From positions 128,001-192,000 of the forward strand of contig JAHQWK010000001.1 in the NCBI GenBank assembly GCA_029856145.1: a stretch of 64,000 nucleotides of DNA, read 5' to 3'. The stretch comes from Promethearchaeia archaeon. Its GTDB lineage: Archaea > Asgardarchaeota > Lokiarchaeia > Sigyniarchaeales > SOKP01. A program made the translations under genes and the position numbers. Below, one piece after another: positions 1 through 64,000 of this stretch; position 1 is the stretch's first letter, and each line of letters starts with the position of its first letter. The notes beneath the pieces are model-generated. The model saw only the letters and a program-made list of their open reading frames with translations, searched no databases and was not told where the DNA came from.

Positions 1-1
1 A

Positions 2-607
2 AATGATGTTTTAATAATTTCAGACGAAATTCATCATGACTTAATTCTTTCGGGATATAAGCATACTCTTTTTTCTACAATATCAGAAGATTTTGAGAAA
101 AACACAATTATGTGTACAGCACCAAGTAAAACTTTTAATATTGCTGGCTTAAAAACTTCTAATATAATTATTCCAGACGAAAAGATGAGAGAATCATTCT
201 CAAATACAATATCCAAGAGGAACAGTGTGATGAGTCCTAATGCTTTTGGTATAGTTGCATTAATAGCTGCATATAATGAAGGAGAAGAGTGGTTAGATCA
301 AGTAATGAAATATATAGAAGCTAATTTTGAGTTTTTAAAGGAATTTGTTAATGAAAAACTCCCTAACGTTGATTTTATTGAGCCTGAAGGAACTTATCTC
401 GCTTGGTTAGATTGTAATAGATTGGGAATGGATGATGAAAAACTTAGTGATTTTATGTTAAAAAAAGCAAAAGTTGCATTAGATGATGGTAAAATATTTG
501 GTCCCGGGGGAGTAGGATTTGAAAGAATAAATATAGGATGTCCACGATCAATATTAAAAGAATGTATGAATAGAATAGTTAATGCCTTAAAAGAAAAATC
601 TCCCTAA
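2..607 (+). CDS. MalY/PatB-family PLP-dependent C-S lyase/aminotransferase, 5' end outside the window
   Basis: Frame is open from base 2 (NDVLIISDEIHHD), then APSKTFNIAGL (PLP lysine), EGTYLAWLD and FERINIGCPRS. Confidence 0.88.
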   Translation, partial: NDVLIISDEIHHDLILSGYKHTLFSTISEDFEKNTIMCTAPSKTFNIAGLKTSNIIIPDEKMRESFSNTISKRNSVMSPNAFGIVALIAAYNEGEEWLDQVMKYIEANFEFLKEFVNEKLPNVDFIEPEGTYLAWLDCNRLGMDDEKLSDFMLKKAKVALDDGKIFGPGGVGFERINIGCPRSILKECMNRIVNALKEKSP

Positions 608-634
608 TTTTTATATCCCACACTTGTAGTAAAT

Positions 635-1162
635 CTAATAAATTAATAAGGTTTGATTCCTTCTTGAATCGCTATTTATTAAATCTCTAAATTTTTCATT
701 ATCTTCATCAATAAATTCCCAGAATTCATTATAAATTTCCTTAAGGGTCATTTTTCTTTTCTGGGACGCAATATTTTGATTATTTAGGCACTTTTTTACA
801 TCGTTTTTGGGTATCTTAGGTCTATATTCAAGATAATTACCCTCCAAAATTAAATTATCAAAAAGTTCATTGTCATTTTGTTTGAGATTCCTAGAATTAG
901 AATTCTTTTCTTGATTTAACTTATTCTCAAATTCAAAATCGACTCTTTGATATCCACGTACCTGGAACTGTTTATCCACAAATGCTTGGAACTGATGATC
1001 ACATACCAATCCTCTTGCAATTGACATTGTAGTTAATTGTTTTGCTTCAACAATAACAGAATTAGGAATTTCTAATAATTTCTTTGATTTGCAAACTGGA
1101 CAAATAAATTCAACCTTAGATGTATCGATACTTATATTGGTCTTAACTTCTGTAACTGCCAT
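635..1162 (-). CDS. Hypothetical protein with an N-terminal Zn-finger-like domain
   Basis: CPVC...CDH followed by FVDKQFQVRGYQ; similar motif in 21826-22422; GAAGGTG RBS upstream. Confidence 0.7.
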   Translation of the reverse strand: MAVTEVKTNISIDTSKVEFICPVCKSKKLLEIPNSVIVEAKQLTTMSIARGLVCDHQFQAFVDKQFQVRGYQRVDFEFENKLNQEKNSNSRNLKQNDNELFDNLILEGNYLEYRPKIPKNDVKKCLNNQNIASQKRKMTLKEIYNEFWEFIDEDNEKFRDLINSDSRRNQTLLIY

Positions 1163-1282
1163 TATAACACCTTCTTGAGATTATCTAAAATTAATAATAA
1201 AAACCCCATTTAATTGTTAGAAATTGGGATAAGATTTAAGAAAAGAGAGATAAAACATTAAGTAATTTATTAATATTCCCTA

Positions 1283-1798
1283 TTAGGTATTATCGGGATC
1301 AAATTTAATATTCATATTACTTTCATCTAATTCAAAAATTATCTCTAAATTTGTTATAAAATCACTCTCTACTTTGAAAACGTGTTCACCTTCAGTAAAC
1401 ATTTTCAAGGAATTCTCATCTACTTTGATTAAAACGCTAATACTATCACCTAAGTCAATAGTTCTTCCACTAAGTTTGCCTTCCAAAACATCATTAATAT
1501 TAAATGACTCTCCTATATGATAAATCAATAAACGATTCTTAATATTATCTAAATTAAAACTTTCCTTAGTAAAATTTAATGGTATATCATCTAAGAGAAG
1601 TTTACCATATTGTGATATATCAAAACTATTAGAATCAAATTCTTTTAAACTAAAATCTCCTATTTCAATATGTTCGGGAATAACAAATGGTATAATTAAA
1701 TTCAGAACTTTTATTTGGAGAGAATCTGCATTTCCATTACTAGTAGTATCTACAGTAAAAACACTTTTCTTACTGGGAAATAGCTTCCTTAGGAGCAC
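1283..1798 (-). CDS. Hypothetical protein
   Basis: 171 aa ORF with GTG start; frame stays open about 11 codons further upstream. Confidence 0.6.
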   Translation of the reverse strand: MLLRKLFPSKKSVFTVDTTSNGNADSLQIKVLNLIIPFVIPEHIEIGDFSLKEFDSNSFDISQYGKLLLDDIPLNFTKESFNLDNIKNRLLIYHIGESFNINDVLEGKLSGRTIDLGDSISVLIKVDENSLKMFTEGEHVFKVESDFITNLEIIFELDESNMNIKFDPDNT

Positions 1799-1882
1799 TT
1801 TAAAGGCAGATAAATCATATGGGATAAGCGTTCAACCTATTAATTTTTCATGAATTATTTATAAATTTAAATATTTAAAATA

Positions 1883-2917
1883 TTAAAATTTTTCTACTTC
1901 AGAAATCTTTATGGGACGATTCTCTTCATATGATTTCTGAGCAGCTAATGCAATTAGAACATTTTGTAGTCCATCTTCCCCGTTTGGCTTAGGTTCTATA
2001 TTTTTACGCAAACATTCAAAGAAATACTTCAATTCATTTGAATATGATTCCATATATCGTTCCATGAAAAAATATGGTATCTTATCAATATTAGTATATT
2101 CAGCAGTATAAATACGAACAGTGTTAGTTACCTCATTATCAGCCACTACACATCCTTTAGAACCAAATACTTCCACACGTTGATCATACCCATAAACGGC
2201 CTGACGAGTATTATCGATTATTCCTATAGCACCACTTTTAAATTTTAAAATGACCACAGCAGTATCTATATCTCCTGCCTTCCCAATTTCAGGATCAATA
2301 AGTACTGCTCCAGTTGCATAGATTTCCTCGACTTCACTCCCAGTTTGGAATCTTGCCATGTCCCAATCATGGATGGTCATATCAAGAAAAATTCCTCCTG
2401 AAACCTTTATATAGGCTATTGGAGGGGGCACGGGATCTCGAGAAGTAATTTTAACAATTTGAGGTTCACCAATTTGACCAGAAGCAACTGATTCATGGCA
2501 CCTCATAAAATTGCGATCAAAACGTCTATTAAACCCAATCATGAGTTTTATACCCATTTCTTTAACAACTGAAAGTGTCTCTTTAATTCGCTTTATATCT
2601 GTATCAATAGGTTTCTCACAAAAAACATTTTTATTCGCCTTGGCAGCATCTTGAATAAATTTCGTATGAGTGTCTGTAGAAGAACAAATCACAACTATAT
2701 CAATTTCAGGATCATTAATAATTTCATATGCGTCTGAAGTGAGTTTAGGTGCCCCAATTTCTACTGCCCATTGCCTCAATTCATCCTTGATTTCTATGTC
2801 AGCTATGATTTTTAAATTAACATCGCGGATTTTCCGTAATAGATTTTTAATATGTATTTTGCCAATTCTACCGGCCCCGATTACTCCTACAGTAAATATT
2901 TTTCCCAAATATATCAC
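1883..2917 (-). CDS. iolG: Inositol 2-dehydrogenase (Gfo/Idh/MocA family)
   Basis: GAGRIG, CEKP, GFNRRFD, ITSRDP, DMTIHD and YGYDQRVEVFG motifs. Confidence 0.9.
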   Translation of the reverse strand: MIYLGKIFTVGVIGAGRIGKIHIKNLLRKIRDVNLKIIADIEIKDELRQWAVEIGAPKLTSDAYEIINDPEIDIVVICSSTDTHTKFIQDAAKANKNVFCEKPIDTDIKRIKETLSVVKEMGIKLMIGFNRRFDRNFMRCHESVASGQIGEPQIVKITSRDPVPPPIAYIKVSGGIFLDMTIHDWDMARFQTGSEVEEIYATGAVLIDPEIGKAGDIDTAVVILKFKSGAIGIIDNTRQAVYGYDQRVEVFGSKGCVVADNEVTNTVRIYTAEYTNIDKIPYFFMERYMESYSNELKYFFECLRKNIEPKPNGEDGLQNVLIALAAQKSYEENRPIKISEVEKF

Positions 2918-3068
2918 TTAAAACCTTAAAATGTTTAAATTTCAGAATTTTTAAAGAGTGTTCTACCTTTAAAATTTCTGATAAAGAATTATAGATTTAT
3001 ATTTATTTAAGTCTAAATTGATTTAATTAATTAAAATTTTATTATCAAAAAATAAAAGTGTTAGCTTA

Positions 3069-4274
3069 ATGACTGAAACGAATATTCAAATTTATAGATC
3101 TCGTTGGAAAGTTCTTTTACTCTTTATGTTTGTAAATATTACCTTACAAATGTTATGGATAAGTTTTGCTTCAATAACAATTGAAGCAGCAGTTTTTTAT
3201 GGTGTAGCAGAATTAGAAATTCTTTTTTTATCTTTGGTATTTATGATTGCTTATATACCAGTTACATTCTTAGCTTCATGGATAATTGATAAATATGATT
3301 TTAGAATTGGGGCAGGAATTGGTGTTATACTTGCTGGAATTTTTGGGTTTTTACGATTTTTTGCTGGCAATGATTATATGTTGCTGTTAATATTTCAGAT
3401 AGGAATTGCGATTGGTCAACCCTTCCTTTTAAATAGTATTACTAGGCTTTCAGCAAATTGGTTTCCAGAATCAGAAAGAACCTCGGCAACAGGATTATCT
3501 ATGATTTCTCAATTTATTGGAATTATGTTAGGAGTGTTAATAACACCATTTATTGTTGAGGCTGTTAATATTCCAATAATGATATTAATATATGGAATAT
3601 TAGCTTTAATTTCTGGAGCACTTTTTATTATTTTTGCGAAAAATAAACCACCCACTCCCCCCTCTAGTGAAAGTTCAAGGGAAAAAGTTTTAATGGGCGA
3701 GGGTTTGAAGCAATTATTTTTGAATAAATACTTTTTAATATTATTTATAACATTCTTCTTTGGATTAGGTATTTTTAACTTTATCACATCCTACATTGAA
3801 TTAATTGTATTTCCGAGGGGATTTGATGCAACTGATGCTGGACTTCTTGGCGGTTTAATGCTAATAGGTGGAATTGTTGGTTGTGTTATAATGTCAGCTC
3901 TATCTGATAAGTATAAAAAGCATAAAATGTTACTTATTATTTCAATTCTAATAGCAACCATTTCGTTATTTATAATCACTTTTTCCTACGATCCAATACT
4001 ATTATACTTGTTTAGCTTTCTTTTAGGCTATGGAGTTTTGTCTGCAGGGCCAGTAGCCTTAGAATATGCTGTAGATTTAACAAAACCCGTTCCAGAAGCA
4101 AGTTCGAATGGTATGTTAATGATGATTGGTCAATTTGGAGGAATAATTTTTATACTCTTTTTTGAAGGATTTACAACCCCATTAGGAGATTATTTTCCAA
4201 CGTTGTTGCTGGAATCGATTTTTCTTTTAATTGTATTGGTTATAGTTTTCTTTCTAAAAGAAAAATCAGATTAA
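3069..4274 (+). CDS. MFS transporter, FLVCR/SLC49-like
   Basis: About 12 hydrophobic segments; YRSRW at the N-terminus; GQPF..N...LSANWFP.SER motif. Confidence 0.85.
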   Translation: MTETNIQIYRSRWKVLLLFMFVNITLQMLWISFASITIEAAVFYGVAELEILFLSLVFMIAYIPVTFLASWIIDKYDFRIGAGIGVILAGIFGFLRFFAGNDYMLLLIFQIGIAIGQPFLLNSITRLSANWFPESERTSATGLSMISQFIGIMLGVLITPFIVEAVNIPIMILIYGILALISGALFIIFAKNKPPTPPSSESSREKVLMGEGLKQLFLNKYFLILFITFFFGLGIFNFITSYIELIVFPRGFDATDAGLLGGLMLIGGIVGCVIMSALSDKYKKHKMLLIISILIATISLFIITFSYDPILLYLFSFLLGYGVLSAGPVALEYAVDLTKPVPEASSNGMLMMIGQFGGIIFILFFEGFTTPLGDYFPTLLLESIFLLIVLVIVFFLKEKSD

Positions 4275-4281
4275 AACTAAC

Positions 4282-4295
4282 TTTTTTTTTTTTTT
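4282..4295 (+). terminator. Oligo-T tract, putative archaeal intrinsic terminator
   Basis: T14 starting 8 nt after the MFS stop, between convergent genes. Confidence 0.5.
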
Positions 4296-4371
4296 AAAAT
4301 TTTTTATAGAAAAGGATATAGATCTATTAATATCAGTATAGTTGAAAATAAAAAAAAGGAATGAATTTTAG

Positions 4372-4854
4372 TTATATTTGTGCTCCACAATATGCACAAT
4401 ATTGCGCATTTTCTTTTGTTATAGGCGTTCCACAATTAGAACAATATTTCGTTCGTTCTTCTGAAACAACTTCTTTCTCTGGTATTGATAGGTGTTTAAT
4501 CTGCCCAGTAGTTGTATTAAATTTTCCTATTAATTGACTTGAAGCTTTCAAATCTAAAATGATCGCATGAATATCTTTTCTTGAGATTCCTGTACTTTTA
4601 CTAATATCTTCTATGGTTGCCTCTGGATTTTCTTGAAATTCTGCCAAAATAACATTTCTTAATTTACTTCTATTTGTTATTGCATAAATTTGACTCATTA
4701 AAATCGCTATTCCAATACCCGTTGAGATAAAACCCCACCATGACCATGCATCCCATGGAATAAATGAGGAAATCCCCCAATAGAGGAATGCACCAGCAAT
4801 TATTAACGCACAAATGGAGAAACCTTCAGAATATTGATTTTTTTCATATTTCAC
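4372..4854 (-). CDS. Two-TM membrane protein with an HTH-like middle region and a C-terminal double zinc ribbon
   Basis: Two TM segments; CSNCG...CAYCG at the C-terminus. Confidence 0.75.
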   Translation of the reverse strand: MKYEKNQYSEGFSICALIIAGAFLYWGISSFIPWDAWSWWGFISTGIGIAILMSQIYAITNRSKLRNVILAEFQENPEATIEDISKSTGISRKDIHAIILDLKASSQLIGKFNTTTGQIKHLSIPEKEVVSEERTKYCSNCGTPITKENAQYCAYCGAQI

Positions 4855-5007
4855 TTTAATTCACTAATGTTTTTTTTATTTACATAATTTATATAGAATA
4901 TTGGTAAGTAGTTTGGAAATTTTATAAATATTTAGATTACTTTTTATAAGCTTAATATCAATTAACACTTTAAAAACAAAACAAGATGGACAGATTATAA
5001 TTCCTGG

Positions 5008-5364
5008 TTAATTTGTTTTAACACATTTATTTATAACATCAAAAATTTGAGAAAAATCTAATTGATCATCCAATAATGTTATAATTATTTTACCCATAAA
5101 TTTAATTGAAAATATATAATAGTTGCTTGCATGAATTAAATTAAAATCAGGGTTATGAACTCCAATTTCCAAGGCAATTTCTTCGGCTAATTCATATAAC
5201 TGCGACATATTTAACCCTATTGAAGTTTTATTAAATTCTTGGTTAATATACGATTTAATGACAGCACCATTCTCAGAAGTAATTATAACAAAATATAATC
5301 CTGATTCTCCAAATTCTTTGATTAAAGAGTCAAGAACTAAATCGACTTCTAGAGTTACAGTCAT
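5008..5364 (-). CDS. Roadblock/LC7- or profilin-fold small protein
   Basis: 118 aa; helix - VIITSENGAVI - helix - beta hairpin - C-terminal helix pattern. Confidence 0.55.
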   Translation of the reverse strand: MTVTLEVDLVLDSLIKEFGESGLYFVIITSENGAVIKSYINQEFNKTSIGLNMSQLYELAEEIALEIGVHNPDFNLIHASNYYIFSIKFMGKIIITLLDDQLDFSQIFDVINKCVKTN

Positions 5365-5489
5365 TGTGATATAATTTAATGGTTTGCTTATTTATAATTT
5401 TAGGTAAAATTTAATATTTCTATTCTAAATCTTACAGTAATTCTAAATTACTAAAAATAATTGCTTTAAAAGGCTGTTTTAGATACTAT

Positions 5490-6308
5490 TTATATCTTAA
5501 AATATTGGTCAATCACACCTTCAAATTCATGAAACGGGCTCAAATCCCCTTTAAACCCTATTACATGAGAAGTATAATATGTATCTAAGAACTCTTCTAC
5601 AATTAATTGCATATATCTTTTAATATTTTCAGATCTCTTATTTTTATCAATAATATATGCAAAAATAACATTTTTCTTAGTTTTTAAGAATAAATGACAA
5701 CCCCCAAGATTTACATCCTCAAGTTTTAATCCGTATTCTTCACCAGCAATAAAATCTTGAGCATATATCAATATCGCTGAAATAAAGCCAGCGATTTGGA
5801 AATTGTTATTTGCCATATTAGGTCTATTTTTATTCACTTTTGAAAAATATAAAAACCCAGCTTTATCTATAATAAAAAGACCAATTAATCCTTTGGCTTT
5901 GGGAATAGTGATTATATTATGACATATTTTTCTTAACCCTGTTTCCAATGTGTCAGAACTTATATTATTGTATATTCTTTTTGATAAATAATATAGGTTG
6001 GTATAGTTCATTAGATTTTCTGTTTTATCAATGTACATAAGAATTAACTTACTATTTTGCTTTATTTCAAAGAAGTTAATATACACAGTAAGATTCCCGA
6101 TATTATCTTTTATATATCCTTGTCTTTTAGTAAGTATGTCATTTTTATATAAATCAATAATTTTTCTTGTAAGTGTGATACCAATTCCTTTTTGGAAAAA
6201 AATCTCAAGATTTCCCTCTATATTTATCTCTGAGATAGTAAAACCTCGTAATTGATAAATTTGGAAATTTTCCTCTAATTCTTGGTAGTTATTATTTATT
6301 GTAATCAT
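5490..6308 (-). CDS. Hypothetical protein with a C-terminal longin/roadblock-like domain
   Basis: LFIIDKAG...IAGFISAI...FLDTY...F.GDLSPF.EFE pattern typical of Asgard longin-like domains. Confidence 0.6.
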   Translation of the reverse strand: MITINNNYQELEENFQIYQLRGFTISEINIEGNLEIFFQKGIGITLTRKIIDLYKNDILTKRQGYIKDNIGNLTVYINFFEIKQNSKLILMYIDKTENLMNYTNLYYLSKRIYNNISSDTLETGLRKICHNIITIPKAKGLIGLFIIDKAGFLYFSKVNKNRPNMANNNFQIAGFISAILIYAQDFIAGEEYGLKLEDVNLGGCHLFLKTKKNVIFAYIIDKNKRSENIKRYMQLIVEEFLDTYYTSHVIGFKGDLSPFHEFEGVIDQYFKI

Positions 6309-6715
6309 TGATTTATAATAATTTTTTTGTGCTTATTTTTTCCTTTTGTGTTAATAAATTAATCACGATTAATATATTTAAATCTTTTTGGATTAAAAAA
6401 CTTTAAAACAATAAAGATTTTTGACAACAAAAAGTGAACCAATAAGATCTTTAATTTATAAAAAATAAATTAAACAATACCATCTAAATTAATAAAATAG
6501 AATTCCTGGAATTTTATGAAATAAAAATGATTAGAATTTATTTGTTATTTAAATAATTTTGTACTATGTCAAAATCAGATTATCTAAAATAAATAAGCCC
6601 CTTATGTTTTATAACGGAATAGTTCAGGATTTGCATTTATCAGCATGATATAAAATGAATGTAAAAATAATAAGAGAAAAAAAAAAAAAAGTATAATATA
6701 TCATCTCAATATATT

Positions 6716-7549
6716 TTACTTTTCATCAATAGTTAATGAGGTTTTTAATTCTTCTGCTAATGTCCCTAGTTTATGGGCCGTAGATGTTACTTCTTCCATT
6801 GAAGCAGTCTGTTCTTCTGCAGAAGCACTAATTCCTTCCATAGCACTAAACGAATAATTAATTTTATTAATTACTTCTTTGATCTTATTGTTTGTTTCTC
6901 GGACAGCACCTTTTGATTCCTCAGCTAATTTTCTAACCTCATCTGCGACTACCGCGAAACCTCTTCCTTGCTCACCAGCTCTCCCCGCTTCAATACTGGC
7001 ATTTAAAGCTAATAAATTAGTCTGATCTGAGATGTTTGTTATAATACTCATTACACTGTTAATCTCGTTAGTTGATCTCATAACGTCTTGAGTATTAGTT
7101 GTCATTTCTTGGGTTGATGAAGCTATTTCTTCTGATGCTGCGTTCACTTCACTGGCACTTGCAGCAAGTTCATTAGCAATATTCGCTACATTTATGCTTG
7201 CATTTGATGCGGCCTCAATTACTCCTTTCATATTGTTACTCGATTTTTCAAGTTTTTGTTCTAAGAAAGGAATGACAGCAAAAAATAAAGCAACTACTCC
7301 CATAAACAAAGCAAAACTTTCACCAAAAGCATCGGCATAATCCGAATTCCATAGTTGCCACTTATCAAGAAGATTCCCTAGAGTATATAGAGCACCTCCA
7401 ATTACAGAAAATACGTATATAGCGTTTGTAGGTGTCCTTTTTTTATAATAAATAAACACAGATATTAAAACTGCGATAAAAAAGAAAAGCATACCCACTA
7501 AATTAAGCCCACCGTCAAGCAAATCTGCTGGATCTATTTGTAATAACAT
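6716..7549 (-). CDS. Methyl-accepting chemotaxis-like protein (3 TM plus short signalling domain)
   Basis: [40 protein letters not shown] signature; methylation-type SEEIASS and SAEEQ. Confidence 0.92.
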
Positions 7550-7557
7550 TTATTTTC

Positions 7558-7866
7558 TCACCGCTCCATCTTTTTGGTTGGTAATTTGATTTGTTTTCCT
7601 TTTAAAACTTTATTGTAGTACTCGTAAATTGCTGCGAGACAGAATAAAATTCCTGCTAGCATCGAAAAAAAGTGTTCCATGAAATTAAAAGTCTCAGGTG
7701 CTATAAAAGCTTCTAGGTTTGTTGAAAGGAATGTCATAAAAACACAATAATAACCTGGAAACCATTTCATAATATCCCGCCTCTTCTTTAAAAGATAGGG
7801 AGAAAATGCCACTGGAATGGCTAAGATTATTAAAACGGTTAATTCATTTATTTCTAAACTTGGCAT
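7558..7866 (-). CDS. Small 3-TM membrane protein, probably co-transcribed with the MCP
   Basis: Hydrophobic 102 aa; 8-nt gap to the MCP start. Confidence 0.7.
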   Translation of the reverse strand: MPSLEINELTVLIILAIPVAFSPYLLKKRRDIMKWFPGYYCVFMTFLSTNLEAFIAPETFNFMEHFFSMLAGILFCLAAIYEYYNKVLKGKQIKLPTKKMER

Positions 7867-8067
7867 TTAGTATTCATTTCTTAAATGGTTTGCAAAACTA
7901 TTCTATAAAATAAAATCCCTTCCTTTGATTTTATTTTAAGATGTTTTTTTATAACTAATATTAGTTTTTGTATATAAATATTTCTTTTTTGACCCTTTTT
8001 ATAATGCTCTACACAAAAATCATTTATAAGGCTATATCTGTATTTTGTCATTAATGAAAAACCTCAA

Positions 8068-8265
8068 AAAGAAAAAGGAATTTTATTTGAAAAATTCGGT
8101 AAAATTGAACGATATGGCATGGATTTAGGGGTTGATATTGAAGGTTCTGGGCTTGGATTATACATTTCAAAAGAAATAATTGAATTACATAACGGTCAAA
8201 TTCTCGTAGAATCTGAAGGAAGACATAAAGGAGCTCTATTTACTGCTAGATTATTTAAAAATTAG
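8068..8265 (+). pseudogene. C-terminal remnant of a sensor histidine kinase HATPase_c domain
   Basis: Hand translation gives KEKGILFEKFGKIERYGMDLGVDIEGSGLGLYISKEIIELHNGQILVESEGRHKGALFTARLFKN* (F and G2 boxes); no H, N or G1 box upstream; in-frame TAA at 8002-8004. Confidence 0.85.
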
Positions 8266-8269
8266 GGAA

Positions 8270-8344
8270 TGGGCCAGGCAGGATTCGAACCTGCGATATC
8301 CCAGTCCGAAGCCGGGCACCCTATCCAGACTAGATTACAGGCCC
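8270..8344 (-). tRNA. tRNA-Arg(TCG)
   Basis: Reverse complement GGGCCTGTAATCTAGTCTGGATAGGGTG-CCCGG-CTTCGGA-CTGGG-ATATC-GCAGG-TTCGAAT-CCTGC-CTGGCCC-A folds as a cloverleaf; CCA not encoded. Confidence 0.92.
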
Positions 8345-8476
8345 TAAAATTAAGGGTAAAAAACTTGTAAGTTAAATTACTTTCATTCATTATTTCTAAA
8401 AAATCTTTTTGTTTAACTATAATGAATGTACAAACTCATTCTTGAGCTCATTAAAAGAAAAGTAAGTAAAATAAAA

Positions 8477-8911
8477 TTATTTCAGTTTTTTAAAACCATT
8501 GTTTAAATATACCAAGAACATTCGAAATAATTTTATAAATCTTAAACCTTGAGAGAGATCTCCATCAACCTTTATTAATCCTTTCATAAACGCATCAGTT
8601 CCATACATTTCGCGCTTTAAAATTTTGATTAGTATCTCTTTAGTGTATTTAACTGTAAATGATGCGCTTCTGTTAATTCCTTTTTTATAAATAATTGAAC
8701 CATTAGATACTTTTAACCAAAAATTAAAATTTAAGTCAGTAATGATGATTTGGTATATATAATTGTAATCTTCTATTTCTTCTCTTAAATCTTCAGTATT
8801 TATGAATTTATCAACTGCGAAATTGATGAGTTTGTCTAATACCACGATTAATTCTCCATCGTGTTTTTCTATATTATTAAGAACCGAATTGAAACTCTTC
8901 GAATTAAGCAT
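8477..8911 (-). CDS. SCP2 sterol/lipid-binding domain protein
   Basis: DAFMKGLIKVDGDL SCP2 C-terminal motif. Confidence 0.8.
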   Translation of the reverse strand: MLNSKSFNSVLNNIEKHDGELIVVLDKLINFAVDKFINTEDLREEIEDYNYIYQIIITDLNFNFWLKVSNGSIIYKKGINRSASFTVKYTKEILIKILKREMYGTDAFMKGLIKVDGDLSQGLRFIKLFRMFLVYLNNGFKKLK

Positions 8912-9130
8912 AGTATAGATACTTGATACTAATTCAAATATATTATATTGTTATACCTAAATATTCCTTATAATCTACATCCCCTTTAAGCAATATAAAT
9001 CTTTCTATTGGATGTAAAACAAGCTTTTCAGAATAAAATTTTTATATTTTCATATATTTTCTATTCTGAGAATATAAATTTATATAATAAAACTTTTATA
9101 TACTCATCTGTATTTAATAAAAATGACTTT

Positions 9131-9238
9131 GCGGCTATAGTGTAGCCCGGTCTAGCATTCGGGACTGTCACTCCTGCGACAATGCGTGACTAAACGTCGC
9201 TCATCGTGAAGCGGGTTCAAATCCCGCTAGCCGCGCCA
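9131..9238 (+). tRNA. tRNA-Asp(GTC) with a 30-nt insertion (putative non-canonical intron 9181-9210) and encoded CCA
   Basis: Acceptor GCGGCTA/TAGCCGC; anticodon arm CGGGA-CTGTCAC-TCCTG; T arm GCGGG-TTCAAAT-CCCGC; G73 then CCA. Confidence 0.9.
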
Positions 9239-9395
9239 CTTTAACATAATTTCATGAATTCTTAATTTTCAATTAGATAAAAAAGTTAGTATAATTTATT
9301 GAGATTCTAAATTGAACTTTATAGATTGAATTAATAAAAAAAAAAAGAAAATGATTCTTTGAAAGTCTTTTAGGTTGTTTCTATTTGTTCCTTTC

Positions 9396-9830
9396 TTATA
9401 GATCTTCTACAAGATCCTCGTAAGCTTCCAAGGCTAACTCTATAATTTCTTGGAAAGCCATTGCGTCCTGGAGATTACCTTCTACTGTAATATCGCCGGC
9501 CATATAAGCTGAAGTAGCGTCGACTTCTCCCATAAGAATTCCTGCACCGACTTCAAGCGTCGAGGACATTGTAAATGAAGGATTATCGACATCTCCTTCA
9601 CCGTATTCCAAAGTCCCTTCCTTAACTGTTAGCCAGTACTTTTTATCAATATCAGTTAATATCTGGGATATAGCTATGTCCATATCCTCAAGTTCTTCTT
9701 TGAGATCTTCATTTTCTGTTGAGATTTGCTTAACAAAGTCGTACATAAGCATTACGTCTGCGTCAGATGCGGAGGACGCTCCAGCATCTTGGGCTGCTTT
9801 TATTTTTTTTAATAATGATTCGTCAACCAT
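9396..9830 (-). CDS. SCP2 sterol/lipid-binding domain protein (likely start MVDES at 9830)
   Basis: GEVDATSAYMAGDITVEGNL SCP2 motif; acidic protein. Confidence 0.85.
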   Translation of the reverse strand: MVDESLLKKIKAAQDAGASSASDADVMLMYDFVKQISTENEDLKEELEDMDIAISQILTDIDKKYWLTVKEGTLEYGEGDVDNPSFTMSSTLEVGAGILMGEVDATSAYMAGDITVEGNLQDAMAFQEIIELALEAYEDLVEDL

Positions 9831-10134
9831 TTTAATTTTCAACCTTCTTTTATATTTTTATTGCCTTATTTTAAATATATATTGTATAAATAACAATATT
9901 AAAAGGTTATAATGATATAAAAAGGTTTTATTTCTTTTTTTTTTAAAATGGATATAATCCACTAGAATATATTAGATAGTTGAAAATAGTACCTAATAAT
10001 ATATTATACGTATATTATTTTGCCTTAAAACCACGTTTTAGAAAATTTAAGTAGTTAATGCAAAAAATTAAATCATTACATTTTCATTATGTGTTTGAGA
10101 TAAATCGACAAATTTTGGTATTAGGTGTTTTAAT

Positions 10135-10758
10135 ATAAAAATAGTTTTAGAACGATTACATGAAAGCACAGATAACCTTGTAAATCAGCAGTTTTATAAA
10201 GATGGTCGAGATATAATTATAGGTAGAACACCTGAAATTTCTCTGAAAATAAGCAACTCAGGCCAAATAATAAGGAAATTTAAAGATTTATTTAACGAAA
10301 ATTTAGACTTATTTTTGGATGGTAAATATTTAGAATTTCTTAGTCTTTTCAAAAAAATTAAAGGTTTGGACGAGAATTATATTAGAGAAATCTATCAAGA
10401 TCTCCAACTTAAATTTGAAAACTTGAAGGAGGCTGAGCATATTAATGCCGTTATTTTGTACTCCCTTGTTTTAAATTCTCTTATTTCAAGTATACGAGAT
10501 CTTAATTTTGGAGAAGCAATTAGAGAAATTAAAAAACGGATATTAAAAAAATTAAAAATTCATGAAAATAAGATTCAAGCAGAACTAGATAAATTATTTA
10601 TGAGAAATGATAAAAACGTTTCAATTTTATATAATCTCTCTTACCTCGATACATTAGCAGAATCTTTCAATTATAAGAAGGTTGCTCGTATTTGCAAAAT
10701 TCAAAAGAGTAAGTTTATGAATCGAATTGTGAAACTCATTATCTCATCAAATAATTAG
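10135..10758 (+). CDS. Hypothetical protein, probably starting at a non-canonical ATA upstream of the tracked TTG (10315)
   Basis: Frame is open from 10099; AGGTG at 10123-10127 lies 7 nt before ATA at 10135. Confidence 0.6.
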   Translation: MKIVLERLHESTDNLVNQQFYKDGRDIIIGRTPEISLKISNSGQIIRKFKDLFNENLDLFLDGKYLEFLSLFKKIKGLDENYIREIYQDLQLKFENLKEAEHINAVILYSLVLNSLISSIRDLNFGEAIREIKKRILKKLKIHENKIQAELDKLFMRNDKNVSILYNLSYLDTLAESFNYKKVARICKIQKSKFMNRIVKLIISSNN

Positions 10759-11512
10759 GTTCATTTAAATCCTCGAAAAAAACATGAGCGAGAGTTTTTA
10801 TAACCATTTTTTTCAAATTCTCATCATATAATCGTATTCGATCTGAAAATTCAATCTGAATTGTTTGACTTTTTGGAATACGAGAAGCACCATATTGTGT
10901 TGTTGTATAACCTCCAGTTAACACATACTCTTTTCTTCTAGGATGACCTGGAGCAATTGGTATATCTAATAGGAGCAATTTCTGAATTATTTTTCCGCGA
11001 ATATTTTTTTCCCAATCTCTCTTTTGAATTGGTTCAGAAAAAAATGATTCTAGATTATTTGTGCCTAAAATTACTTCAACATCTCGAAAACCCGGAGGAC
11101 GAGCGTCTTTTTCAAAGCCATGTATATCTATCAGTAAAGAACGATTATACTTTTCTAGATTTTTAAAAACCCATTCCTTAATTTTATCATGGTAAAATCT
11201 ATAAATTTCTCTAGCAAGAAATGAATTTTGATTATATGCTTCATACTCACTACGATTTAAATCAATTTTACTTCGTCGTACCCTTGAACTAATGTAAAAA
11301 GGTGTTTTAAATCTCAATTTTTCGTTTTTAAAATTGATACTAATCTGCTTAATTAAATTTTTAGCTAATTTTATAGTCCCTTTATCAATTCCTAAAACAC
11401 CTTTTGTTCTTTGAGGAATAGAATCACACTCTAATATTCCACCATGGGGAACAGACAAAATTAATGGGATATTACCTTTTTCAAACTCTATATAATCTTT
11501 TATTTCATGCAT
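10739..11512 (-). CDS. N-formylglutamate amidohydrolase-like protein
   Basis: PLILSVPHGG, DLNR, YH, IDIHG and IQIE motifs. Confidence 0.8.
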   Translation of the reverse strand: MHEIKDYIEFEKGNIPLILSVPHGGILECDSIPQRTKGVLGIDKGTIKLAKNLIKQISINFKNEKLRFKTPFYISSRVRRSKIDLNRSEYEAYNQNSFLAREIYRFYHDKIKEWVFKNLEKYNRSLLIDIHGFEKDARPPGFRDVEVILGTNNLESFFSEPIQKRDWEKNIRGKIIQKLLLLDIPIAPGHPRRKEYVLTGGYTTTQYGASRIPKSQTIQIEFSDRIRLYDENLKKMVIKTLAHVFFEDLNEPNYLMR

Positions 11513-11547
11513 TTCTTTTAGAATGATAATTAAAAAAAAAGATTAAA

Positions 11548-11997
11548 TTATTGGAGAGTTAAATATCGAAGTATTATGAAGATGCTGATCCAGATTCCAA
11601 ACCCTATTATTCCGAATGTATAATAAGCAAACGCACTTTTTTCTTTTTCAAACGTAAGATATGCGAATAACCATGTTCCAAGCCCACCTAATGCGCATAA
11701 AAGAACATCAGTAGTCATATTCGCCCAACTGTCAGGTCGGTTTTCAAATTTCCAACCTAATTGAAGAAATAATGTGTGTTCAATGATTTCCCAAACTACT
11801 GCGCATAAAATCGTAAGGATAAAAACAAACAATAATGAGAAGATTGGAATTCTACCTTTTTTTTTGGGTATTGTATAAAACAATGACCAAAATAAAAATA
11901 GTCCTATTCCAAAACATATATGCCCTATCGAAAAAAAATCAAAAACAGAAATCCCTACTTCATCAGCTGTGGTTGCGAACCATAGATTGAGTAACAT
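11548..11997 (-). CDS. Membrane protein, possibly metal-binding
   Basis: DFFSIGH, WEIIEH, DSWAN...DV; about 4 TM segments. Confidence 0.7.
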   Translation of the reverse strand: MLLNLWFATTADEVGISVFDFFSIGHICFGIGLFLFWSLFYTIPKKKGRIPIFSLLFVFILTILCAVVWEIIEHTLFLQLGWKFENRPDSWANMTTDVLLCALGGLGTWLFAYLTFEKEKSAFAYYTFGIIGFGIWISIFIILRYLTLQ

Positions 11998-12138
11998 ATT
12001 CCTAACTCCTTATTAGATTTTAAGTAATAAATCACGTAACACTAATTTAAGTTTAAGTATTATACTAAACTGGAGAGTCATCTTAGAAAAATTATAAGTG
12101 TTGTAGATTAATAGAATTTTTTTGATATAACTGATAGG

Positions 12139-13437
12139 ATGAAAAATTTGTCTAAAGATTCTGCTTTAGTTGTATATTATTATAAGAATAATATCTATAG
12201 TTTCAATGCTTTAGTCGGGGCATTGGAAACAGATAGCTACTTCGATGATTTTAATATTTACTTTATTAAAAAAAAAGACGAATTAATTTATGGGTTAAAA
12301 GACATAATTAAAAACCACAAATCAATAATTGTTGGATTTTCCTTTTTCACTTCTCAACTATGGGAAATTTATGATTTAATTTCATTATTAAAAAATAAAT
12401 ACAAAGATAGTATTCTTTATATCGCAGGGGGTCCACATGCTACAGGTGATCCCCTAGGAGTACTTAAACTTGGGTTTGATTTTGTCGTTGTAGGTGAGGG
12501 TGAAGAAACAATAATAGAATTATTGAAGAAAGTAGATTTAGGTTCTGATTACGAGAGTTTAAAGGGAATTGCTTTTATTAATGATTCTAATGAATATATT
12601 TTCACCGGAAAAAGAGTGGCTATTGATTTAGACGATTATCCTCCATTTCCTTTAAAAAATCAGAGATTTGGGGCAATAGAGATAACCAGAGGTTGTCCTT
12701 ATGTGTGTTATTTTTGTCAAACACCCTATATTTCAGGGACAAAACCAAGACATAGAAGTATTGAATCTATATGTAAATATATACAAATACTGTATAATCA
12801 TTATGGGGATCTTACTGATGTAAGATTTATCACCCCCAATGCATTTTCATATGGATCTCTGGACGGAAAGGTGTTAAATCTAACAAAACTTGAAAATCTG
12901 CTTAAAAAAATAAGAGGGATAATAGGAAAAAAGAGTCGTTTATTTTTAGGGACTTTTCCATCAGAGGTGAGACCTGAACACGTTACTAATAACTCACTAG
13001 ATTTAGTCTTAAAATATGCTGATAATGATAATATCACCATTGGAGCACAGTCCGGTAGTCAAAGAATCTTAGATCTGTGTCATAGAGATCATACAGTTGA
13101 AGATATATATAATGCTGTCAAATTGACGGTAGAACATAATTTAAAAATTAATGTGGACTTTATTTTCGGTTTACCTGGAGAAAATGAAGAAGATATATTG
13201 CTCACAATTTCTATGATGAGAGAATTGTCAAATAAAGGTGCAAGAGTACATGCTCACTCATTTATTCCTTTACCTCAGACTCCCTTTGCTAAGGCACCTG
13301 TTAATAGAGTTAAAGATTTGTATAAAAAGGAAATTACAAAGTTAATATCAAAAGGATTTGCATTTGGTGATTGGAAGAAACAAGAAAAATTAGCAATCAA
13401 GATAGCTAAATATATGAAGACGATGAAATTAGAATAA
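12139..13437 (+). CDS. B12-binding domain / radical SAM protein (TIGR04013-like)
   Basis: AGGPHATGDP, GEGE, EITRGCPYVCYFCQT (CxxxCxxC), FPSEVRPE. Confidence 0.9.
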   Translation: MKNLSKDSALVVYYYKNNIYSFNALVGALETDSYFDDFNIYFIKKKDELIYGLKDIIKNHKSIIVGFSFFTSQLWEIYDLISLLKNKYKDSILYIAGGPHATGDPLGVLKLGFDFVVVGEGEETIIELLKKVDLGSDYESLKGIAFINDSNEYIFTGKRVAIDLDDYPPFPLKNQRFGAIEITRGCPYVCYFCQTPYISGTKPRHRSIESICKYIQILYNHYGDLTDVRFITPNAFSYGSLDGKVLNLTKLENLLKKIRGIIGKKSRLFLGTFPSEVRPEHVTNNSLDLVLKYADNDNITIGAQSGSQRILDLCHRDHTVEDIYNAVKLTVEHNLKINVDFIFGLPGENEEDILLTISMMRELSNKGARVHAHSFIPLPQTPFAKAPVNRVKDLYKKEITKLISKGFAFGDWKKQEKLAIKIAKYMKTMKLE

Positions 13438-13443
13438 AGCTCT

Positions 13444-14325
13444 TCATGTTTTTATATTAATAGTATCATCCGTAATCTCAATGAATCCTTCTTTTTCCAA
13501 TTGATTAAGCATATTATTTATTTTTTTTTGTTCGTTACTATCAAATACTCTTTGAATATTCTTTATCTCCATTTTTCCTTGTTTAATTAATAATTCTAGA
13601 ATCTTTCCTCTAATTTGCCTGGTCGATCCTTTAAAAGGTGCTTGCTTTCGATAATGAGTACTTTTTTTATTCAGTTCTGGATGAGCCTTTTTGAGCATTA
13701 CACCATAGTCCATTAGAGCATAATACCATTCGCGAGGATTAGCATTATCAACTGAATTTTTAACGATCGGCAAAATTTCTTTATCATCAATCTTCCTTTT
13801 ATTAGGAAAGAAAAAGTAAATATAAACCCTTCTTATATTCGTTTCAATAAAAGCTGTAGACCTATTAAAAGCAAATGTAATAATTGATGATGCTGTATTA
13901 TGTCCTATTTGTGGAAAAGATTTTAAAATGTCTATTGAATCAGGTAGTTTCCCTTCAAAATTTTTGACAACAGTATCTGCAATCGTTTTTAATGCTATTG
14001 CCCTTCTATTATATCCTAAACCTTTCCATTCCTTAAGAACTTCTTCAAGCGAAGCTATAGATAATGATAAAAAATCTGGAAATTTTTTTTTAAATTTTAA
14101 ATATTTTTCTGATACTCTCCTTGTTTGGGTTTGTTGGAGCATAATTTCTGATACTAGAACATTATAGGGTGTTATATTTTCCCTAAAAGGAAATTTTCTC
14201 TTATGATTTTTATAATAATCATAAATAATTTTCTGAAATAAGTCTATTACTTCAGAGGTTAAACCTCTTTTTATAAAAAGTCTGTGAAAGTCACTGATAA
14301 ATAATTCTTCTCTAATTTTAAACAC
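13444..14325 (-). CDS. mutY: A/G-specific adenine glycosylase, MutY-like, lacking the Fe-S cluster
   Basis: VSEIMLQQTQ, WKGLGYNRRA, HhH PQIGHNTA, ALMDYG; no cluster cysteines. Confidence 0.85.
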   Translation of the reverse strand: MFKIREELFISDFHRLFIKRGLTSEVIDLFQKIIYDYYKNHKRKFPFRENITPYNVLVSEIMLQQTQTRRVSEKYLKFKKKFPDFLSLSIASLEEVLKEWKGLGYNRRAIALKTIADTVVKNFEGKLPDSIDILKSFPQIGHNTASSIITFAFNRSTAFIETNIRRVYIYFFFPNKRKIDDKEILPIVKNSVDNANPREWYYALMDYGVMLKKAHPELNKKSTHYRKQAPFKGSTRQIRGKILELLIKQGKMEIKNIQRVFDSNEQKKINNMLNQLEKEGFIEITDDTINIKT

Positions 14326-14420
14326 AGAAAAAATGATAATTATGTAGTATATATAGATAAAGGAATAGTAAAATTGAATTTATGGATTTTAAAATATAAT
14401 TCATACTTGATATTCTTTAA

Positions 14421-16328
14421 TTAAGAAAGATCAAACGCGAATATTGTAACTCCTCCCTCTATTCTTTTCAGGTTTAGCAAATATCCTGAACTATTAATAA
14501 TATGAAGCATTGGTTTATTTTCAAGTAGAATTGATCCAGTAAATGTTCGGTAATTAAGCTCTTTGCCAATTTGTACTAAATAATTCAATAAAAACTTAGT
14601 AATCCCTAGTCCTCTCCAATCCTTATGAACTACAAATGCTATCTCTGCAACAGAAGGTTGAACTGTTTTGAAAAATGCTCCTAATGCAATAATTTTTTCT
14701 TCTCCATTTTCACCATATTCTCCTCCCAAAATCATATCTGTTGAGTAATCAATATTAACCATTGGTTGGATTTTTTTATGGCGAAAATCTTTAACAGGAG
14801 CAAAAAATCTCAAATATCTATCTTGCTCATCCAGGGAATAATGAAGTTCTTGAATCATTCTTTCATCTGTGGGTTTTACAGGGCGAATTTTTATCTTTTT
14901 TCCATTTTGAAGCTTTATTATTAATTCATACTTTTCTGGATAAACACTTATTCTTCCATCTATAGATATTGGCAACTTTTGATCTGAATATATATACTTC
15001 CATTTTTTTGCATGTTCTAATAATTCTTCTCGAAAATCTGGATGTGCAATATTAATCATTTCAAGAACTCTTTCTCTAATACTTTTTCCATAAAGATAAG
15101 CAATACCCCATTCAGTCACCACGTAATGGATATCTCCTCTTGTAATTACAACACCAGAACCGGGCTGAAGATAAGGAACTATTCGAGAAACTATGGTTCC
15201 ATCTTTTAGAGTTGCCGTAGAAGGCAAGGTCATAATTGGCTTTCCATTAATTGCTCTTCCAGCACCTCTTACAAAATCAACTTGACCGCCAATTCCGCTG
15301 TAAAATCGGTGACCTAAGGAATCTGAATTTACTTGTCCTGTTAAATCGACACTTAGAGCTGCATTTATAGCTACTTGTTTTTTATTTTTACTAATAATAT
15401 AGGGATCATTAGTATAATCACAAGGATGGAATTCCACCATAGGATTATCATCAACAAAATCATATAATCTTTTTGACCCCATTACAAAGGAACAAATGAT
15501 CTTATCTTTATGTAAAGTCTTTTTTTTACATGTTATTACGCCTTCTTCCACAAGATCAACTATCCCATCCGAAAATACCTCACTATGAACACCTAAATCT
15601 TTTTTCTCCTTTAATTCTTTAGTAACTGCATTTGGAATCTGACCAATTCCCATTTGAATAGTAGATTCATCTTCAATTAAAGAAGCTACAAATTTAGCTA
15701 TTCTAGTGGAAACATCATCGAGCTCACCATAAGTGAATTCAATAATATCGTGATCACTAAGTACATATGCATCAATATCATTCATATGAATGAATGAATC
15801 ACCTAAAGTACGTGGCATTTTAGGGTTTATCTCAGCTACAACTTGGTCGGCAGATTCAGCTATGGGTTTTACAATATCCACATTGATTCCATAACTACAA
15901 AAACCGTATCTGTCTGGTGGACTCACTTGAATTAAGGCTGTATCCATGTGAATTTTTCCAGAGTTGAATAGTTTAGGAATTTCTGAAAGAGGCATTGGAG
16001 TATAATCTGCTTGACCAACTTCCACATATTTTCGCAGTGATTTTCCAATAAAAAATGCATTATGTCTAAATAAATCTTCTATTCCTCCAGCTGTTTCATA
16101 ATAATCTAAATCGCTGAGACTAAGAAAATGCAATATCTCAACATCTGGAAGTTGACGTCCCATTTCAATTAATTTTTTTGTAAGATCAATTGGTTCTGAA
16201 CAACCAGAATCAATAAAAATTCGATTTCCTGGTTTGATATATTTCCTAATCGCTGTGTCTAATGGCACTTGTTTCTTACTATGATTATTTAATGTTTTTA
16301 AGAGATCTTTATTTGAGATTGGCACCAA
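14421..16328 (-). CDS. Acetyl-CoA hydrolase/transferase fused to a C-terminal GNAT domain
   Basis: SYGINVD, QMGIG, HSE, SGIGGQVDFVRGA, VVTEWG; then YLRFF and AEIAFVV..WRGLG (GNAT). Confidence 0.9.
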   Translation of the reverse strand: MVPISNKDLLKTLNNHSKKQVPLDTAIRKYIKPGNRIFIDSGCSEPIDLTKKLIEMGRQLPDVEILHFLSLSDLDYYETAGGIEDLFRHNAFFIGKSLRKYVEVGQADYTPMPLSEIPKLFNSGKIHMDTALIQVSPPDRYGFCSYGINVDIVKPIAESADQVVAEINPKMPRTLGDSFIHMNDIDAYVLSDHDIIEFTYGELDDVSTRIAKFVASLIEDESTIQMGIGQIPNAVTKELKEKKDLGVHSEVFSDGIVDLVEEGVITCKKKTLHKDKIICSFVMGSKRLYDFVDDNPMVEFHPCDYTNDPYIISKNKKQVAINAALSVDLTGQVNSDSLGHRFYSGIGGQVDFVRGAGRAINGKPIMTLPSTATLKDGTIVSRIVPYLQPGSGVVITRGDIHYVVTEWGIAYLYGKSIRERVLEMINIAHPDFREELLEHAKKWKYIYSDQKLPISIDGRISVYPEKYELIIKLQNGKKIKIRPVKPTDERMIQELHYSLDEQDRYLRFFAPVKDFRHKKIQPMVNIDYSTDMILGGEYGENGEEKIIALGAFFKTVQPSVAEIAFVVHKDWRGLGITKFLLNYLVQIGKELNYRTFTGSILLENKPMLHIINSSGYLLNLKRIEGGVTIFAFDLS

Positions 16329-16686
16329 AAAAACACCCTATTTTTTTCATAATACACTTTAATTAGTGTCTACATGATTTTAAATATAATTATAAGAGAT
16401 GTAAAAATGAAAATATTCTTTAATTAAAATCTCAAGGGAAACGGCCTAAAACAAGACAAAAAATTGGACTTAAAGATAAATTAGCTGCTTTAAAAACCAT
16501 TAAACAGAGTGAATCATCAGAAGAACTTTAAATATACAATTTTTTTTTTCAATTGTTCTTTTTAGAATGCTTTCTTTTTGAATGATATCCTTCAATTGTT
16601 CTTTTTAAAGCAAAATAAACAATAATAAATATTCGCTTTCCTTCTAGAACTTATATTTTTATGAAAATGATTTCCTACGATTACAT

Positions 16687-17025
16687 ATGGCAAAAGATAA
16701 AGTCGATATTGAAGATCTAGAAGCGTTTATTAATGGCTTAAAGCATTCTTTTGATACTTTGGAAGATATTGATCCAACACAATCAAAAGGATTTCAGGCG
16801 CAATTAGCAAAAGCAATATCAGATTTAAGGATAAAAAGAGCTGCCAAATTTGAACCTCTTCCAAAACACATTGGTCAATTTACCAAAGATGATCTCAAGA
16901 ATTTATTACTAAAGGAGTTAGAATCTTTACAAAATGATTTAGATTCTTCTGATTATAATTGGAGAAAAAAGTTTGAATTAGTAAAAAAAATTGCTCTTGT
17001 ACGAGAGCAAGTAAATAATATGTAA
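16687..17025 (+). CDS. Hypothetical protein
   Basis: 112 aa ATG ORF with helical composition. Confidence 0.7.
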   Translation: MAKDKVDIEDLEAFINGLKHSFDTLEDIDPTQSKGFQAQLAKAISDLRIKRAAKFEPLPKHIGQFTKDDLKNLLLKELESLQNDLDSSDYNWRKKFELVKKIALVREQVNNM

Positions 17026-17068
17026 TCCGTTTATTCTCTCAGTAATTTTAACATTAATCCTTGAGGTT

Positions 17069-17830
17069 TTGAAAATGTTAATAGATATCCATTGTCATGC
17101 TAATCTCTATCTTAATCTTGAAAAAATTATTAAAGAAGCGAAAAATGTTGGAGTAGAAAAGATTATTTCTGTTGGTATGAGTTTTACTAGCCTAGAAAGG
17201 ATATTAGAAATATCTGACAAATATGATACAATTTATCCTGCTTTAGGAATCCATCCTGAAGAAGTGAGGATGAATAAAAACATTGGTAATCAATTAGATT
17301 TAGTAGTGGATATTATTAAAAAAAATAATGCAAAAATTTGTGCTATAGGGGAGATTGGTTTAGATTATCATTTTGTTAAAGAAAAGGAGTTATATCCTCT
17401 TCAAAAGGATATCTTTAAGATTATGCTTGGATTAGCGCAGGAATTGAATTTACCTGTTAATTTACATACTAATGGGGCAGAAAAAATAGTTTTTGACATG
17501 CTACCCTCATATAATATCCCCAATGTTAATATTCATTGGTATTCTGGACCTGAACAATTTTTAAATTTAGGAATAGATAGGGGATACTTTTTCTCAGTTA
17601 CACCTGCAATTAGTTATTCACCAGCAGTTAAGAATACTGTTTTAAAAATTGATAAAGATTTCATTCTTCTCGAGAGTGATGGGCCAGTAAAATACTCAGG
17701 AAAAATCGGCACTCCTGCAATGATTAGAGATGTGTTAAATGCAATATCTAAGCTAAAGAAAATTGATTCTAAAGAATTAGAAATACAAATAGAAAATAAT
17801 ACTAAATTAATTTTCCCAAAAATCTTTTAA
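17069..17830 (+). CDS. tatD: TatD-family nuclease
   Basis: IDIHCH, GIHP, IGEIGLD, HWYSG, LESDGP. Confidence 0.92.
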   Translation: MKMLIDIHCHANLYLNLEKIIKEAKNVGVEKIISVGMSFTSLERILEISDKYDTIYPALGIHPEEVRMNKNIGNQLDLVVDIIKKNNAKICAIGEIGLDYHFVKEKELYPLQKDIFKIMLGLAQELNLPVNLHTNGAEKIVFDMLPSYNIPNVNIHWYSGPEQFLNLGIDRGYFFSVTPAISYSPAVKNTVLKIDKDFILLESDGPVKYSGKIGTPAMIRDVLNAISKLKKIDSKELEIQIENNTKLIFPKIF

Positions 17831-17935
17831 GAAATAATCATATTATTATGGTTTACTTCACTCAATTATTAAGTTTCCAACATCTATGATATTTTTAGGA
17901 AAGTTTTGTTAATTAATTTATAATTTAGTATTTAA

Positions 17936-18811
17936 TTAATTGGGTTTTTCAGCGATAATAAATATTTGATGTTCTGGTACAACAGGTTCATCAATTCCAA
18001 CATATTTGGTTTCAATCACATCAAATCCATATGATTTCAGAAGTTTTTTCCATTCTTCCACCTTAAGGAAATTAAGAGGTACATTGATATCTTCATCCCC
18101 AATTACTCGATTGTAAAACCAATCAAAAAAGCTATTAGTCATCCTAATATCATCTTCTTCAACATAAGCTTCTTTAATAATTAGGCGATGTTTAGTTACT
18201 CTCGTTGCTTCCTCCAATAAATGTTCGGGGTCGCTCGCATGATGTAAAACAGTATATAAAATTGTAGTATCTACTTCCCCATCTGATAACGGTACTTTAC
18301 CCTCTGGATTGTATAAGATCAATGGTAGGTTCGTATAATTATAATCTACAATATCAACAAGTAAGACTTCTTTATCAAGCTGTTCTTTTATTTCTAGCGC
18401 TAAAAGCCCATTTCCTGCACCAAGATCAAGTATCTTCTTTCCTACGATGTAGTTTTTAACTTTTTCACACCTTATTTTAGCCTGTTTGAATTCTTTAGCC
18501 TTGAGATCTTTTTCATTATCGACATGTTTTCTGATAAATTTTCGAAATGCTTCTTCAACTTTAATAAGAGGTGTTCCTTTTTTCAGGCCTCTAGTTATGG
18601 TTCTATTTACATAAAACCAAAAAATTTGTCTTTTAAAAAAATTTAAATTAGCATTTTTCATGGCAGATAAAAATAATGACCGAATTTCATTCCAATAGTA
18701 CCTATTTTTTTTAATTTTCTTAGAAAATATTGGATATATGAGACTTTCCACAACATCAATATCGTTTTGATTAGCAGGTTTGTAAAATTTAATTATTTCT
18801 TCTTGAATCAA
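17936..18811 (-). CDS. Class I SAM-dependent methyltransferase
   Basis: ILDLGAGNG, VLHHASDP, EATRV. Confidence 0.85.
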   Translation of the reverse strand: MIQEEIIKFYKPANQNDIDVVESLIYPIFSKKIKKNRYYWNEIRSLFLSAMKNANLNFFKRQIFWFYVNRTITRGLKKGTPLIKVEEAFRKFIRKHVDNEKDLKAKEFKQAKIRCEKVKNYIVGKKILDLGAGNGLLALEIKEQLDKEVLLVDIVDYNYTNLPLILYNPEGKVPLSDGEVDTTILYTVLHHASDPEHLLEEATRVTKHRLIIKEAYVEEDDIRMTNSFFDWFYNRVIGDEDINVPLNFLKVEEWKKLLKSYGFDVIETKYVGIDEPVVPEHQIFIIAEKPN

Positions 18812-18840
18812 TTATTTATCACAACCACTTAATTTTTAAG

Positions 18841-18886
18841 TAAGTGAGTATTTACTCACTTATAAACTTTATGAGTAATTGCTCAT
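18841..18886. promoter_or_regulatory. Two palindromic putative TetR operators
   Basis: TAAGTGAGTA-TT-TACTCACTTA (18841-18862, perfect 10-bp arms) and ATGAGTAATTGCTCAT (18871-18886) between the divergent methyltransferase and TetR genes. Confidence 0.75.
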
Positions 18887-18900
18887 TTAATATTATTATA

Positions 18901-19515
18901 ATGTTAAGTAAAAAATTTTCACGGAATAAACAAGAAAAAATTAACCGGATTTATGATACATTTTTTAACTTAATCTTAAAACAGGGATATCACAAAACAA
19001 GCACAAATCATGTTGCAAAATCAGCTAAGATTAGTATTGGTACGATTTATAAATATTTTCCGAAAGGGAAAGAAGATATTATAAGAAAATATTTTGAAGA
19101 ATCGATGGAAACTTTTTTGGATAGTCAGGATCTAAGTAACATGACTGATGAAAATATAAGAGTTTTTCTTAATCATTTTGTTTTAGATTTATTTAAGAAT
19201 CACGAGGAAAATAAAGGATATAATATAGCTTTTAGGTCTGCTATACAATCTGATCAAAAATTGCATGAAGCACACAAGGAGAAGATTTTTATTTTTTTTA
19301 AAGGTACAGCGCAGAAATTAAGGAAGATAAATAAAAACTTTAACCAGATACCTGAGGAAAGATTGGTTGAAACATTTATCTTTATTTATAATCTTATCAA
19401 TGCGATTTTATATCATCATTTATCTATAATGGAATTATTTGATACAGATGATAAGCTAGTTGATTATCTTACAAATTTAGTAGTTTTTTCATTGGAATAT
19501 TTACTTCAAAATTAA
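18901..19515 (+). CDS. TetR/AcrR-family regulator (likely ATG at 18901)
   Basis: GYHKTSTNHVAKSAKISIGTIYKYFP HTH. Confidence 0.9.
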   Translation: MLSKKFSRNKQEKINRIYDTFFNLILKQGYHKTSTNHVAKSAKISIGTIYKYFPKGKEDIIRKYFEESMETFLDSQDLSNMTDENIRVFLNHFVLDLFKNHEENKGYNIAFRSAIQSDQKLHEAHKEKIFIFFKGTAQKLRKINKNFNQIPEERLVETFIFIYNLINAILYHHLSIMELFDTDDKLVDYLTNLVVFSLEYLLQN

Positions 19516-19536
19516 AGATATACTAAAAAATAGTTT

Positions 19537-19668
19537 CTATGATTTTTCTTCTTTTTCCATCATTTTAATAATTTCTTCTGGAAGTTCTCCTTTATTTTTC
19601 ATACGGTTTAACATATCTTTTACTTCAGAGATGGTGTTTCCATAAATATGTAAAGAATTGCTAAAATC
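19537..19668 (-). pseudogene. thyA: Displaced 3' fragment of thymidylate synthase (second copy of the thyA end)
   Basis: Translates DFSNSLHIYGNTISEVKDMLNRMKNKGELPEEIIKMMEKEEKS*; 35/40 aa identical to the C-terminus of 22641-23645. Confidence 0.92.
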
Positions 19669-19681
19669 TTTTAAAGTTTCT

Positions 19682-19800
19682 TCATTTTGTGTTAAGAGAT
19701 TTTTCTATATCTTCCCAGAGCCCTGATAAATAAATTGAACCAAGAGTAAGATCATATAACCCGTATCCAGGGTGTCTTTTTTCCCCCAAATCATTCTTCC
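19682..19800 (-). pseudogene. uxuA: Frameshifted C-terminal remnant of mannonate dehydratase
   Basis: GRMIWG in one frame joins [28 protein letters not shown] in another, matching the UxuA C-terminal [22 protein letters not shown] motif. Confidence 0.75.
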
Positions 19801-19832
19801 CGGATTAAATTTATATTTTAAACAATCTTTAT

Positions 19833-21134
19833 TTAAATATTTCCTTGTTTGATTATATTTGATATATTTAATGAATCTAAATCCTTTTCTACTCTTATAT
19901 AGCGTTTTTCAATTTGATTTTTTTTGACATATTTGTCTATTATCTTTAGAACCATTTCTCTATCAATATTTCTGTTTACTGCTTTTTCTACTGGAACTAG
20001 CTTTTTAAGTAGAATTGATAGACTAATTTCTTTAAATTTTGCAATATTGTTGATGATATTCTTTTCTATGACATTAGGAATATTGATATTTTCAAATGAC
20101 TTGCAATCAATTTTACATATGAATATTATTTTTTCATCTTCAGACAAATTTTTAATAAAATTTGTAGTTATCTGTGGTGGTTTACTTCCATCTTCATAAC
20201 CAAGGAATTTTTTCATAATCAAATAATCAAAAACTTCATTAATTCCTTCACCAGTTAGAGCAGATGTTTCAAAATAAGCATAATTGTAATTTTTTGCTAA
20301 TTCTAAGGCTTGTTTCTTAATATCCTCTCTATTTTTAACAATATCAATTTTATTCCCTATAATTATAAACGGAATCTCCTTACTAGCAACAAATTGTTGA
20401 GCTTCTTTAATCCAATCCTTAAGTTTTATAAGGGTTTCAAATTTAGAATAGTCGAATAGAATAAGAATTGCATGAGAATATTTATAATAATATCTCCGCA
20501 CTTTTCCAAAGCTTTTTAAGCCTGATAAATCAAATAGATTTAATTTTAGGTTAATATCATTAGTTATCTGTAATTCCTTCTCTATTATTGAAACTCCAAT
20601 TGTAGGGTTATATTTTTCTATAAACACATCCCTTTTATACATTCCCATCAATGCAGTTTTGCCAACAGCTTCAGATCCTATAACAATGATGTTTCTACAA
20701 TTTGTGGTTAAGGCTAAATCATCATTTTGATTTAATTTTGGAGTGATCGAACAAGGATCAAAATTATTCAATATCAGTGATGCTTGATTAGCTATGATAT
20801 GAGAATAAGGTAAGAATTTGTCTAAATGAGAATAAGGACTTCCAATTAAAACAAAAATAGCGTTGGAACTTTTCCCTAATTCTATATAATACAAATGAAA
20901 ATCATCCATAACAAAAGAACCACTACCTAATTCTGTGTTTGTATATATTTTAATTCTATTTAGCGTTTGATCTAGAAGTGTCATTATACCTCCAATTAAA
21001 TCTTCATTGAATTCTTTTACTGACTTTTTTGCTACAATAAAACCATTAAAATCTACAATTAAAGCCGCTGATATATCTGGAACTTCAGTAAGCAAATGGG
21101 CTAGTAAATCCTCTATTATTGGTAATTTGTTCAT
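19833..21134 (-). CDS. Roadblock/LC7 domain + Rab-like small GTPase + C-terminal shared domain
   Basis: ALIVDFNGFIV (roadblock); GSEAVGKT, YNPTIG, DLSG, GNKID and ETSA G-motifs. Confidence 0.9.
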   Translation of the reverse strand: MNKLPIIEDLLAHLLTEVPDISAALIVDFNGFIVAKKSVKEFNEDLIGGIMTLLDQTLNRIKIYTNTELGSGSFVMDDFHLYYIELGKSSNAIFVLIGSPYSHLDKFLPYSHIIANQASLILNNFDPCSITPKLNQNDDLALTTNCRNIIVIGSEAVGKTALMGMYKRDVFIEKYNPTIGVSIIEKELQITNDINLKLNLFDLSGLKSFGKVRRYYYKYSHAILILFDYSKFETLIKLKDWIKEAQQFVASKEIPFIIIGNKIDIVKNREDIKKQALELAKNYNYAYFETSALTGEGINEVFDYLIMKKFLGYEDGSKPPQITTNFIKNLSEDEKIIFICKIDCKSFENINIPNVIEKNIINNIAKFKEISLSILLKKLVPVEKAVNRNIDREMVLKIIDKYVKKNQIEKRYIRVEKDLDSLNISNIIKQGNI

Positions 21135-21341
21135 TTCTTTGATAATTCATTAACACTAATATTCTTAAGAATTAACTCATCCGATTATGATTAATGTTTA
21201 GGAAGAGTTTTTTATATTTAAAAAAATTTACACCTATTTGATAATTTTATTCATTAATATGTGTTTTTAATCTATTTTTTACCTCTGCTTAACCAAAATT
21301 TAACGATTTTTTAGTTTTATAAACATTAAAAAAAAAAAATA

Positions 21342-21812
21342 TTAAATAGTAAAATCCATTTCAATATGACATATTTCAGCAGCTTGAAGTCTATTCTTAG
21401 TAATGTGAGGATCTATGCCCCTAGCATAAGATATCGCTCCTGTTAAAATACCTCCCACTGGACATGCGGTATTTCCTTCGAGATCATAACCTCCTATTCT
21501 TTTTGGACAAATTAAGCATTTTTGAACTACTAATCTAACCTTTTCTTCATCAACATCCACATCTAATTCTTCAGCAAGGTTAATGACACCCATTAGTGCG
21601 TTTATTAATTTTTCATCACTATCACTTACTTTAATAAGCTTTTTGTCTAACATTTCTTTCATTATTTCTCGACCAATCCAGATGCTCAATGCGTCCATTG
21701 CATCTTGTGTAGAAACACTGAATTCTTTGTTTAGGATGAAATCTCTTGTTTTAATTAATCCATATCCTAACCCAATAATTATTTTATTTAGGTAGGTTGG
21801 ATCTGTAGTTAT
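21342..21812 (-). CDS. V4R/MetOD1-like ligand-binding domain protein (likely ATA start at 21812; tracked ATG at 21698)
   Basis: VVQKCLICP...ACPVGGILTGAI...ICHIEM cysteine pattern; frame open 38 codons upstream, filling the gap to the preceding gene. Confidence 0.65.
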   Translation of the reverse strand: MTTDPTYLNKIIIGLGYGLIKTRDFILNKEFSVSTQDAMDALSIWIGREIMKEMLDKKLIKVSDSDEKLINALMGVINLAEELDVDVDEEKVRLVVQKCLICPKRIGGYDLEGNTACPVGGILTGAISYARGIDPHITKNRLQAAEICHIEMDFTI

Positions 21813-21825
21813 TATATCTCTTTTT

Positions 21826-22422
21826 TTAAATATTGGTATCTTTTACCCCCTCTTTAGGTAACTCTAAATCTTTAAATTCTATAAAATCTTTCTGAAATTT
21901 TACAATTTGCTTTTTTATAATTCCTTTTTTAATATACTTTTCAGTAACTTTAAGAATTGCATCTTGATCTATTTTTCTATTAATTGCTTTTTCGATATTG
22001 GAAAGCTCCTTAATCAATATAGCAATACTAATCTCTTTGTATTTTGCTATAATCATGATTATTTGTTTCTCAAGAATATTGGGTATATTTTGCTTTTTTA
22101 AAGAATCACAGTTATAATCGCAGGTTAGAATTATTTTTTCTTCAGAAGACATATTAGAGATAAAATCAGAAGTCATAAGCTTTGCCTTAATGTGATTATT
22201 CTCTACTTGGATATTTTTCTTCTCTAAAATGTTAAAAACAGGTTGAACCCCACGGACTTTAAAGTGGGCATCAACATAAGCAATTAATGTCTTTTTACAG
22301 TGTTCTATGACAAAGGGAATGGGATAACTATTAGAACGAGAAACTAGTTCCTTATTAATGTCAAAAATTATAATCTTTTTACAATGCGGACAATTAGCCA
22401 TTATACTAATAGTTTCAGCCAA
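21826..22422 (-). CDS. Zn-finger protein with a C-terminal domain shared with the GTPase at 19833-21134
   Basis: CPHC...EHC, YVDAHFKVRGVQ; C-terminal EEKII..C...C....NIPN..EK.I...IAK.KEIS. Confidence 0.75.
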   Translation of the reverse strand: MAETISIMANCPHCKKIIIFDINKELVSRSNSYPIPFVIEHCKKTLIAYVDAHFKVRGVQPVFNILEKKNIQVENNHIKAKLMTSDFISNMSSEEKIILTCDYNCDSLKKQNIPNILEKQIIMIIAKYKEISIAILIKELSNIEKAINRKIDQDAILKVTEKYIKKGIIKKQIVKFQKDFIEFKDLELPKEGVKDTNI

Positions 22423-22640
22423 AATTGATTACCCTAATTAGTTTTAAAACAATTTAATAAAAAGACTTGCTAAATTATTTGGAGAATTATAAAGATAATA
22501 AAATAAATAGTATATAAATATTATATGTTCATTGTTATTTCTCTTATAAGAGTAATAAAATAATTGGTTCAAACAACTTTTTTCAAAAAAAAAGAATCAT
22601 TTAATATTCTATTAATTCTCAAATGATTAAAAATGAAAGA

Positions 22641-23645
22641 TTATTCATTTTCCATTAATTTAATAACCTCTTCTGGTAGTTCTCCTTTATTTTTCATGCG
22701 AGATATCATATCTTTTACTTCAGAAATAGTATTTCCATAAATATGTAGAGAATTGCTAAAGTCTAGATAATGACCTATATCAACTCCTAATTGATCAGCA
22801 ACAAATTTTTGAATTCTAATCATTCCATTTACATTAGCTTCCCAAGCTCTAAATAAGTCTCTACTTCTCCAAGTTGTTTGCATTATCAATTTTCCTTCTT
22901 TTATACGCATATAAATTCTTTGTAAACAAGGAGGATCAATGTGAAAAGGATCAACTAACGGTCTCCATGTTATCGCTTGTGCTCTACGGCTATATGGTTT
23001 TTCTTTTAATTTTTGTATAATATAATTGATTTGATTAATTCTCGGAAATTCGAATAGAGCGATTGGAATTTCTTCAATTCCAATTTGTTCTGAAATTTTT
23101 TTATCTAAATCAAATTCAACACCATTTTTCAATTTCCAGATATTAGATTCAGGTGTACTTTTTACCTTGTCAGCTTTTATTAACTTTTGATGTCCTTTCA
23201 CAAACTCATTATTGATAATTTTGAGATCATAATTTTTATGAATCGTATCTTCAAGAGAGAAGGGAGCGTAATTGTAAATTCTATCATGATAAGAGTATGG
23301 AAAACTCACATCAGACTCACTTAATAAATTGTCATTTATCCCATCCATGATTTCTTCAATATATCCACTCTGAATAGAACCGATTAAATATATATCTGCT
23401 AAACAACCATAAACTTCATAAGAATTACCGAATTTCGATCTAATTTTCATGATCTTATCTTTACGCATAATAGGACTACTAAATGGTTCTGTAATCTCTA
23501 TTAAAACCGTAGCGTCTTTTGAAGGTGGGTCTTCCGGCTTATCATATTCAGTTTTAATATCATCACCAAAAAATAATACCTGTCCAACAACAGAAAGCCA
23601 TGCATCTCTAATACTATTTTTAGAAATAAAAAACACTTTAGCCAT
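22641..23645 (-). CDS. thyA: Archaeal-type thymidylate synthase with an internal insertion
   Basis: YSYHDRI, QINYII, SRRAQAITW, DPPCLQ (catalytic Cys), RSRD, AN, SLHIY. Confidence 0.88.
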   Translation of the reverse strand: MAKVFFISKNSIRDAWLSVVGQVLFFGDDIKTEYDKPEDPPSKDATVLIEITEPFSSPIMRKDKIMKIRSKFGNSYEVYGCLADIYLIGSIQSGYIEEIMDGINDNLLSESDVSFPYSYHDRIYNYAPFSLEDTIHKNYDLKIINNEFVKGHQKLIKADKVKSTPESNIWKLKNGVEFDLDKKISEQIGIEEIPIALFEFPRINQINYIIQKLKEKPYSRRAQAITWRPLVDPFHIDPPCLQRIYMRIKEGKLIMQTTWRSRDLFRAWEANVNGMIRIQKFVADQLGVDIGHYLDFSNSLHIYGNTISEVKDMISRMKNKGELPEEVIKLMENE

Positions 23646-23880
23646 TTTTTGAACAATTCCTTAAGATTTTTTCAGTTTAGAATGATATAGATATTTACTG
23701 TTTACACTATTAGAATTTATTTATTACAAATTTAATAAAATTCTATAGAGTATTATAAATTTTTATATCAGCTTTATCCAAATATTTGAAATAGCTAAAT
23801 TTACATTATTTTATTATAAGAATATACTCACAACTATAAAGAATTATTATACAATATAATTAAAGAGAGTGTTAACCTTC

Positions 23881-24051
23881 ATGGGAGGATTTGGAAAAAA
23901 ATTAAAAAAAGGATTAGCCAAGGCTACTGGAGGACTTGTTGAAAATGTCACAGGTAGTGAGGCTGCTGGTAAAGGTGTGAAAAAAGCAGTTAAAAAAGGT
24001 AGCGTGAAAAAAGGCGTCAAGAAAGCAATTAAAGAAGCAGAAGATGATTAA
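23881..24051 (+). CDS. Small Lys/Gly-rich basic protein (56 aa)
   Basis: MGGFGKKLKKGLAK...KGVKKAVKKGSVKKGVKKAIKEAEDD; GC-richer than its flanks and followed by T-tracts. Confidence 0.65.
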   Translation: MGGFGKKLKKGLAKATGGLVENVTGSEAAGKGVKKAVKKGSVKKGVKKAIKEAEDD

Positions 24052-24169
24052 GTACAAATCATTATTTTAAAACTTCTTTATTCTTTTTATTTTTTATTAA
24101 CATCAAATTTTTAATAATTTAATACCTTTAAATTCTTAAGCTAAGTGAATTGAAGGGTTTGCTTAAAAT

Positions 24170-24460
24170 TTGAAATTAAGTCTTGAATTTTCTCCACCAT
24201 TTAATGAGATAACTAAAAATCTTTTTGAAACACTTGAATTTGATAAAGAACTAACTTTAAATGAATTGATAGAATTTTTTAGACAAAAGTTTGGAGATAG
24301 ATTTACAGATTTAGTTTGGGAAAAGGGAGAGAAGGGAAAATTTAACAAACTTCTTTCTATTATTATTAATGGAAGAAGTTATCAACATGATAAATTTTTA
24401 GAAACCAAGCTAAAAGATGGAGACCAAATTGTTTTTATTTATGTTTATTTTGGCGGGTAA
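24170..24460 (+). CDS. MoaD/ThiS (SAMP-like) ubiquitin-fold protein
   Basis: IIINGR...LKDGDQI...FGG with C-terminal diglycine. Confidence 0.88.
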   Translation: MKLSLEFSPPFNEITKNLFETLEFDKELTLNELIEFFRQKFGDRFTDLVWEKGEKGKFNKLLSIIINGRSYQHDKFLETKLKDGDQIVFIYVYFGG

Positions 24461-24488
24461 AATCACAAATAATTGATAGATTCTAATT

Positions 24489-25520
24489 TTAGAGTAAAAA
24501 TATTATCCACATAACAAACCCAGTCAACAATGGATTTAATATATTGTCAGAAATATTCTTGGTATAAGCATCTATAAGCATAAATAATAAAGTAGCAGCA
24601 AAACTCATAATAATAATTTTCTCGATAGCAATAGGCATCCAAGGATGATAGAAAATCGAAATTAGATAAACTATTATAAATGTCGTTAAGCCACCGGCGA
24701 TAAGACCTTCAACAGTCTTTTTTGTATTTGTCCTAAGATTATGTTTTCCATATTTCTTCCCTATAATACAAGCAACTCCATCTGAACCAGTAGTTATTAA
24801 GGCAACAGCAGCAAAAATCGGAAACGGCGCAAAAATGAATGGTGAAAAAGATAAAACTAATGGAATAGAGGCTATAAATGTATGCAATTCATTCTGTTTT
24901 ATATCTAAATACCACTTTTTAGCCCAGTTTGGAAGCATATAATATTTATTTAATCGAGCAAGGTCGGCTACTTGGAACATAAACACAAAACCATAACCAA
25001 CAGTAATTGTTAACCAATAGGAAAAACTATAATTATCTAAACCCCATTGAGTTAAAACACCGAGATCACTAAGGACAGTTCCTAATGTCCAAAAGAAAAA
25101 AATTACAAAACATGTAAAAAGGTGCAGAAATTTACGACCGACTTCAGATTTTAAGTCATCAACCCAATTATTGTCAAATTCTTCACAAAATTTACCATAA
25201 TCTCTATCTGCCATAATCTCAGGATTCGTTTTTGAAATAACAGTATTATATATTAAAGTTATTGCCCATACTCCCATTTCAATTAAAAAAACGACAGAAG
25301 TAAATAACCATAAAAAATTTAATGAATTCTGACTCAAATTAGGTGAATGAGAACGATACATAAATGGATAAATAATTCCCGCCATCAAAAATAATACTGC
25401 AATTAATAGTTCATTGAGAAATAAGTGTTTTTTAATTTTATTTTTTCTATTCTTTATTGTATAAACTAAGGTTAAGATAAAATATCCTACTAAAATTAAG
25501 CTTGTAGGCAAAAAATACAT
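24489..25520 (-). CDS. CTP-dependent polyprenol/diacylglycerol kinase family (Sec59/Dgk1/VTE5-like)
   Basis: EVGRKFLH, SDGVACIIGKKYG, KKTVEG, SDNILNP; polytopic membrane protein. Confidence 0.8.
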   Translation of the reverse strand: MYFLPTSLILVGYFILTLVYTIKNRKNKIKKHLFLNELLIAVLFLMAGIIYPFMYRSHSPNLSQNSLNFLWLFTSVVFLIEMGVWAITLIYNTVISKTNPEIMADRDYGKFCEEFDNNWVDDLKSEVGRKFLHLFTCFVIFFFWTLGTVLSDLGVLTQWGLDNYSFSYWLTITVGYGFVFMFQVADLARLNKYYMLPNWAKKWYLDIKQNELHTFIASIPLVLSFSPFIFAPFPIFAAVALITTGSDGVACIIGKKYGKHNLRTNTKKTVEGLIAGGLTTFIIVYLISIFYHPWMPIAIEKIIIMSFAATLLFMLIDAYTKNISDNILNPLLTGFVMWIIFLL

Positions 25521-25586
25521 ATTGTTAACCTTAAAAGGTGAATGATTTAAATTTTTTCTGCTTCTAAAAGGATCTCAAACTCACAT

Positions 25587-26690
25587 TTAAATCCAGTTTA
25601 TAATAATTGAATAATAATTAAAATCAAAAATGAATCTGATTAATAAATAAGCCACGCTACACCCAATCGGGATTAGAAGATTATCTGATATTTTGATTGG
25701 TTTGTTTGTTAAAATGTCAAATATCAAAAATAAATAAGTAAAGATTAGAGCCCAAAAAACACCAACAAAAAAAAAGCATATCAAAAAGGTGGTTAATAAT
25801 CCGGCTATAGTTCCCTCCCATGTCTTATTTTTATTCCATAATATATAGCTTTTCCCATATCTTATACCAACTTGACTTGACATTAAATCACTAATCGAAC
25901 TAATACCCAATATAGCAAAAAATATCATAGGGGGGCAAGTAAAAGCAGTAAACATTTGGCCAATAGCAAAATATAGATAAGTTCCATAACTTTGTGTTTC
26001 TTCATAAGATAGGTATAGTTTAGGAAAAACATTAAAAGGAAAATTAAGAAAACTAGATTTTCTGGTAATTTCATTAGCAATCATGAATAAACATAAAATA
26101 TAAAAAAAGAAAAATAAAAGATAATAAAACCATCCAAATGAAAAAAGAACATCGCTAATCGAATTTGGTTTATTCAATATTCTGAAGTATACCATAAGCA
26201 TGTTATTTTCTTCAGGAATCATCCCAGCTGAAGTACCAGTAAAGGATTTGACGACAAATAGTCCAATAAACCAAACAATTAGAAGACCTATGAAGATTAA
26301 AACATGATTGAGTTTTCTAAAAGTATCTTTTTTAGCTTTACTCCACATTTTATACTTTTCTTCTACTTTGTTAATTAATTTTGATAAATCTTTGTTAACG
26401 ACTTTTTTAATAAAAAAAGCTACTCCTGTAGAGATTATGATTAATACTGCCACAGTAATTAGTGGAATCCCTAAGACCATAAGCCATAAAGGTACAAAAA
26501 ATGGTTGAAGCCCAATATCTTGATTCATCAATGAAATAAATATTATAAGATGAATAAACACAAAAAATAACGAGCCAATTCCAAAAATATTATTTAGGAT
26601 ATCTGGTTTATACGAAAAATGCATATAAATGAAAATAATAAAGAAAAAAGATAATATAATTAAAAAATACCAAAAAGGAAAGTTTTCCAT
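25587..26690 (-). CDS. CTP-dependent polyprenol/diacylglycerol kinase family, paralog
   Basis: FRKLNH, SDLMSSQVGIRYG, KTWEG, SDNLLIP. Confidence 0.8.
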   Translation of the reverse strand: MENFPFWYFLIILSFFFIIFIYMHFSYKPDILNNIFGIGSLFFVFIHLIIFISLMNQDIGLQPFFVPLWLMVLGIPLITVAVLIIISTGVAFFIKKVVNKDLSKLINKVEEKYKMWSKAKKDTFRKLNHVLIFIGLLIVWFIGLFVVKSFTGTSAGMIPEENNMLMVYFRILNKPNSISDVLFSFGWFYYLLFFFFYILCLFMIANEITRKSSFLNFPFNVFPKLYLSYEETQSYGTYLYFAIGQMFTAFTCPPMIFFAILGISSISDLMSSQVGIRYGKSYILWNKNKTWEGTIAGLLTTFLICFFFVGVFWALIFTYLFLIFDILTNKPIKISDNLLIPIGCSVAYLLIRFIFDFNYYSIIINWI

Positions 26691-26864
26691 AATTTTGATA
26701 GTCGAAAATATAATTAGTATATACTTGGTCTTTAAAATTAATTAAATATATGTTTTATCAACAGAAGAGACATTATTAATTTTGAAATAAACTATATGTA
26801 AAGATTTACTAAAAAAATGATCTTATAATAAGTTAGGTTTCAATTCAAAGAAAATGGAAATAAC

Positions 26865-27482
26865 TTGAAAAAGATTATATTAGCTTCAAAATCCATTGAT
26901 CGAAGTGAAATACTTAAAAGAGCAAAGGTTCCATTTGAAACCTTCATTACAAACATTAATGAAGATATATATAAAGTAAAGATTTCAGATGCACATAACC
27001 TAGTAAAAGAACTCGCAAAAGCAAAAGCATTACTCGCAAAAAAGAATTTCTTGGACGACACTTTAGATGCAATAATTATTGCCGCTGATACTGTAGTAGT
27101 ACTAGATGGAGAAATTATCGGGAAAGCGAAAAATGAAGAAGAAGCATTCAATATTCTTAAAAAATTAAATGGAAGGACTCATGAACTAATAACAGGAATA
27201 GCTATTACTGAAACTAATAATCCAAAAATAATAGACGATACCGTTACTACAAATGTTCAATTTATTAATCTTTTTGACGAAGAACTTAAACTTTATATTA
27301 AAAATGGTGAATGGAAAGGTCGAGCTGGAGCTTATTCAATAAAAGACAAAGCAAGCTTGTTTACAAAAAAAATTAATGGATCGGCATCTAATGTAATTGG
27401 GTTACCTATGAATAAACTGTTTGAAATATTAAGAAAAGAATTTAGCTTTAATTTATTTCAACTTGAAGATTCTGAATTTTAA
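26865..27482 (+). CDS. maf: Maf-family nucleoside triphosphate pyrophosphatase
   Basis: ILASKS..R, AKAKA, AADTVV, GK, AGAY, NVIGLP. Confidence 0.92.
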   Translation: MKKIILASKSIDRSEILKRAKVPFETFITNINEDIYKVKISDAHNLVKELAKAKALLAKKNFLDDTLDAIIIAADTVVVLDGEIIGKAKNEEEAFNILKKLNGRTHELITGIAITETNNPKIIDDTVTTNVQFINLFDEELKLYIKNGEWKGRAGAYSIKDKASLFTKKINGSASNVIGLPMNKLFEILRKEFSFNLFQLEDSEF

Positions 27483-27484
27483 TC

Positions 27485-27565
27485 ATGGCTAAAATGTATA
27501 TCTGTGTGGGTTCTTTAAATCCAACAAAAATAAATGCTGTCTAATTAGCATTTAGTAGATATAGA
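27485..27565 (+). pseudogene. yjjX: Truncated YjjX-like inosine/xanthosine triphosphatase
   Basis: MAKMYICVGSLNPTKINAV*LAFSRY matches the YjjX N-terminal VGS.NP.KI.AV..AF motif; in-frame TAA and no recognisable continuation. Confidence 0.7.
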
Positions 27566-27773
27566 ATTTTAATGTTTACAAGTTAGTTTTCATAGGAAAA
27601 CTAGCAAACAATAAAAATTTGAAAAATAAGTCGGGAACTATCAGTTTTTTAAGTAAAAATACTATAATAAGAACAGAAATTCTAACCCACGCTGTAATAT
27701 GTGCTTTACTTCCTTTTATCAATACAAAATTGTATAATACTGGTGAAAAGAAAAAGAGTAAAAGTTTTTGAGT

Positions 27774-27944
27774 TTATTTTTCTGAAAATTCCTTCCAAGC
27801 TTTTAAATCTTCATAAAATTTTAAGATCTTCTGAAATTTCGAAATTAGATTATTATAATAAACGTGATCAACATATTTTCCTTTAGATAACTCTTTTGCA
27901 GTAGTAATTCCATTCTTATACTGTAATATTTTTTCTTCAATCAC
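27774..27944 (-). CDS. Small hypothetical protein (56 aa, below the ORF-track cutoff)
   Basis: GTG-IEEKILQYKNGITTAKELSKGKYVDHVYYNNLISKFQKILKFYEDLKAWKEFSEK*; an upstream ATG (27961) is out of frame across an A10 run. Confidence 0.5.
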   Translation of the reverse strand: MIEEKILQYKNGITTAKELSKGKYVDHVYYNNLISKFQKILKFYEDLKAWKEFSEK

Positions 27945-28027
27945 ATTTTTTTTTTAATCATGTTCATATTTAAAATACAAAAATATCACGGTATTATGCA
28001 ATGAAAATCATTGAACTGCTTGAAAAA

Positions 28028-28972
28028 CTATTTTAATGATAAAATTCTCTTTAGATCATCTTCTTTAACGTTCAATAACTCTACTTCTGGTAATCTTTCT
28101 GTAAGTAAACGCCAATTTTTTTCTTTCTTAAAAATCTTTTTAAATAAGACTAGAGCTTCATCAATTTTTTTATTATTCGCCAAAGATACTGCTGTCCAGT
28201 ATTTCATTTCAAGATTGTCTGGAATCTTTTCCATGGCAGCATTATATTCTTCAAGTGCCTTACCCACATCACCTTTTTCAATCGCGAGATCACCATTATT
28301 CATATGTTCATATGCTCGAAATATTTTCAATAGTCTGTTTAATTCTTTCAATGGCTCAATGTGATCCTCTACTCGGAGATCAATAATAGGATCCTCCCAT
28401 TTATTCTCGGTCGATTCACCAGTAACTACTAATATTGCAGCAGATTGTTTCCCTCTTATGTCTCCTCCAACAGACTCAGCAGCTTCTAAACTTTTAATTA
28501 TTCGCTCCGGTAATGATAAATTGTTGAATTTTTCAAAAGCTTCCGCCATTGCTGGCCATACATTGTCAGAAAGCATCATGTTTGCTTGAACAGAAAAATT
28601 ATCACCTATTATATGACCAGCTTGTTTTATACATTTCGATCCTGTATGTGTAGCCACTCTACCTTGAGTGTCTAAAATAGCAACTTGTCTTACATCTCTT
28701 CCCTCATCATCAGAAAGAAGGGTCTCTACAGCTTCTTTAGGTGTCATACATTGCTTTAATAGATCAAGTCCCCGTAAACCAAACGATTTATTAACTAATG
28801 ATTGTGTTGCTACAACACCCAATCCAGCTTCTCCCCATGAAACAAGACTGCCAACTGAGAACCAATGACTTTGGACTCCAACACCCATTTCTCCTGTTTT
28901 AGGATCCCTAGCAACAATAGAATAGGTATGTGCAAAAATCTTATTATTTGAATGATTATTCTTAGGAATCAT
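28028..28972 (-). CDS. DUF1028 (Ntn-hydrolase-like) protein with C-terminal TPR
   Basis: TYSIVARDP.TGE.GVGVQS, VATQS, GGDIRGKQSAA, DLRVEDH. Confidence 0.88.
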   Translation of the reverse strand: MIPKNNHSNNKIFAHTYSIVARDPKTGEMGVGVQSHWFSVGSLVSWGEAGLGVVATQSLVNKSFGLRGLDLLKQCMTPKEAVETLLSDDEGRDVRQVAILDTQGRVATHTGSKCIKQAGHIIGDNFSVQANMMLSDNVWPAMAEAFEKFNNLSLPERIIKSLEAAESVGGDIRGKQSAAILVVTGESTENKWEDPIIDLRVEDHIEPLKELNRLLKIFRAYEHMNNGDLAIEKGDVGKALEEYNAAMEKIPDNLEMKYWTAVSLANNKKIDEALVLFKKIFKKEKNWRLLTERLPEVELLNVKEDDLKRILSLK

Positions 28973-29114
28973 AATTATTAGATTGGTTTATATACTAAAT
29001 AAAGTTTTATTAATCACATTCTAAATTGATTGATATACTAGAAAGGAAAACATTAAATTCTTTTATAATTTAGAAATTTATTAAAAATCATTATTTCAAA
29101 CGAGATGATATCAA

Positions 29115-29444
29115 ATGGCTAAGAAATACAAAAATGATAGTATAATGAAATTCTTAACTGTTATTGGGGGTTTAGTAGCTTTAGCTAGTCAAATATTTAC
29201 AATTGCTGATATTCCGTGGATCATTCCACATTATGTCGGATATTATGACATAGTATATGCAATTATTGGAATTGTTATCTCTGTTATAACAATTTACACT
29301 GCAATTAACCCTAATAATCCATTTCCATTTCATTGGTTATTTTTATTTGTTTTAGGAATATTACTTGTGATTTTTGCTGGTGGAATATTAGCCTGCGTAC
29401 TTTTAATCATCGCAGCTCTTATTGGTTTAATTGAAGTTTTATAG
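29115..29444 (+). CDS. Small membrane protein
   Basis: Three to four hydrophobic segments. Confidence 0.75.
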   Translation: MAKKYKNDSIMKFLTVIGGLVALASQIFTIADIPWIIPHYVGYYDIVYAIIGIVISVITIYTAINPNNPFPFHWLFLFVLGILLVIFAGGILACVLLIIAALIGLIEVL

Positions 29445-29512
29445 TGAAAAATTCGAGAAATGAATTCTTAAACATAATTCAAATTTTTTTCTTTTTATTC
29501 TATACAAAAATA

Positions 29513-30385
29513 CTAGTTACTAGCACTTTTTAGAAAGTAATCAATAATTTCACTTGCGATATTTATATCTGTAACTTTTTGTAATGCAGTAAATCCAGGA
29601 ATTGAATTAACCTCCAGAACGGAAAGTCCATTTTCACTCTCTATTATGTCAACTCCAGCAATTTCTGTTTTAGTTATCTTTGCTGCATTAATTGCGAGTC
29701 TTTCCATTTCATTTGATATTTCTATAGGTTCTGCTTTCGCACCAGCATAGATGTTGGTTTTCCAGCTATCACTAACCCTATACATCCCGGCGATAACCTT
29801 ATCTCTTAATACTAAAATTCTAATATCTCGATTGTAATGTTCAACAAATTCTTGCAAATAAAAAACTTGATTTATCTGACCAAGGGAATAAATAACATTT
29901 TCAGCGAAACTTCTATCGTTCAACCTAATTATTCCTATCCCTTTTGATCCATACAGAGGTTTTAAGACACAATCTCCTCCCAATTCATCAAAAGCTTCTA
30001 AAGCTTTATGTGGATCTTCGCAAATTATCGTTTTTGGTGTAGGAATGTTGTAATTTTCTAAAAAAACCGATGTTAAAAATTTGTCACTAGCAATCTCTAA
30101 TGCTTCTCTTGAATTGATTAATTTGACATCATATTCTTCTATAGCTCTTAAAATATCAAGCCTAAAAAATATCTTTTGAGTAACTGCTGCTCCAAATCCT
30201 CTTACAAGAGCTGCTTTAGGTTTAAGAGATTCAAATTGTTTGTAAAAACTACGTTGGAAACCAACACCTACCTTTATTGTTGATGGAATAAAGTATTGAA
30301 CCTTAAAGCCACGCTTTTCGAATTCAGTAGATAGAATTTGAACTTCTGGGTCTTTTGAATTTGGAGTTATAATCATTGATTCCAT
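29513..30385 (-). CDS. RimK/MptN-family ATP-grasp alpha-L-glutamate ligase
   Basis: DKF, VLKPLYGSKG.G, QEF, DIR, WKTN, AGVD, LEVNSIPG. Confidence 0.88.
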   Translation of the reverse strand: MESMIITPNSKDPEVQILSTEFEKRGFKVQYFIPSTIKVGVGFQRSFYKQFESLKPKAALVRGFGAAVTQKIFFRLDILRAIEEYDVKLINSREALEIASDKFLTSVFLENYNIPTPKTIICEDPHKALEAFDELGGDCVLKPLYGSKGIGIIRLNDRSFAENVIYSLGQINQVFYLQEFVEHYNRDIRILVLRDKVIAGMYRVSDSWKTNIYAGAKAEPIEISNEMERLAINAAKITKTEIAGVDIIESENGLSVLEVNSIPGFTALQKVTDINIASEIIDYFLKSASN

Positions 30386-30466
30386 TTCAATTTCACTTTA
30401 AAATAAATTACTTAATTAATCTATAGCACTAATTTTTAAATAAATTTAAGTTCTTATAAAATATAT

Positions 30467-31096
30467 ATGAAATCAATGAATGCTAAAGACACTGAAAATG
30501 AAATTGAGAAACTATCACGTATGCTAAGTAAGATTCAAAATCTTTACTACAAGAAAAAAGAAGAACTTGAAGAGGTAAAATCAGAGATAAATGAATTAAG
30601 AGATATTTTAAATCTCTTAAATTCTCTTATATCAAGTAAGTCATTTCATAGCGCAGACGAAATTTACTCAAAAGTATTAATTGAAAAAGCAGATAAGCCA
30701 ACTGAAGAAGAATATTTCGTTAAAGAAATATCAAAAGAAAAAGTTGAAGGAACTAATATAAAAAGAAAGATTTTTTCTAAAAGTAAAGGTAATGATGAGG
30801 AATTATTATGTATTTTAAATTTTTATGATTTTAATAGGGTTGAGATTAAATTTATTGGCCCAGAGAAGAGATCAATTAAAGAAACTTCTGAGATTTTCAT
30901 CCGTACTTTTTTAAAAGGAGCTCTTATTAAGATTAAAGAAACTAATCAAGATATGAGTTTGAATTATGAATACTTTAAAAATTCTGAGTTAATTGAACAT
31001 ATAATAATTTCTCAATTAAAATCTATAGATGAATATGATTTAATTACGTTGAAAATGAGAGAACTTTTAGCAAGTGAAGTCTCTTCTGATATTTGA
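30467..31096 (+). CDS. Hypothetical protein with an N-terminal coiled coil
   Basis: 209 aa ORF; heptad-rich N-terminus. Confidence 0.7.
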   Translation: MKSMNAKDTENEIEKLSRMLSKIQNLYYKKKEELEEVKSEINELRDILNLLNSLISSKSFHSADEIYSKVLIEKADKPTEEEYFVKEISKEKVEGTNIKRKIFSKSKGNDEELLCILNFYDFNRVEIKFIGPEKRSIKETSEIFIRTFLKGALIKIKETNQDMSLNYEYFKNSELIEHIIISQLKSIDEYDLITLKMRELLASEVSSDI

Positions 31097-31210
31097 TTTA
31101 GTAAGTTTTATAATAAAAGGTTGAATAAATTTATTTTAAATCTATTAAAAATATTAAGATTTTTTGTATAAGAAATTCCAATTAAATAAAAAACATAATT
31201 TTTAAAGAAA

Positions 31211-31978
31211 ATGATAAAAAGAAAATATTCAATTTTAATGGTTTTAAGTATTATTTTAATTTCTTTATCACTCCAAAGTATAATTTTTGTTTCTGGGACT
31301 AAAGATACAATTACAGATCCTGAGAATGATGTTTACAAAGATTTTGTAAATCCTAGTGATTATTTTGATGAAATTGATATTGTTAAATTTGAAGTCGAGG
31401 ATCAAATTGGGAATCAAATTATTAATTTGACCGTTGCGGGTAATTTGAGTGATTGGGGCGGATACATCACTCCAGCGTATAAACTTGGTGAGGTTTTTTT
31501 ATTTGAAAATTTGGATTACGATTACTATAAAGCAAATCAAAACTTCACATATCCTTATTACAAAGTTTCATATCAAAATTGGACTGGGTCAATAAATTTT
31601 GATGTCTTTTTTATTAGGTATCTAACTTATAGTAGTGTTAGAGAATATTGGACCGGTGCTGGTTATTCTACTGATAAAAACTTTGCGGAATCTATCGGTA
31701 ATGGCTCAGGTAGCGTAATTACAGCAAACATTTCAAAAACGGATTTTGAAATCAATGCTACTACTACATATTTTGCTCGTACTTGGGTTACTACACAAAA
31801 GTTGGTAGGTGAAACTATATTCATACATTTCTATTATGACTATGCCCCTGACCATTTTAACCCATATAAACTACCTGGTGGTATTCCCGGTTATGAGATA
31901 GGTATCTTTATTAGTTCTATGATCGGTCTTTCGATAATTATAATAATAAAACAGAAAAGAAAAACAAATCAAAAATAA
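31211..31978 (+). CDS. Secreted/surface protein with a C-terminal sorting signal (Loki-CTERM/PGF-CTERM-like)
   Basis: Signal peptide; several NxT/S sequons; GIPGY + TM + basic tail KQKRK. Confidence 0.75.
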   Translation: MIKRKYSILMVLSIILISLSLQSIIFVSGTKDTITDPENDVYKDFVNPSDYFDEIDIVKFEVEDQIGNQIINLTVAGNLSDWGGYITPAYKLGEVFLFENLDYDYYKANQNFTYPYYKVSYQNWTGSINFDVFFIRYLTYSSVREYWTGAGYSTDKNFAESIGNGSGSVITANISKTDFEINATTTYFARTWVTTQKLVGETIFIHFYYDYAPDHFNPYKLPGGIPGYEIGIFISSMIGLSIIIIIKQKRKTNQK

Positions 31979-32247
31979 TTAAATTTCCTTTTTTTTTTAA
32001 TTTCAAATACGAATTTGCTAATTATTTGATAAATTTAATATTAAAAAAATTACACTAGCATCCATAAATTCTATAGATTAACACAATTTTTGGTAATTTT
32101 AATATACTTATTTGAATATAACCATATCTTTTTCTGTCTGCAAAAAATTATATTGAGATAATATATTGTTTAATTAAAATAGGAAAAATTAATTATACAG
32201 CAATTCATATTTATTTTAACCAATTTACCATATGGAATACATTAACA

Positions 32248-33060
32248 ATGGCAAAGAAAAAATCATGGCTCCAAATGCCAGTAATCCACTCAAAATTTCA
32301 TGATGAAAAATTAGAGAGTGTTTTAATTAAAAAATCTTTAGAATTTTTAACTGGTGAAAGAGGTGAAGCGCCTTCCTTCCTATTTCTTTCAGGGGCTTTT
32401 TTTGATGTGAAATCATTTGCATATTCTGGATTAAGAGCTTGGAAGGGTGCTGTAAAGCCTTCAGAAGCTAATGGAGGAAGAAGACCAGTTTTAGAAGCAA
32501 CATTTGCTTCATTATCAGTTTATTTAAGCTCATTATTAGCACTACAATCAGATTTTTATTTTGCATATGATGAAATTAAAGATATCTTAATAGAAAAGAA
32601 AAGAGAAGATCTCTGGACTATTGTCTCAGAAAAACTGCCATTTATTTCTATACCTCCAAAGGAAATGTATGGGTCGCAAGTATCTCCTATCTCTCCATAT
32701 TTTGTAATTAAACAAGAGGAAGATCTAATTTTAGGAGAAATTTATCCTTCGGCATATTTATCTCAAGTTATTAGGAATATAAAGACAAGATTTTTTGTTT
32801 TTTTTCAATATCAAGGATATTCTGCTTTCGGATTCTTTAATGCAATACCAGAACTTGCAAAATTTGGTTTTAATGAGCAGCCAAACGATTTTAATGGAGA
32901 ACCTACTGGAGAGAATTTAATTAAATTTTCAAAAAATGTAAAGAACGTAAAGGAAATTTTAGTAGCACTTATTCATGCTCATAATAACGCTTTACTTGAA
33001 CAATTTTTAATACCTGATTATGAATTACTATTAAATAAATTATTAGAAGGTGAAGTTTAG
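32248..33060 (+). CDS. Hypothetical protein coupled to the downstream GTPase
   Basis: 270 aa; 3-nt gap to the next ATG. Confidence 0.75.
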   Translation: MAKKKSWLQMPVIHSKFHDEKLESVLIKKSLEFLTGERGEAPSFLFLSGAFFDVKSFAYSGLRAWKGAVKPSEANGGRRPVLEATFASLSVYLSSLLALQSDFYFAYDEIKDILIEKKREDLWTIVSEKLPFISIPPKEMYGSQVSPISPYFVIKQEEDLILGEIYPSAYLSQVIRNIKTRFFVFFQYQGYSAFGFFNAIPELAKFGFNEQPNDFNGEPTGENLIKFSKNVKNVKEILVALIHAHNNALLEQFLIPDYELLLNKLLEGEV

Positions 33061-33063
33061 GGG

Positions 33064-33693
33064 ATGGTAAATATTGGACTCCTGGGGGATGTGAGTGTTG
33101 GAAAAACTAGTATCCTAAGGTTATTCGTGAGATATTTGAAAAAAGGTGATATTGAAAAAGTTAAAGGTGGGATAAAATGTTCAGTTGTTAAAGCGGATTT
33201 CTCTGGAGAAGCCACAGTTCCGGGAGGAGAAAAGGAGGATTCTCTTAACGAAAAAGAAACTAAAACAATCCATCCAAACCGAATTGTGTTTAGAGAAGAC
33301 ACAACAAACAGAGCGCATACAATTTTCGCACCTGGTGGAGATAGAGCTCGTGCCGTTGTGAAGATGGGCATCATAACAATTTCCCGTATTGCAACACAGA
33401 TTATAGCCGTATTTTCCCTCGATAGAGACCTAACAACTCAATTTGAGTTTTTCAATGATGTTAGGTTTTTTCCAGATAAAATTTATGTCTGTATAAATAA
33501 AATCGATTTGGTTGAAGGTGACAAAGAGAAAAAGCTTAATGAGGTGAAAGTGCAAATTAATGATTTCTTTGAAAAAAGAAAGATAGCTATTAATGATACT
33601 TTCATAACCTGTGGTGAAACCATTGAAGGATTTGAAGATGTTGAAATATATAATAACCAAGTCGCAGAAATGATTTTAGAAATTACTACTTAA
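33064..33693 (+). CDS. Divergent small GTPase-like P-loop protein
   Basis: GDVSVGKTS (G1), TKT, NKID (G4); G3 appears replaced by APGG. Confidence 0.8.
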   Translation: MVNIGLLGDVSVGKTSILRLFVRYLKKGDIEKVKGGIKCSVVKADFSGEATVPGGEKEDSLNEKETKTIHPNRIVFREDTTNRAHTIFAPGGDRARAVVKMGIITISRIATQIIAVFSLDRDLTTQFEFFNDVRFFPDKIYVCINKIDLVEGDKEKKLNEVKVQINDFFEKRKIAINDTFITCGETIEGFEDVEIYNNQVAEMILEITT

Positions 33694-33727
33694 CAGTAAA
33701 TATTAATTTTCAGGAATTTATTTTATT

Positions 33728-34243
33728 CTACTTTCTCAACTTTAAAGCAGTTTTTAGAAAAAGCTTTTCTAAATCTATTAGATACCCAATTAAAGGAGTT
33801 AGGCTCACCTTATTCAAATTCTTTTCAATTGTGACAAATCCCATTCTTTTTAATTCTTTAATATCTTCTAAAACTCCTTTTTTTTTTCTTATATCTTTGA
33901 TTTTTTGAATTGTAGTTTCCCCGGAACTATTAAAACAACATATTAAGGTACAAAATAATGTTGCTGCTAATCTAGGGTTTCCATTAAATGGATTTGCTGA
34001 TATAATTTCATTTGTTTCTGGATCGAAAGAAATATACCAATATGAGTTCAGAGGGTTAAATCTAATTTGAAGATTTAAAGGCTCAAGATAATTAGATAAA
34101 TTATTTATTAAATTTTGAAAATAAATCGACTTATTCTTATCTTTAACATTTAAAGCATTAAGAATTTCTCCTTCAGTAGCTCCTATCTTAGATTTGTATG
34201 TTTTTCTACTTAATAAATACATCAAAACTGTCAATTCATTCAT
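33728..34243 (-). CDS. Kite-like (ScpB/Nse1-Nse3/JetB-type) tandem winged-helix subunit
   Basis: Last gene of the SMC operon; NLSNYLEPLNLQIR resembles kite WH-A; second WH-like ELKRMGFV...LTP. Confidence 0.6.
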   Translation of the reverse strand: MNELTVLMYLLSRKTYKSKIGATEGEILNALNVKDKNKSIYFQNLINNLSNYLEPLNLQIRFNPLNSYWYISFDPETNEIISANPFNGNPRLAATLFCTLICCFNSSGETTIQKIKDIRKKKGVLEDIKELKRMGFVTIEKNLNKVSLTPLIGYLIDLEKLFLKTALKLRK

Positions 34244-34249
34244 AGTGAT

Positions 34250-34906
34250 TCATCTCTCTTCTAAATATAAAAAATTTGATTCTTTTTGAAATTTAATTTT
34301 CCCCAATTGGAGTAGATGTAAAAGATATACGAAATATTCAAAGAGTTTTATTTGATCATGTTCATCTTCAAAAATTTCGTCATAAGAACACGGTAATTTG
34401 CTTTTAATTAAATCAAAAAAAGTCATCATTTTTTCAGTAAATTTCTGTTTGGGTATTTCTAATAAAAAGTTTGCTTTAAAATCTATTTTATCAATAGGTT
34501 CAATTATCAAAGGTTCCTTTTTCTCATTAACCAATTTATCTTTAGACGATTCAAGAAATTTTAAAGAAATTGCATCAACATTAAAAGGAGCTCTCCAGCA
34601 ATCATCTAATAATTGATGAATTTCTAAATCATTTGGATTTGTTTTTAAAAAATCGATAAATTTCTCTTTATTATCTAAAAAGTCTAGAAATATTCTTAAT
34701 TCTTCAAATTTCTGACTGAGAAGATGAAAGGCACTCTTATAAGTCATAGAATATTTGTTTAAGTTAAAGATATTAAGTGAATCTTTTAAATTCTCAAAAA
34801 TTGGCACTAATTCTATATCTAAAAGAGAAATCTCTCCGGAAAGGACTCTTGTTTTAATAGTTTCAATCATTTTATTTATTTCTTCAGAGAAATCTTTGTA
34901 TTGCAT
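34250..34906 (-). CDS. Kleisin (ScpA/Nse4-like)
   Basis: ISLLDIEL at the N-terminus; SYDEIF...FVYLLHLLQLGKI kleisin C-terminal WH; directly downstream of smc. Confidence 0.75.
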   Translation of the reverse strand: MQYKDFSEEINKMIETIKTRVLSGEISLLDIELVPIFENLKDSLNIFNLNKYSMTYKSAFHLLSQKFEELRIFLDFLDNKEKFIDFLKTNPNDLEIHQLLDDCWRAPFNVDAISLKFLESSKDKLVNEKKEPLIIEPIDKIDFKANFLLEIPKQKFTEKMMTFFDLIKSKLPCSYDEIFEDEHDQIKLFEYFVYLLHLLQLGKIKFQKESNFLYLEER

Positions 34907-34918
34907 TTTTATTGAATC

Positions 34919-37900
34919 CTATTTAATCTTTATAATTTTTGGTTTAAATATGGAAGAAATTTCTTTTTTTCCTACTCTTGCTATCCCGATTAGTTTTTCT
35001 GCAAGCAAGAATAATGAATTTGAAGATTTTGGTAAGAACATAAATAACTGAATCGGATTTTGCTCTAATGTTGATTTAATTAATTGATATACTACTTCTG
35101 AATTCTTTTCATCTAAAAACATCCCGGGTTCATCAAGCATAGAAAGTGCAGAAGGCTTAATTTCTTGCAAAGATAAGATCAAGCATATTGAAATAAGAGA
35201 AACCTGCCCTCCGCTTAACGCAGTAAAAGATTTTAATTGCTCTTTTGAGGTCGCTGCTTTAATATCAACGCCTAAGTTTTCAAAATCTCCTATTAATCCA
35301 AGATAACAATAAGATTTAATCTGAGAATCTTCAAATTTTTGATTAACCCTCTTTTGGAGATTATCTAGCAAGACACTAAATTTTTGATAATATGTTTTTT
35401 CCATTTTATTTTCTGTTTTCATTGCTGCTTTAACATCTTTCTCCAAGTTATTTTGATTTTTTGAGATTTCCTTAAGAGATGTTAATATCTGGTCTTTCTC
35501 AATCAGAATAGAATCTTCAACATCTAAATATTTGAGTAATTCTTTATCAATTTTAGAAATATCGGTTTTAATTTCCTCTATAGAACGAATTTTAATTATT
35601 TTTTCTGAGATTAAAGGACCTATTTCTGAATTAATTCTAGCTAAATCACTCTTTTTTGATTCAAGATCTTGATTATAAGAGGTTAACTTGATATTTTCTT
35701 GCTCATAGTTTAAGGTTATTTGAATATTCTTCTTCTCTAAATCACTCTTTTTGTTTTTTAATAATATTATTTCTCCTTTTAAATCAGCAATTTCATCTTC
35801 AGTTATTTTAATTTCCTCTTCCACATTTTCTAACTGACGATATATATTAAATGCCGTTTTATCTGCTTTCTGAAAAGCTTCTTTTTTTGTTTCATGCTCT
35901 TTTTGTATTGAATTCTTTTCAAATGTATGTTTATTTAATTTATCTTTTACTTCTTTTAGAATTTCTAAATTTTCACTTAATTTTAAATCCCATTTTTTCT
36001 TATCTTCATTGAGGAAAGTCAATTCATTAGGTATTTCTTTAATCCTGTCATTCCACTTGAAAAATTCTGGATCTGTTTGAGATTTTAACTCTTTAATTTG
36101 ATAATCATGTTCTTTAATTTCACTTTTAAGGTCTAAATTGATATTTTCTAATTCATGCATTTGATTGTATAACTGATTCTTTTTTGATGTAATTCTTTGT
36201 TTTTGGTTAAAATTGTAGAGGAGATCATTGAAAGACTCTTTTTTTTTAAATGTATCTTTTTGTATTGTATCTAATTTGGCTTGTTCAACTCTTAATTCTG
36301 AAATGGTATCATTTAAAGACTTTATTTCAGCTTCTAATACCTTGGATTGCTCTTTTTGAGTACCAGCACTTAATAATCCTTTTAATCTTTTTAAATACGG
36401 TGTTTCAAAGACATATTTATAAGAAATTATTTGTTCTCCCTTTAATGTTACACATTTTCCTTTGAAATTGAGTGTTTGATAGATTTGTCTCCCTGAGTGG
36501 TAATCACTTACAACAAGGCAATTTTTTATTTTTGAATAAATAACTTTTTTAATATCAATATCATCATCAATGATTTTAATTAATTCAGCTAAATAACCAA
36601 CCACATCAGTAGCAGAAATTTTCATAAGGGGTGTAATACTTATATTTTTAGGAAGATAAATATTACAGTATGCACCATATTTATCTTTTAGTCTCTTTAA
36701 CAAGTTTAAGGTATCCCAATCGTTAGCTACAAAACTATAGAGCAATCTTTCACCTAAAACTGATTCTATAGCATAGCTTAACTCATCATTATATTTTAAA
36801 TAATCAATAATAGGCCCCTTTACTTTTAATCCTCTTTTTTTTATCTCATCTTTAAGAATAGTTATACTTGAAGGGAGAATTACTCGTCGTTCTCTAAGCG
36901 AAGCCTGTAATATCTTTAATTTCTTTAATTTTTTAGATTTTGTGAAATCTAACTGCTTTATTTCGGATTCAATTTCAAATAATCTTAATGATGCTCTTTT
37001 CAGTTCTCTATCAAATTGAGTTATTAGATTTTTGGAGGGATTTTCTAAAAACCATTTATTTTTTTCTAATTTGTGCTCGATATCTTTAAAACTTTGAAAA
37101 AGCTGATTAATCTCATCATTAAAAACCTTTATTGATTTCTCATTCTCTTGGATTTTTGATAATCTTTCTTTTTTCTCAAGATTTATTTGATTGAATTTAT
37201 CAAGAAGTTCCCTATTTTGCTTTATTTTTTTTATTAATTGGTCCTGTTCAGTTATTAATTTATCAATATGTAATTCTGCATTTTTAGTTTCCTTTTTTAT
37301 TGCTTTTAATTCGTTTTCCATACTACTTTTCTGTTTCTCGAAATTATCAATTAATCTATTGAATTCCTTAATCTTTGCTGATAGCTCGTCTAACTCTTGT
37401 TTTGCTAATATTTTGTCTTTTTGCCAATTTTGAATTTTTGCAGCTAAATCTTTCTTTTTATAACTTAGCGCCCCAACTTCTTTTGAAAGTTTATTAATGT
37501 TTAATTCCTTATCTGAAATTTTATTTATTAATGCGTTTATTTCCTTATCGGAAATTTCCTTTTTCTTCTTAATTCCATCTAATACAGATTTAACATTTTT
37601 AATTATCTCTTCAATATTTATAATTTCTTTCTCTAAGCGATCTCTATTGGCCCATAAGAGCTCATCAGTAAATTTCGTTTTAATATCTAACAATTTATGC
37701 TTTTTTTCTAGGCGCTCCAATTTAGGATTTAATAGCTCCAAGCTAATATTTAATGTGTTTTTTCTACTTTTTAATGATTGAAGGTTATTGTTTAAATTTA
37801 GTACATTAGTTTTTTGTTGTAAAATTTCATCTCTCAACTCTTTTAATCCAATACCTTCCTCAAGAAAAGTACATAATTCTGTTGGTTTTAAATTTTTAAT

Positions 37901-38380
37901 AGCATCAATTTTCCCCTGGCTAACAATCGCAAACTGATTATCTGGATTGATATTTAAATCAGAAATTAATTTCTGAATATCTTGAGCTGATATTTTTTTG
38001 AAGTCATTATCACTCTTTCTTTGAATATTGAAATATGGAGATTGCCCCCTAATAACATATCTTCTTATTTTTATAATTTCTTCCACATTTTGAATATGAA
38101 CCTCAACCATTGCATGATTTTGTCTATTTCTAATGAAATTAGACCATTTTTTATATCGTTCATCTCTTTCATTACTCCCTAGAGCAAACTTAATTGCTTG
38201 AAATACAGAAGTTTTCCCACTCCAATTTGGGCCTACAATAATCACGAATTTTGATTTACCGAAATCAACTTCATCCTTCTGGAAAGATAAAAAATTTTCT
38301 AAAATTACTTTTCTAATGAAAATTCTTTTATTTTCCATTGAATTGATTTCATTTTTATTTGTTCGTGATCTAGAAGCCAA
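34919..38380 (-). CDS. smc: SMC ATPase, Smc5/6-related archaeal type
   Basis: Walker A GPNWSGKT, Q-loop VSQG, coiled coils, central hinge VKGPIIDYL...AIESVLG, signature LSGGQ, Walker B MLDEP. Confidence 0.93.
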   Translation of the reverse strand: MASRSRTNKNEINSMENKRIFIRKVILENFLSFQKDEVDFGKSKFVIIVGPNWSGKTSVFQAIKFALGSNERDERYKKWSNFIRNRQNHAMVEVHIQNVEEIIKIRRYVIRGQSPYFNIQRKSDNDFKKISAQDIQKLISDLNINPDNQFAIVSQGKIDAIKNLKPTELCTFLEEGIGLKELRDEILQQKTNVLNLNNNLQSLKSRKNTLNISLELLNPKLERLEKKHKLLDIKTKFTDELLWANRDRLEKEIINIEEIIKNVKSVLDGIKKKKEISDKEINALINKISDKELNINKLSKEVGALSYKKKDLAAKIQNWQKDKILAKQELDELSAKIKEFNRLIDNFEKQKSSMENELKAIKKETKNAELHIDKLITEQDQLIKKIKQNRELLDKFNQINLEKKERLSKIQENEKSIKVFNDEINQLFQSFKDIEHKLEKNKWFLENPSKNLITQFDRELKRASLRLFEIESEIKQLDFTKSKKLKKLKILQASLRERRVILPSSITILKDEIKKRGLKVKGPIIDYLKYNDELSYAIESVLGERLLYSFVANDWDTLNLLKRLKDKYGAYCNIYLPKNISITPLMKISATDVVGYLAELIKIIDDDIDIKKVIYSKIKNCLVVSDYHSGRQIYQTLNFKGKCVTLKGEQIISYKYVFETPYLKRLKGLLSAGTQKEQSKVLEAEIKSLNDTISELRVEQAKLDTIQKDTFKKKESFNDLLYNFNQKQRITSKKNQLYNQMHELENINLDLKSEIKEHDYQIKELKSQTDPEFFKWNDRIKEIPNELTFLNEDKKKWDLKLSENLEILKEVKDKLNKHTFEKNSIQKEHETKKEAFQKADKTAFNIYRQLENVEEEIKITEDEIADLKGEIILLKNKKSDLEKKNIQITLNYEQENIKLTSYNQDLESKKSDLARINSEIGPLISEKIIKIRSIEEIKTDISKIDKELLKYLDVEDSILIEKDQILTSLKEISKNQNNLEKDVKAAMKTENKMEKTYYQKFSVLLDNLQKRVNQKFEDSQIKSYCYLGLIGDFENLGVDIKAATSKEQLKSFTALSGGQVSLISICLILSLQEIKPSALSMLDEPGMFLDEKNSEVVYQLIKSTLEQNPIQLFMFLPKSSNSLFLLAEKLIGIARVGKKEISSIFKPKIIKIK

Positions 38381-38401
38381 ATTACCTCATCCTTTCATTT
38401 A

Positions 38402-39652
38402 TCATTTACCAAACGCTTGTTTTATTAGATCTACCCTCTTTTTAGCCTTCTCTAAGTTTATTTGTGCTTTGTTTGGAGAATCATTTAAAATAAATGGATA
38501 TCTTGCTAACATTTTCATATCATTATCCTCCAACGGCTCTTTTTTATTTAATTTATCAATAATAATTGTAAGTTCTGTATAATTCTTAGAAGCCGCATCT
38601 TCATATAATTGATTTAGCATGAAGTCTGAAATTCGTGATTCTCGAATTCCATTAACAAAATCCCTAATATCTTTGATATCTTCTACTTTTTTAAATATTT
38701 GGGTCGGAATTTTTTCATTATTTTGATGAATCTCTGCCTCTAACTCAATATTTGAGTTTTTTTCTGAATTTTGAGTCATAGAATTAGGAATATATTCACC
38801 CGAAACAATCATATCAATCAAAACATCGGTGATTTCATTGCTCATTTCATTCAATTCTGAATTTAAGAAATGTTTGAATATTCCTACTTTCAACAATTGC
38901 AAAATGTCTTTAACTTCCCAATTTTCTGTATAATTTACGATATCATTAATATCGAAGACTATTTTCGGGTTTTTTTCTAAAAAATCTTTCAATACAGTTT
39001 CTCGCTCTATTCTATTCAATAATGGGACTTTAATAAAAAGATCAAAGGTAGAATATATTTTATTAGACACACTTTTAATGTCTTGAATCTCATAATTTAT
39101 CCAAACTAAAATTAAATTAGAGTCAATAAATTTATAATCAAAACTCTTGTTTTGCCAAGCATTTAGAAAAACTTCTAATAAACTTTTATTTTCAAATTTT
39201 TGTCTGAATACAGGTTGTTGATTAATCAATAATACTTTTTTTTCCTCAACTTTATCAGGATCTCTCGTATCCGTTTCAGTTTTCTCTTCTTTTTTTCCAT
39301 CTTTTCCAAAAGCTTCTAATATTGAAATAAAACTTTTTAAAAATTTATTAGGATTCTTAAGAAGTTCAATATCGTTAAATTCAATTAAATCTAAGTAGTA
39401 ATTTTTAGTAATTAGTTTGATATAATCTAGTATATCCGTTCCGAGATTAAGATTAATTAAAATGGCTCCTTTTGGCTCTATATAACCATTTAAAGTTGGA
39501 TCGTCATGATTAGTTAACATAGCCTTGAGAAAATTAATAATATCATTATATTTATCCCGATAGAAAATATCTTCTTTATTAATATTAATTTCTGAAGGTG
39601 AAATTACCTTAAAATACTTTGAAAATTCCGGAATGTCATTTAATTCTTTCAT
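38402..39652 (-). CDS. Degenerate AAA+ (CDC48/PAN-like) protein lacking Walker motifs
   Basis: PKGAILINLNLGT in place of PKG.LLYGPPGTGKT; FDLFIKVP..NRIER..VLK and TENWEVKDI match the AAA lid region. Confidence 0.6.
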   Translation of the reverse strand: MKELNDIPEFSKYFKVISPSEININKEDIFYRDKYNDIINFLKAMLTNHDDPTLNGYIEPKGAILINLNLGTDILDYIKLITKNYYLDLIEFNDIELLKNPNKFLKSFISILEAFGKDGKKEEKTETDTRDPDKVEEKKVLLINQQPVFRQKFENKSLLEVFLNAWQNKSFDYKFIDSNLILVWINYEIQDIKSVSNKIYSTFDLFIKVPLLNRIERETVLKDFLEKNPKIVFDINDIVNYTENWEVKDILQLLKVGIFKHFLNSELNEMSNEITDVLIDMIVSGEYIPNSMTQNSEKNSNIELEAEIHQNNEKIPTQIFKKVEDIKDIRDFVNGIRESRISDFMLNQLYEDAASKNYTELTIIIDKLNKKEPLEDNDMKMLARYPFILNDSPNKAQINLEKAKKRVDLIKQAFGK

Positions 39653-39886
39653 TTACAATTTTCCTTTAATTCTTCCTTAGTTTTATGAACATAAATTACA
39701 AGACATTTAACAAATATATATTTAGCGGTACTCATAGTTAGCGATAATTAGATCCCCGACAAAAACCGTAAAATTTATAAAATCGTATTTTGGAAGAAGA
39801 ACTTCAAAAATTAATTTGAAGACTAAAAATAACACGCACATTACTTTATTAAAGTAAATAATTAAAAAAAAAAGAGATAGAATTTA

Positions 39887-40135
39887 TTATTTTTGTTCCC
39901 AAGGCATACAGAAAAATCCCTTTTCTAACTCATATTTTGAGAACAATCCACAACCAAAACAACTACACCCTTTATTTTCTATTTGATCTCTGGGTTTAGT
40001 AGATGGTCCTCTTGAACAGAAAAGAGCATGCGGCTCAAATTCATTGAGTTGATTTGGTTTGAATGAGGGGCAAGGTCCGCAAAATTTTCTACATTCGTTC
40101 ATGGATTCCTCAGTATCTGGAACCGGTTTTGGCAT
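39887..40135 (-). CDS. DUF2769-like Cys-rich protein (likely start MPKP)
   Basis: C.FCGPCPSF, LFCSRG, GCSCFGC and FFC pattern. Confidence 0.75.
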   Translation of the reverse strand: MPKPVPDTEESMNECRKFCGPCPSFKPNQLNEFEPHALFCSRGPSTKPRDQIENKGCSCFGCGLFSKYELEKGFFCMPWEQK

Positions 40136-40260
40136 ATTTTTCACTTGTTTTTTTAGATTTTTAAATATTTTTTTCAAAATTTTGAATTACGATCAAAGTA
40201 AGAAAGTTTATTTTTAAATTTAATAATTATAAACTATTAATTTTAGAGAAAAGGATAAGA

Positions 40261-40656
40261 TTAAGCTAATTCTTGATTTAATAAATCTAGATAAGATGAA
40301 ATCTTTTCTTTAACTATGTCATAATGCGTAAACTTACCTTTTTTCCATCCTTTAATTAAACCAGCATTTTCAAGAATTTTTAGATGATGGGATATAGATG
40401 GTTGTGACTCATCTAAAGCCGCTTCTAATTCACATACACATCTATCTTTTTCTTTTAAAACATTTATAATAATCAAACGTTTCTTATTCGCTAAGGCATT
40501 TACAAAGTTATTTAAATTATCAAACCTAAAATTTTGAATTAATTGATCTCCAATCTCTCTTAATTTTTTAAAATGCTGATCTGGGTTTTCCACATCTTCA
40601 CATTTAATCAATTTAGCTTTAATTTCTTCCTCATGGTCAATATCCATTTTAAACAC
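40261..40656 (-). CDS. arsR: ArsR/SmtB metalloregulator
   Basis: CVCEL, SQPSISHHLKILENAGLI; divergent from acr3. Confidence 0.88.
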   Translation of the reverse strand: MFKMDIDHEEEIKAKLIKCEDVENPDQHFKKLREIGDQLIQNFRFDNLNNFVNALANKKRLIIINVLKEKDRCVCELEAALDESQPSISHHLKILENAGLIKGWKKGKFTHYDIVKEKISSYLDLLNQELA

Positions 40657-40813
40657 TTCTTTTAAGGCAAAATTTTAATTATTCAATATTTAAATAGGAT
40701 AAACAACTTTATAATTATTTATCCAAATCAATAAATTTTTATTTGAATAAAAATTTTGTTATTTAAGATTAATACTGCCCTTTATCAAAATAATTAAAAA
40801 AAACTGAAATATC

Positions 40814-41842
40814 ATGAGTGAAGAAGAAGGAGAAGGTAGAACAATTAGCTTTTTCGAGAAATTTCTCCCACTTTGGGTAGGTTTATGTATCCTCATAGGC
40901 ATTATTCTTTCTCAGGTTATTCCTGGTATTAGCCAAGCTATTAATTCTTTCAGTATCGGTCAGATTTCCATACCAATAGGCATTTGTCTCTTCCTAATGA
41001 TGTATCCAGCAATGTTGAATTTACAAGTTTCGGAATTGAAAAAATTAGGGAAAAATCCTAAACCAATAATTTTAACACTTGTATCTAATTGGTTAGTGGC
41101 TCCATTTATAGGTTTACTTATGGCCCGTATATTTTTACAAGGTTATGAACAATTAGTATTCGCTATTATTTTACTAAGTGCAAGTCCATGCACAGCAATG
41201 GTTTTAGTGTGGGGTTGGATGGCAAAAGGTAATCAGGAACAGAATGTAGTAAATACAAGTCTAAATACGATAACTATAATATTTGGTTATGCTCCTATGG
41301 TGGCATTATTAACAGGTATTCAAAATATTCCTGTTGATTGGCTATTATTATTGGTTTCGGTTTTTATCTTCATTGGACTTCCATTACTAATAGGAATAAT
41401 TAGCAAAAGACTTTTAATATCGTCTAAAGGCGTAGATTGGTTTAATAATATTTATCGACCAATAGTTGGAAAGATATCGATTATGGCACTATTAACAACC
41501 CTGGTTTTACTTTTCTCTATGAATGGAAATGTTCTAATTACTAATCCAGGCTATCTTTTATTAATTTCAATTCCACTCTTACTTGGATTCGTAATTGTAG
41601 TTGGATATAATATAATTATAACCAAACTATTCAAATTAAAGTATCGCGAGGCAATTATCACAGTAATCATAGGTTCATCAAGTCATTTTGAAATTGCTAT
41701 TGCTACAGCTATTGCTATGTATGGAATTGGTTCAATCGCAGCATTGGGCACTACAATGGGATTATTCTGGGAGGTTCCAGTGATGTTATTAATTGTATAT
41801 TTAGGTCGATTTTTAAGAAAGAGAGGTTTTTGGAAATCCTAA
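40814..41842 (+). CDS. acr3: ACR3-family arsenite efflux transporter
   Basis: MMYP, NWLVAP, SPCTAMVLVW, SSHFEIAIA. Confidence 0.92.
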   Translation: MSEEEGEGRTISFFEKFLPLWVGLCILIGIILSQVIPGISQAINSFSIGQISIPIGICLFLMMYPAMLNLQVSELKKLGKNPKPIILTLVSNWLVAPFIGLLMARIFLQGYEQLVFAIILLSASPCTAMVLVWGWMAKGNQEQNVVNTSLNTITIIFGYAPMVALLTGIQNIPVDWLLLLVSVFIFIGLPLLIGIISKRLLISSKGVDWFNNIYRPIVGKISIMALLTTLVLLFSMNGNVLITNPGYLLLISIPLLLGFVIVVGYNIIITKLFKLKYREAIITVIIGSSSHFEIAIATAIAMYGIGSIAALGTTMGLFWEVPVMLLIVYLGRFLRKRGFWKS

Positions 41843-41919
41843 TCTTTTTAATTTTGAAATAGATAATTAATTAAAGAATAGAAATCTTGAAAAAATAACA
41901 ACTATTTTACTGAATAGCT

Positions 41920-42099
41920 ATGATTGAAGAAGAAATGGATAAGCAAATTACCAAGATAATAAAAGAAGCTATTGGACAAATTTCTCATTCGAGGTGTAAT
42001 CACTCAGAATCACCCTATAGTAAGGATAGTCCAGATTGGGAGCCCAAGCGTATTCATTGTGGTACTGATAGATGTAAGGGACTTCATCAAAACAATTAA
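41920..42099 (+). CDS. 59-aa Cys/His-containing protein, absent from the ORF track
   Basis: MIEEEMDKQITKIIKEAIGQISHSRCNHSESPYSKDSPDWEPKRIHCGTDRCKGLHQNN*; fills the gap after acr3 and ends 8 nt before the next ORF. Confidence 0.6.
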   Translation: MIEEEMDKQITKIIKEAIGQISHSRCNHSESPYSKDSPDWEPKRIHCGTDRCKGLHQNN

Positions 42100-42107
42100 A
42101 ATATCTC

Positions 42108-42404
42108 TTGGATGTGATAAAGATTAGTGATGAAATAGATTCAGAAAAATTAAAAGTTGACATTTATGTCCCATTAGATGCGTGTGCGTGTGAATGGGAT
42201 AAATTTATGAATCGGGTATTTGTTGAACTAACACCTTTTATAAAACATATTGATTATGATACTAAGAATCTTAATTCAATAGAAGCTAAACAACTCAATC
42301 TACATAATAAATGTATAGTAGTAGATGGAAAGAAAATATTTTCTTCATCTTTTACACTCAAAAAGGAATTACCGAAACTTCTTAAAGCTAAAGGTCTTAT
42401 TTAG
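42108..42404 (+). CDS. Thioredoxin/ArsD-like small protein with CAC motif
   Basis: VDIYVPLDACAC...IVVDGK pattern; arsenic locus context. Confidence 0.6.
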   Translation: MDVIKISDEIDSEKLKVDIYVPLDACACEWDKFMNRVFVELTPFIKHIDYDTKNLNSIEAKQLNLHNKCIVVDGKKIFSSSFTLKKELPKLLKAKGLI

Positions 42405-42436
42405 TCTTTAGAATCTTTTTATAAAATTTAATTAAG

Positions 42437-42793
42437 GTGATTATAAAAATTAAGAAAATTAAGTTAACAATTTTTGCTCCAGATCCTGAAAAGAAGTTAT
42501 CAAATGGGCTTGATTACAATTTAAATATTGTTGAAAAAGGATCTATTATTGATGTCTTAAGCACTTTAGATAAACAAATTTATGATAATCCTGAAAAATC
42601 TATTTTCCCCATATATAAAGGCTTAATTCAAAGTTTTGTTCAGTTAATATGGGATGCTGAAGAGAATGTAATTTATGAGGATTGTGCGTTAAACGCTTAT
42701 GGACCACATAAAGAATTCATGCCTTTACATGATGATATAAATTTTAACTTATATCCTGATAGTGAAATAACGATAGTAGTCCATGCTGATTGA
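42437..42793 (+). CDS. Possible beta-grasp (ubiquitin/MoaD-like) protein without C-terminal GG
   Basis: GSIIDVL..LD...LYPDSEITI pattern; ends VHAD then TGA TGA. Confidence 0.55.
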   Translation: MIIKIKKIKLTIFAPDPEKKLSNGLDYNLNIVEKGSIIDVLSTLDKQIYDNPEKSIFPIYKGLIQSFVQLIWDAEENVIYEDCALNAYGPHKEFMPLHDDINFNLYPDSEITIVVHAD

Positions 42794-43030
42794 TGAGCTG
42801 ATGTTATGAAAGAACGACCAGATTATGGAAAATTCAAAAGAGTTATTATGAAAATCTATGGAAAAAGCGATGAAAGATTTGCCCATTATTTTAAAACTAA
42901 AAGAAATAATTAATAAATTGGATGAGACTTTTCAAAAAATGCTAGTGAAAAGTTAACAATAGGATTGCTTCCTATAAAAATTAAATATATTCGAATTGTA
43001 TAAATAGACTGCCTTATATTTAAACATTAT

Positions 43031-44032
43031 ATGGATATTTTCACACATATGTTTATGGGGTTATTAGCTGGTTTATTTACATTAACCCTTTTAAGTCCAG
43101 AAGCAATTATCCTTTTATGGCTTATGACCTTTTTACCCGATTTTGATGTATTCTTGGAGCCACTCCAAAAAATACGAAAGATGTATTTTTTTTCACATAA
43201 AGCGGGTTCACATTCATATGTAATAGGTTTGTTTTTTACTGGAATTGTGAGTTTTATTATCTCTTTATTTATGGACGTTTCATTCTTAGAAGTTTGGACT
43301 GCTGGTTTCATCGGTTATAGCATCCATGTATCATTAGATTTCTTTGCTGCCTCGAAAATCCCAATTATATATCCGATCTCTAAAAAAGAGTTTCGATTTT
43401 TTGCGGATAGAGCTGTCAATCCACTACTAGCTACTTTTTCTGGTATAAATATTTTAGTTTTAATTGTAAGTTTCTTCATAAAATCCACTTATCAAGTATT
43501 TATGAGTCTTGCTTTTTTTTACTTATATATTTACATAATATATTTTGGAATTAGGGCTTTTTTAAGAATACTTATCCAAGTGAGCTTACCTAACAATCAG
43601 AAATACATTCCAGGCTTTTTTCCATTTTTCTATTTAATATATGAGAAAATAGAATCAAATAATAGCATTATGTTTAAATTAAAAAAATGTAATATATTTT
43701 CCTCAGAAAAACAAGAACTAATAAATCAGAAAATAGAGAAGGGTTCAAATGAAATTATCTTTTATGAATTAGCTAAATCAATTAGCCAAGAATATAGGTT
43801 CTTCCATAAATGGAGCCTAATCATTCCTTTTATTCGTCAGCATGAAGATTCAATTAATGTTGTTTTGATTTTGACTGAGAGTTATGCTCAATCATTACAA
43901 CACAAATCATTTAAAAGGAATATTTCTTCTTATTATCTCTCAATTACCTTTGATAAATATTCAAAACAATTCATTTCGAAAATAGATGGGTTTGGTTCTT
44001 TTAAAAAGTGGGAAAAATTCAAATTAGTATAA
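43031..44032 (+). CDS. Membrane metal-dependent hydrolase (YdjM-like)
   Basis: MD.FTH, LPDFD, HKAGSHS, HVSLD. Confidence 0.85.
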   Translation: MDIFTHMFMGLLAGLFTLTLLSPEAIILLWLMTFLPDFDVFLEPLQKIRKMYFFSHKAGSHSYVIGLFFTGIVSFIISLFMDVSFLEVWTAGFIGYSIHVSLDFFAASKIPIIYPISKKEFRFFADRAVNPLLATFSGINILVLIVSFFIKSTYQVFMSLAFFYLYIYIIYFGIRAFLRILIQVSLPNNQKYIPGFFPFFYLIYEKIESNNSIMFKLKKCNIFSSEKQELINQKIEKGSNEIIFYELAKSISQEYRFFHKWSLIIPFIRQHEDSINVVLILTESYAQSLQHKSFKRNISSYYLSITFDKYSKQFISKIDGFGSFKKWEKFKLV

Positions 44033-44208
44033 AATAAGACATATTAAATAAGGTTTTCAGATGTTTATTAGGCCTAGATTAAAAGAAAATTAAAAAAATT
44101 AAGAACGTTTAAAGATATCAATTTGGTACCAAATATATCTTAGATAAAAATAAATGTAAGTACTATATATAGAAACATAATGATAAAATAAAATTATATT
44201 AAATAAAT

Positions 44209-45423
<1,215 letters not shown>

Positions 45424-45493
45424 CATAAATATTCTTATTTTAGAATTTGAGGAAAAATCTTATTACTTTTTCAACTTTTAAGAAAATCACCTT

Positions 45494-46090
45494 ATGTTGG
45501 ATAATAAAAATCTCTCTTTAATTAGAGATTTCGCCTTTCTTAATTCAGAAAAAGATGATATTCATGGCTTTTCACATGTTAAAAGGGTGTACGATTTATG
45601 TCTCAAATTAGGTAAAAAATTAAATGCAAACTTATCTGTTTTGCAAATTGCTGCTCTGCTTCATGATATTGGAAGAACTCATGAAAAAAATATTACTAAT
45701 AATATAAAAAATCATGCTGAATTATCTGCTGAAATTGCTTCTGAATTTTTACAATCTCAGGCTTTTTCACTTTCTCAAGAAGAACATGAACGTATAATTC
45801 ACTGTATTAGATCACACTCATTCTCAAATAATTCAAATCCTCAGACTCTTGAAGCAAAAATATTATCTGATGCTGATAAATTAGATGCTCTTGGGGCTAT
45901 AGGGTTATACCGAACCATAGGATTTACTATACAAAATCACGGAGGAATTGACCAAGTAATTAATCATTTGGAAAATAAAATAATGAAATTAAAAGATCTA
46001 TTATATCTAGACATCAGTAAAAGAATTGCAGAAGAACGGCAGCAAATTATACTTAATTTTTACAACCAGATTAAAAAACAAAAAATTTAG
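45494..46090 (+). CDS. HD-domain phosphohydrolase
   Basis: HGFSH, LLHDIG, HA..SA, LSDADKLDALGAIG. Confidence 0.9.
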   Translation: MLDNKNLSLIRDFAFLNSEKDDIHGFSHVKRVYDLCLKLGKKLNANLSVLQIAALLHDIGRTHEKNITNNIKNHAELSAEIASEFLQSQAFSLSQEEHERIIHCIRSHSFSNNSNPQTLEAKILSDADKLDALGAIGLYRTIGFTIQNHGGIDQVINHLENKIMKLKDLLYLDISKRIAEERQQIILNFYNQIKKQKI

Positions 46091-46092
46091 AA

Positions 46093-46539
46093 TTATAAAG
46101 TTGAGATAAGTCTATATTGTTCTTCGGAGACTTTTTCTTTAATAACCTCAAAAAGCTCTAAAAGCACATTGTCAGGAGCTGCTGCCATAATATATTTCAA
46201 AGGACCGAATCTTTTTATTTTTTTAATAAATTGAAATCCCTTACTTTCCAAATGTTCCACGAGAGCCTCTAAATCGTCTGTTTCAATCCCTAAATGATGA
46301 ATCGCTCCTCGCCCATGATCCATAGGTGGTTGATCATAGAAATTAATTTTTGATGATCCAATCTGAATCATCACATTTCGCGATCCTGCCATTTCCAAAT
46401 CGAACAGAATTTTTGCTCCAAACATTTCTTCGTAAAATTTAATGCTTTCATCAACATTCGAAGCAAACAGATGAGCATGATGTAGTGAATTTCTCATAAT
46501 TTCTTCACATTTAATTATAAATTCATTTTTATTACTCAA
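46093..46539 (-). CDS. VOC/glyoxalase/bleomycin-resistance family protein
   Basis: LHHAHL, FYEEMFG, IHHLG, PDNVLLEL. Confidence 0.88.
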   Translation of the reverse strand: MSNKNEFIIKCEEIMRNSLHHAHLFASNVDESIKFYEEMFGAKILFDLEMAGSRNVMIQIGSSKINFYDQPPMDHGRGAIHHLGIETDDLEALVEHLESKGFQFIKKIKRFGPLKYIMAAAPDNVLLELFEVIKEKVSEEQYRLISTL

Positions 46540-46550
46540 TAATTAATAAT

Positions 46551-49049
46551 TTAAATTAAATATGATCCCGTTTTTGATGCAATGTTATGCTTAATATCCT
46601 CTGGAGTACCTTTGGCGATTATTTCTCCACCTTTAGGACCACCTTCAGGACCTAATTCGATGATGTAATCTGCGTATGACAAGATTTCGGGATCATGTTC
46701 AATAATAATGACACTATTTCCTTCTTGTACTAATTGGGATAATAACTGCATTAATTTAACTACGTCATAAAACGATAATCCTACAGTGGGTTCATCTAGA
46801 ATATAGAGAGCATTACCTTTTCGAGCTTTTCCTAATTCTTTTGCCAGTTTAATTCGTTGTGCTTCTCCACCGCTTAACGTTGGAGCGGGTTGCCCAAGTG
46901 TAATATAGCTCATTCCAATCTCATCAAGAATTTTAAGTATCTTTGAAATGTTGGTTTGAGATCTGAATAATTCCAATGCTTCACTTACCGTCATGTCCAA
47001 CACCTCAGAAATTGTTTTACCTTTATATTTAATTTCTAAAATTTCTGGTTTATACCTTAAACCTTTACATTCTTTACAAAGGATTGTAAAACTACTAAGA
47101 AATGAAATTTGTAAATCTGTTTCACCAGTACCTTTACAAGAAGGACATCTCCCATTATCAGAATTATAAGAAAAATGTCCAGCTTTATAATTTCTCTTCT
47201 TTGCTTCTGGTGTTTTAGCAAATAAATTCCTAATTTTATCCCAGATTCCTATAAAAGAACATGGAGTAGAAGTTCTCACTCTCGAGATTGGTTTTTGATT
47301 TACCACAATTACTTCATCAATATTCTCCCATCCTTCAATAACACCAGAATATTCTAAAAGTTCATCACCATTTATTTCATTTTCACTATTGTTATCTGTT
47401 TTTTTTTGTGGCAAATCAACTCCTCGCTTGAAATATGGTGTTATCAAAGGAACTAAAGTATCTAATATGAGAGAACTTTTCCCTGATCCAGAAAGGCCAG
47501 CAATCCCAACCATCATTCCCAAAGGAATTTTCACAGTAATATTTTTTAGGTTATTTGTTTTTGCACTTCTAATTGTCAAAAATTTAGTATGTTTATCAAA
47601 ATTTTTACGTTCCTCAATAGATTTCTCTTGTAATTTAATATTTCCCCCTAAAAATTGCCCCGTATAAGAATTTTCTACTTTCTTTATTCCATCTAACATA
47701 CCTTGATATACTATTTCCCCTCCGTTAACTCCTGCTCCAGGACCAATATCAATTATCTCATCAGCAATATCTATGAAACGTTTATCATGTTCAACAATGA
47801 TGACAGTATTTCCTAATTCTTTCAATTGTTTTAATATATTAATTAGGGACTCTTTTTCTTGTTCATGTAAACTCATGCTGGGCTCATCTAATATATAAAT
47901 AAGAGAATCAAGACCAGCATCTAAATGAGTCATGAGAGACAACCGTTGAAGCTCACCACCACTCAGTGTAGGTAAGGAACGATTTAGATGCAAATATGAG
48001 AGACCAACATTGACCATGCGTTTTAAGCCTTCTAATAAACTATCTAACATTGATTTACCTTGTGGACTTTGTATATGTTGTTTACTTAGACCTCCCAAAA
48101 ATTTTACCAATTCATCAATAGTCATCATAGCTAACTTACCAATATGTTTATCTAAGATTTTAATCTCTCTAGCTTGTGTATTTATACGATAACCACCACA
48201 TTCTTCGCATTTTTTATTTGACATGAAATTTTTATGAATCTTTTGTCTTCTATAAGCACTTTTTGATTCTGAGAGAGCACGCTTTACATGTGGAATGATT
48301 CCTTCAAATTCTCTTTCTAAAATTCCAGTAAATGTTTTTGAATCCCACTCAAACGGTAATTTTTTACCACTACCATATAAGAAAACGTGCCTTACTTTTT
48401 CTGGCAAATTCTTATATGATGTTTTAATGTCAAAATCATAAAATCTTGGTAATTGCTCAACAAAACGGATTTGATCAGCAAAAACAGCCGAACCCGCTTT
48501 TGTTATTTGAATTAGGGTTCTGTTATTATCCTGAACGATTAAGGCCTCAGTAATATTCACAGTATAACCCCTTCCTTTACAAGCTAAGCACATGCCTGAG
48601 GGTTCATTAAACGAGAAATGTTTGATTTGCTTTCTGTCTACGACCATTCCACATAAATCGCAATCTAGATTATCATTAACAGGTTCCTTGCAGATAGGAC
48701 ATAGTAAAACACCTTCTGTAGCATAAAGCATTCTGAGTAAACCATAAATTCCTGTCTTAGTACCCACTGTTGAGCGTGGATTGAATACACGTGTGGTTCG
48801 TTGTTCCACTGCTACTGTGGGACTTAGACCTTCAATTAAATCAAAAGGTTTCTCATCTTCAAACTTTGGTGGAAAGCCGATAGATTGAAGATAACGATTC
48901 ATCCCCTCATCAAATATAATATCAAATGCAAGACTTGACTTTCCAGAACCAGATACCCCTGTAATTAGAATTATTTTCCCTTTATGAATATTTACATTAA
49001 TATTTTTTAAATTATGGATTCTTGCACCTATTATTTTTATCTGATTCAT
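46551..49049 (-). CDS. uvrA: UvrA-family ABC ATPase, short class II (UvrA2/DrrC-like)
   Basis: GAR.HNLKN, two GxSGSGKSS, two LSGGE/LDEP sets, Zn fingers; 832 aa with the UvrB-binding insertion apparently missing. Confidence 0.85.
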   Translation of the reverse strand: MNQIKIIGARIHNLKNINVNIHKGKIILITGVSGSGKSSLAFDIIFDEGMNRYLQSIGFPPKFEDEKPFDLIEGLSPTVAVEQRTTRVFNPRSTVGTKTGIYGLLRMLYATEGVLLCPICKEPVNDNLDCDLCGMVVDRKQIKHFSFNEPSGMCLACKGRGYTVNITEALIVQDNNRTLIQITKAGSAVFADQIRFVEQLPRFYDFDIKTSYKNLPEKVRHVFLYGSGKKLPFEWDSKTFTGILEREFEGIIPHVKRALSESKSAYRRQKIHKNFMSNKKCEECGGYRINTQAREIKILDKHIGKLAMMTIDELVKFLGGLSKQHIQSPQGKSMLDSLLEGLKRMVNVGLSYLHLNRSLPTLSGGELQRLSLMTHLDAGLDSLIYILDEPSMSLHEQEKESLINILKQLKELGNTVIIVEHDKRFIDIADEIIDIGPGAGVNGGEIVYQGMLDGIKKVENSYTGQFLGGNIKLQEKSIEERKNFDKHTKFLTIRSAKTNNLKNITVKIPLGMMVGIAGLSGSGKSSLILDTLVPLITPYFKRGVDLPQKKTDNNSENEINGDELLEYSGVIEGWENIDEVIVVNQKPISRVRTSTPCSFIGIWDKIRNLFAKTPEAKKRNYKAGHFSYNSDNGRCPSCKGTGETDLQISFLSSFTILCKECKGLRYKPEILEIKYKGKTISEVLDMTVSEALELFRSQTNISKILKILDEIGMSYITLGQPAPTLSGGEAQRIKLAKELGKARKGNALYILDEPTVGLSFYDVVKLMQLLSQLVQEGNSVIIIEHDPEILSYADYIIELGPEGGPKGGEIIAKGTPEDIKHNIASKTGSYLI

Positions 49050-49068
49050 TTTTTTACCTCTTATTACT

Positions 49069-49734
49069 TTATTTTCTTTTTTTCAGCAATATGTAATGCG
49101 CACAATCACTATCCTTCAGTTTGGTCTTTACCATCCTAATTTCTGCCTCGATGACGCTAATATTTTCGAAAATGTCGGGATTTTCTTTTTCTTCACGGAT
49201 CTCCTTGATTTTTCTTTCTAATGGCTCATAATATTCAGTCCACCAGCAATCCTCAGGCCAGTTCAATTGTTTTATAAGTTCAAAACCACACTTAGTTATC
49301 AAATCTTGGTTCTTATCCATTGTCTTGATAGCTTGTCCAAGCACTAAATACCCTCCAACCTTGAGGATGCGATGGCACACTTTGAAGCTTTTCTTAAAAC
49401 CAATCAATTGCACCACACCTTCTTCCCAGATTAGGTCGAAATAATTATCTTGAAAATCATTCTTTAAAAGATCCATTCTTTTGGTTGTGATTCTATTTGT
49501 TAGGTTTCTTTCCTCTATCTTTTTGTTTAATTGATCTAAAAGACCTTTGTCAATATCTATCGCAATGATATCTCCATTGGTCAAGTTCGTAAGCTCGATG
49601 GTTAGAAGACCTGAACCACAACCTAGATCAAGTACTCTCGGTTTCTCCATCTTCGGAAGTGATTTAAATGCCTTTCTCGTGTATTTAAGAAAGTTTGACC
49701 TTAATTGTTGCGTGTATGATTCTTTATATGACAT
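49069..49734 (-). CDS. Class I SAM-dependent methyltransferase (likely start MSYKE at 49734)
   Basis: VLDLGCGSG, FDLIWEEG, LKVGG, WWTEYYEPL. Confidence 0.85.
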   Translation of the reverse strand: MSYKESYTQQLRSNFLKYTRKAFKSLPKMEKPRVLDLGCGSGLLTIELTNLTNGDIIAIDIDKGLLDQLNKKIEERNLTNRITTKRMDLLKNDFQDNYFDLIWEEGVVQLIGFKKSFKVCHRILKVGGYLVLGQAIKTMDKNQDLITKCGFELIKQLNWPEDCWWTEYYEPLERKIKEIREEKENPDIFENISVIEAEIRMVKTKLKDSDCAHYILLKKRK

Positions 49735-49750
49735 TTTATTTTTTTCCTTA

Positions 49751-50179
49751 TTATTTTTTATTTGGATTAATTTTATTACCACAATCGTAGCATTCCGCAT
49801 CGTGAATGCAAATTTCACCTTCACAAATAGGACATGTATAGAGCTCTTCTTGCTCTTGGAGCCATGCTTCAACTCCAATCTCTTCAATTCTTTTTAGGCT
49901 TTTAATCATATTTACCGAATATTTCTCTTGATAATGAGTATCGATTTTTTGTAGCTTTTGACAAGGAAATTTATCACATTCATAACAAAATTCTAATTCT
50001 TTTTTTCTTAATGCGGGACAATCTCTTCTTATAAAAGTACAATTTTTATTCCTAATTCGACATCCCTTACAGCCTATTTTATACCCTCTCTCCTCTAATA
50101 GATCTTTTTTCCAGAGGAGGTACTGCCTACAAGCACCGCAATATATACCACAGGGCGCTGCTAAATTATTATCAACCAT
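49751..50179 (-). CDS. DUF3795 Cys-rich protein
   Basis: APCGIYCGAC, CKGCR, FCYECDKFPC, CPIC...CYDCG. Confidence 0.85.
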   Translation of the reverse strand: MVDNNLAAPCGIYCGACRQYLLWKKDLLEERGYKIGCKGCRIRNKNCTFIRRDCPALRKKELEFCYECDKFPCQKLQKIDTHYQEKYSVNMIKSLKRIEEIGVEAWLQEQEELYTCPICEGEICIHDAECYDCGNKINPNKK

Positions 50180-50209
50180 TTTTTCACCATTTATACTTTG
50201 TAATATCTT

Positions 50210-51226
50210 TCAACTATAAAATCGTCTTAAAACTCTTAAGGCAAATAATGTAATCCATTTACTTTCCTTTCCCTTTTGTTCGATATTTGCTTGCATGCGT
50301 CCGTTGAAAGTTTTTTCCAGAATCCAACGACCATTTTCATTCTGCTTATCGATTACTAAATTAATAGCATCTAACATTCTGTCATCTTTATACCCTAATT
50401 TTGTTAATATATCTAAAACTTCCAAAGCATCAATCTTCCACATTAAAGGAAAACCAAATTGAGTCCACTCTTGCTTAGCCGCAGTACCCAAATTATGGCT
50501 TTGCTTGTATATATGATGATTAAACAAATATTCTGCTGCTTTATTAATTATTTCTTTTACACCATCTGATCTTTTATTCTGTGCAATTTCTGTTAGTGCT
50601 TTTAAATTTTTTACAACTCCCATGTGACATGTATGGGTACCCCAACAAGCTTCACCTTTCTTTGAGCCGATAATATAAGGCCAACCTTCTGGAGCGATTT
50701 TTATACCATCATCAAAGCGTTGATATTTAACAATCCAATATATTCCTTTTTGAACCCTAGGATCCTCTAAATACTCAAATCTAATAAGACTCCATAGCAT
50801 ATTACCTGTAAGACACGATAAAACTTTATTATGATCACCACCTCTACCCCCTTTATAGTATGCAAATGCTCCACTTGAATTATCCTGTGAATTTTCAAGG
50901 ATAAATTCGCATGTATTTTGAATTCTTTCATCCCTCCCATTAGCATAAAGTTCAGCTAATACGATGAATTGCCATACTGTTCCCTTATATTTAGTTCTGA
51001 TATAGTAGTTTTCAGCTGTTTCCCAATATCCCTCAACTCTTTGTTTGTTTAAAATTTTGGGAACGATACCATCAACCATGATTTTTTCTTTTGAATCTTT
51101 AACTTCAATATTGTTTTCATCCTTATCTAAAACATCTATTAGAGTTCGGTATCTAACCGAAGGATTATTCTCTTCTAATAACCAATCAATCGGATCTGAT
51201 TTAAGACATGATCTCCAGTTTTTCAA
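50210..51226 (-). CDS. Prenyltransferase/squalene-cyclase-repeat (alpha/alpha barrel) protein
   Basis: WLLEE.NPSVRY, Q..EGYW, CLTGN, QNENGRW (QW-like repeats), SKWITL.AL. Confidence 0.7.
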   Translation of the reverse strand: MKNWRSCLKSDPIDWLLEENNPSVRYRTLIDVLDKDENNIEVKDSKEKIMVDGIVPKILNKQRVEGYWETAENYYIRTKYKGTVWQFIVLAELYANGRDERIQNTCEFILENSQDNSSGAFAYYKGGRGGDHNKVLSCLTGNMLWSLIRFEYLEDPRVQKGIYWIVKYQRFDDGIKIAPEGWPYIIGSKKGEACWGTHTCHMGVVKNLKALTEIAQNKRSDGVKEIINKAAEYLFNHHIYKQSHNLGTAAKQEWTQFGFPLMWKIDALEVLDILTKLGYKDDRMLDAINLVIDKQNENGRWILEKTFNGRMQANIEQKGKESKWITLFALRVLRRFYS

Positions 51227-51241
51227 ATTAATATTAACCTC

Positions 51242-52384
51242 TTAAATTTTGATTTTAGATAATTTTTTAAATAGTGATTCCTCTTGCTGAAGGATCTTTA
51301 ATGCGATAACCTGTAATTCACTAAGATCTACGTGAGCTAAACATTCGGATTTATATTCCTCAGCTGACTGCTTTAATGAATCAGCAAGAAGAGTCCAGTT
51401 TTTAGCGGAATCTCTAATAATAGGTAAAATCTCCTCTATGATCCTAAATTCTTCATTATGCCACGCTTTTGGTCCTTCTCTTAACTTAGGAGATGAAAGT
51501 AATTCTTCAAGAAAGCCTTTATATAAATTACGAAAGCTTGCCCCACCTGTGCCCCAAGTTTCTATATAACCATGTATCATTTCAAACATAAGTCTTGCAC
51601 GTGAGATTGTTCTTCCTGAAGGATCTTTTGTTTCACCTTTTAATTTCTCTTTCCATTCAGGAATCGATCGTGCAAATAATTTGAGCCCTTGAATTCCATT
51701 ATTATTCATTGAGGGTCTTAACATATTATTTACTACTTTTTGAATCGCAAGCTTAACACCTGCAGCTAAAGGAGGATGTTTCCCATCTAGTCTTCTTTGC
51801 ATAGAAAATTGCGTGTTATTTGGGCGCATAAATTTGGGACCGTGTTCAGAACTTCGGCCTTTCTTTAATTGCTCTATTGGAACCTCTTGAAATCCCTCAA
51901 ATTCAGAGTCTCCTACATAAGAAATGCCTTGTTCTTCATCATAACCTGCTAAAGTTATTGCATGGCCACCAAAATGGATATTTCCCTCTTCCTTAAAATA
52001 GGGCAGAAAACCTAAATCAATCTGAAGAATCAATGGAATATCTTCAACGATCATTTTTTTTGATTCTTCCCATCCTTTATCTGCACTTGTGAAAGATTGC
52101 TTTCTTAAAATTATTCCTAATAAGCGGCATGCCAATGAATTAGGCTCAATGGTTCCCTGTTTGCCTCCCAAAAAGAAGGGGATATCTGATTTGGGAATAA
52201 AAGACACGCTATTAGTAGTATCGAAAAATCCAAATCCCATTGTAGCATCCAAACCAAATGCCATCGGTTCTGACATGGGAAAACCATAAAATTCAAAAAG
52301 ATCTCTCATTGAAGAGGATTCACAATGATGTCCAACCCTATGGGTAAAATTATTTACTTTATGCTTCTGAACCAATCTTACCAC
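51242..52384 (-). CDS. BtrH N-terminal / DUF4872 papain-like peptidase
   Basis: HCES (Cys), SEPMAFGL, HFGGH, GYD, TGGASFR.LY. Confidence 0.82.
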   Translation of the reverse strand: MVRLVQKHKVNNFTHRVGHHCESSSMRDLFEFYGFPMSEPMAFGLDATMGFGFFDTTNSVSFIPKSDIPFFLGGKQGTIEPNSLACRLLGIILRKQSFTSADKGWEESKKMIVEDIPLILQIDLGFLPYFKEEGNIHFGGHAITLAGYDEEQGISYVGDSEFEGFQEVPIEQLKKGRSSEHGPKFMRPNNTQFSMQRRLDGKHPPLAAGVKLAIQKVVNNMLRPSMNNNGIQGLKLFARSIPEWKEKLKGETKDPSGRTISRARLMFEMIHGYIETWGTGGASFRNLYKGFLEELLSSPKLREGPKAWHNEEFRIIEEILPIIRDSAKNWTLLADSLKQSAEEYKSECLAHVDLSELQVIALKILQQEESLFKKLSKIKI

Positions 52385-52931
52385 TTCCCTTTTTGATTTC
52401 TTCCAATACCCATTCTAAGAATTTAATATCAGCTCCTAATATTCTAATAGGGTGTTCAAATAAACCTCGTACATTTAATTTATTATGAGCATTATGTTTC
52501 AGCATTTTCTCCAGTTCCTTTTTATGTATCTTTATCTTATTTAAAGATTTTGTGAACACTTCTATTTGCTCTTCCTGAGACAGAACTGGAAGCATTGCAA
52601 AAGCAGTATAGAAATTATGATCATTTCTACCAACAAAATTGCTCAAAACATTATAGATTTGGGTTTTAAGCACTTCCTTTCCCTCTATTGTTATTTGATA
52701 AATTTTAACAGCACGATTATCTTCTTCTTCTATCCACGATTCAACTAATCCTTTTTTTTTTAAATTCTTCAATACTCCGTAAATCGATGATCTTCCAATT
52801 GCTGTCCAACTTCGCATTCCTCTCTCTTCAATTCTCTTATTTATATCTTTCCCATGACATGGATGTTCAGCTACTAACCCAAGAACAACAAAGGATACAT
52901 GACTCAATCCTATAATTTCTTCTTCTGACAT
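52359..52931 (-). CDS. PadR-family regulator
   Basis: VLGLVAEHPCHG, SSIY..L..L.KKGLV, KIYQITIEG. Confidence 0.88.
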   Translation of the reverse strand: MSEEEIIGLSHVSFVVLGLVAEHPCHGKDINKRIEERGMRSWTAIGRSSIYGVLKNLKKKGLVESWIEEEDNRAVKIYQITIEGKEVLKTQIYNVLSNFVGRNDHNFYTAFAMLPVLSQEEQIEVFTKSLNKIKIHKKELEKMLKHNAHNKLNVRGLFEHPIRILGADIKFLEWVLEEIKKGSGKIGSEA

Positions 52932-53126
52932 TGCACTTAATTACTATTATGATTTTAAATTGATTCTATATTAAGACCATTCTTATATAAGAATGATATG
53001 AAAATAGATTATTTAAATTTAACGATTATTCTTGTTTATCTATTTTCAAATCCCAAAAAAGTGTTTAAAATTTTATTCGAATATTAATATGGAAAAATTA
53101 ACTATAAATTTAAAATAAGTTTAGTC

Positions 53127-54002
53127 TTATTCTTTTTCAATTTTAAATATTGCATTAGCCATTTCCAAGATAAATTTATGATTTTCTGCCCACATAAAAA
53201 AGATTTTATCTTTAATAGGAATCATTACCGTTTCAGTTATTTGTATGTATTCATCATTATGCTCGAACTTAAATTTAGGCAAATGACCTTTAAATTTTTT
53301 ACCTTTAATCTCAATCTCACTCTCTATTAACTTGATATCCACTACCCCTATACCTTTATTTAAAACTTCCTCCTTTCCTTTTCTTGAAAGCATATCAAAC
53401 ATATAATTCAATGTGTTTTCATCATATTCGACATCTCGATTATACCTAAACACCATAAATCCAGCATCTTTTACAAATTTTGCATTTGAGACTAACAGAG
53501 TAGTATCATACGCTTCAAATTCATGTGTGATCTGGCTTTTCTCGACAATATGCTCGATAACCTTCCATCCTTTTTCATAAAGAGGATTTAAATACGGTTT
53601 TAAAAAATCATCAATTTCACTAATAGAGAATTCAATGCTTTCTAAATACATAGTTTCTAATTTATCAATAACATCCAGCTCGATTTTTTCAAGCATTTCA
53701 AGTTCACTTTTCTTTTTATTTATTATTCTACTCATATATAACTCAGGACTTATTGCAGCATACATTTTTGCACCTTTTGGTCCCTCATATTCTAGATTTT
53801 CTCTTACATACCCCCTATCATGAAGTCTATTAAGGATAGAATATATTGTTGTCCTTTTTATAGGTAGATGATCTGTTAAATCTTTAATATATGTTCCCTT
53901 TTTGCCATGTTGTATAAGATTGAAATAAATTAATGCTTCTTCATGTTTTAACCCTGTTTTTTGTAGACCTTGTATATATTCTTCAGTTTTATTATCTGTC
54001 AT
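53127..54002 (-). CDS. TrmB-family HTH regulator
   Basis: GL...EA.IY..L, RTTIYSILNRLHDRGYV, YAAISPE. Confidence 0.8.
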   Translation of the reverse strand: MTDNKTEEYIQGLQKTGLKHEEALIYFNLIQHGKKGTYIKDLTDHLPIKRTTIYSILNRLHDRGYVRENLEYEGPKGAKMYAAISPELYMSRIINKKKSELEMLEKIELDVIDKLETMYLESIEFSISEIDDFLKPYLNPLYEKGWKVIEHIVEKSQITHEFEAYDTTLLVSNAKFVKDAGFMVFRYNRDVEYDENTLNYMFDMLSRKGKEEVLNKGIGVVDIKLIESEIEIKGKKFKGHLPKFKFEHNDEYIQITETVMIPIKDKIFFMWAENHKFILEMANAIFKIEKE

Positions 54003-54035
54003 TAATTATTATTTGGGGTTTCAACTATAAAAAAG

Positions 54036-54092
54036 TTGTGACTATGAGTTATGACACAGCAACATTTAAATAGTCGCGACACTTAGTCACAA
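54036..54092. promoter_or_regulatory. Inverted 20-bp repeats between the divergent TrmB and methyltransferase genes
   Basis: TTGTGACTATGAGTTATGAC (54036-54055) against the reverse complement of 54073-54092, TTGTGACTAAGTGTCGCGAC: 15/20 identical. Confidence 0.55.
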
Positions 54093-54125
54093 GTAACAAT
54101 CAATTAAAATTTAAGGTATTTTAAA

Positions 54126-54890
54126 ATGAAAGAAGAAAAACCGAAATATGGCTGGTATGTGAAGAATCTAATTATTGGATTTAATATTATAGGGCTACTT
54201 GGAATAACTGCTTTTATTTATGGATTTCTAATAAATGGCTTATTGAAGATTATTCTATTAATTTCAGGATTAGCAATAATACTAGTATTTTTATGGCCAG
54301 GCATCGGAATGGTCATGATGCATCTATTATTATTAGGTAGAATATATTTAGTATCAAAAATGAAGGGATTAGATGAAATTGAAAATCCCCAAATTTTAGA
54401 CGTAGGTTGTGGAACTGGAAGAACTGCGATAAGAATTGCAAAAGAGTTAAAAAACGGAGGACATTTATATGGGATTGACATTTATTCGAAATTAGCAATT
54501 CAGGGTAATGCTTTAGATACAGTACAAAACAATGCTCACATTGAAAAAGTTGAAAATAAAACTACTTTTCAATATGGATCAGCGACAGATATTCCATTCG
54601 AAGATGAGAAGTTTGACATCGTGAATGCTTCTTCAGTCCTTCATGAAGTTCATGACTCAAACGGACAAGAGAATGCAATGCAAGAAATTTACCGTGTTTT
54701 AAAACCTGGGGGATGTTTTTACTTGAGTGAATGGAACCGCACATCATGGCAATGTGTTGCTATCGGTGGCTTATGTTGTTTTGCGTTTAAGAAAAAAGAT
54801 CACTGGAAAACTTTATTAGAAAAATATAATTTCAAGGAAATTACATACGAGACCACCGCAGGTTTTGGGATTTTTACAGCTAAAAAATAA
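54126..54890 (+). CDS. Membrane-anchored class I SAM-dependent methyltransferase
   Basis: Two N-terminal TM segments; ILDVGCGTG, IPFED..FD, EIYRVLKPGG. Confidence 0.88.
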   Translation: MKEEKPKYGWYVKNLIIGFNIIGLLGITAFIYGFLINGLLKIILLISGLAIILVFLWPGIGMVMMHLLLLGRIYLVSKMKGLDEIENPQILDVGCGTGRTAIRIAKELKNGGHLYGIDIYSKLAIQGNALDTVQNNAHIEKVENKTTFQYGSATDIPFEDEKFDIVNASSVLHEVHDSNGQENAMQEIYRVLKPGGCFYLSEWNRTSWQCVAIGGLCCFAFKKKDHWKTLLEKYNFKEITYETTAGFGIFTAKK

Positions 54891-55035
54891 AATTTTTTTA
54901 ATTTTTCCTTTTTTATTCAAGGGTAAATATAAATGGGGTTTTTTTGTAAAAGCAAAATGTTATTAACAATTTTGTATTAAATTCTTTAGAGATATTTAGT
55001 ACGTCGTTTTTTACGTCCACTAAAGGAGCTGACTC

Positions 55036-56460
55036 ATGGATTCTGAAGCAGAAGAGACATTAACAATCATTGCTGAGAGAGCACAGTTAGCTGAAGGCAT
55101 TGAAGGCGTTCGATCAATTCTACTAACAATGTATCGCTTTCCTTCCCTTAAAAACAAAAAAGTGGCCCAAAAAACAGGAATTGCAATTCCTACAATTTCA
55201 GCTGTTAGAGGGGAATTAGTTAAATCCGGGATTATTGAGAAGAGAAACTTTCTCGGAGAAATAGGAAGAGAATGGGTTAAGACAAAATTGAATTTAACCT
55301 TTGATTATGATCCTCTTCCTGAAACCTTTAACAACATAATAAAAGAGTTACCCGAAGAATTTACATACTTAAATAATTTGAAAAGTTTACTTAAGAATAG
55401 ACCAACTCCAGAATATGCTCTTGATCAATCTCATGCAGATTTCTCTACAATAATAAAGAAAACATTATATTTACTAAAAAAAGGGGATATTGAAGGAAGA
55501 AGGATTATTTTTTTAGGTGATGATGATGCTATATCGTTAGCTGTAGGGTTAACTAATTTATCAAATGAAATCCTTGTTTTGGATATAGACAATAGAGTTT
55601 TAGATTTTATCTCCCAATCAGCAGAAGAACTTTCATTAAAGAATTTTAATGTTCTATCTCATGATTTAAAAGAACCATGTCCTAACATTATCATTAATAA
55701 TTACGATGTTGTTGTAATGGACCCCCCTTATACTAATGAAGGCTTAAGATTATTTTTAAAAAGAGCTGGACAAGTGTTAAAGTCATATATTAAAATAAAT
55801 GATAAGATTCATCCCGTAATTGGCAAAAAATGCCTTCTTAGTTTTGGAAATAAACCTCCAGAGGAAATGCAGAAATTGCAAACGTCAATTTTAGATCATA
55901 GCTTTATTATTAATGAAATGATCCCTGATTTTAATCACTATGAGGGTGCAAGTATAATTGGTAAATTTAGTCACCTCTACTACCTACAATCTATAATAAA
56001 TTCAAACATTGAACCAACAATTAATTATACTACACGCCCTATATACACTTCCGAAGTAAGATCTATAACTGAGTATCCCTTTAGACCTGTTGGATTTCAC
56101 TTTGTGGGAGAAATGCACTTTTCAAACCAAGAATTACTCTTGGAAAATGATAATATACAGAAAATATTTATAGACTCTCTTACATTCGCAGATTTAACAA
56201 TTCTCGATGTATATCATCATAATTACCATCCATATGGATACAGTGCTATTGCGATTTTGAAAACAAGTCATGCGGCTATCCATACTTGGCCAGAACATGG
56301 ATATATTAGTATTGACATTTTTATATGTGAAGGATACTCTAAAGGATTAAAAGTTATAAAATTCTTAAAGAATAAGTTAAATCCTGAAAAATTTGAATTT
56401 TCATATGTAGAACGTGGTAAACAAACAACCATGAAATATAAACCAGTTGAAGTAGAATAA
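55036..56460 (+). CDS. bpsA: Branched-chain polyamine synthase BpsA (DUF43) fused to a C-terminal pyruvoyl-dependent AdoMet decarboxylase (SpeD)
   Basis: RP...LDQ, FLGDDD, DID.R, HDL, DPPYT; C-terminal G.H..., PYGYS, KTSHAAIHTWPEHGY.SIDIFIC, ERG. Confidence 0.85.
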   Translation: MDSEAEETLTIIAERAQLAEGIEGVRSILLTMYRFPSLKNKKVAQKTGIAIPTISAVRGELVKSGIIEKRNFLGEIGREWVKTKLNLTFDYDPLPETFNNIIKELPEEFTYLNNLKSLLKNRPTPEYALDQSHADFSTIIKKTLYLLKKGDIEGRRIIFLGDDDAISLAVGLTNLSNEILVLDIDNRVLDFISQSAEELSLKNFNVLSHDLKEPCPNIIINNYDVVVMDPPYTNEGLRLFLKRAGQVLKSYIKINDKIHPVIGKKCLLSFGNKPPEEMQKLQTSILDHSFIINEMIPDFNHYEGASIIGKFSHLYYLQSIINSNIEPTINYTTRPIYTSEVRSITEYPFRPVGFHFVGEMHFSNQELLLENDNIQKIFIDSLTFADLTILDVYHHNYHPYGYSAIAILKTSHAAIHTWPEHGYISIDIFICEGYSKGLKVIKFLKNKLNPEKFEFSYVERGKQTTMKYKPVEVE

Positions 56461-56481
56461 TACTTATTTTTCTTGATATGA

Positions 56482-57540
56482 TCATTTCGGTAATTTTTCG
56501 AATTCTTCACGTGTTCCATAAAATCGTTTGATAAGGTCTTCATCATTTCTTTTAATAGCTTTTAGAGGTTCAGACATTCTTAATAAATAATTTTTTATGA
56601 CTCTTTTGGGTAATATTTTAGTTGCTAATTTTAATGAAGTAAGTACGCATTCTTTAACGGCATCAAAATGCTCTTTTAGACCCTCTCTTTGAAAATGAAG
56701 GAGTTCTTCAAGTATATCTCCATCTACATAATATCCACAATGAAAATTTCTTGTAGCAAATGCGTTTTCGGGAATTAAATTTGGATCTAATCCAAAGATT
56801 TTAAAATTAGCTTTTAAATAATCCCTAGCTATTATTCGGCATTTCTCTCCACCTGAAAGGTTATAAATATTTCCAACTAATTCATCACACTCAATAGCTT
56901 GAACTAATGCATATCCTGTATCTGTATTGCGGCAAATCTCCAATGAAGTATCCAAGGGCAAATGAAACATTATAGGTTGTATTTTCATTCTTGGATTCAT
57001 TATAGCTGTTAATCTGAAAATAGTCCATTCTAAATTTGAACTTTGAATTAATTTCTCAGCTTCAATTTTAGTTACTGAATATTTATCTCCCATACTAGGA
57101 TTGAAGGGATCACCTACTCTAATCTTTGGATTCTTTATTCGATCTCCATAAACAGAGATTGATGATGTGTATATAAGCCGTGGTTTTTTATTTTGTACTT
57201 CAATAGCTTTAATAATGTTTTCGGTTCCTCCTGTATTTATTTTCCATGCTTCTTCAGGGAATTTGTCTGCTGCAGGAGGTATCAATGCACCTATATGTAA
57301 GACTACATCTATTTCGTTTACTGCTGTTAATACTTCATCGTAATTTCTTAAGTCTCCCCAGATAACTTTGATTTGTTTTATATAGCGTTTAGCAATTTTC
57401 TTGCGGTTTATCTTATTCAAGGAATCATACTTTAGGTCAAAAACTCTTATATCATAATTACTTCTTCTTACTAATTCTTTAAGAGTCTCAATTCCAACCT
57501 CTCCAAAAGCACCTGTCAACAGTATTTTTTTTCTTGTCAT
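56482..57540 (-). CDS. NAD-dependent epimerase/dehydratase (extended SDR)
   Basis: TGAFGEVG, SSISVYG, YSVTK. Confidence 0.88.
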   Translation of the reverse strand: MTRKKILLTGAFGEVGIETLKELVRRSNYDIRVFDLKYDSLNKINRKKIAKRYIKQIKVIWGDLRNYDEVLTAVNEIDVVLHIGALIPPAADKFPEEAWKINTGGTENIIKAIEVQNKKPRLIYTSSISVYGDRIKNPKIRVGDPFNPSMGDKYSVTKIEAEKLIQSSNLEWTIFRLTAIMNPRMKIQPIMFHLPLDTSLEICRNTDTGYALVQAIECDELVGNIYNLSGGEKCRIIARDYLKANFKIFGLDPNLIPENAFATRNFHCGYYVDGDILEELLHFQREGLKEHFDAVKECVLTSLKLATKILPKRVIKNYLLRMSEPLKAIKRNDEDLIKRFYGTREEFEKLPK

Positions 57541-57836
57541 TTTTCACGCTAAAAAGATTATGCTAACTTATAAACATTAGAGTTGGCTAATTCATATAAA
57601 TAATTTATTAAAATTTAGTTTATATAATCTAATTAAAATAATACTATAATGGAGATCTCATTTAAATATATCTTGTATTTAAAATCATTCGATTTTATCA
57701 TTTGAATTTGGAACTCAATAGAAATTATCGTCCATATTTTCCATTATAAAAGCATTGAATTAAATTTATATAAGAGGGTTGTATCTTAATCTTTAACCTT
57801 CAATTATTCTTACAAACATGAAAGGTTGAATTTAAA

Positions 57837-58274
57837 ATGAGTGAAAGTAAAAAGAAAGATTCAAATGAATTATTAAACTTTCTAATGATCATTATCGGGC
57901 TTCTCTTTATCTTCAAAGCGGTAATGGAATTCTTAGCGTGGGCGGGTATCTATACTCCCGCATGGTTAGGTGGAAGTGGTGTAGATGAAGCACTTTCTAT
58001 TTTTGGTGGTCAAGGTGTAATTTCAATACTTTTAGGATTTTGGTGTTTAATTTCTGGTATAGGAATGTTTAGAGAAGAAGAGTACGCGATGGGTATGGGT
58101 TCAGTAGTTCTAAGTATAATGGCAGCGGTTGGTATTACTGCTATTGTAGGATGGATAGCAGCTCCTGGTTCTTTTGATGCGGTATATTGGCCAAATTATA
58201 TCATAATTGCGGCAACTGTTATTGGAGTTTTAGGATTTGTCTGGTTACTCTTTACATACAAGAGATATGACTAA
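57837..58274 (+). CDS. 4-TM membrane protein
   Basis: Hydrophobic Gly-rich segments. Confidence 0.8.
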   Translation: MSESKKKDSNELLNFLMIIIGLLFIFKAVMEFLAWAGIYTPAWLGGSGVDEALSIFGGQGVISILLGFWCLISGIGMFREEEYAMGMGSVVLSIMAAVGITAIVGWIAAPGSFDAVYWPNYIIIAATVIGVLGFVWLLFTYKRYD

Positions 58275-58426
58275 ATTAAGTATCTTCTTAAAATTTTAAT
58301 AATAAATCTTTTTTTTTAATTATTTCATATCAAATTAATTTTATAAATAAAATTGAAAAAAGATAATTATCTATAATAACCAAATCGAATAAAGAAATTC
58401 ATAATTACAAGATAAGTGTTAAAAAT

Positions 58427-59089
58427 ATGCAATTATCAGAATTTCTCAAGAAAATTGAATGGTTAGAAACTGACCATCCTTATGGAAGTGCTTGTGTAAG
58501 AATTAATAGTGAAATAGTTATTTATTTTGATCCTGTTAGTTTGTCAGAAGAAAATATGAAAAAAAAGGCAGATCTTATCCTGTTAACTCATTCACATGAA
58601 GATCATTTTTCTGTTGAGACATTAGAAAATCTTGTGAAACCCACAACAATTATTGTCTGTCCTTTTGATTGTGAAGAAAAATTATTACAGGATCATTTTG
58701 ATTTCAATATTTATATAATAAAAACTGGTGAGACTGTAAAACTAAACAGAGTTAGAATCAAAGCGATCCCAGCATACTCTTCTTCAGCACATCCAAATTC
58801 TGCAGGTTGGGTTGGATATATTATTGAACTTAATGACTTCCGAATTTATCATTCAGGAGATTCAGGTTTTATTCCAGAGATGAATGATTTAAAAAATATA
58901 GATATTTCGTTTCTAACGGTTAGAGAACCGTATATGATGAGCCCAAAAGAAATACTTCAAGCTGTAAATACATTTAAACCAAAAATTTTAATTCCTATAC
59001 ATTGGATTAAAGAAGAAAAGGAATCTATTGATTATATCATAGAAAATTCGCCAAAGTCAACAAGAGTAATAATTCTTGAAATGAAATAA
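58427..59089 (+). CDS. Metallo-beta-lactamase-fold hydrolase
   Basis: THSHEDH, YHSGD, IPIHW. Confidence 0.9.
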   Translation: MQLSEFLKKIEWLETDHPYGSACVRINSEIVIYFDPVSLSEENMKKKADLILLTHSHEDHFSVETLENLVKPTTIIVCPFDCEEKLLQDHFDFNIYIIKTGETVKLNRVRIKAIPAYSSSAHPNSAGWVGYIIELNDFRIYHSGDSGFIPEMNDLKNIDISFLTVREPYMMSPKEILQAVNTFKPKILIPIHWIKEEKESIDYIIENSPKSTRVIILEMK

Positions 59090-59196
59090 AAATTTGAAAG
59101 AAAAAATTTCTTAGTTATTGATACGATTGTTGAATCTTTTTTGGGAAAATAAGCTTTTTTAGAATAAAAAATATTAAATCTTTAAGGAAATTTGAT

Positions 59197-60819
59197 ATGA
59201 GAGATTTATTTCTTGGTTTAGATTGCTCAACTCAGAGCTTAACTGCTCTATTAATTAATTTCAGTTCGGGCAAGGTAATTTCTCAATATAGTATAAATTT
59301 TGATGAAGACTTGCCGAATTATAAAACACAAAAAGGAGTTATTCTTTTAGAGGATATTACAGTCACTCATTCATATCCACTTATGTGGGTTGAAGCTTTA
59401 GAACTATTATTTGAAAAAATGAAAAATAACGAAATTCCGCTTTATGAAATTAAGGCAATATCAGGATCCGGACAACAACATGGGACAGTGTATTTAAATA
59501 ATAAGTTTAGAAAAGTTCTTAAAACATTAGATTTTAAAAAATCTCTCGTATCTCAATTAGAATCTACATTTTCTCGTCATACAAGTCCTATTTGGATGGA
59601 TTCTAGCACAACTAACCAATGTGATGAAATTCGTGAGAAATTAGGTGGATTAAAATCTACTATCAAATTATTAGGTTCAAACACCAATGAACGGTTTTCT
59701 GGACCTCAAATAAGAAAATTTTACCAAGAGAACCTTAATGGATATAATCAGACTTCGATTATTCATTTAGTAAGTTCATTTATGGCTTCAATTCTATTAG
59801 GAAAAAATGCCTCAATCGATCATGGAGATGGAGCTGGTATGAATTTAATGAACATAAAGAGTAAAATATGGGATGATCGCGCTTTAGATGCAACCGCACC
59901 CAATTTAAAAGAAAAATTACCTCTACTTACAAATCCTTACTCTATTATTGGAAAACTATCTTCATACTTTGTAGCAAAATTCGGTTTCAATCCGGATACA
60001 GATCTTATAGTGTGGTCTGGTGATAACCCAAATAGCCTTGTTGGTGTTGGATTGATCGAAAAAGGCAAAGTTGCAATAAGTTTAGGCACTAGTGATACAT
60101 ATTTTGGCTATTTACAAGATTTATATCTTGACTTTAAGGGAGAAGGACATGTTTTTGGGGCACCAACGGGGGATTATATGAGTTTAATTTGTTATAAAAA
60201 TGGTTCTTTAGCAAGAGAAAGAATAAAAGATCAATTTAATCTAAATTGGGTGAAATTTTCTAAAATTTTGAATAAAACTCCTCCAGGAAATAATGGAAAA
60301 TTAATGTTGCCATACTTTTTTCCTGAAATTGTTCCACAAGTATTAGAACCTATGGTTCATCGTTTTGGTTTTGATGAAAATGACATAGAAGGAAATATAA
60401 GGGGTATCATCGAAGCCCAATTTTTATCTATGAGACTTCATTCAAATTGGATTGGAGAAAAACCTAAAGAAATTTACACTACTGGAGGAGCCTCCGTAAA
60501 TGAAGAAATTCTTCAAATATTAGCAAATATTTTTAACACAAAAGTCCGTATGTTTGAAGTTACAGATTCAGCAGCTTTTGGAGCAGCATTCAGAGCAGCA
60601 AAATCATATTATGATTCTGAAGATGAGATAAAAAGTTGGAATGAAATAATAGATAAATTCATAAATATACAAAAAAGCATTGTCATTGAACCAGATAAGA
60701 AACATATTGAATTATATGATGATATGCTTGAACTCTATGGAAAATATGAAGAATTTATTCTTAGAAATGGTGAAAATCCCAAATTAGCTCGCTTAGAGTT
60801 TATTAAGAAGTATTTTTAA
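59197..60819 (+). CDS. xylB: Xylulose kinase, eukaryote-type (XYLB/Xks1-like) FGGY kinase
   Basis: LGLDCSTQ, SGSGQQHG, PIWMDSST, ERFSGPQIRK, LVSSF, GDNP, SLGTSDT, YKNGSLARE. Confidence 0.85.
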   Translation: MRDLFLGLDCSTQSLTALLINFSSGKVISQYSINFDEDLPNYKTQKGVILLEDITVTHSYPLMWVEALELLFEKMKNNEIPLYEIKAISGSGQQHGTVYLNNKFRKVLKTLDFKKSLVSQLESTFSRHTSPIWMDSSTTNQCDEIREKLGGLKSTIKLLGSNTNERFSGPQIRKFYQENLNGYNQTSIIHLVSSFMASILLGKNASIDHGDGAGMNLMNIKSKIWDDRALDATAPNLKEKLPLLTNPYSIIGKLSSYFVAKFGFNPDTDLIVWSGDNPNSLVGVGLIEKGKVAISLGTSDTYFGYLQDLYLDFKGEGHVFGAPTGDYMSLICYKNGSLARERIKDQFNLNWVKFSKILNKTPPGNNGKLMLPYFFPEIVPQVLEPMVHRFGFDENDIEGNIRGIIEAQFLSMRLHSNWIGEKPKEIYTTGGASVNEEILQILANIFNTKVRMFEVTDSAAFGAAFRAAKSYYDSEDEIKSWNEIIDKFINIQKSIVIEPDKKHIELYDDMLELYGKYEEFILRNGENPKLARLEFIKKYF

Positions 60820-60944
60820 AAACACATAGTATACAGATTGTAATATCTTTATATGATTTTGGGTGAAAATTGCTAAATTATAATCGATTTAATAATAAAT
60901 CTTCTTTCACTACTTTAATAATCAATTCATAAACTGAATATATT

Positions 60945-61445
60945 ATGGCAATTAAAGAAGGCGATATTATTAAAGTAGAGTATATGGGCACTTTCGATGA
61001 CGGGACAGTATTCGACAGTACTGAAATAAACGGAAGTATCCCTTTAAAATTTGAGGTCGGAGCGGGACAGATTATTCCAGGCTTTGATAACTCTGTAGTT
61101 GGCAAATCTATTGGAGATGAGTTTAATATCAGATTAGAACCTTCTGAAGCATACGGTGAATATAAGGAAGGCTTTACTCAGTCTATTCCAAAAGACCAAT
61201 TTCCGCCAGAACAAGAGCCAGAAACAGGTTTGATGATTTTATTAATCGGTCCACAAGGTCAACCAGTTCCTGCTACAATAAAAGAAGTTAATGGTGATAT
61301 AGTTACAATAGATTTAAATCATCCTATGGCAGGGAAAGTGTTAAATTTTAAAATTAAGATAGTTGAAACTGGGTGTGAACCTGATCCCCCTCATGAATGT
61401 GGTCCTGGGTGTAACCATGACCATAACCACGACCATGACCACTAA
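60945..61445 (+). CDS. slyD: SlyD-like FKBP peptidyl-prolyl isomerase with a Cys/His tail
   Basis: Y.G.FDDG.VFDS, IIPGF, PSEAYG, DLNHPMAGK.L.F; tail HECGPGCNHDHNHDHDH. Confidence 0.92.
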   Translation: MAIKEGDIIKVEYMGTFDDGTVFDSTEINGSIPLKFEVGAGQIIPGFDNSVVGKSIGDEFNIRLEPSEAYGEYKEGFTQSIPKDQFPPEQEPETGLMILLIGPQGQPVPATIKEVNGDIVTIDLNHPMAGKVLNFKIKIVETGCEPDPPHECGPGCNHDHNHDHDH

Positions 61446-61595
61446 TATCTTGTTCTGATGAAAACTTAAAATTTTCCATTCTTATTTTTTTCAATTATGT
61501 AATAAAAGAACGAAAAATCCGTTTCTCATTAAATTAAAATTTTAAATCTCCTTTTAAAAATCAACATGATAGTATAAAATAGCAGGTTTAAAAAA

Positions 61596-63017
61596 ATGGC
61601 TAAGGGGAAAAATACAAATTCTGAGAAATCCTTCAATAGGGTATTTTGGCCCCTTTATATATTAAATGGATTTCAAAGTGTGGCATATGGGGCAATGATT
61701 GTACTTGTGGTTCCCCTTGCTCTAATTATTTGGCCAAATGATCCAGCAGATATTCATGCATTGGAAATGGGAATATTATATACAACTTTATCTTGGAGTA
61801 GTTCTTTTGCTGGCCTCCTTTTTGGTAGACTTATTGATAAATACTCTAGAAAAAAAATTATCATCGTTATTTCTCTGTTTAGAGGATTTTCAATGTTTCT
61901 ACTAGGATTTGCTGTTTATGGTGGTGAATATGGTACATGGTGGTATTTTTTTACTTTCATTGCGCTTTTTGGCTTTTTTGCTGGAGGTTCATGGCCAGCT
62001 ATTAATTCATTATCTAATGATATTGTCCCCCGAGATCACCGTTCTCGGTTTTTTGGGATATATCAAATAGTACTTAATACGACAAATATAATAGGTTGGT
62101 TAATAGCAACATACCTAGTTCAGATTGGTCTATGGAGGGTTTTTTTTTGGGGTATAGGATTATTTATTCTTCTTGGAGGTTTGATTTTTGCTATTCATAA
62201 TGAAGAACCAAAAAGAGGTGTTCAGCAAGAAGAATTATATCATGTACTTCAAGATGACTCCATAGAGTATGATTTTCAAATAGATAATGGAATGATGCGG
62301 AAAACAATGCTTAGTAGAACTAATGTTGTAGCTCTAATTGAAGGAATATTTACTTGTATCCTTATGAGTAGTCTAAATTTTTTAATTTTAAATTATGTTC
62401 AAAACCCACCATATAATCTTGCACCATTTTCTATAGGTGTATTTATGGTTGTTTTTGGTCTAACAGGGGGGTTAGTAGGACAAATATTTTTATCAAGAGT
62501 AAGTGACAAGATTGCTGTAAAAGATCCGGTAAGAAGATTACCTATTATCGTTATCGCCATAATAGGTGGTTTAGTTACTTTTGCTCTCTTCTTTTTTCTT
62601 CCGTGGGTTCCCTTAACACCAGAACAGGGCAAGGACATCGCTTATATAATGACAATCCCTACAATGTGGATTATGGGCGCATTATTCTTCACCTCACGGA
62701 GTATTTTTTCTCTATACATAGTTAATCAAAGTCCCATAATTCAACAAATAAATTTACCTGAGGCCCAAGGCCAAATAGTTTCTTGGAATCAATTTTTAGA
62801 ACAGTTTGGAAGAGGTATTGGACCATTATTATGTGGGACTTTATTAGTTTTTACGAATACAAATTATCAAATAACTGTCTTAACAGTATGCTTATGTATT
62901 GTTCCCGGTGCGATATTGTGGATTGTTGCAATGAGATGGTTTCCAGCGGATAGAGAAAATATAAAAACTATTTTAGCTGAACGAGCAGAGATTCTAAACT
63001 CTAGAAAAGAGGGTTAA
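61596..63017 (+). CDS. MFS transporter
   Basis: FGRLIDKYSRKK (motif A); about 12 TM segments. Confidence 0.88.
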   Translation: MAKGKNTNSEKSFNRVFWPLYILNGFQSVAYGAMIVLVVPLALIIWPNDPADIHALEMGILYTTLSWSSSFAGLLFGRLIDKYSRKKIIIVISLFRGFSMFLLGFAVYGGEYGTWWYFFTFIALFGFFAGGSWPAINSLSNDIVPRDHRSRFFGIYQIVLNTTNIIGWLIATYLVQIGLWRVFFWGIGLFILLGGLIFAIHNEEPKRGVQQEELYHVLQDDSIEYDFQIDNGMMRKTMLSRTNVVALIEGIFTCILMSSLNFLILNYVQNPPYNLAPFSIGVFMVVFGLTGGLVGQIFLSRVSDKIAVKDPVRRLPIIVIAIIGGLVTFALFFFLPWVPLTPEQGKDIAYIMTIPTMWIMGALFFTSRSIFSLYIVNQSPIIQQINLPEAQGQIVSWNQFLEQFGRGIGPLLCGTLLVFTNTNYQITVLTVCLCIVPGAILWIVAMRWFPADRENIKTILAERAEILNSRKEG

Positions 63018-63284
63018 CCCTCCAATCATTCGCTTTTACTTAAACAAGGAAGACCAACAGGAATATATAAGGAGGGGGGTGTTGGAAGGGTAAATCTATA
63101 TGAAGAAAATGTAAATCCTGAGTTTGGTTGATTATCATGATGAACACATACAGGTCCAAAATGGGAGCTCAGAACGTAAGATATATATATTACGATAGAG
63201 TGTTTAATGATTAATTACATAAGTCTTAAAAATCTTAAAATCAAATAAAACATAAATAAATTTAGAAATCAATGTGATTTTATT

Positions 63285-64000
63285 ATGATAAGTTGGATTT
63301 TATTTGCTATATTTGGCACATGGGTTTTAATTAACCGTTTTAGTGAAGGCGGAAAAATTGAAGATCAACCTCTTGGTATGCCACGCGGAACAGTAAGAGC
63401 ATTAATCACGATTATGCTTGTTTCATTTCCTTTTTGGTATATAATAATAGGAGGAGAAATCCCTGGTTTAATAGTAAACGTTATTTTTATTGTAGTAGCT
63501 TTTTATTTTGAAGCTAGACGAGGTGAGCACGAAAAATTAAAAGAAATTATTGATGAAATAAAAACTTCGGATTTACATGTCGAAGATATAATAAAGGAGA
63601 AGAAACCACTATATCTCCCTAAATATAGTGTTAGATTTCTTTTAGTTGTGATGTTAGTTATCGTTCAAATTATGATTTTCTTACAACCAAGCTTTTCTTT
63701 TCTAGTAACAAATACTCTTACTGATCTATTATTAATTATCGTTCTTTTTATTATCGGTGCCTTTTTTAGATCTGTTCTAAGATCTCGAGAAAGGAAAAAA
63801 ACTAGAGAAAAAATTGCAAATATGGATGCTTCTCTTTCTGATGTTCAAATTATTGAAAAGTTAATGCTTGAAGAACCTGATTGGTGGAAACGTACTGGTA
63901 AAAATGTGCTTTCAATAACAATGTTAATCATTGTCATTATAGCATTATTATGCTATACTTATAAATGGGATTATACAATCTTTACAATTCCTGGTCTGCA
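63285..64000 (+). CDS. Membrane protein with an internal repeat, 3' end outside the window
   Basis: ATG at 63285 with the frame open as far as traced; PLGMPRGTVRAL and PLYLPKYSVRFL are each followed by TM segments. Confidence 0.75.
   Translation, partial: MISWILFAIFGTWVLINRFSEGGKIEDQPLGMPRGTVRALITIMLVSFPFWYIIIGGEIPGLIVNVIFIVVAFYFEARRGEHEKLKEIIDEIKTSDLHVEDIIKEKKPLYLPKYSVRFLLVVMLVIVQIMIFLQPSFSFLVTNTLTDLLLIIVLFIIGAFFRSVLRSRERKKTREKIANMDASLSDVQIIEKLMLEEPDWWKRTGKNVLSITMLIIVIIALLCYTYKWDYTIFTIPGL

Follow-up and report, generated by a model that had tools for sequence, protein, structure and literature searches.

A displaced thyA 3' end in a Promethearchaeota genome as a probable scar of homology-facilitated illegitimate recombination

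Introduction

Flexible genomic islands and integration hot spots between conserved core genes are a general concept of the prokaryotic pangenome. A route by which foreign DNA can enter beside a conserved gene, homology-facilitated illegitimate recombination (HFIR), was defined in the naturally transformable bacteria Acinetobacter, Streptococcus pneumoniae and Pseudomonas stutzeri, as summarised in PMC5361080. That article proposes HFIR as a possible mechanism behind the C-terminal displacement arrays of T6SS effector-immunity modules in Vibrio cholerae and cites the "orphan" 3' ends of Rhs and CDI systems. Gene exchange in Asgard archaea is largely unknown. The literature that we found on Asgard gene flow covers viruses, plasmids and integrated elements as well as transfers counted from trees, and in it we did not find junction-level, element-free exchange described. 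The locus analyzed here offers evidence at base-pair resolution for module swaps among related Promethearchaeota via homologous flanks.

Results

The repeat pair and the cassette between its copies

The window, a stretch of 64,000 nt, comes from a Promethearchaeota (Loki-type Asgard) genome (G000), which was compared with a set of related genomes and loci (G and L numbers). This genome contains one full thyA gene and one thyA fragment, and none further.

22641..23645, minus strand: intact thyA-like gene, 334 aa, mosaic (PF00303, E 1.3e-16; TIGR03283, E 4e-40, below cut-off)
22641..22764, minus strand: repeat copy 1, the last 40 codons and stop of the intact thyA
19537..19669, minus strand: thyA', the displaced thyA 3' end from codon 295 to the stop, without a start codon (sequence comparison)
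19807..22590, minus strand: three-gene cassette, edges approximate (ORFs; boundaries from alignment to relatives)
21826-22422, minus strand: 198-aa protein with an N-terminal CxxC motif (ORF)
21342-21698, minus strand: 118-aa protein (ORF)
19833-21134, minus strand: 433-aa Ras-family GTPase (Ras/Roc/Arf matches)

By repeat search and alignment, positions 19546-19669 repeat 22641-22764 on the same strand over 124 nt at 86% identity and with a spacing of 3095 nt, and the similarity begins sharply at D-F-S-N-S-L-H-I-Y, thyA codon 295. The copies differ at 17 of the 124 nt, mostly synonymously, with mismatches scattered along the entire length, and their longest common exact run is 20 nt. At the protein level 35 of the 41 compared codons are identical; eight codon differences are synonymous and six are non-synonymous. 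No ORF of at least 40 aa was called at thyA' (19537..19669). Because thyA' agrees with the consensus protein of the relatives across 35 residues and eight of the 14 differing codons are synonymous, the two copies appear to have diverged within working genes. The original prediction had described a same-strand duplication of the thyA end starting abruptly at DFSNSLHIY, with three genes and a uxuA remnant between the copies, and both descriptions hold, the remnant aligning to uxuA genes of relatives.

The same three cassette genes occur together at unrelated loci in four of the 53 other species of the genus (G024, G063, G059 and G052), never at the slot between thyA and TatD, and are present as a single copy in G000. 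The GTPase cassette is a rare accessory module, and its occurrence always at different loci agrees with the earlier view of it as arriving cargo. Neither a thyA piece, nor thyA-like att repeats, nor an integrase was seen beside the cassette copies of the other genomes. In G000 itself, every ORF between 17069 and 25520 was scanned against Pfam without yielding an integrase or recombinase gene, no tRNA was found at the locus, and no composition shift or repeated element was found at the cassette edge.

A variable slot between thyA and TatD

In the relatives, thyA faces a convergent gene for a TatD-family nuclease, with a gap of variable content separating the two. The backbone (CTP-transferase, ThiS, thyA, TatD and a 112-aa gene) is kept in about 100 loci. 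Among the 64 loci with both flanks, the gap is empty in 38 and occupied in 26, the occupied ones holding either a remnant or a cargo, of which there are no fewer than six kinds; most of the 26 differ in cargo (SDR-uxuA; TetR-methyltransferase; a pair of 626-aa and 434-aa proteins; a 785-aa protein; and others). In another five loci thyA is followed by over 6 kb that lack TatD, and some of these hold putative transporter genes as judged by their N-termini. With conserved flanks and a cargo that differs by species, this is a variable slot, or flexible island, between core genes. The cassette of G000 occupies the place that the SDR gene and most of uxuA hold in relatives; the close relative G008 carries SDR-uxuA together with an SDR-type thyA end, and G005 carries a deletion scar of the SDR-uxuA module.

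The junction upstream of thyA'

Two remnants of slot genes lie between the cassette and the displaced thyA end.

19682..~19806, minus strand: uxuA', decaying 3' remnant of a mannonate dehydratase gene, about 41 codons (alignment to relatives' slot uxuA genes)
19661..19675, plus strand: TatD', the last 15 nt of a TatD gene, four codons and the stop (match to relatives)

uxuA' retains its own stop at 19682-19684 and is decayed by a 1-nt deletion and by altered invariant residues, its identity to the relatives being 76-82% as against 86% between relatives; such decay agrees with debris carried in together with the cargo. uxuA' is also more decayed than thyA', an observation that is neutral on the direction of transfer. 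TatD', which was overlooked in the earlier sequence-only reading, is antisense between uxuA' and thyA', in the place and orientation seen after uxuA in relatives. The junction thus runs from the uxuA stop through 6 nt and TTTAAAAGATTTTAG to thyA codon 295, and its first part is nearly base-for-base like the uxuA/TatD boundary in eight relatives. Exactly at the join, the inner end of TatD' and thyA codons 294-297 have 9 nt in common, AGATTTTAG (19661-19669), which are present in all thyA alleles examined. We take AGATTTTAG to be the microhomology at an illegitimate join; it would mark the join and proves no mechanism, a match of 9 nt being weak evidence of mechanism because chance matches are easy at 27% G+C.

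Mosaic flanks

On the other side of thyA', the slot holds a block related to G017 and G060.

17069..17830, plus strand: TatD-family nuclease gene, mosaic, the conserved right flank of the slot (PF01026, E 7e-53)
17140..19536: G017/G060-related block, comprising the 3' 690 nt of TatD, the methyltransferase and TetR (sliding identity)
17936-18811, minus strand: class I methyltransferase, part of the block
18844-19515, plus strand: TetR regulator, part of the block

Sliding identity is 0.83-0.95 to G017/G060 within the block and 0.64-0.79 to G017 left of it, and the TatD haplotype switches at 17129-17148 (informative-site breakpoint, p about 1e-12 to 1e-16). The left edge of the block is a homologous crossover inside TatD at 17129-17148. 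The patches follow in the order of a TatD 5' part of close-relative type, the G017/G060-type block, a thyA' body of close-relative type and a thyA' tail of tetR type. The body matches L086 at 82 of 90 positions and tetR-linked alleles at 71-73 of 90, and the tail, ...MMEKEEKS-stop, resembles tetR-linked alleles (38/42 to G017), although each of these two contrasts reaches only about p 0.1 and just two sites in the 124-nt copies discriminate haplotype groups. Outside thyA', the ...EEKS tail is found only on intact thyA genes adjoining tetR. The predicted empty site, with thyA converging on tetR and an EEKS-type end, was located among the relatives: intact thyA lies 37 nt from tetR in G017/L145, ending ...IMEREEKS, and in G060/L096, ending ...MMEREIES. 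On either side, the nearest backbones include that of G060, in which thyA lies directly on tetR.

The intact thyA of G000 is itself a mosaic. From CDS position 1 to about 800 it is like its closest relatives, and from about 800-850 to the end it is of the SDR-uxuA-linked allele type, the nearest neighbours changing there from close relatives with empty slots to SDR-uxuA carriers (switch, p about 1e-4 to 1e-7; breakpoint tests, p 4e-6 to 1e-7). Donor-type sites, only three or four in number, stand at CDS 846, 856 and 864 (perhaps 752), upstream of the repeat boundary at 883. The inserted DNA appears to derive from another genome, because the repeat copies differ mostly synonymously and the block identities point to other lineages.

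A local tandem duplication in the G000 lineage, followed by divergence without transfer, would place two copies on one strand only 3.1 kb apart, as observed. It is nonetheless the least credible of the readings considered: the preserved consensus protein and the mostly synonymous codon differences indicate divergence in working genes, thyA' has a tetR-linked tail, and the reading is contradicted both by the junction anatomy, with its TatD remnant at the boundary, and by the mosaicism of the two flanks.

Parallel scars in two other species

The sister species G007 has a backbone that is 94-95% identical on both sides to G020 (thyA-SDR-uxuA-TatD). Its thyA turns to the tetR type between CDS 798 and 873 (p 1e-13). 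Behind it come tetR, the methyltransferase and 93 nt of TatD, after which the displaced thyA end, of G020 type, sets in at about codon 283. Identity to L123/L124 is 90-96% across the insert, identity of the backbone to L104 is 94-95%, and at most about 1-4 bases are common at the join. G007 represents an independent event comparable to that in G000, cleanly resolved and anchored in thyA. A third scar, with a shorter thyA tail, is found in G014, so that the scars begin at different positions in thyA (about codon 283 in G007, codon 295 in G000 and about codon 315 in G014).

These positions bear on the proposal that thyA served as the attachment site of an integrating element. A mobile element whose site-specific integrase used the thyA 3' end, restored the gene and was later lost would produce a layout like attL and attR flanking an island, and a cassette that is patchy and sits at different loci in other species suits such an element. 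We consider this highly improbable, since the locus has no integrase, tRNA or identical core (exact run of at most 20 nt), and the junctions are unequal among G000, G007 and G014. In addition, the join is a microhomology to a TatD remnant, the cargo ends in debris of neighbouring slot genes (uxuA' and TatD'), and each event has a normal homologous crossover at its opposite end. Nor do the cassette copies at other loci have a thyA piece next to them, and the other slot cargoes are ordinary metabolic genes. The attachment-site proposal is thus not upheld.

The recurrence of the scar also speaks against a chimeric assembly in which a strain with the cassette was merged with a co-occurring strain that has tetR adjoining thyA. 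The genome is a metagenome bin with an estimated contamination of 5.4%, but the same kind of scar is present in independent assemblies of other species, and both the 9-nt overlap at the join and the exact run of at most 20 nt are too short for a jump in a k-mer graph. Moreover, a chimera via thyA predicts one collinear thyA rather than a truncated copy behind TatD' and uxuA', and we regard this explanation as extremely unlikely.

Integration of Campbell type deserves somewhat more weight, although it too is improbable. Here a fragment of 3.1 kb, made up of thyA from codon 295 to its stop, the cassette, uxuA' and 15 nt of TatD, would have circularised at the microhomology and entered by a single crossover within the 124-nt thyA segment. 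This yields a cassette between direct repeats of the homology region with a repeat spacing equal to the circle size, and thyA' does resemble a hybrid that combines two haplotypes. The donor-type sites upstream of the repeat (CDS 846, 856, 864 and perhaps 752), few as they are, argue against a crossover that stayed within it, and 124 nt at 86% identity with an exact run of at most 20 nt is a poor substrate. The crossover interval of G007 (798-873) is also compatible with a position upstream of the join.

Discussion

Proposed order of events

We propose that the duplicated thyA end is probably, though by no means certainly, a scar left when homology-facilitated illegitimate recombination brought two alternative slot fillings together, in which a genome with thyA next to tetR was the recipient and a fragment with the GTPase cassette came in. 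The ancestor would have had thyA converging straight on the TetR-methyltransferase module, like present G017 and G060, this module having itself been patched in earlier by homologous exchange of the ordinary kind, with crossovers in TatD (17129-17148) and within the final ~30 nt of thyA. A linear DNA fragment would then have come from another species of the genus, in whose slot the SDR gene and most of uxuA of an SDR-uxuA module had already been exchanged for the three-gene cassette. One end of the fragment would have lain within thyA, at a point upstream of about CDS 850, and the other would have included 15 nt of TatD. Its thyA part may have paired with the resident thyA, a homologous crossover serving as the anchor, and its other end, without usable homology, would have been joined illegitimately at AGATTTTAG between the antisense TatD end and resident thyA codons 294-297. 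The predicted outcome is an intact chimeric thyA, an insertion of 3095 nt, and the resident codon 295-to-stop piece shifted downstream as a dead fragment. The original prediction that an element brings its own thyA 3' end and displaces the original thus stands in this order of events and falls as an integrase-driven integration. The predicted donor order (thyA, cassette, uxuA', TatD) was found neither in the genus nor among GTDB species representatives or JGI metagenomes.

The direction of transfer is drawn from short stretches of sequence; the enzymes (putatively RadA-type strand exchange and microhomology-mediated end joining) and the way in which the DNA entered the cell are likewise inferred. 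Because the nearest relatives of G000 are only ~88% identical, resident and incoming DNA are less cleanly separable than in G007. The mirror order by the same mechanism is a possible, if unlikely, alternative. In this order the ancestor, derived from a G008-like genome with thyA-SDR-uxuA-TatD, would have had thyA, the cassette, uxuA' and TatD, and the incoming fragment would have run from thyA codon 295 through tetR and the methyltransferase to TatD, with the crossover at 17129-17148 in TatD as anchor and the same microhomology in the resident TatD 3' end as join. thyA' would then be foreign and part of a block extending outside the repeats, the cassette would have come separately, and the repeats would bracket no single unit. 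Such an order obtains the TatD breakpoint and the junction from one event. The SDR-uxuA module of G008 and the deletion scar of G005 suggest that the clade may have inherited the module from its ancestor and that the thyA mosaic may be native, so that with a G008-like ancestor already bearing an SDR-type thyA end the mosaic is explicable without the event that we propose. Likewise, the ...EEKS tail and the tetR junction are common to G017, G014 and G007, which implies that they travel with tetR. Against the mirror order, the body of thyA' is of close-relative type (82/90 to L086) and not of tetR type (71-73/90), so that the donor would need an identical hybrid by coincidence; the incoming end would have had 124 nt of thyA homology and yet have been joined elsewhere by 9 nt; and G007, the sole resolvable case, is anchored in thyA.

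Implications

If the favoured order holds, one event moved or trapped a three-gene small-GTPase cassette, of a kind counted among eukaryote-like signature genes, and where only one flank was available the other end would have been closed by a microhomology join. From the joins at codons ~283, 295 and 315 in three species and crossovers at CDS 800-870 in two, one might go further and suggest that the last ~50 codons of thyA are a preferred capture point in Loki-type Asgard archaea, through which accessory modules including eukaryote-like small-GTPase cassettes pass between species without a mobile element; we regard this generalization as doubtful. Were it true, the advantage of thyA as a capture point could be that, as an essential gene conserved at the nucleotide level, it provides an anchor for pairing and at the same time selects recombinants in which it is intact. 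Displaced 3' ends of core genes are in any case a marker that can be searched genome-wide, gauging how frequent this route of exchange is.

Comparison with known systems

Integrative elements that restore a gene 3' end at tRNA or protein-gene att sites likewise preserve the whole gene, with a partial direct repeat on the far side of the inserted DNA, but G000 has no integrase or identical core, its junction includes a remnant of a neighbouring gene, and junctions at this slot are variable. As in flexible islands, one slot between two core genes holds a cargo varying by species, and exchange via the conserved flanks gives mosaics; what sets the thyA/TatD case apart is that it is described down to its junctions, in Promethearchaeota, and that a single slot bears three end-duplication scars. 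In the V. cholerae T6SS, Rhs and CDI arrays, too, an incoming module supplies a new 3' end and the old end is shifted downstream as an orphan. There, however, the displaced ends are alternative toxin tips with immunity genes and are selected, whereas thyA' is a near-identical housekeeping piece without evident function, and the cargo of G000 is unrelated to thyA.

The closest likeness is to HFIR. A homologous crossover in the anchor, a join at microhomology and an insert from another genome were all found in G000. As HFIR is summarised in PMC5361080, both have a homologous anchor on one side only, where a crossover takes place, with the other end lying at a short microhomology near the anchor, and both insert foreign DNA beside a conserved gene without a dedicated recombinase or element. 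HFIR is documented for bacteria; the present case is drawn from scars and not from experiments, in an Asgard archaeon, and the "foreign" DNA here is what a related species holds at this locus as an alternative filling.

Duplicated thyA end and its junction

The duplicated 3′ end of thyA described in the original prediction is real, as repeat search and alignment both recover a direct repeat of 124 nt (19546-19669 and 22641-22764) with 86% identity and a spacing of 3095 nt. The features concerned are the following.

22641-23645, minus strand: thyA, intact thymidylate-synthase-like gene, 334 aa (PF00303, E 1.3e-16)
22641-22764, minus strand: repeat copy 1, the last 40 codons of intact thyA (repeat search, alignment)
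19537-19669: thyA′, the displaced thyA 3′ end, which holds repeat copy 2
19682 to ~19806: uxuA′, the uxuA remnant

The intact gene also matches TIGR03283 (E 4e-40, under the model cut-off). Repeat copy 2 has neither a start codon nor thyA sequence upstream, and the whole metagenome-assembled genome, from a Loki-type Asgard archaeon of the Promethearchaeota (G000; 3.55 Mb, 32 contigs), contains one full thyA and one thyA fragment. Over 41 codons the copies differ by eight synonymous and six non-synonymous changes, and their longest exact run in common is 20 nt. Between them lie a cassette of three genes, encoding a 198-aa protein, a 118-aa protein and a 433-aa Ras-family GTPase, and the short uxuA remnant. 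Tandem duplication was rejected as an origin. Over the 124 nt alone, just two sites distinguish haplotype groups and identities to relatives overlap, which is too little to tell the native copy.

The similarity between the copies begins abruptly and extends as far as the stop region, and the junction accounts for this onset. Eight relatives carry uxuA in the gap between the converging core genes thyA and TatD (the slot), and in these 6-7 nt separate the uxuA stop from the antisense TatD end, which reads ...TTYAAAAGATTTTRGG... In the window, uxuA′ is closed by its own stop at 19682-19684, followed by 6 nt and then by TTTAAAAGATTTTAG (19661-19675), past which the sequence runs into thyA codon 295, not TatD, so that the supposed bracket of repeats additionally holds 15 nt of a third gene. 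Nine bases, AGATTTTAG, are common to both partners, serving as antisense TatD C-terminal codons and as thyA codons 294-297, and in thyA they are present in every allele examined. Because these bases belong to the TatD end and thyA alike, the abrupt start, which had been noticed from the sequence and is confirmed here, coincides with an illegitimate join at a 9-nt microhomology. An assembly chimera is unlikely to have produced this arrangement. The overlap at the join is 9 nt, no exact match between the copies exceeds 20 nt, and a chimera formed through thyA would not leave a truncated copy with stubs of TatD and uxuA in front of it; sister scars are present in independent assemblies.

The thyA-TatD slot in relatives

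We compared the slot in about 100 loci of the genus. The conserved backbone order is a CTP-transferase-like gene, ThiS, a small Lys-rich ORF and thyA, then TatD and a 112-aa gene, with thyA and TatD convergent and the stop-to-stop gap between them forming the variable slot. The gap is 15-48 nt in 38 of the 64 loci having both genes and 123 nt to 3.9 kb in the remaining 26; another five loci extend >6 kb beyond thyA without TatD. The cargoes, among others, are as follows.

D-mannonate oxidoreductase and mannonate dehydratase pair (SDR-uxuA)
TetR regulator and class I methyltransferase pair
626-aa and 434-aa pair
785-aa protein
putative transporter genes, judged by N-termini only, in some TatD-less loci

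In the complete chromosome of G005 (CP070831) the near-empty slot of 123 nt (L037:9630-9750) contains ~35 nt of the SDR start fused to ~45 nt from within uxuA, and this deletion scar records the loss of the SDR-uxuA module there. The TetR-methyltransferase pair also occurs without thyA or TatD within 1.5 kb in six species (G011, G067, G013, G047, G065 and G024; loci L073, L074, L077, L078, L080 and L081), and this two-gene module is thus also found outside the slot.

Several further features of the neighbourhood were observed. In the window, the small ORF between thyA and ThiS (23869-24051, plus strand) encodes 60 Lys/Gly-rich residues, is kept in most relatives at 69-88% identity and contains short internal repeats of the GTGAAAAAAG type (repeat family D2). 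In G024 (L050:6110-9220) ~3 kb separate ThiS from this ORF, compared with ~120 nt in other genomes, and this gap is a second variable point. A stretch of ~52 nt within a 2.8-kb slot cargo (L131:3965-4016) is 77% identical to a TatD 3′ end and may be another end-duplication scar. The CTP-transferase-like gene of G007 (L052:1878-2905) matches as two overlapping pieces, residues 1-150 and 124-343, which probably reflects a frameshift or a small internal duplication.

Mosaic flanks and the displaced pieces

Within TatD, the affinity of the window switches at 17129-17148. To the left, the best matches are the relatives that are nearest to it in general (G006, G016, G005 and G060); to the right, and on across the methyltransferase and TetR genes, the best match is G017, or G060 for the 5′ half of tetR. 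Identity is 0.83-0.96 right of this breakpoint and, to G017, 0.64-0.79 on its left, and informative-site tables give Fisher p values of 1e-12 to 1e-16, which are uncorrected for the choice of the best breakpoint, yet far beyond the reach of such a correction. TatD is a mosaic, and so is intact thyA, whose nearest neighbours are close, mostly empty-slot relatives (L083, L086, L085 and L087) up to ~CDS 800 and exclusively SDR-uxuA carriers from ~CDS 800-850 to the end (p 1.6e-4 to 1e-7 by pair, and ≤4e-6 for most pairs). The repeat boundary is at CDS 883; consensus-based SDR-type sites occur upstream of it, at CDS 846, 856 and 864.

The displaced end is itself a hybrid. Its last 42 nt (...MMEKEEKS-stop), together with the intergenic stretch beyond them, correspond to the junction between thyA and tetR in G017 (38/42), G060, G014 and G007, a junction that has a single origin and moves together with tetR. 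Over its first 90 nt thyA′ is not tetR-type, matching L086 at 82/90, G008 at 81/90 and tetR-linked alleles at 71-73/90. The encoded protein equals the relatives' consensus across 35 residues, and thyA′ therefore belonged to a working gene until recently, unlike uxuA′, which is frameshifted and altered at invariant positions. The simplest reading of the sequence would be a patch comprising a TatD 5′ part of close-relative type, a G017/G060-type block and a thyA body of close-relative type. The tetR-methyltransferase module would have been set into an ancestor by two homologous crossovers, after which its thyA would have adjoined tetR. The predicted empty site, with thyA abutting tetR, exists in G017 and G060.

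Parallel scars and the proposed mechanism

The order in G007 (L116) is thyA, tetR, methyltransferase, 93 nt of the TatD 3′ end, thyA from ~codon 283, SDR, uxuA and TatD, and that in G020 (L104) is plain thyA-SDR-uxuA-TatD. The two are 94-95% identical in the CTP-transferase gene, ThiS, thyA 1-800 and SDR, and 87-91% identical in uxuA, TatD and the 112-aa gene. The G007 thyA 3′ part, tetR and methyltransferase show 90-96% identity to L123/L124/L112, and the switch within thyA falls between CDS 798 and 873 (p ~1e-13). The displaced piece is G020-type, by now at 85% identity, and has a stop. G007 shows a clean thyA-anchored event, in which a new thyA end, cargo and TatD stub came in and the resident end was displaced. 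G014 provides a third junction: there uxuA is intact, and between it and tetR lie the final 35-60 nt of a tetR-type thyA. The three different join positions in three genomes speak for a process that recurred and against an enzyme specific to one site. An integrase-borne element is unlikely, since the junctions vary without a common core and the cargo is made up of genes and debris of the neighbouring slot itself; no integrase, tRNA or composition shift was found at the locus. The proposal that thyA served as an attachment site for integration is not upheld.

The mosaics, the junction, the displaced copy and the parallel scars fit homology-facilitated illegitimate recombination (HFIR), in which one end of a linear fragment would pair with a conserved gene and cross over and the other end would be closed at microhomology. 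The presumed steps are DNA uptake, RadA-type strand exchange and microhomology-mediated end joining. For the window we lean towards a thyA-anchored order, in which the resident genome would have had thyA beside tetR and the incoming fragment would have carried thyA (upstream of ~CDS 850), the cassette, uxuA′ and up to 15 nt of TatD. This order mirrors the G007 event. It accounts for intact thyA being a mosaic that reaches upstream of the repeat, for thyA′ being a hybrid, for the decay of uxuA′, which would be imported debris, and for a backbone close to that of G060. The mirror order, with the cassette resident and an incoming thyA′-tetR-methyltransferase-TatD fragment anchored in TatD, would give the junction and the TatD breakpoint in one event, and G008 and G005 suggest that SDR-uxuA is old in the clade; we consider this order the less likely of the two. 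A circularised 3.1-kb fragment integrated through one crossover is possible but fits poorly with the donor-type sites upstream of the repeat. No donor or intermediate with the cassette beside thyA was found among 53 other species of the genus, at 80 GTDB loci or in a JGI metagenome protein scan. A scan with a junction-specific 21-nt pattern gave 27 matches, none near thyA, uxuA or tetR homologues, which are thus attributed to chance.

The GTPase cassette

In either order of events the cassette occupies the place of SDR and the first ~88% of uxuA, from ~50 nt downstream of the thyA stop on the left to ~19807 on the right. The left edge, the sole edge tested (a 218-nt thyA-side spacer), gave no repeated or mobile sequence, only weak short AT-rich matches. 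The cassette is single-copy in G000. Among the 53 other species only four have its three genes together; their loci are unrelated and two gene orders occur. Identity is 75-83% for the 118-aa protein and 44-56% for the 198-aa protein and the GTPase. A paralogous C-terminal domain (~40% identity) is shared by the GTPase (~125 residues; 19836-20207, minus strand) and the 198-aa protein (~140 residues; 21826-22250, minus strand), and the other four cassettes all retain this pairing. With a loose threshold, Pfam gave no name for the 118-aa protein or the shared domain. It gave a weak Roadblock/LC7 hint at the GTPase N-terminus (E 0.19), and a protein atlas pointed to V4R/TRAPP-type proteins, all to be regarded as leads only.

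Relation to known systems

Our literature search returned no account of such scars, and none at junction resolution of element-free module exchange, in Asgard archaea. The locus provides direct evidence on the way in which accessory modules, a small-GTPase cassette among them, pass between Loki-type Asgard species. The mechanism is known from bacteria, as is the slot concept, and HFIR has been described for bacteria and put forward as a possible source of the 3′ ends displaced from T6SS, Rhs and CDI genes (PMC5361080).

Follow-up and report, generated by a model that had tools for sequence, protein, structure and literature searches.

A wingless winged-helix domain, its V4R/TRAPPC3-fold gene partner and a roadblock-Rab GTPase fusion in Asgard archaea

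Introduction

Asgard genomes carry dozens of small GTPases, and it has been described as difficult to infer their regulators from the layout of the genome (PMC10933270). In the cultured archaeon MK-D1, roadblock-GTPase fusions have been described; Tran et al. 2024 (PMC10933270) state that its GTPase genes in general do not share operons with genes for roadblock, longin or TRAPPC3 proteins. The Thor TRAPPC3 is a four-Cys Zn homodimer with cavities, for which ligand binding was proposed, and each of the folds considered here was already known in Asgards (PMC10933270). In bacteria, operons that encode a sensor, a roadblock protein and a GTPase are known (PMC4316618), and in the regulator MsvR the cysteines of a V4R domain control DNA binding (PMC3729527).

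Here we analysed a three-gene cassette in a 64,000-nt stretch of a Promethearchaeia genome (the window), which encodes a Zn-ribbon protein with a C-terminal domain termed X, a V4R/TRAPPC3-fold protein, and a roadblock-Rab-like GTPase that also ends in X. With the Asgard TRAPPC3 (PDB 7YH2/7YH3) the V4R protein shares the fold, four cysteines and, probably, a Zn-bound dimer, but it belongs to a different family (14-16% identical to the Asgard TRAPPC3/V4R proteins of PMC10933270), and, in contrast to the picture drawn in that work, the V4R-GTPase link is here a genomic one with a dedicated partner domain. The eukaryotic TRAPP core likewise links Bet3-fold proteins to a Rab-like GTPase; however, it has longin subunits, whereas the cassette has none, carries a winged-helix adaptor instead and has one Bet3-fold gene, and its GTPase is fused to a roadblock domain and lacks both the prenylation motif and the catalytic Gln. 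The conservon CvnABCD and the Myxococcus Frz-MglA/MglB system resemble it in that a sensor, a roadblock protein, a small GTPase and an accessory protein are operon-encoded, the GTPase is the output of a sensory system, and the ancestry is chemosensory. In the cassette, however, the putative sensor is a soluble V4R protein and not a membrane kinase, the GTPase is Rab-like and not MglA, and the roadblock domain is fused. Identity with a conservon was discarded, given that DUF742 (PF05331) had no match in the genome at E 1 and that there is no kinase in the cassette. MsvR and the MetOD1 output domain (PMC5847659) also place a Cys-rich V4R fold beside a helix-turn-helix-type domain, but here the genes are separate, the domain is wingless and neutral, no operator is shared and a GTPase is attached. 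On the features tested, the cassette belongs to none of the TRAPP, Rag, conservon or MsvR systems, and in its working it comes closest to a conservon-type sensor-GTPase unit with TRAPP-related parts. A published description of the module was not found in the literature search, in which few subscription papers were within reach.

Results

The cassette genes are all on the minus strand. The first one (21826-22422, TTG start) encodes a 198-aa protein with a CPxC...HC Zn-ribbon at about aa 9-70 and a first copy of X (21880-22176), the MK-D1 orthologue of this protein being DSAG12_03939 (WP_147665077.1); the last one (19833-21134) encodes a 433-aa protein with a second copy (19875-20171). Both open reading frames are present, and their C-termini align without gaps, as noticed in the initial annotation (48 of 99 columns identical, 0 gaps; BLASTP E 2e-24; phmmer 8e-27 in a search of the genome's complete ORF set). 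The same phmmer comparison showed that the genome holds just these two copies. The Cx3C that had also been singled out is shared by the two window proteins; among 30 homologous domains, however, just 8 have it, and it is therefore not a conserved metal site. The guess of a winged helix proved correct when structure models were compared: in these models X folds as a winged helix without its wing, because in the Thor, Heimdall and MK-D1 proteins the chain ends 3-6 residues past the last strand. The top fold match was a GATOR1/SEA chain (8FW5 chain C, 8ADL chain S; Z 8.0, rmsd 3.0, 72 residues), with an alignment that includes the strand before the X winged helix, and GATOR1 regulates the roadblock-bearing Rag GTPases. 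This match, however, has 8% identity and no PDB sequence match, and it is tied with the unrelated winged helices of Fur/PerR and MecI DNA-binding domains (Z 6.7-7.5; PerR 7.5), so that no family can be assigned to X. Foldseek with the Zn-ribbon-X model gave no significant match, and Pfam, NCBIfam and PDB sequence searches named neither X nor the V4R family of the window. X is a narrow family (49 representatives in a set of 1.84 billion proteins), and the objection that it could be a promiscuous repeat on genes that do not co-occur was ruled out on both counts, as the genes do co-occur (see below).

The Zn-ribbon of the first protein is found in 12 proteins of this genome, and none of its 11 paralogues has a GTPase gene within 2.5 kb, which leaves a role as general GTPase neighbour unsupported. 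In the form CPxC...H...D...RG, it is an unnamed, widespread Asgard domain with many fusion partners, and some copies flank che operons.

The middle gene (21342-21839) encodes the V4R protein. The ATG proposed by the ORF finder, at 21698, is internal, and its homologues start about 47 codons further upstream. At 21839, 6 nt after the ribosome-site-like motif GAGGGGG, there is an ATA codon from which the gene would have a 14-nt overlap with the upstream stop; since homologues begin at this point, the gene probably starts there, which gives a protein of 165 aa. That a V4R-like Cys protein sits between both X genes, as first annotated, was supported by Foldseek and VIA, the model (pLDDT 71) showing the two-layer helix/sheet V4R-Bet3 fold of the V4R/TRAPPC3 superfamily. 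Foldseek ranked Thor TRAPPC3 (E 2e-4), TPC6 and Bet3 at the top, and VIA gave tied matches to PoxR (Z 11.9, rmsd 3.9, 148 aligned), DmpR (Z 11.3) and Bet3 (Z 11.1). The four cysteines are kept in all of 17 close and all of 12 broad homologues and represent a candidate Zn cluster. Pfam V4R (PF02830) and TRAPP (PF04051) did not match any of 17 family members, and scans of the own genome with these profiles matched other genes or none; the family carries the label PF27343 (MJ0207) in contig records. The MK-D1 orthologue, DSAG12_03938 (WP_147665075.1), is listed as a methanogen output domain protein in UniRef, and it is neither of the two MK-D1 proteins named in Tran et al. 2024 (PMC10933270).

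The neighbourhoods of X and of the V4R family were surveyed in 161 genomes of the class and in 400 Asgard genomes. Among the former, X was present in 23 and the V4R family in 16, and in 16 of these 16 the Zn-ribbon-X gene lies directly before the V4R gene, with stop and start often overlapping. Among the latter, 39 gave strong matches to the V4R family and 38 of these have an adjacent X gene, the sole exception having a truncated V4R; as the surveyed genomes are kin, these counts overstate independence. The genomes with the pair span the Loki, Thor and Heimdall lineages and include the cultured MK-D1, and the V4R protein is 43-63% identical across the distant X loci. The co-occurrence expected for the window genes thus held for X and V4R. 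The accompanying reading, that partners are united by sharing X, stood only in altered form: the constant partner of X is the V4R protein, and not the other X-bearing protein. The N-terminal partner of X varies (a Zn-ribbon, none, as in the stand-alone X of about 90 aa at five Heimdall-type loci, or unrelated domains), and the V4R link is kept throughout. On the contigs of ten distant X proteins a V4R family gene was adjacent in eight, and the other two contigs ended too soon. In genome G149 two X genes each have a V4R gene behind; one of these (L040, G149:C19) is a second, diverged V4R gene, 54% identical to that of the window, directly after a GTPase-X gene. In G170 a single V4R gene lies between two X genes. 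X is present without the V4R family in G036, G158, G159, G013 and G015. Taken together, the sequence comparisons identify X plus the V4R family as the conserved unit, to which roadblock-Rab-X was added later and once, in 9 genomes.

Further architectures of X were also observed. The Zn-ribbon...X proteins at L050 and L117 (G013 and G015) are long, at 371-381 aa, contain an unassigned middle region and have no V4R neighbour. [quoted passage not shown] As called by eye in P0029 and P0050, X is fused to a CheC-like stretch in one short protein, a possible assembly chimera, and to a DENN-like region in another protein.

The protein encoded at 19833-21134 combines a roadblock-like domain (aa 1-130), a Rab-like GTPase (aa 146-310) and X. 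The roadblock-like domain, which had no Pfam match, was called from its sequence pattern and its similarity to other roadblock-GTPase fusions. The G domain matched Pfam Ras (E 2e-35), with Rab39B, Rab21 and a Thor Rab as best PDB matches; the genome (3.55 Mb, 30% GC) has about 57 small-GTPase ORFs. The motifs are G1 GSEAVGKT, G3 DLSGL and G4 NKID. Two Rab features are absent, the G3 DxxGQ, whose Gln is missing in all 42 family members, and a C-terminal Cys for prenylation, the C-terminus being X. No Gtr1_RagA match was obtained, and the domain order is reversed relative to Rag, in which the roadblock domain is C-terminal and not N-terminal.

A small GTPase is encoded in the co-oriented X-V4R cluster in 23 of the 39 genomes, in four arrangements: the fused GTPase-X is found in 9 Loki genomes, a separate DxGGQ-type GTPase gene precedes Zn-ribbon-X in 11 Thor-family genomes, and other types occur in three more. 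In the remaining 16, MK-D1 among them, no GTPase was found next to the pair. Zn-ribbon-X is kept in the same cluster in all 9 GTPase-X genomes. In the trees, the X domains of the GTPase-X proteins form one clade (99/97) nested inside the Zn-ribbon-X diversity, and this cross-genome clade rules out a recent tandem duplication or gene conversion in this genome. The X-bearing roadblock-Rabs also form one clade (99), inside a family with 33 X-less roadblock-Rabs, whose genes at essentially every locus examined are part of a chemosensory operon (cheW, Y, A, R, B, D, C) or adjoin one. It follows from the trees and this setting that a chemosensory GTPase underwent a single copying event, acquired X and became linked to the V4R pair. 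Hence, by phylogeny the fusion has a single origin from a Gln-less roadblock-Rab of Lokiarchaeial chemosensory operons. It is intact in the 9 genomes, which belong to two genera, at 46-55% identity and with G1, G2 and G4 kept. A dependence of GTPase-X on chemotaxis was discarded, since a CheW-CheC marker had no match in 6 of the 9 genomes. The neighbouring GTPases took separate places in the tree, but one clade was not rejected (p-AU 0.122), so that repeated recruitment is just suggested.

The cassette lies at the 3' end of thyA (thymidylate synthase, 22641-23645, minus strand), a flank outside the module. The three module genes are followed, on the same strand, by a frameshifted 3'-end remnant (19694-19801) of a gene that we take, from its motif, to be uxuA-like (mannonate dehydratase) and that is intact here in relatives, and then by an orphan copy of the thyA 3' end (19546-19669; 124 bp, 86% identical to 22641-22764), a scar of gene gain. 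In congeners, of which 4 of 53 have the module, the cassette is missing at this site and thyA abuts a TetR gene (G060, G064, G090, G062) or other inserts. The other module loci have unrelated flanks and no flanking repeats, and relatives without the module (G085, G089) have similar remnants beside other inserts, which makes it doubtful that the thyA repeat was left by the integration of the module itself. Neither an integrase nor a transposase was seen in the neighbouring ORFs. The cassette is accessory DNA at a gene-gain hot spot at the 3' end of thyA. At this place relatives have uxuA/uxuB-like genes, a methyltransferase-TetR pair or nothing, often with a diverged second thyA 3' end. Elsewhere in the window (14421-16328), an acetyl-CoA hydrolase/transferase-like protein with a C-terminal acetyltransferase-like domain was noted by eye.

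Finally, a complex of two V4R copies with Zn-ribbon-X was predicted with a score of 0.60, the best of three controls reaching 0.00. This lends weak support to the pairing, and does not imply X as the contact, as the whole Zn-ribbon-X protein was used with no interface read-out. In the benchmark, the mark was reached by 58 of the 80 solved pairs and by 2 of the 110 mismatched ones; of these passes, just seven solved pairs and both mismatches stood at 0.60 or under, and passes around this score are often wrong unless the pairing is likely beforehand. The runs had at least 81% contact agreement and a partner pLDDT of at least 70.

Discussion

From the folds of X and of the V4R protein, their gene linkage and the single origin of the fusion, we infer with modest confidence that X is a docking domain by which its partners attach to a dimer of the V4R protein, and that this dimer acts as a sensor and controls the GTPase. 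The V4R protein would dimerise and bind Zn through its four cysteines, and its cavity, by analogy with V4R relatives, may sense a small ligand or the redox state. If X binds this dimer, any domain fused to X would be tethered to it. The ancestral adaptor would then be Zn-ribbon-X, and the acquisition of X would let the roadblock-Rab dock directly on the V4R hub. Because the G3 glutamine is missing, the nucleotide state of the GTPase may depend on partners: its own roadblock domain, the V4R hub or the adaptor. V4R input would thereby replace the Che input as setter of the switch.

We weighed this docking proposal against other readings of the same genes. The gene order, winged helix then V4R, is that of V4R-containing regulators such as MsvR, and the fold matches tied at the top for X include the DNA-binding domains of Fur/PerR and MecI. 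X might then bind DNA, with V4R as a redox or ligand sensor in trans and GTPase-X as a nucleotide-controlled DNA-binding subunit. We consider such a split regulator unlikely: X has no wing hairpin, its net charge is near zero (-8 to +8 in 62 domains), the conserved positions are mainly core hydrophobics and an EKAL turn, and X and V4R never occur in one chain, being separate genes at all loci examined. Moreover, the best shared palindrome upstream of 22 operons was found in 7 of them, against 5-8 for shuffles, in a simple test that may miss degenerate sites. Thus, of the "signalling or transcription system" first suggested, signalling stands as the best reading and transcription is weakened. 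A fairly improbable alternative takes the V4R dimer as a Bet3-type scaffold which, with the adaptor, forms a constitutive GEF or membrane platform for the GTPase and senses nothing. The Foldseek ranking and the VIA score to Bet3 agree with it, and the longin-like pattern of some distant X proteins recalls the pairing of Bet3 with longins in TRAPP; but this pattern is unconfirmed, the PoxR and DmpR sensor domains score equally high, the cassette has neither a longin gene nor a membrane protein, the GTPase ends without a Cys to which a lipid anchor could be attached, and the parent GTPase belongs to a chemosensory operon.

Winged helices often dimerise, and the 9 fusion genomes all retain Zn-ribbon-X, as would fit a heterodimer of the Zn-ribbon protein with the GTPase through X, V4R binding elsewhere. 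This is quite improbable, given that 29 of the 38 linked loci lack the GTPase-X fusion, that V4R is the constant neighbour of X, and that the V4R gene of G149 was duplicated beside a second X. A function of the X-V4R pair by itself, with the fusion as a passenger of gene shuffling in a variable region, would account for the presence in few congeners, the three gene orders, the unrelated flanks and the gene remnants at the site. The conservation of the fusion and its GTPase motifs across two genera, and the separate GTPases that adjoin the pair in Thor and others, make this highly improbable.

Extended beyond the window, the docking proposal would describe an undescribed Asgard-wide plug-and-socket system, in which a Bet3-fold sensor dimer and a docking domain wire in various small GTPases and regulators; this we put forward tentatively, as a possibility. 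If true, it would amount to a functioning link of precursor type, in a prokaryote, from the Bet3 fold to the control of a Rab-like GTPase, and in the window a chemotaxis-output GTPase would have been re-plumbed to a new sensor, so that the module would record the rewiring of a GTPase between sensory inputs via one domain fusion. The module brings together a specific Bet3-fold protein with a particular partner domain and particular GTPases, all of which are small and soluble, and cultured MK-D1 has the core pair. This makes V4R/Bet3-fold control of a Rab-like GTPase testable in archaea and bears on an origin of TRAPP from a ligand sensor.

As for the output, cytoskeletal or membrane control may be guessed from the gelsolin-like gene in the operon of the parent GTPase; that of this genome's che operon matches Asgard gelsolin with E 9e-4. 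This operon lies on another contig (L172, G000:C3 about 35900-49600), beside EF-2, and consists of cheW, cheY, cheA, a cheW-cheC fusion, the gelsolin-like gene, cheB, cheD, cheC and a second cheB; unlike most relatives, it has no cheR and no roadblock-Rab. A second V4R-GTPase neighbourhood was also observed in this genome (L174, G000:C4:25049-28177), where a V4R gene other than that of the window is flanked by two genes for Rab-like GTPases, together with a thioredoxin-like gene.

Follow-up and report, generated by a model that had tools for sequence, protein, structure and literature searches.

The window, a stretch of 64,000 nucleotides from a Promethearchaeia (Loki) genome that is 97% complete, carries four consecutive genes on the minus strand. 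Taken in the direction of transcription, these are a pseudo-AAA+ gene (416 aa, 38402..39652) and an SMC gene (1153 aa, TTG start, 34919..38380), both from the ORF list and the latter supported by Pfam, a probable kleisin gene (218 aa, 34250..34906) assigned by indirect matches and position, and a kite gene (171 aa, 33728..34243) assigned by structure model and Foldseek. The gaps between them measure 21, 12 and 6 nt, as described in an earlier note made from the sequence. Single-sequence searches of Pfam and NCBIfam gave no identification for the 416, 218 and 171 aa proteins. A promoter and terminator scan of the locus, based on models of bacterial type although the host is archaeal, stayed at chance level. 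According to the genome profile search, the SMC5/6-related type of SMC and the kite of the 171-aa family are each encoded in one copy. A canonical smc-scpA-scpB locus, for which the earlier note had proposed to look, was found separately on contig C20 of the same genome.

The 1153-aa protein matched Pfam SMC_N and SMC_hinge, both over cut-off, and is composed of a split ABC ATPase, coiled coils and an SMC hinge. Walker A, signature and Walker B are intact, the catalytic motifs are conserved across loci, and the Walker A, Q-loop and hinge stretches quoted in the note are all present. The switch loop is of the His-less form Q-x-x-x-x-P, which is common to Smc5, and the D-loop reads MFLD instead of the AALD of canonical Smc. 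Assignment to canonical Smc was rejected, as the protein belongs to a separate clade, reached 193 bits with TIGR02169 (cut-off 729), and scored 248 bits with the canonical Smc profile versus 1238 bits with the profile of its own type. A likeness to crenarchaeal coalescin, which had also been suggested, did not hold. ClsN is an SMC-superfamily ATPase too, but it is a zinc-hook protein of the ASRP family, separate from the SMC5/6-related SMCs (PMC9389158), whereas the window SMC has an SMC hinge, contains no CxxC motif and scored 56 bits with the ASRP model (vs 300).

In unrooted trees built without Smc6, Smc1-4, ClsN and JetC sequences, canonical Smc was split from the rest with support of 100/99 and 97/89, and the 1153-aa SMC fell on the side of Smc5, apart from the canonical clade and together with SMC5/6-related proteins of TACK and Asgard archaea. 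The branch uniting the window-type SMC and Smc5 received support of 100/99. A special link to Smc5/6 hinges on the position of the root. When a Rad50-like protein served as outgroup, the root was unstable, and an AU test with the long Rad50 outgroup let a clade of window-type and canonical Smc stand as an alternative (p = 0.48). This result fits a divergent archaeal Smc paralogue without special tie to Smc5/6, whose motifs would be convergent or ancestral and whose grouping would stem from long branches. Likewise, the C-head profile matched Pyrococcus Smc best, C-head and full-length profiles ranked Smc and Smc1-4 above Smc5/6 (the full-length scores being dominated by the coiled coil), and the kite is no closer to Nse1 than to ScpB. 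However, the best match of the N-head profile was yeast Smc5, Smc5/6 chains preferred the window-type profile (203-226 bits) to the canonical profile (135-153 bits) while all Smc and Smc1-4 chains showed the reverse, and both the Pro switch loop and the branch shared with Smc5 argue for the grouping, which is also recovered in published phylogenies (PMC8665677, PMC9389158 and van Hooff et al., 10.1101/2024.01.07.573240). We regard a divergent Smc paralogue as improbable. The Smc5/6-like archaeal type proposed in the note was borne out by the trees, the His-less Pro switch and the class given to the orthologue by van Hooff et al.

The 218-aa protein is a probable kleisin in the Nse4/ScpA position. 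It had no direct match in Pfam, and its family profile matched the C-terminal domain of P. furiosus ScpA weakly (4i99_C, E 0.74). Look-alikes in the ESM Atlas, to be taken as leads only, carried Nse4_C (0.88) and ScpA/Rad21 (0.82-0.84). Positional homologues in TACK operons, which score weakly with the 218-aa family profile, match Nse4_C at E 1e-5. In hhalign comparisons the family reached E 0.012 at a probability of 3.6% with a TACK kleisin and E 0.5 with the ScpA of the same genome, which was uninformative. In the supplement of van Hooff et al. (10.1101/2024.01.07.573240) the MK-D1 orthologue is classed as an Nse4-related kleisin.

For the 171-aa protein, the structure model (pLDDT 86.5) confirmed a predicted kite with a tandem winged helix, showing full-length matches to ScpB (Z 11.7) and Nse1 (Z 9.8). 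The best 23 Foldseek rows comprised ScpB, MukE, JetB and Nse1 chains and one hypothetical C. tepidum protein. Four of 32 family members matched SMC_ScpB (best E 1e-6), the family profile did not retrieve the ScpB of the same genome, and a RING domain is absent from the protein. Against PDB sequences the kite and kleisin family profiles gave weak or generic winged-helix matches only. The kite fold anticipated in the note was supported, but a specific likeness to Nse1 or JetB was not.

The operon is very probably the archaeal SMC5/6-related SMC-kleisin-kite operon described by Yoshinaga & Inagaki 2021 (PMC8665677) and by van Hooff et al. (10.1101/2024.01.07.573240). The published operon shares the trio and its gene order with that of the window, and it often coexists with a canonical smc-scpAB operon, as is the case here. 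The trio of the window is orthologous to DSAG12_00497-00499 of P. syntrophicum (MK-D1), which by order, strand and numbering appear to be NZ_CP042905.1_495-497 of van Hooff et al. To this trio the window operon adds the upstream pseudo-AAA+ gene, DSAG12_00496 in MK-D1. A gene of this type is unmentioned in the accessible part of van Hooff et al., and the term 'AAA' is absent from the supplementary text. No description of an AAA gene upstream of an SMC5/6-type smc was found in the literature searched, most subscription papers lying outside that search. Novelty of the trio was overstated, since it is already published; the element met in none of the papers searched is the pseudo-AAA+ gene.

Residues ~5-295 of the 416-aa protein correspond to the core and lid of a classical-clade (Cdc48/p97-like) AAA+ protein. 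They are followed by a disordered linker (~295-340) and a conserved C-terminal helical domain of about 80 residues (~340-416), for which sequence searches of PDB and ESM Atlas returned no match. The family profile matched Cdc48/p97 at E 1e-8 and also Vps4 and VAT, and Foldseek matched the model (pLDDT 79) to FtsH/p97 at E 1e-8. Structural comparison over ~250 residues gave Z scores of 15.5 for Trip13 and 14.9 for VAT. In the motif columns, Walker A Lys/Thr, Walker B Asp-Glu and the arginine finger are missing. Profile, Foldseek and motif columns confirmed the dead AAA+ protein of the note as a Cdc48-class fold predicted to be catalytically inactive, all ATPase motifs being lost. With dN/dS of 0.14-0.23 the gene is under purifying selection. 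The C-terminal domain is its most constrained part (dN 0.04-0.08 vs 0.09-0.15 for the core), and across classes it retains 37% identity versus 17% in the core. Together, the separate canonical locus and the support for the SMC type, the kite fold and the dead AAA+ protein speak against the refutation foreseen in the note, which as a whole is partly supported.

Judged by their motifs, the orthologues were shown to form a putative active-to-dead series with graded decay. A few lineages retain the ATPase motifs, which are fully intact in the L230 orthologue (Pfam AAA E 8e-37). In Freyarchaeum, Walker A is intact and the Walker B Glu is replaced by Asn, the Walker A Lys is lost in Thorarchaeia-like genomes, and every ATPase motif is lost in the Loki orthologues.

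The synteny check across Asgard genomes proposed in the note covered 100 fetched loci, of which 92 have an AAA-like gene directly upstream of the SMC5/6-related-type smc. The remaining 8 had no upstream sequence, so that all 92 informative loci carry the gene there and no fetched locus with room upstream of smc was without it. This arrangement is far beyond chance, the loci being related by descent and not independent. The AAA-smc gaps mostly range from -38 to +79 nt, and head-to-tail spacing of a few bases is kept across classes despite ~20% protein identity, while the other flanking genes differ completely between loci. Co-transcription alone could preserve synteny of the two genes. With a profile of the C-terminal domain, 114 of 251 Asgard genomes gave a single match each. 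These matches were limited to the seven families carrying the same SMC subtype, with none in 119 Asgard genomes of other families. The gene was missing from the sampled operons of SMC5/6 type in TACK, where the SMCs are shorter (630-980 aa), and in other Asgard archaea. The gene is accordingly confined to certain lineages, is no proto-eukaryotic subunit and is not essential to this type of complex. The idea of a proto-Smc5/6 complex with its own accessory factor was therefore overstated.

On balance, we favor a reading in which the SMC ring has a housekeeping role and the AAA protein, once an ATP-driven remodeller, has become its adaptor. In Loki-type Asgard archaea the locus would thus be a 'second' SMC operon with a housekeeping function. 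From knowledge of the family, two SMC, one kleisin and two kite subunits may assemble into an ATP-driven ring. This ring would bind DNA and move it by loop extrusion or DNA entrapment, as in Smc-ScpAB and Smc5/6, and would act apart from the canonical Smc-ScpAB, whose genes lie on contig C20. The AAA gene product may physically bind this ring as a dedicated accessory factor, contacting it via the C-terminal helical domain. Its ancestor was presumably a functional AAA+ ATPase of the Cdc48 class, whose likeliest role was that of a remodeller opening, unloading or recycling the ring. In most lineages, including that of the window, the motor would have decayed to a nucleotide-independent adaptor or a loader/regulator, functionally comparable but not homologous to Nse5/6. 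More tentatively, the protein may be a true fourth subunit of the SMC ring, derived from an AAA+ unfoldase whose ATP-driven remodelling once opened the kleisin ring or recycled it. This activity would persist in some Asgard lineages, and elsewhere the protein would be a dead scaffold docking via the new helical domain. To our knowledge, an AAA-derived ring subunit is of a kind without precedent in any SMC complex. If true, an Asgard loader/unloader of SMC5/6 type would have evolved independently of eukaryotic Nse5/6. A complex prediction of the C-terminal domain with SMC head and arms and kleisin, without hinge, kite and AAA core, scored 0.00, which is evidence neither way.

Alternatively, the trio may be the SMC5/6-related complex as already described, with the AAA-like gene as no more than a co-transcribed neighbor that has its own job, e.g. 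as a pseudo-ATPase subunit pairing with a further AAA+ protein such as Cdc48/VAT or with the MoxR-VWA pair. The absence of the gene from many SMC5/6-type operons and the three Cdc48-like paralogues of the genome are consistent with this, and a MoxR-like ATPase with its partner gene, adjoining the operon in many non-Loki loci, would be another possible partner. In the window's genome, however, the MoxR pair is located on contig C17, unlinked to the operon. Furthermore, the single-copy AAA gene is never found away from smc in the informative loci, and the tight gaps persist where the other flanks have changed. An independent neighbor thus seems unlikely.

The four genes might also form a system against plasmids or viruses like Wadjet or eukaryotic Smc5/6, in which the dead AAA+ protein replaces JetD as a sensor or effector adaptor. 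Eukaryotic Smc5/6 has been implicated in defence against viral DNA, according to van Hooff et al. (10.1101/2024.01.07.573240), and Ca. Harpocratesius (L090) sporadically carries an additional locus of AAA, SMC, kleisin and kite genes, in which the AAA is intact and IetA-like and the flanking genes are of no assigned function. Wadjet JetABCD also contains a kleisin and a kite, but JetD_C (PF09983) had no match anywhere in the genome, in agreement with the lack of JetD stated in the note. PADLOC gave no match for the 416, 218 and 171 aa proteins and none for JetA/B/D, no nuclease match was obtained for the small genes, and JetC matches were weak and at coiled-coil level. Wadjet membership was rejected on these grounds. 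Moreover, the operon is near-universal and single-copy in its lineage with stable housekeeping neighbors, whereas defence islands are typically patchy in their distribution. A defence function is improbable, and the restriction role put forward in the note was not supported, given the missing effector and the conserved single-copy vertical pattern.

The archaeal SMC5/6-related complex has so far been predicted only, and the authors describing it see in it a route to the ancestral job of Smc5/6. Reconstitution from cultured Lokiarchaea with the trio alone would miss the first gene of the operon, which is conserved to the same degree as kleisin and kite. If its product binds, SMC complexes would have their first subunit derived from an AAA+ protein, and the active-to-dead ATPase series found in nature would allow a direct test of the origin of an SMC regulator. 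The bearing on the eukaryotic ancestor is limited by the absence of the gene from TACK and other Asgard operons.

Likeness to eukaryotic Smc5/6 comprises the Pro switch loop, a similar Q-loop region and the architecture of kite plus kleisin. However, eukaryotic Smc5/6 contains an Smc5-Smc6 heterodimer and two different kites, whereas the locus encodes one SMC and one kite, suggesting homodimers, and neither an Nse1-type RING on the kite nor Nse2, Nse5 or Nse6. We know of no AAA+ subunit in the eukaryotic complex. With classical-clade AAA+ proteins (Cdc48/p97/VAT, Vps4, FtsH, TRIP13) the 416-aa protein shares the fold of core and lid at Z about 15, but it differs by its single module, the loss of catalytic motifs, the unique C-terminal helical domain and its bond to an SMC operon. 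Smc-ScpA-ScpB resembles the predicted complex in its homodimeric SMC with hinge, its kleisin and its kite, and the kite of the window scores somewhat higher in fold comparison with ScpB than with Nse1.

The four open reading frames described in the earlier note were borne out by ORF calls in strand, lengths and intergenic gaps (21, 12 and 6 nt). They form a minus-strand operon in a Loki-type Asgard genome, G000 (3.55 Mb, 97% complete), encoding an AAA-like protein (416 aa, 38402-39652), an SMC (1153 aa, 34919-38380), a probable kleisin (218 aa, 34250-34906) and a kite (171 aa, 33728-34243). Convergent with the operon on the plus strand are an uncharacterised gene (270 aa) and a small GTPase gene (209 aa), both within 32248-33693, the latter 34 nt past the operon's last stop. 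These two highly conserved genes (67-95% identity) lie beside the operon across its own family, not in other families. On the upstream side, an ArsR-type regulator and an ACR3-like transporter were recognized by eye (40261-41842), probably an arsenic-resistance module without relation to the operon. A MoxR-like AAA_5 ATPase with a 570-aa partner gene adjoins the operon in most non-Loki loci fetched (L091-L109, L231, L089); in G000 this pair is unlinked to it (contig C17:19807-23303).

The SMC (P0002) exceeded the Pfam cut-offs for SMC_N and SMC_hinge and with 193 bits stayed far below the cut-off of the canonical model TIGR02169 (729 bits). The window-type family, i.e. SMCs of the type encoded here, keeps the Walker A, signature, Walker B and D-loop motifs intact throughout and has an invariant Pro in place of the switch His, in a Q-x-x-x-x-P loop that also occurs in eukaryotic Smc5 genes from metagenomes (TPK) and in TACK SMC5/6-related proteins. 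Because canonical Smc carries TH/SH or TL/SL at this position, a missing His by itself is not diagnostic, whereas the Pro is. Among solved structures, the N-head profile matched yeast Smc5 best (94 bits; Smc2 88, Pyrococcus Smc 86), and the C-head profile ranked Pyrococcus Smc top and Smc5/6 low. Reciprocally, Smc5/6 chains scored 203-226 bits with the window-type profile versus 135-153 with the canonical profile, and Smc and Smc1-4 chains showed the reverse pattern. Head-domain trees (LG+C20) separated canonical Smc from window-type SMCs plus Smc5 with support of 100/99, and of 97/89 after addition of TACK and other Asgard sequences. The proposed Smc5/6 likeness is thus supported by the Pro loop and by the position with Smc5 outside canonical Smc. 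The rooting is less certain: when a long Rad50-like protein served as outgroup, a grouping of window-type with canonical Smc was not rejected (AU test, p 0.48).

The possibility raised earlier that this SMC branches with canonical Smc-ScpAB and is the only SMC in the genome fails in both parts, because contig C20 of G000 carries a separate canonical smc-scpA-scpB operon (L071:5512-11843, minus strand). Its Smc is unusually long (1483 aa); neither Pfam nor the canonical hinge profile detected an SMC hinge in it, and a helical segment occupies the middle. This form of about 1485 aa is recurrent across the family. P. syntrophicum also has an ordinary 1197-aa Smc; since G000 lacks one, the window SMC is its only SMC with a recognisable hinge. 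Window-type SMCs are shortened to about 835 aa in the Freyarchaeum group (L104, L105, L110) and measure 630-680 or 980 aa in TACK members, implying that the coiled-coil arms were repeatedly shortened in these groups.

The model of the 171-aa protein (pLDDT 86.5) is a tandem winged helix, with ScpB, MukE, JetB and Nse1 in the top Foldseek rows. By its predicted fold the protein is a kite, as suggested earlier, but the assignment to an Nse1/JetB type was not demonstrable from the full-length structural matches (ScpB Z 11.7, Nse1 Z 9.8). The 218-aa protein is probably a kleisin, as indicated by its operon position, a weak match of its C-terminus to ScpA in an Smc head-ScpA structure (E 0.74), Atlas neighbours bearing Nse4_C, ScpA and Rad21 domains, and Nse4_C matches of TACK proteins in the equivalent position.

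The family profile of the 416-aa protein matched Cdc48/p97 (E 1e-8), Vps4 and VAT, and its model matched classical AAA+ modules across about 250 residues. The protein has lost the Lys-Thr of Walker A, the Asp-Glu of Walker B and the arginine finger, in agreement with the previous description as a dead AAA+ protein. The core is followed by a disordered linker and an 80-residue helical C-terminal domain, the most conserved part of the protein (dN among close relatives 0.04-0.08 vs 0.09-0.15 in the AAA core; identity across classes 37% vs 17%). The overall dN/dS of 0.14-0.23, near the kleisin and kite values, indicates purifying selection.

In 92 of 100 loci this gene immediately precedes smc, and the remaining 8 stop short of its position; the genes flanking the operon otherwise vary between lineages. 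A profile built on its C-terminal domain detected a single copy in each of 114 out of 251 Asgard genomes, in seven families only (including Promethearchaeum, Jordarchaeales and Freyarchaeum, and Thorarchaeia by protein match); 119 genomes of other Asgard families gave no match. As read from the motifs, the catalytic state forms a graded series: locus L230 (submitter label 'Odinarchaeota') has fully intact motifs together with the C-terminal domain, Freyarchaeum retains Walker A with Asn in Walker B, Thorarchaeia-like genomes have lost the Lys, and Loki proteins have no catalytic motifs left. The gene was absent upstream of six TACK-type smc-kleisin-kite operons and of SMC5/6-type operons from four other Asgard families, and SMCs from carrying operons form a clade (98/98), Freyarchaeum excepted. 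Hence, the gene is an addition in some Asgard lineages, or was lost from the others, and is no demonstrated ancestor of a eukaryotic subunit. An extra locus in Ca. Harpocratesius repetitus (L090:4824-16137), preceded by three uncharacterised genes, encodes an AAA ATPase that is intact, lacks the C-terminal domain and was classed by PADLOC as IetA-like, a 1057-aa SMC-like protein, an uncharacterised 322-aa protein, a kleisin with a weak Nse4_C match and a kite-sized gene product, and is possibly a mobile or defence-type paralogue.

SMC2-kleisin-kite2 assemblies are expected to form ATP-driven DNA-translocating rings, and by analogy the trio encoded here would form such a ring. The AAA-like protein may have originated as a Cdc48-like remodeller dedicated to this ring and may now be retained as its adaptor or loader. 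A dedicated partner fits the strict first-gene position, the unique domain kept after loss of the motor, and the surviving active orthologues. We favour a chromosomal role in replication- or repair-linked DNA topology over the plasmid or virus restriction also considered in the earlier note, because the distribution is stably single-copy and no effector accompanies the operon. Our confidence in this explanation as a whole, predicted partner included, is slightly better than even.

JetD was found neither in G000 nor among the operon's small genes by PADLOC, consistent with the first reading of the sequence. The likeness to coalescin suggested there was discarded: ClsN is a member of the ASRP family, which has a zinc hook and is separate from the SMC5/6-related SMCs (PMC9389158); the window SMC has no CxxC. 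SMC5/6-related archaeal SMCs were defined by Yoshinaga and Inagaki (PMC8665677). According to van Hooff et al. [quoted passage not shown] In P. syntrophicum MK-D1, the orthologous operon comprises DSAG12_00496 (AAA-like), DSAG12_00498 and DSAG12_00499, with the SMC in between; from order, strand and numbering (offset 2) we infer that it is the example given there. The window operon is therefore very likely an archaeal SMC5/6-related operon, whose SMC-kleisin-kite core is already known as a published prediction; what appears to be new is the AAA-like fourth gene, for which the literature searched gave no description.

Follow-up and report, generated by a model that had tools for sequence, protein, structure and literature searches.

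Archaeal operons in which an smc gene is followed by genes for a kleisin and a kite have already been described as SMC5/6-related (10.1101/2024.01.07.573240; PMC8665677). In P. syntrophicum, van Hooff et al. assigned genes 495-497 to this SMC5/6-related type and genes 810-808 to a condensin-related type, and they were unable to assign Nse5/6 to any known family (10.1101/2024.01.07.573240). Dead AAA modules kept as structural parts are also known, for example the D1 modules of Pex1/Pex6 (PMC5070193). The window analyzed here, 64,000 nucleotides of a Promethearchaeia archaeon (contig JAHQWK010000001.1, positions 128,001 to 192,000), contains an operon with the same gene order as the published one. 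However, whereas the published operon has three genes, this Asgard operon carries a fourth, AAA-type, gene at its head.

The head gene (38402..39652, minus strand) encodes a pseudo-ATPase of 416 aa, made of an AAA module (residues ~5-290), a variable linker (~291-338) and a three-helix C-terminal domain (CTD). It is followed on the same strand by a non-canonical SMC of 1153 aa with a hinge (34919..38380), a putative kleisin of 218 aa (34250..34906) and a putative kite of 171 aa with a winged helix (33728..34243), the four co-oriented genes being separated by 21, 12 and 6 nt. The SMC starts with TTG, 21 nt past the end of the pseudo-ATPase gene, and a GAGGT motif is located 3 nt ahead of this codon. 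The 218-aa protein had no match in Pfam and is called a putative kleisin because of its position and because van Hooff et al. made this call for the corresponding gene of P. syntrophicum. The kite call is based on its orthologues, among which 2/27 match SMC_ScpB (best E 1e-6). A sigma-70 promoter scan of the locus, with a model unsuited to archaea, gave chance-level results. Also, three genes converge on the operon (30467-33693), coding for a small GTPase (209 aa), an orphan of 270 aa and another protein of 209 aa, and this trio is conserved throughout the Loki family of the source genome.

Close homologues of the 416-aa protein are found in Promethearchaeota/Lokiarchaeia. As a single sequence it had no match in Pfam or PDB; a profile of 46 family members matched p97/Cdc48 with E~3e-34, and PF00004 was matched by 16 of these members. 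The AlphaFold model (pLDDT 80) retrieved p97, Msp1 and Vps4 in Foldseek (E~1e-7). Using VIA-align, classic AAA proteins were aligned over residues ~5-297 with Z 13-15 (best Z 15.4, rmsd 3.8, 250 aligned), CBASS TRIP13 being the joint top row. By fold, the pseudo-ATPase is a member of the classic AAA clade, with a P-loop alpha/beta domain and a helical lid, and the family profile, the model and the Foldseek matches confirm the AAA fold recognized in a preliminary description of this DNA. The Cdc48/VAT architecture, with an N-domain and two tandem modules, is absent: the protein has a single module. The source genome has three complete Cdc48 genes elsewhere. The closest similarity of the family is to Cdc48; in the AAA tree, which like all our trees was a quick search with SH-aLRT support only, it falls outside the Cdc48/PAN group on long branches, and Cdc48 and IetA-like origins are not separated. 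A search for longer or fused forms, which is a weak test, gave one match, P0365, apparently an unrelated multi-AAA protein.

The catalytic positions were read from an alignment of the pseudo-ATPase with the D2 module of the genome's own Cdc48 (all coordinates below are on the minus strand). In Walker A (residues 67-75, 39428..39454), GKT is replaced by D73-I74-L75, and in Walker B (residues 140-145, 39218..39235), DE is replaced by N144-Q145. In the second region of homology (residues 197-204, 39041..39064), the first arginine finger is absent and the second is replaced by T202. The alignment thus bears out that Walker A, Walker B and the arginine finger are lost, as had been read from the letters alone. 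In the lid motif (residues 242-250, 38903..38929), V247 takes the place of the Gly of "GAD", which in active AAA proteins is part of the lining of the nucleotide pocket. Position 74 is occupied by I, F, L or V in 94 of 102 non-redundant homologues. The sensor-1 Asn (N186) is present in the source-genome copy, yet it is kept in just 35 of the 102. D204 (91/102) and W245 (98/102) are retained, and together with R217 and the CTD they are conserved in the family. A true Walker A was detected in 1 of 250 homologues (P0186), the other regex match lying off the P-loop. Judging from these motifs, the Loki pseudo-ATPase probably binds no nucleotide.

The CTD (about residues 343-416, 38405..38626, minus strand) forms three helices with pLDDT 92, so the helical C-terminal domain of the preliminary description is real. 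No relatives of the CTD were found by PDB profile, Foldseek, VIA-align (best Z 4.8) or Atlas, which does not in itself prove a new fold. The CTD is the most conserved portion of the pseudo-ATPase. Mean identity reaches 45% in the CTD, compared with 50% in the SMC N-head, 27% in the kleisin and 23% in the large AAA domain. The dN/dS ratio is about 0.14-0.25 for the whole pseudo-ATPase and about 0.03-0.11 for the CTD, and purifying selection is strongest in lid and CTD. Even the Jordarchaeales copies, shortened to 271-276 aa, still contain both. In view of the identity and the dN/dS of the CTD, and of the conserved D204, R217 and W245, the pseudo-ATPase is a maintained pseudoenzyme and not a decaying gene.

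A maintained CTD could serve to bind DNA, the dead AAA module oligomerizing and the CTD recruiting SMC or autoregulating the operon. The pseudo-ATPase gene opens the operon, Lys and Arg abound in the last CTD helix, and the C-terminus of the Hel and Borr copies described below looks by eye like a helix-turn-helix after a coiled coil. However, the Loki CTD has no HTH fold match above noise (PadR and LysR rows of VIA-align, Z about 4) and its homology to the Borr C-terminus is not significant, so that we consider a DNA-binding or regulatory factor of this kind improbable.

At a threshold of E 0.01 or better, with a few doubtful matches near the limit, the CTD profile matched 217 of 400 Asgard genomes, nearly always in single copy, in the Loki order, Thorarchaeia, Jordarchaeales, Baldr and family f28. 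The dead AAA gene is a single-copy gene present in most genomes of its lineages, among them the cultured P. syntrophicum (DSAG12_00496) and a complete Loki genome of 6.04 Mb (G315). In 140 of 141 loci, the non-canonical smc comes directly after it, at a median distance of 17 nt, and the one other locus stops at a contig edge; these loci come from about 119 different genomes, and related genomes among them are not independent. No copy away from smc was found among the 141 loci, and all the loci located via SMC alone (9/9) also have the gene. In four genomes with a kite and no CTD match, the operon reaches the contig end. In G144, a family member that is 98% complete, neither CTD nor kite was matched, which fits a loss of the two together. 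The position just upstream of smc is constant in at least five Asgard lineages, while the other flanking genes vary. Thus, neither of the outcomes that would have spoken against the preliminary description, no AAA fold in the predicted structure or homologs not linked to the SMC genes in other genomes, was observed.

Outside these lineages, no CTD was found in 301 genomes of a Bathyarchaeote's phylum, no upstream AAA gene in 20 TACK second-SMC operons, and none in the inspected non-canonical operons of Njord, Heimdall, f14, f19 and f26. Since it is missing from the TACK operons and from those of Njord and Heimdall, the dead AAA gene is an addition in part of Asgard and not a core component of every SMC5/6-related complex. 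The many SMC5/6-related operons that lack it would suit a co-regulated neighbour with a function of its own, serving other AAA rings as a scaffold or dominant-negative subunit, for instance, with no physical link to SMC. Such a neighbour would hardly be expected to stay adjacent to smc across lineages as other flanking genes change, nor to have no copy away from smc among the fetched loci, and we give this explanation little credit.

Other genes beside these operons were recorded in the Hel, Freyr, Njord, Heimdall, f14 and f26 loci L080-L088, L102-L105, L108, L117, L118, L129 and L130. In Hel, Freyr and Njord, non-canonical SMC operons are bordered by genes of ThiF/E1-like, UFC1-like, JAB-like and RING-like type. 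In Njord and f19 (L102:2452-3834, L103, L105), the kite is followed by a primase large subunit and a ThiF gene, beside a ribosomal protein cluster, and in Heimdall, f14 and f26 by a Cys-rich zinc-finger gene reminiscent of the Nse1 RING. In Thorarchaeia (L035:13334-13720, L041, L045, L065), a gene of about 120 aa with a zinc ribbon and a winged helix comes after the kite.

The SMC of the operon is distinct from the canonical-type one, whose smc-scpA-scpB operon lies on a separate contig of the source genome (C20). The window SMC scored 193 against TIGR02169 (cut-off 729), and its Walker A, Q-loop, signature and Walker B are intact. Its H-loop carries a Pro in 78/78 orthologues, as in the TACK second SMCs, and this Pro motif is a feature of eukaryotic Smc5/6. 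In head trees, which contained no eukaryotic SMC sequences, the window SMC joins the TACK second SMCs (SH-aLRT 89) and is separated from canonical SMC (97), and its gene tree roughly tracks lineage. In raw similarity to the head, Pyrococcus-type Smc (E 1e-32) ranks above Smc5/6 (1e-19 to 1e-12). In P. syntrophicum, the orthologous smc (plus strand) and a 1498-aa smc (minus strand) are 323 kb apart in opposite orientation, and the gene upstream of the orthologous smc is DSAG12_00496. This locus fits genes 495-497 of van Hooff et al., the match being made by spacing, orientation and locus tag and not by gene identifier. The operon therefore matches the published one, and its SMC5/6-related label is taken from van Hooff et al., our own similarity search not favouring Smc5/6. 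As protein names, "AAA" and "Cdc48" are absent from the main and supplementary text of that study (10.1101/2024.01.07.573240).

SMC length varies widely among these genomes. The SMC of the AAA-led operon type is about 832 aa long in Freyarchaeum (L080-L084), with the hinge kept, the TACK second SMC is 580-690 aa long (L203-L222), and some Loki genomes have an additional SMC of about 1200 aa. At 1483 aa, the canonical-type SMC of the source genome (C20:73511-81209) is of unusual length, and the gene before it (396 aa) resembles Cdc6/Orc1 by eye.

An AAA gene is also found directly before smc-kleisin-kite in Freyarchaeum/Jordarchaeum, Helarchaeales and Borrarchaeum. These Freyr, Hel and Borr copies keep Walker A, whereas it is lost in the Loki, Thor, Jord and Baldr copies. 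Their Walker B reads DN, EN, DD or ED (DN, EN, DD, ED or DP over all the Walker-A-keeping copies), the pore-loop aromatic is absent, and there is one arginine finger at most, which remains in Freyr and in a single Hel copy. Similarity to the CTD is weak for the Freyr C-terminus (E about 1e-4) and not significant for those of Hel and Borr, so that orthology of the Hel and Borr copies to the dead AAA gene is based on position. The SMC heads of Hel and Borr (L085, L088, L090, L091) group beside canonical SMC despite their Pro H-loop, which might reflect a slower rate of evolution or the replacement of the gene. In P0186, a copy from a Helarchaeales-labelled MAG, the CTD is complete (E 5e-27), Walker A is intact and the gene order is vWA-AAA-smc; by combining the CTD with an ATP-binding motif at the same position, this copy ties the ATP-binding and dead forms together.

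Fully active relatives are also met before SMC genes. In the third SMC operon of Harpocratesius (L101:2824-9626), a fully active IetA-like AAA precedes the SMC, and kleisin-like and kite-like genes are present. A similar non-canonical SMC comes after a fully active IetA-like AAA in Borrarchaeum (L106:6048-10107), the two SMCs being 1057-1063 aa long. These arrangements hint at the ancestral state. We hypothesize that an active single-module AAA entered the SMC operon in an Asgard ancestor, that hydrolysis and pore loops were lost first and ATP binding later, and that the gene would have been retained because lid and CTD form a binding surface. The series from intact Walker A to fully dead copies offers a clean case of pseudoenzyme origin. 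Also, the source genome has eight co-oriented genes at C18:42121-51042, including an active IetA-like AAA (369 aa) that is sister to the L101 AAA, two coiled-coil genes and a kite-like gene of 169 aa.

These relatives raise the idea of a Wadjet- or Lamassu-sort defence operon, with the dead AAA as a regulator akin to IetA or TRIP13. Models of IetA (E 4e-38) and TRIP13 are matched by the Freyr orthologue, an active IetA-like AAA leads the third SMC operon of Harpocratesius, and CBASS TRIP13 shares the top VIA-align row. Nevertheless, the operon has no nuclease or effector gene, PADLOC gave no match for the pseudo-ATPase (P0001), the kleisin or the kite, and the dead AAA gene is single copy and present in most genomes of its lineages, beside an SMC whose tree roughly follows lineage. 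A role in defence thus appears very improbable.

The preliminary description also proposed that the pseudo-ATPase might partner an active CDC48/PAN-type ATPase. While the inactive AAA fold and the tight linkage with the SMC operon (140/141 loci) have strong support, this partnership found none: the PAN gene of the window (44209-45423) was rejected as a linked partner, as PAN is not near the dead AAA gene in any of 39 orthologous loci. A MoxR (AAA_5) and vWA pair is better supported than Cdc48 or PAN. These two genes come next upstream of the dead AAA gene in 48/49 non-Loki loci, and they adjoin the operon in Thor, Jord, Baldr, f28 and one Njord genome (L035-L050, L093, L199). The pseudo-ATPase could accordingly be an adaptor for a separate active remodeller, MoxR AAA plus vWA or, less likely, Cdc48, to which it would deliver the SMC ring, or some other substrate, to be taken apart or turned over, and it need not then be a stable SMC subunit. 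The pair is co-oriented with the operon in Jord, Baldr and the P0186 locus, it is kept elsewhere in the source genome (C17:19846-23306; MoxR AAA of 575 aa, vWA of 571 aa with an HExxH motif), and the Hel and Freyr operons have ThiF/E1-like, UFC1-like and RING genes at their flanks. However, under a crude lineage split, it is adjacent in just 3 of 82 Loki-type loci, it is divergent in many Thor loci, and it is absent from the inspected Freyr, Hel and Borr loci. Moreover, when MoxR and the operon are apart, the dead AAA gene remains with smc and not with MoxR. A remodeller adaptor is therefore a possible, though unlikely, explanation.

The reading that we prefer, and to which we give an even chance, is that the nucleotide-free pseudo-ATPase would belong to the Asgard SMC5/6-related SMC-kleisin-kite complex as an accessory subunit without catalytic activity, serving as adaptor or loading factor. 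Gene order alone makes a role as loader, adaptor or regulator plausible, linkage indicating co-expression and not binding, and kin loci not being independent. The surface formed by lid and CTD may dock on the SMC complex and control its loading or release, the ATPase activity being supplied by SMC, and the dead AAA protein would thus hold, by analogy, the role of the unrelated Nse5/6 in eukaryotes. Evolutionary rates are equal across the three genes compared (r about 0.97), an outcome expected from shared ancestry alone, and such gene-distance correlations were set aside as confounded by ancestry. A complex prediction with the pseudo-ATPase, two SMC head halves and the kleisin scored 0.00, which is evidence neither way. 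A bolder form, which we find doubtful, is a four-subunit SMC5/6-related complex in Asgard, where a domesticated, nucleotide-free AAA unfoldase would act as a dedicated loader/unloader coupling the ring to the MoxR-vWA remodeller. If true, this would add a new type of SMC regulator, found in the lineage from which eukaryotic Smc5/6 arose, and intermediates of its decay would still be living today.

Asgard archaea are the closest microbial relatives of eukaryotes. As to how Smc5/6 came by its regulators, the conserved fourth gene of the Asgard operon provides a first candidate accessory factor on the archaeal side. No description of the dead AAA gene was found in the open-access literature searched, and the head gene of this operon appears to be real, conserved and undescribed. 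SMC loaders such as Scc2/4, ParB and Nse5/6 have folds unrelated to the pseudo-ATPase, Nse5/6 being alpha-solenoids. Any likeness to them is possibly one of functional analogy, as non-ATPase factors regulating SMC loading.

By its fold, the pseudo-ATPase resembles Cdc48/p97/VAT, Msp1, Vps4 and PAN, with which it shares the alpha/beta domain and the lid, but it differs from classic AAA proteins by the absence of N-domain and pore-loop aromatic and by the added CTD. Like IetA and the TRIP13-like protein of CBASS it is a single module, with a second region of homology that lacks the PG insertion of Cdc48 and PAN. Unlike the pseudo-ATPase, IetA and TRIP13 are active and accompany a protease toxin or HORMA proteins, and no S8 protease or HORMA neighbour was found within the window. 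Wadjet/MksBEFG systems include the Toprim nuclease JetD/MksG, whereas none of the four genes of the Asgard operon encodes a nuclease, and the window operon gave weak coiled-coil matches to JetC. Finally, dead modules of the Pex1/Pex6 D1 type sit within an active double-ring protein, while the Asgard pseudo-ATPase is a stand-alone single module.
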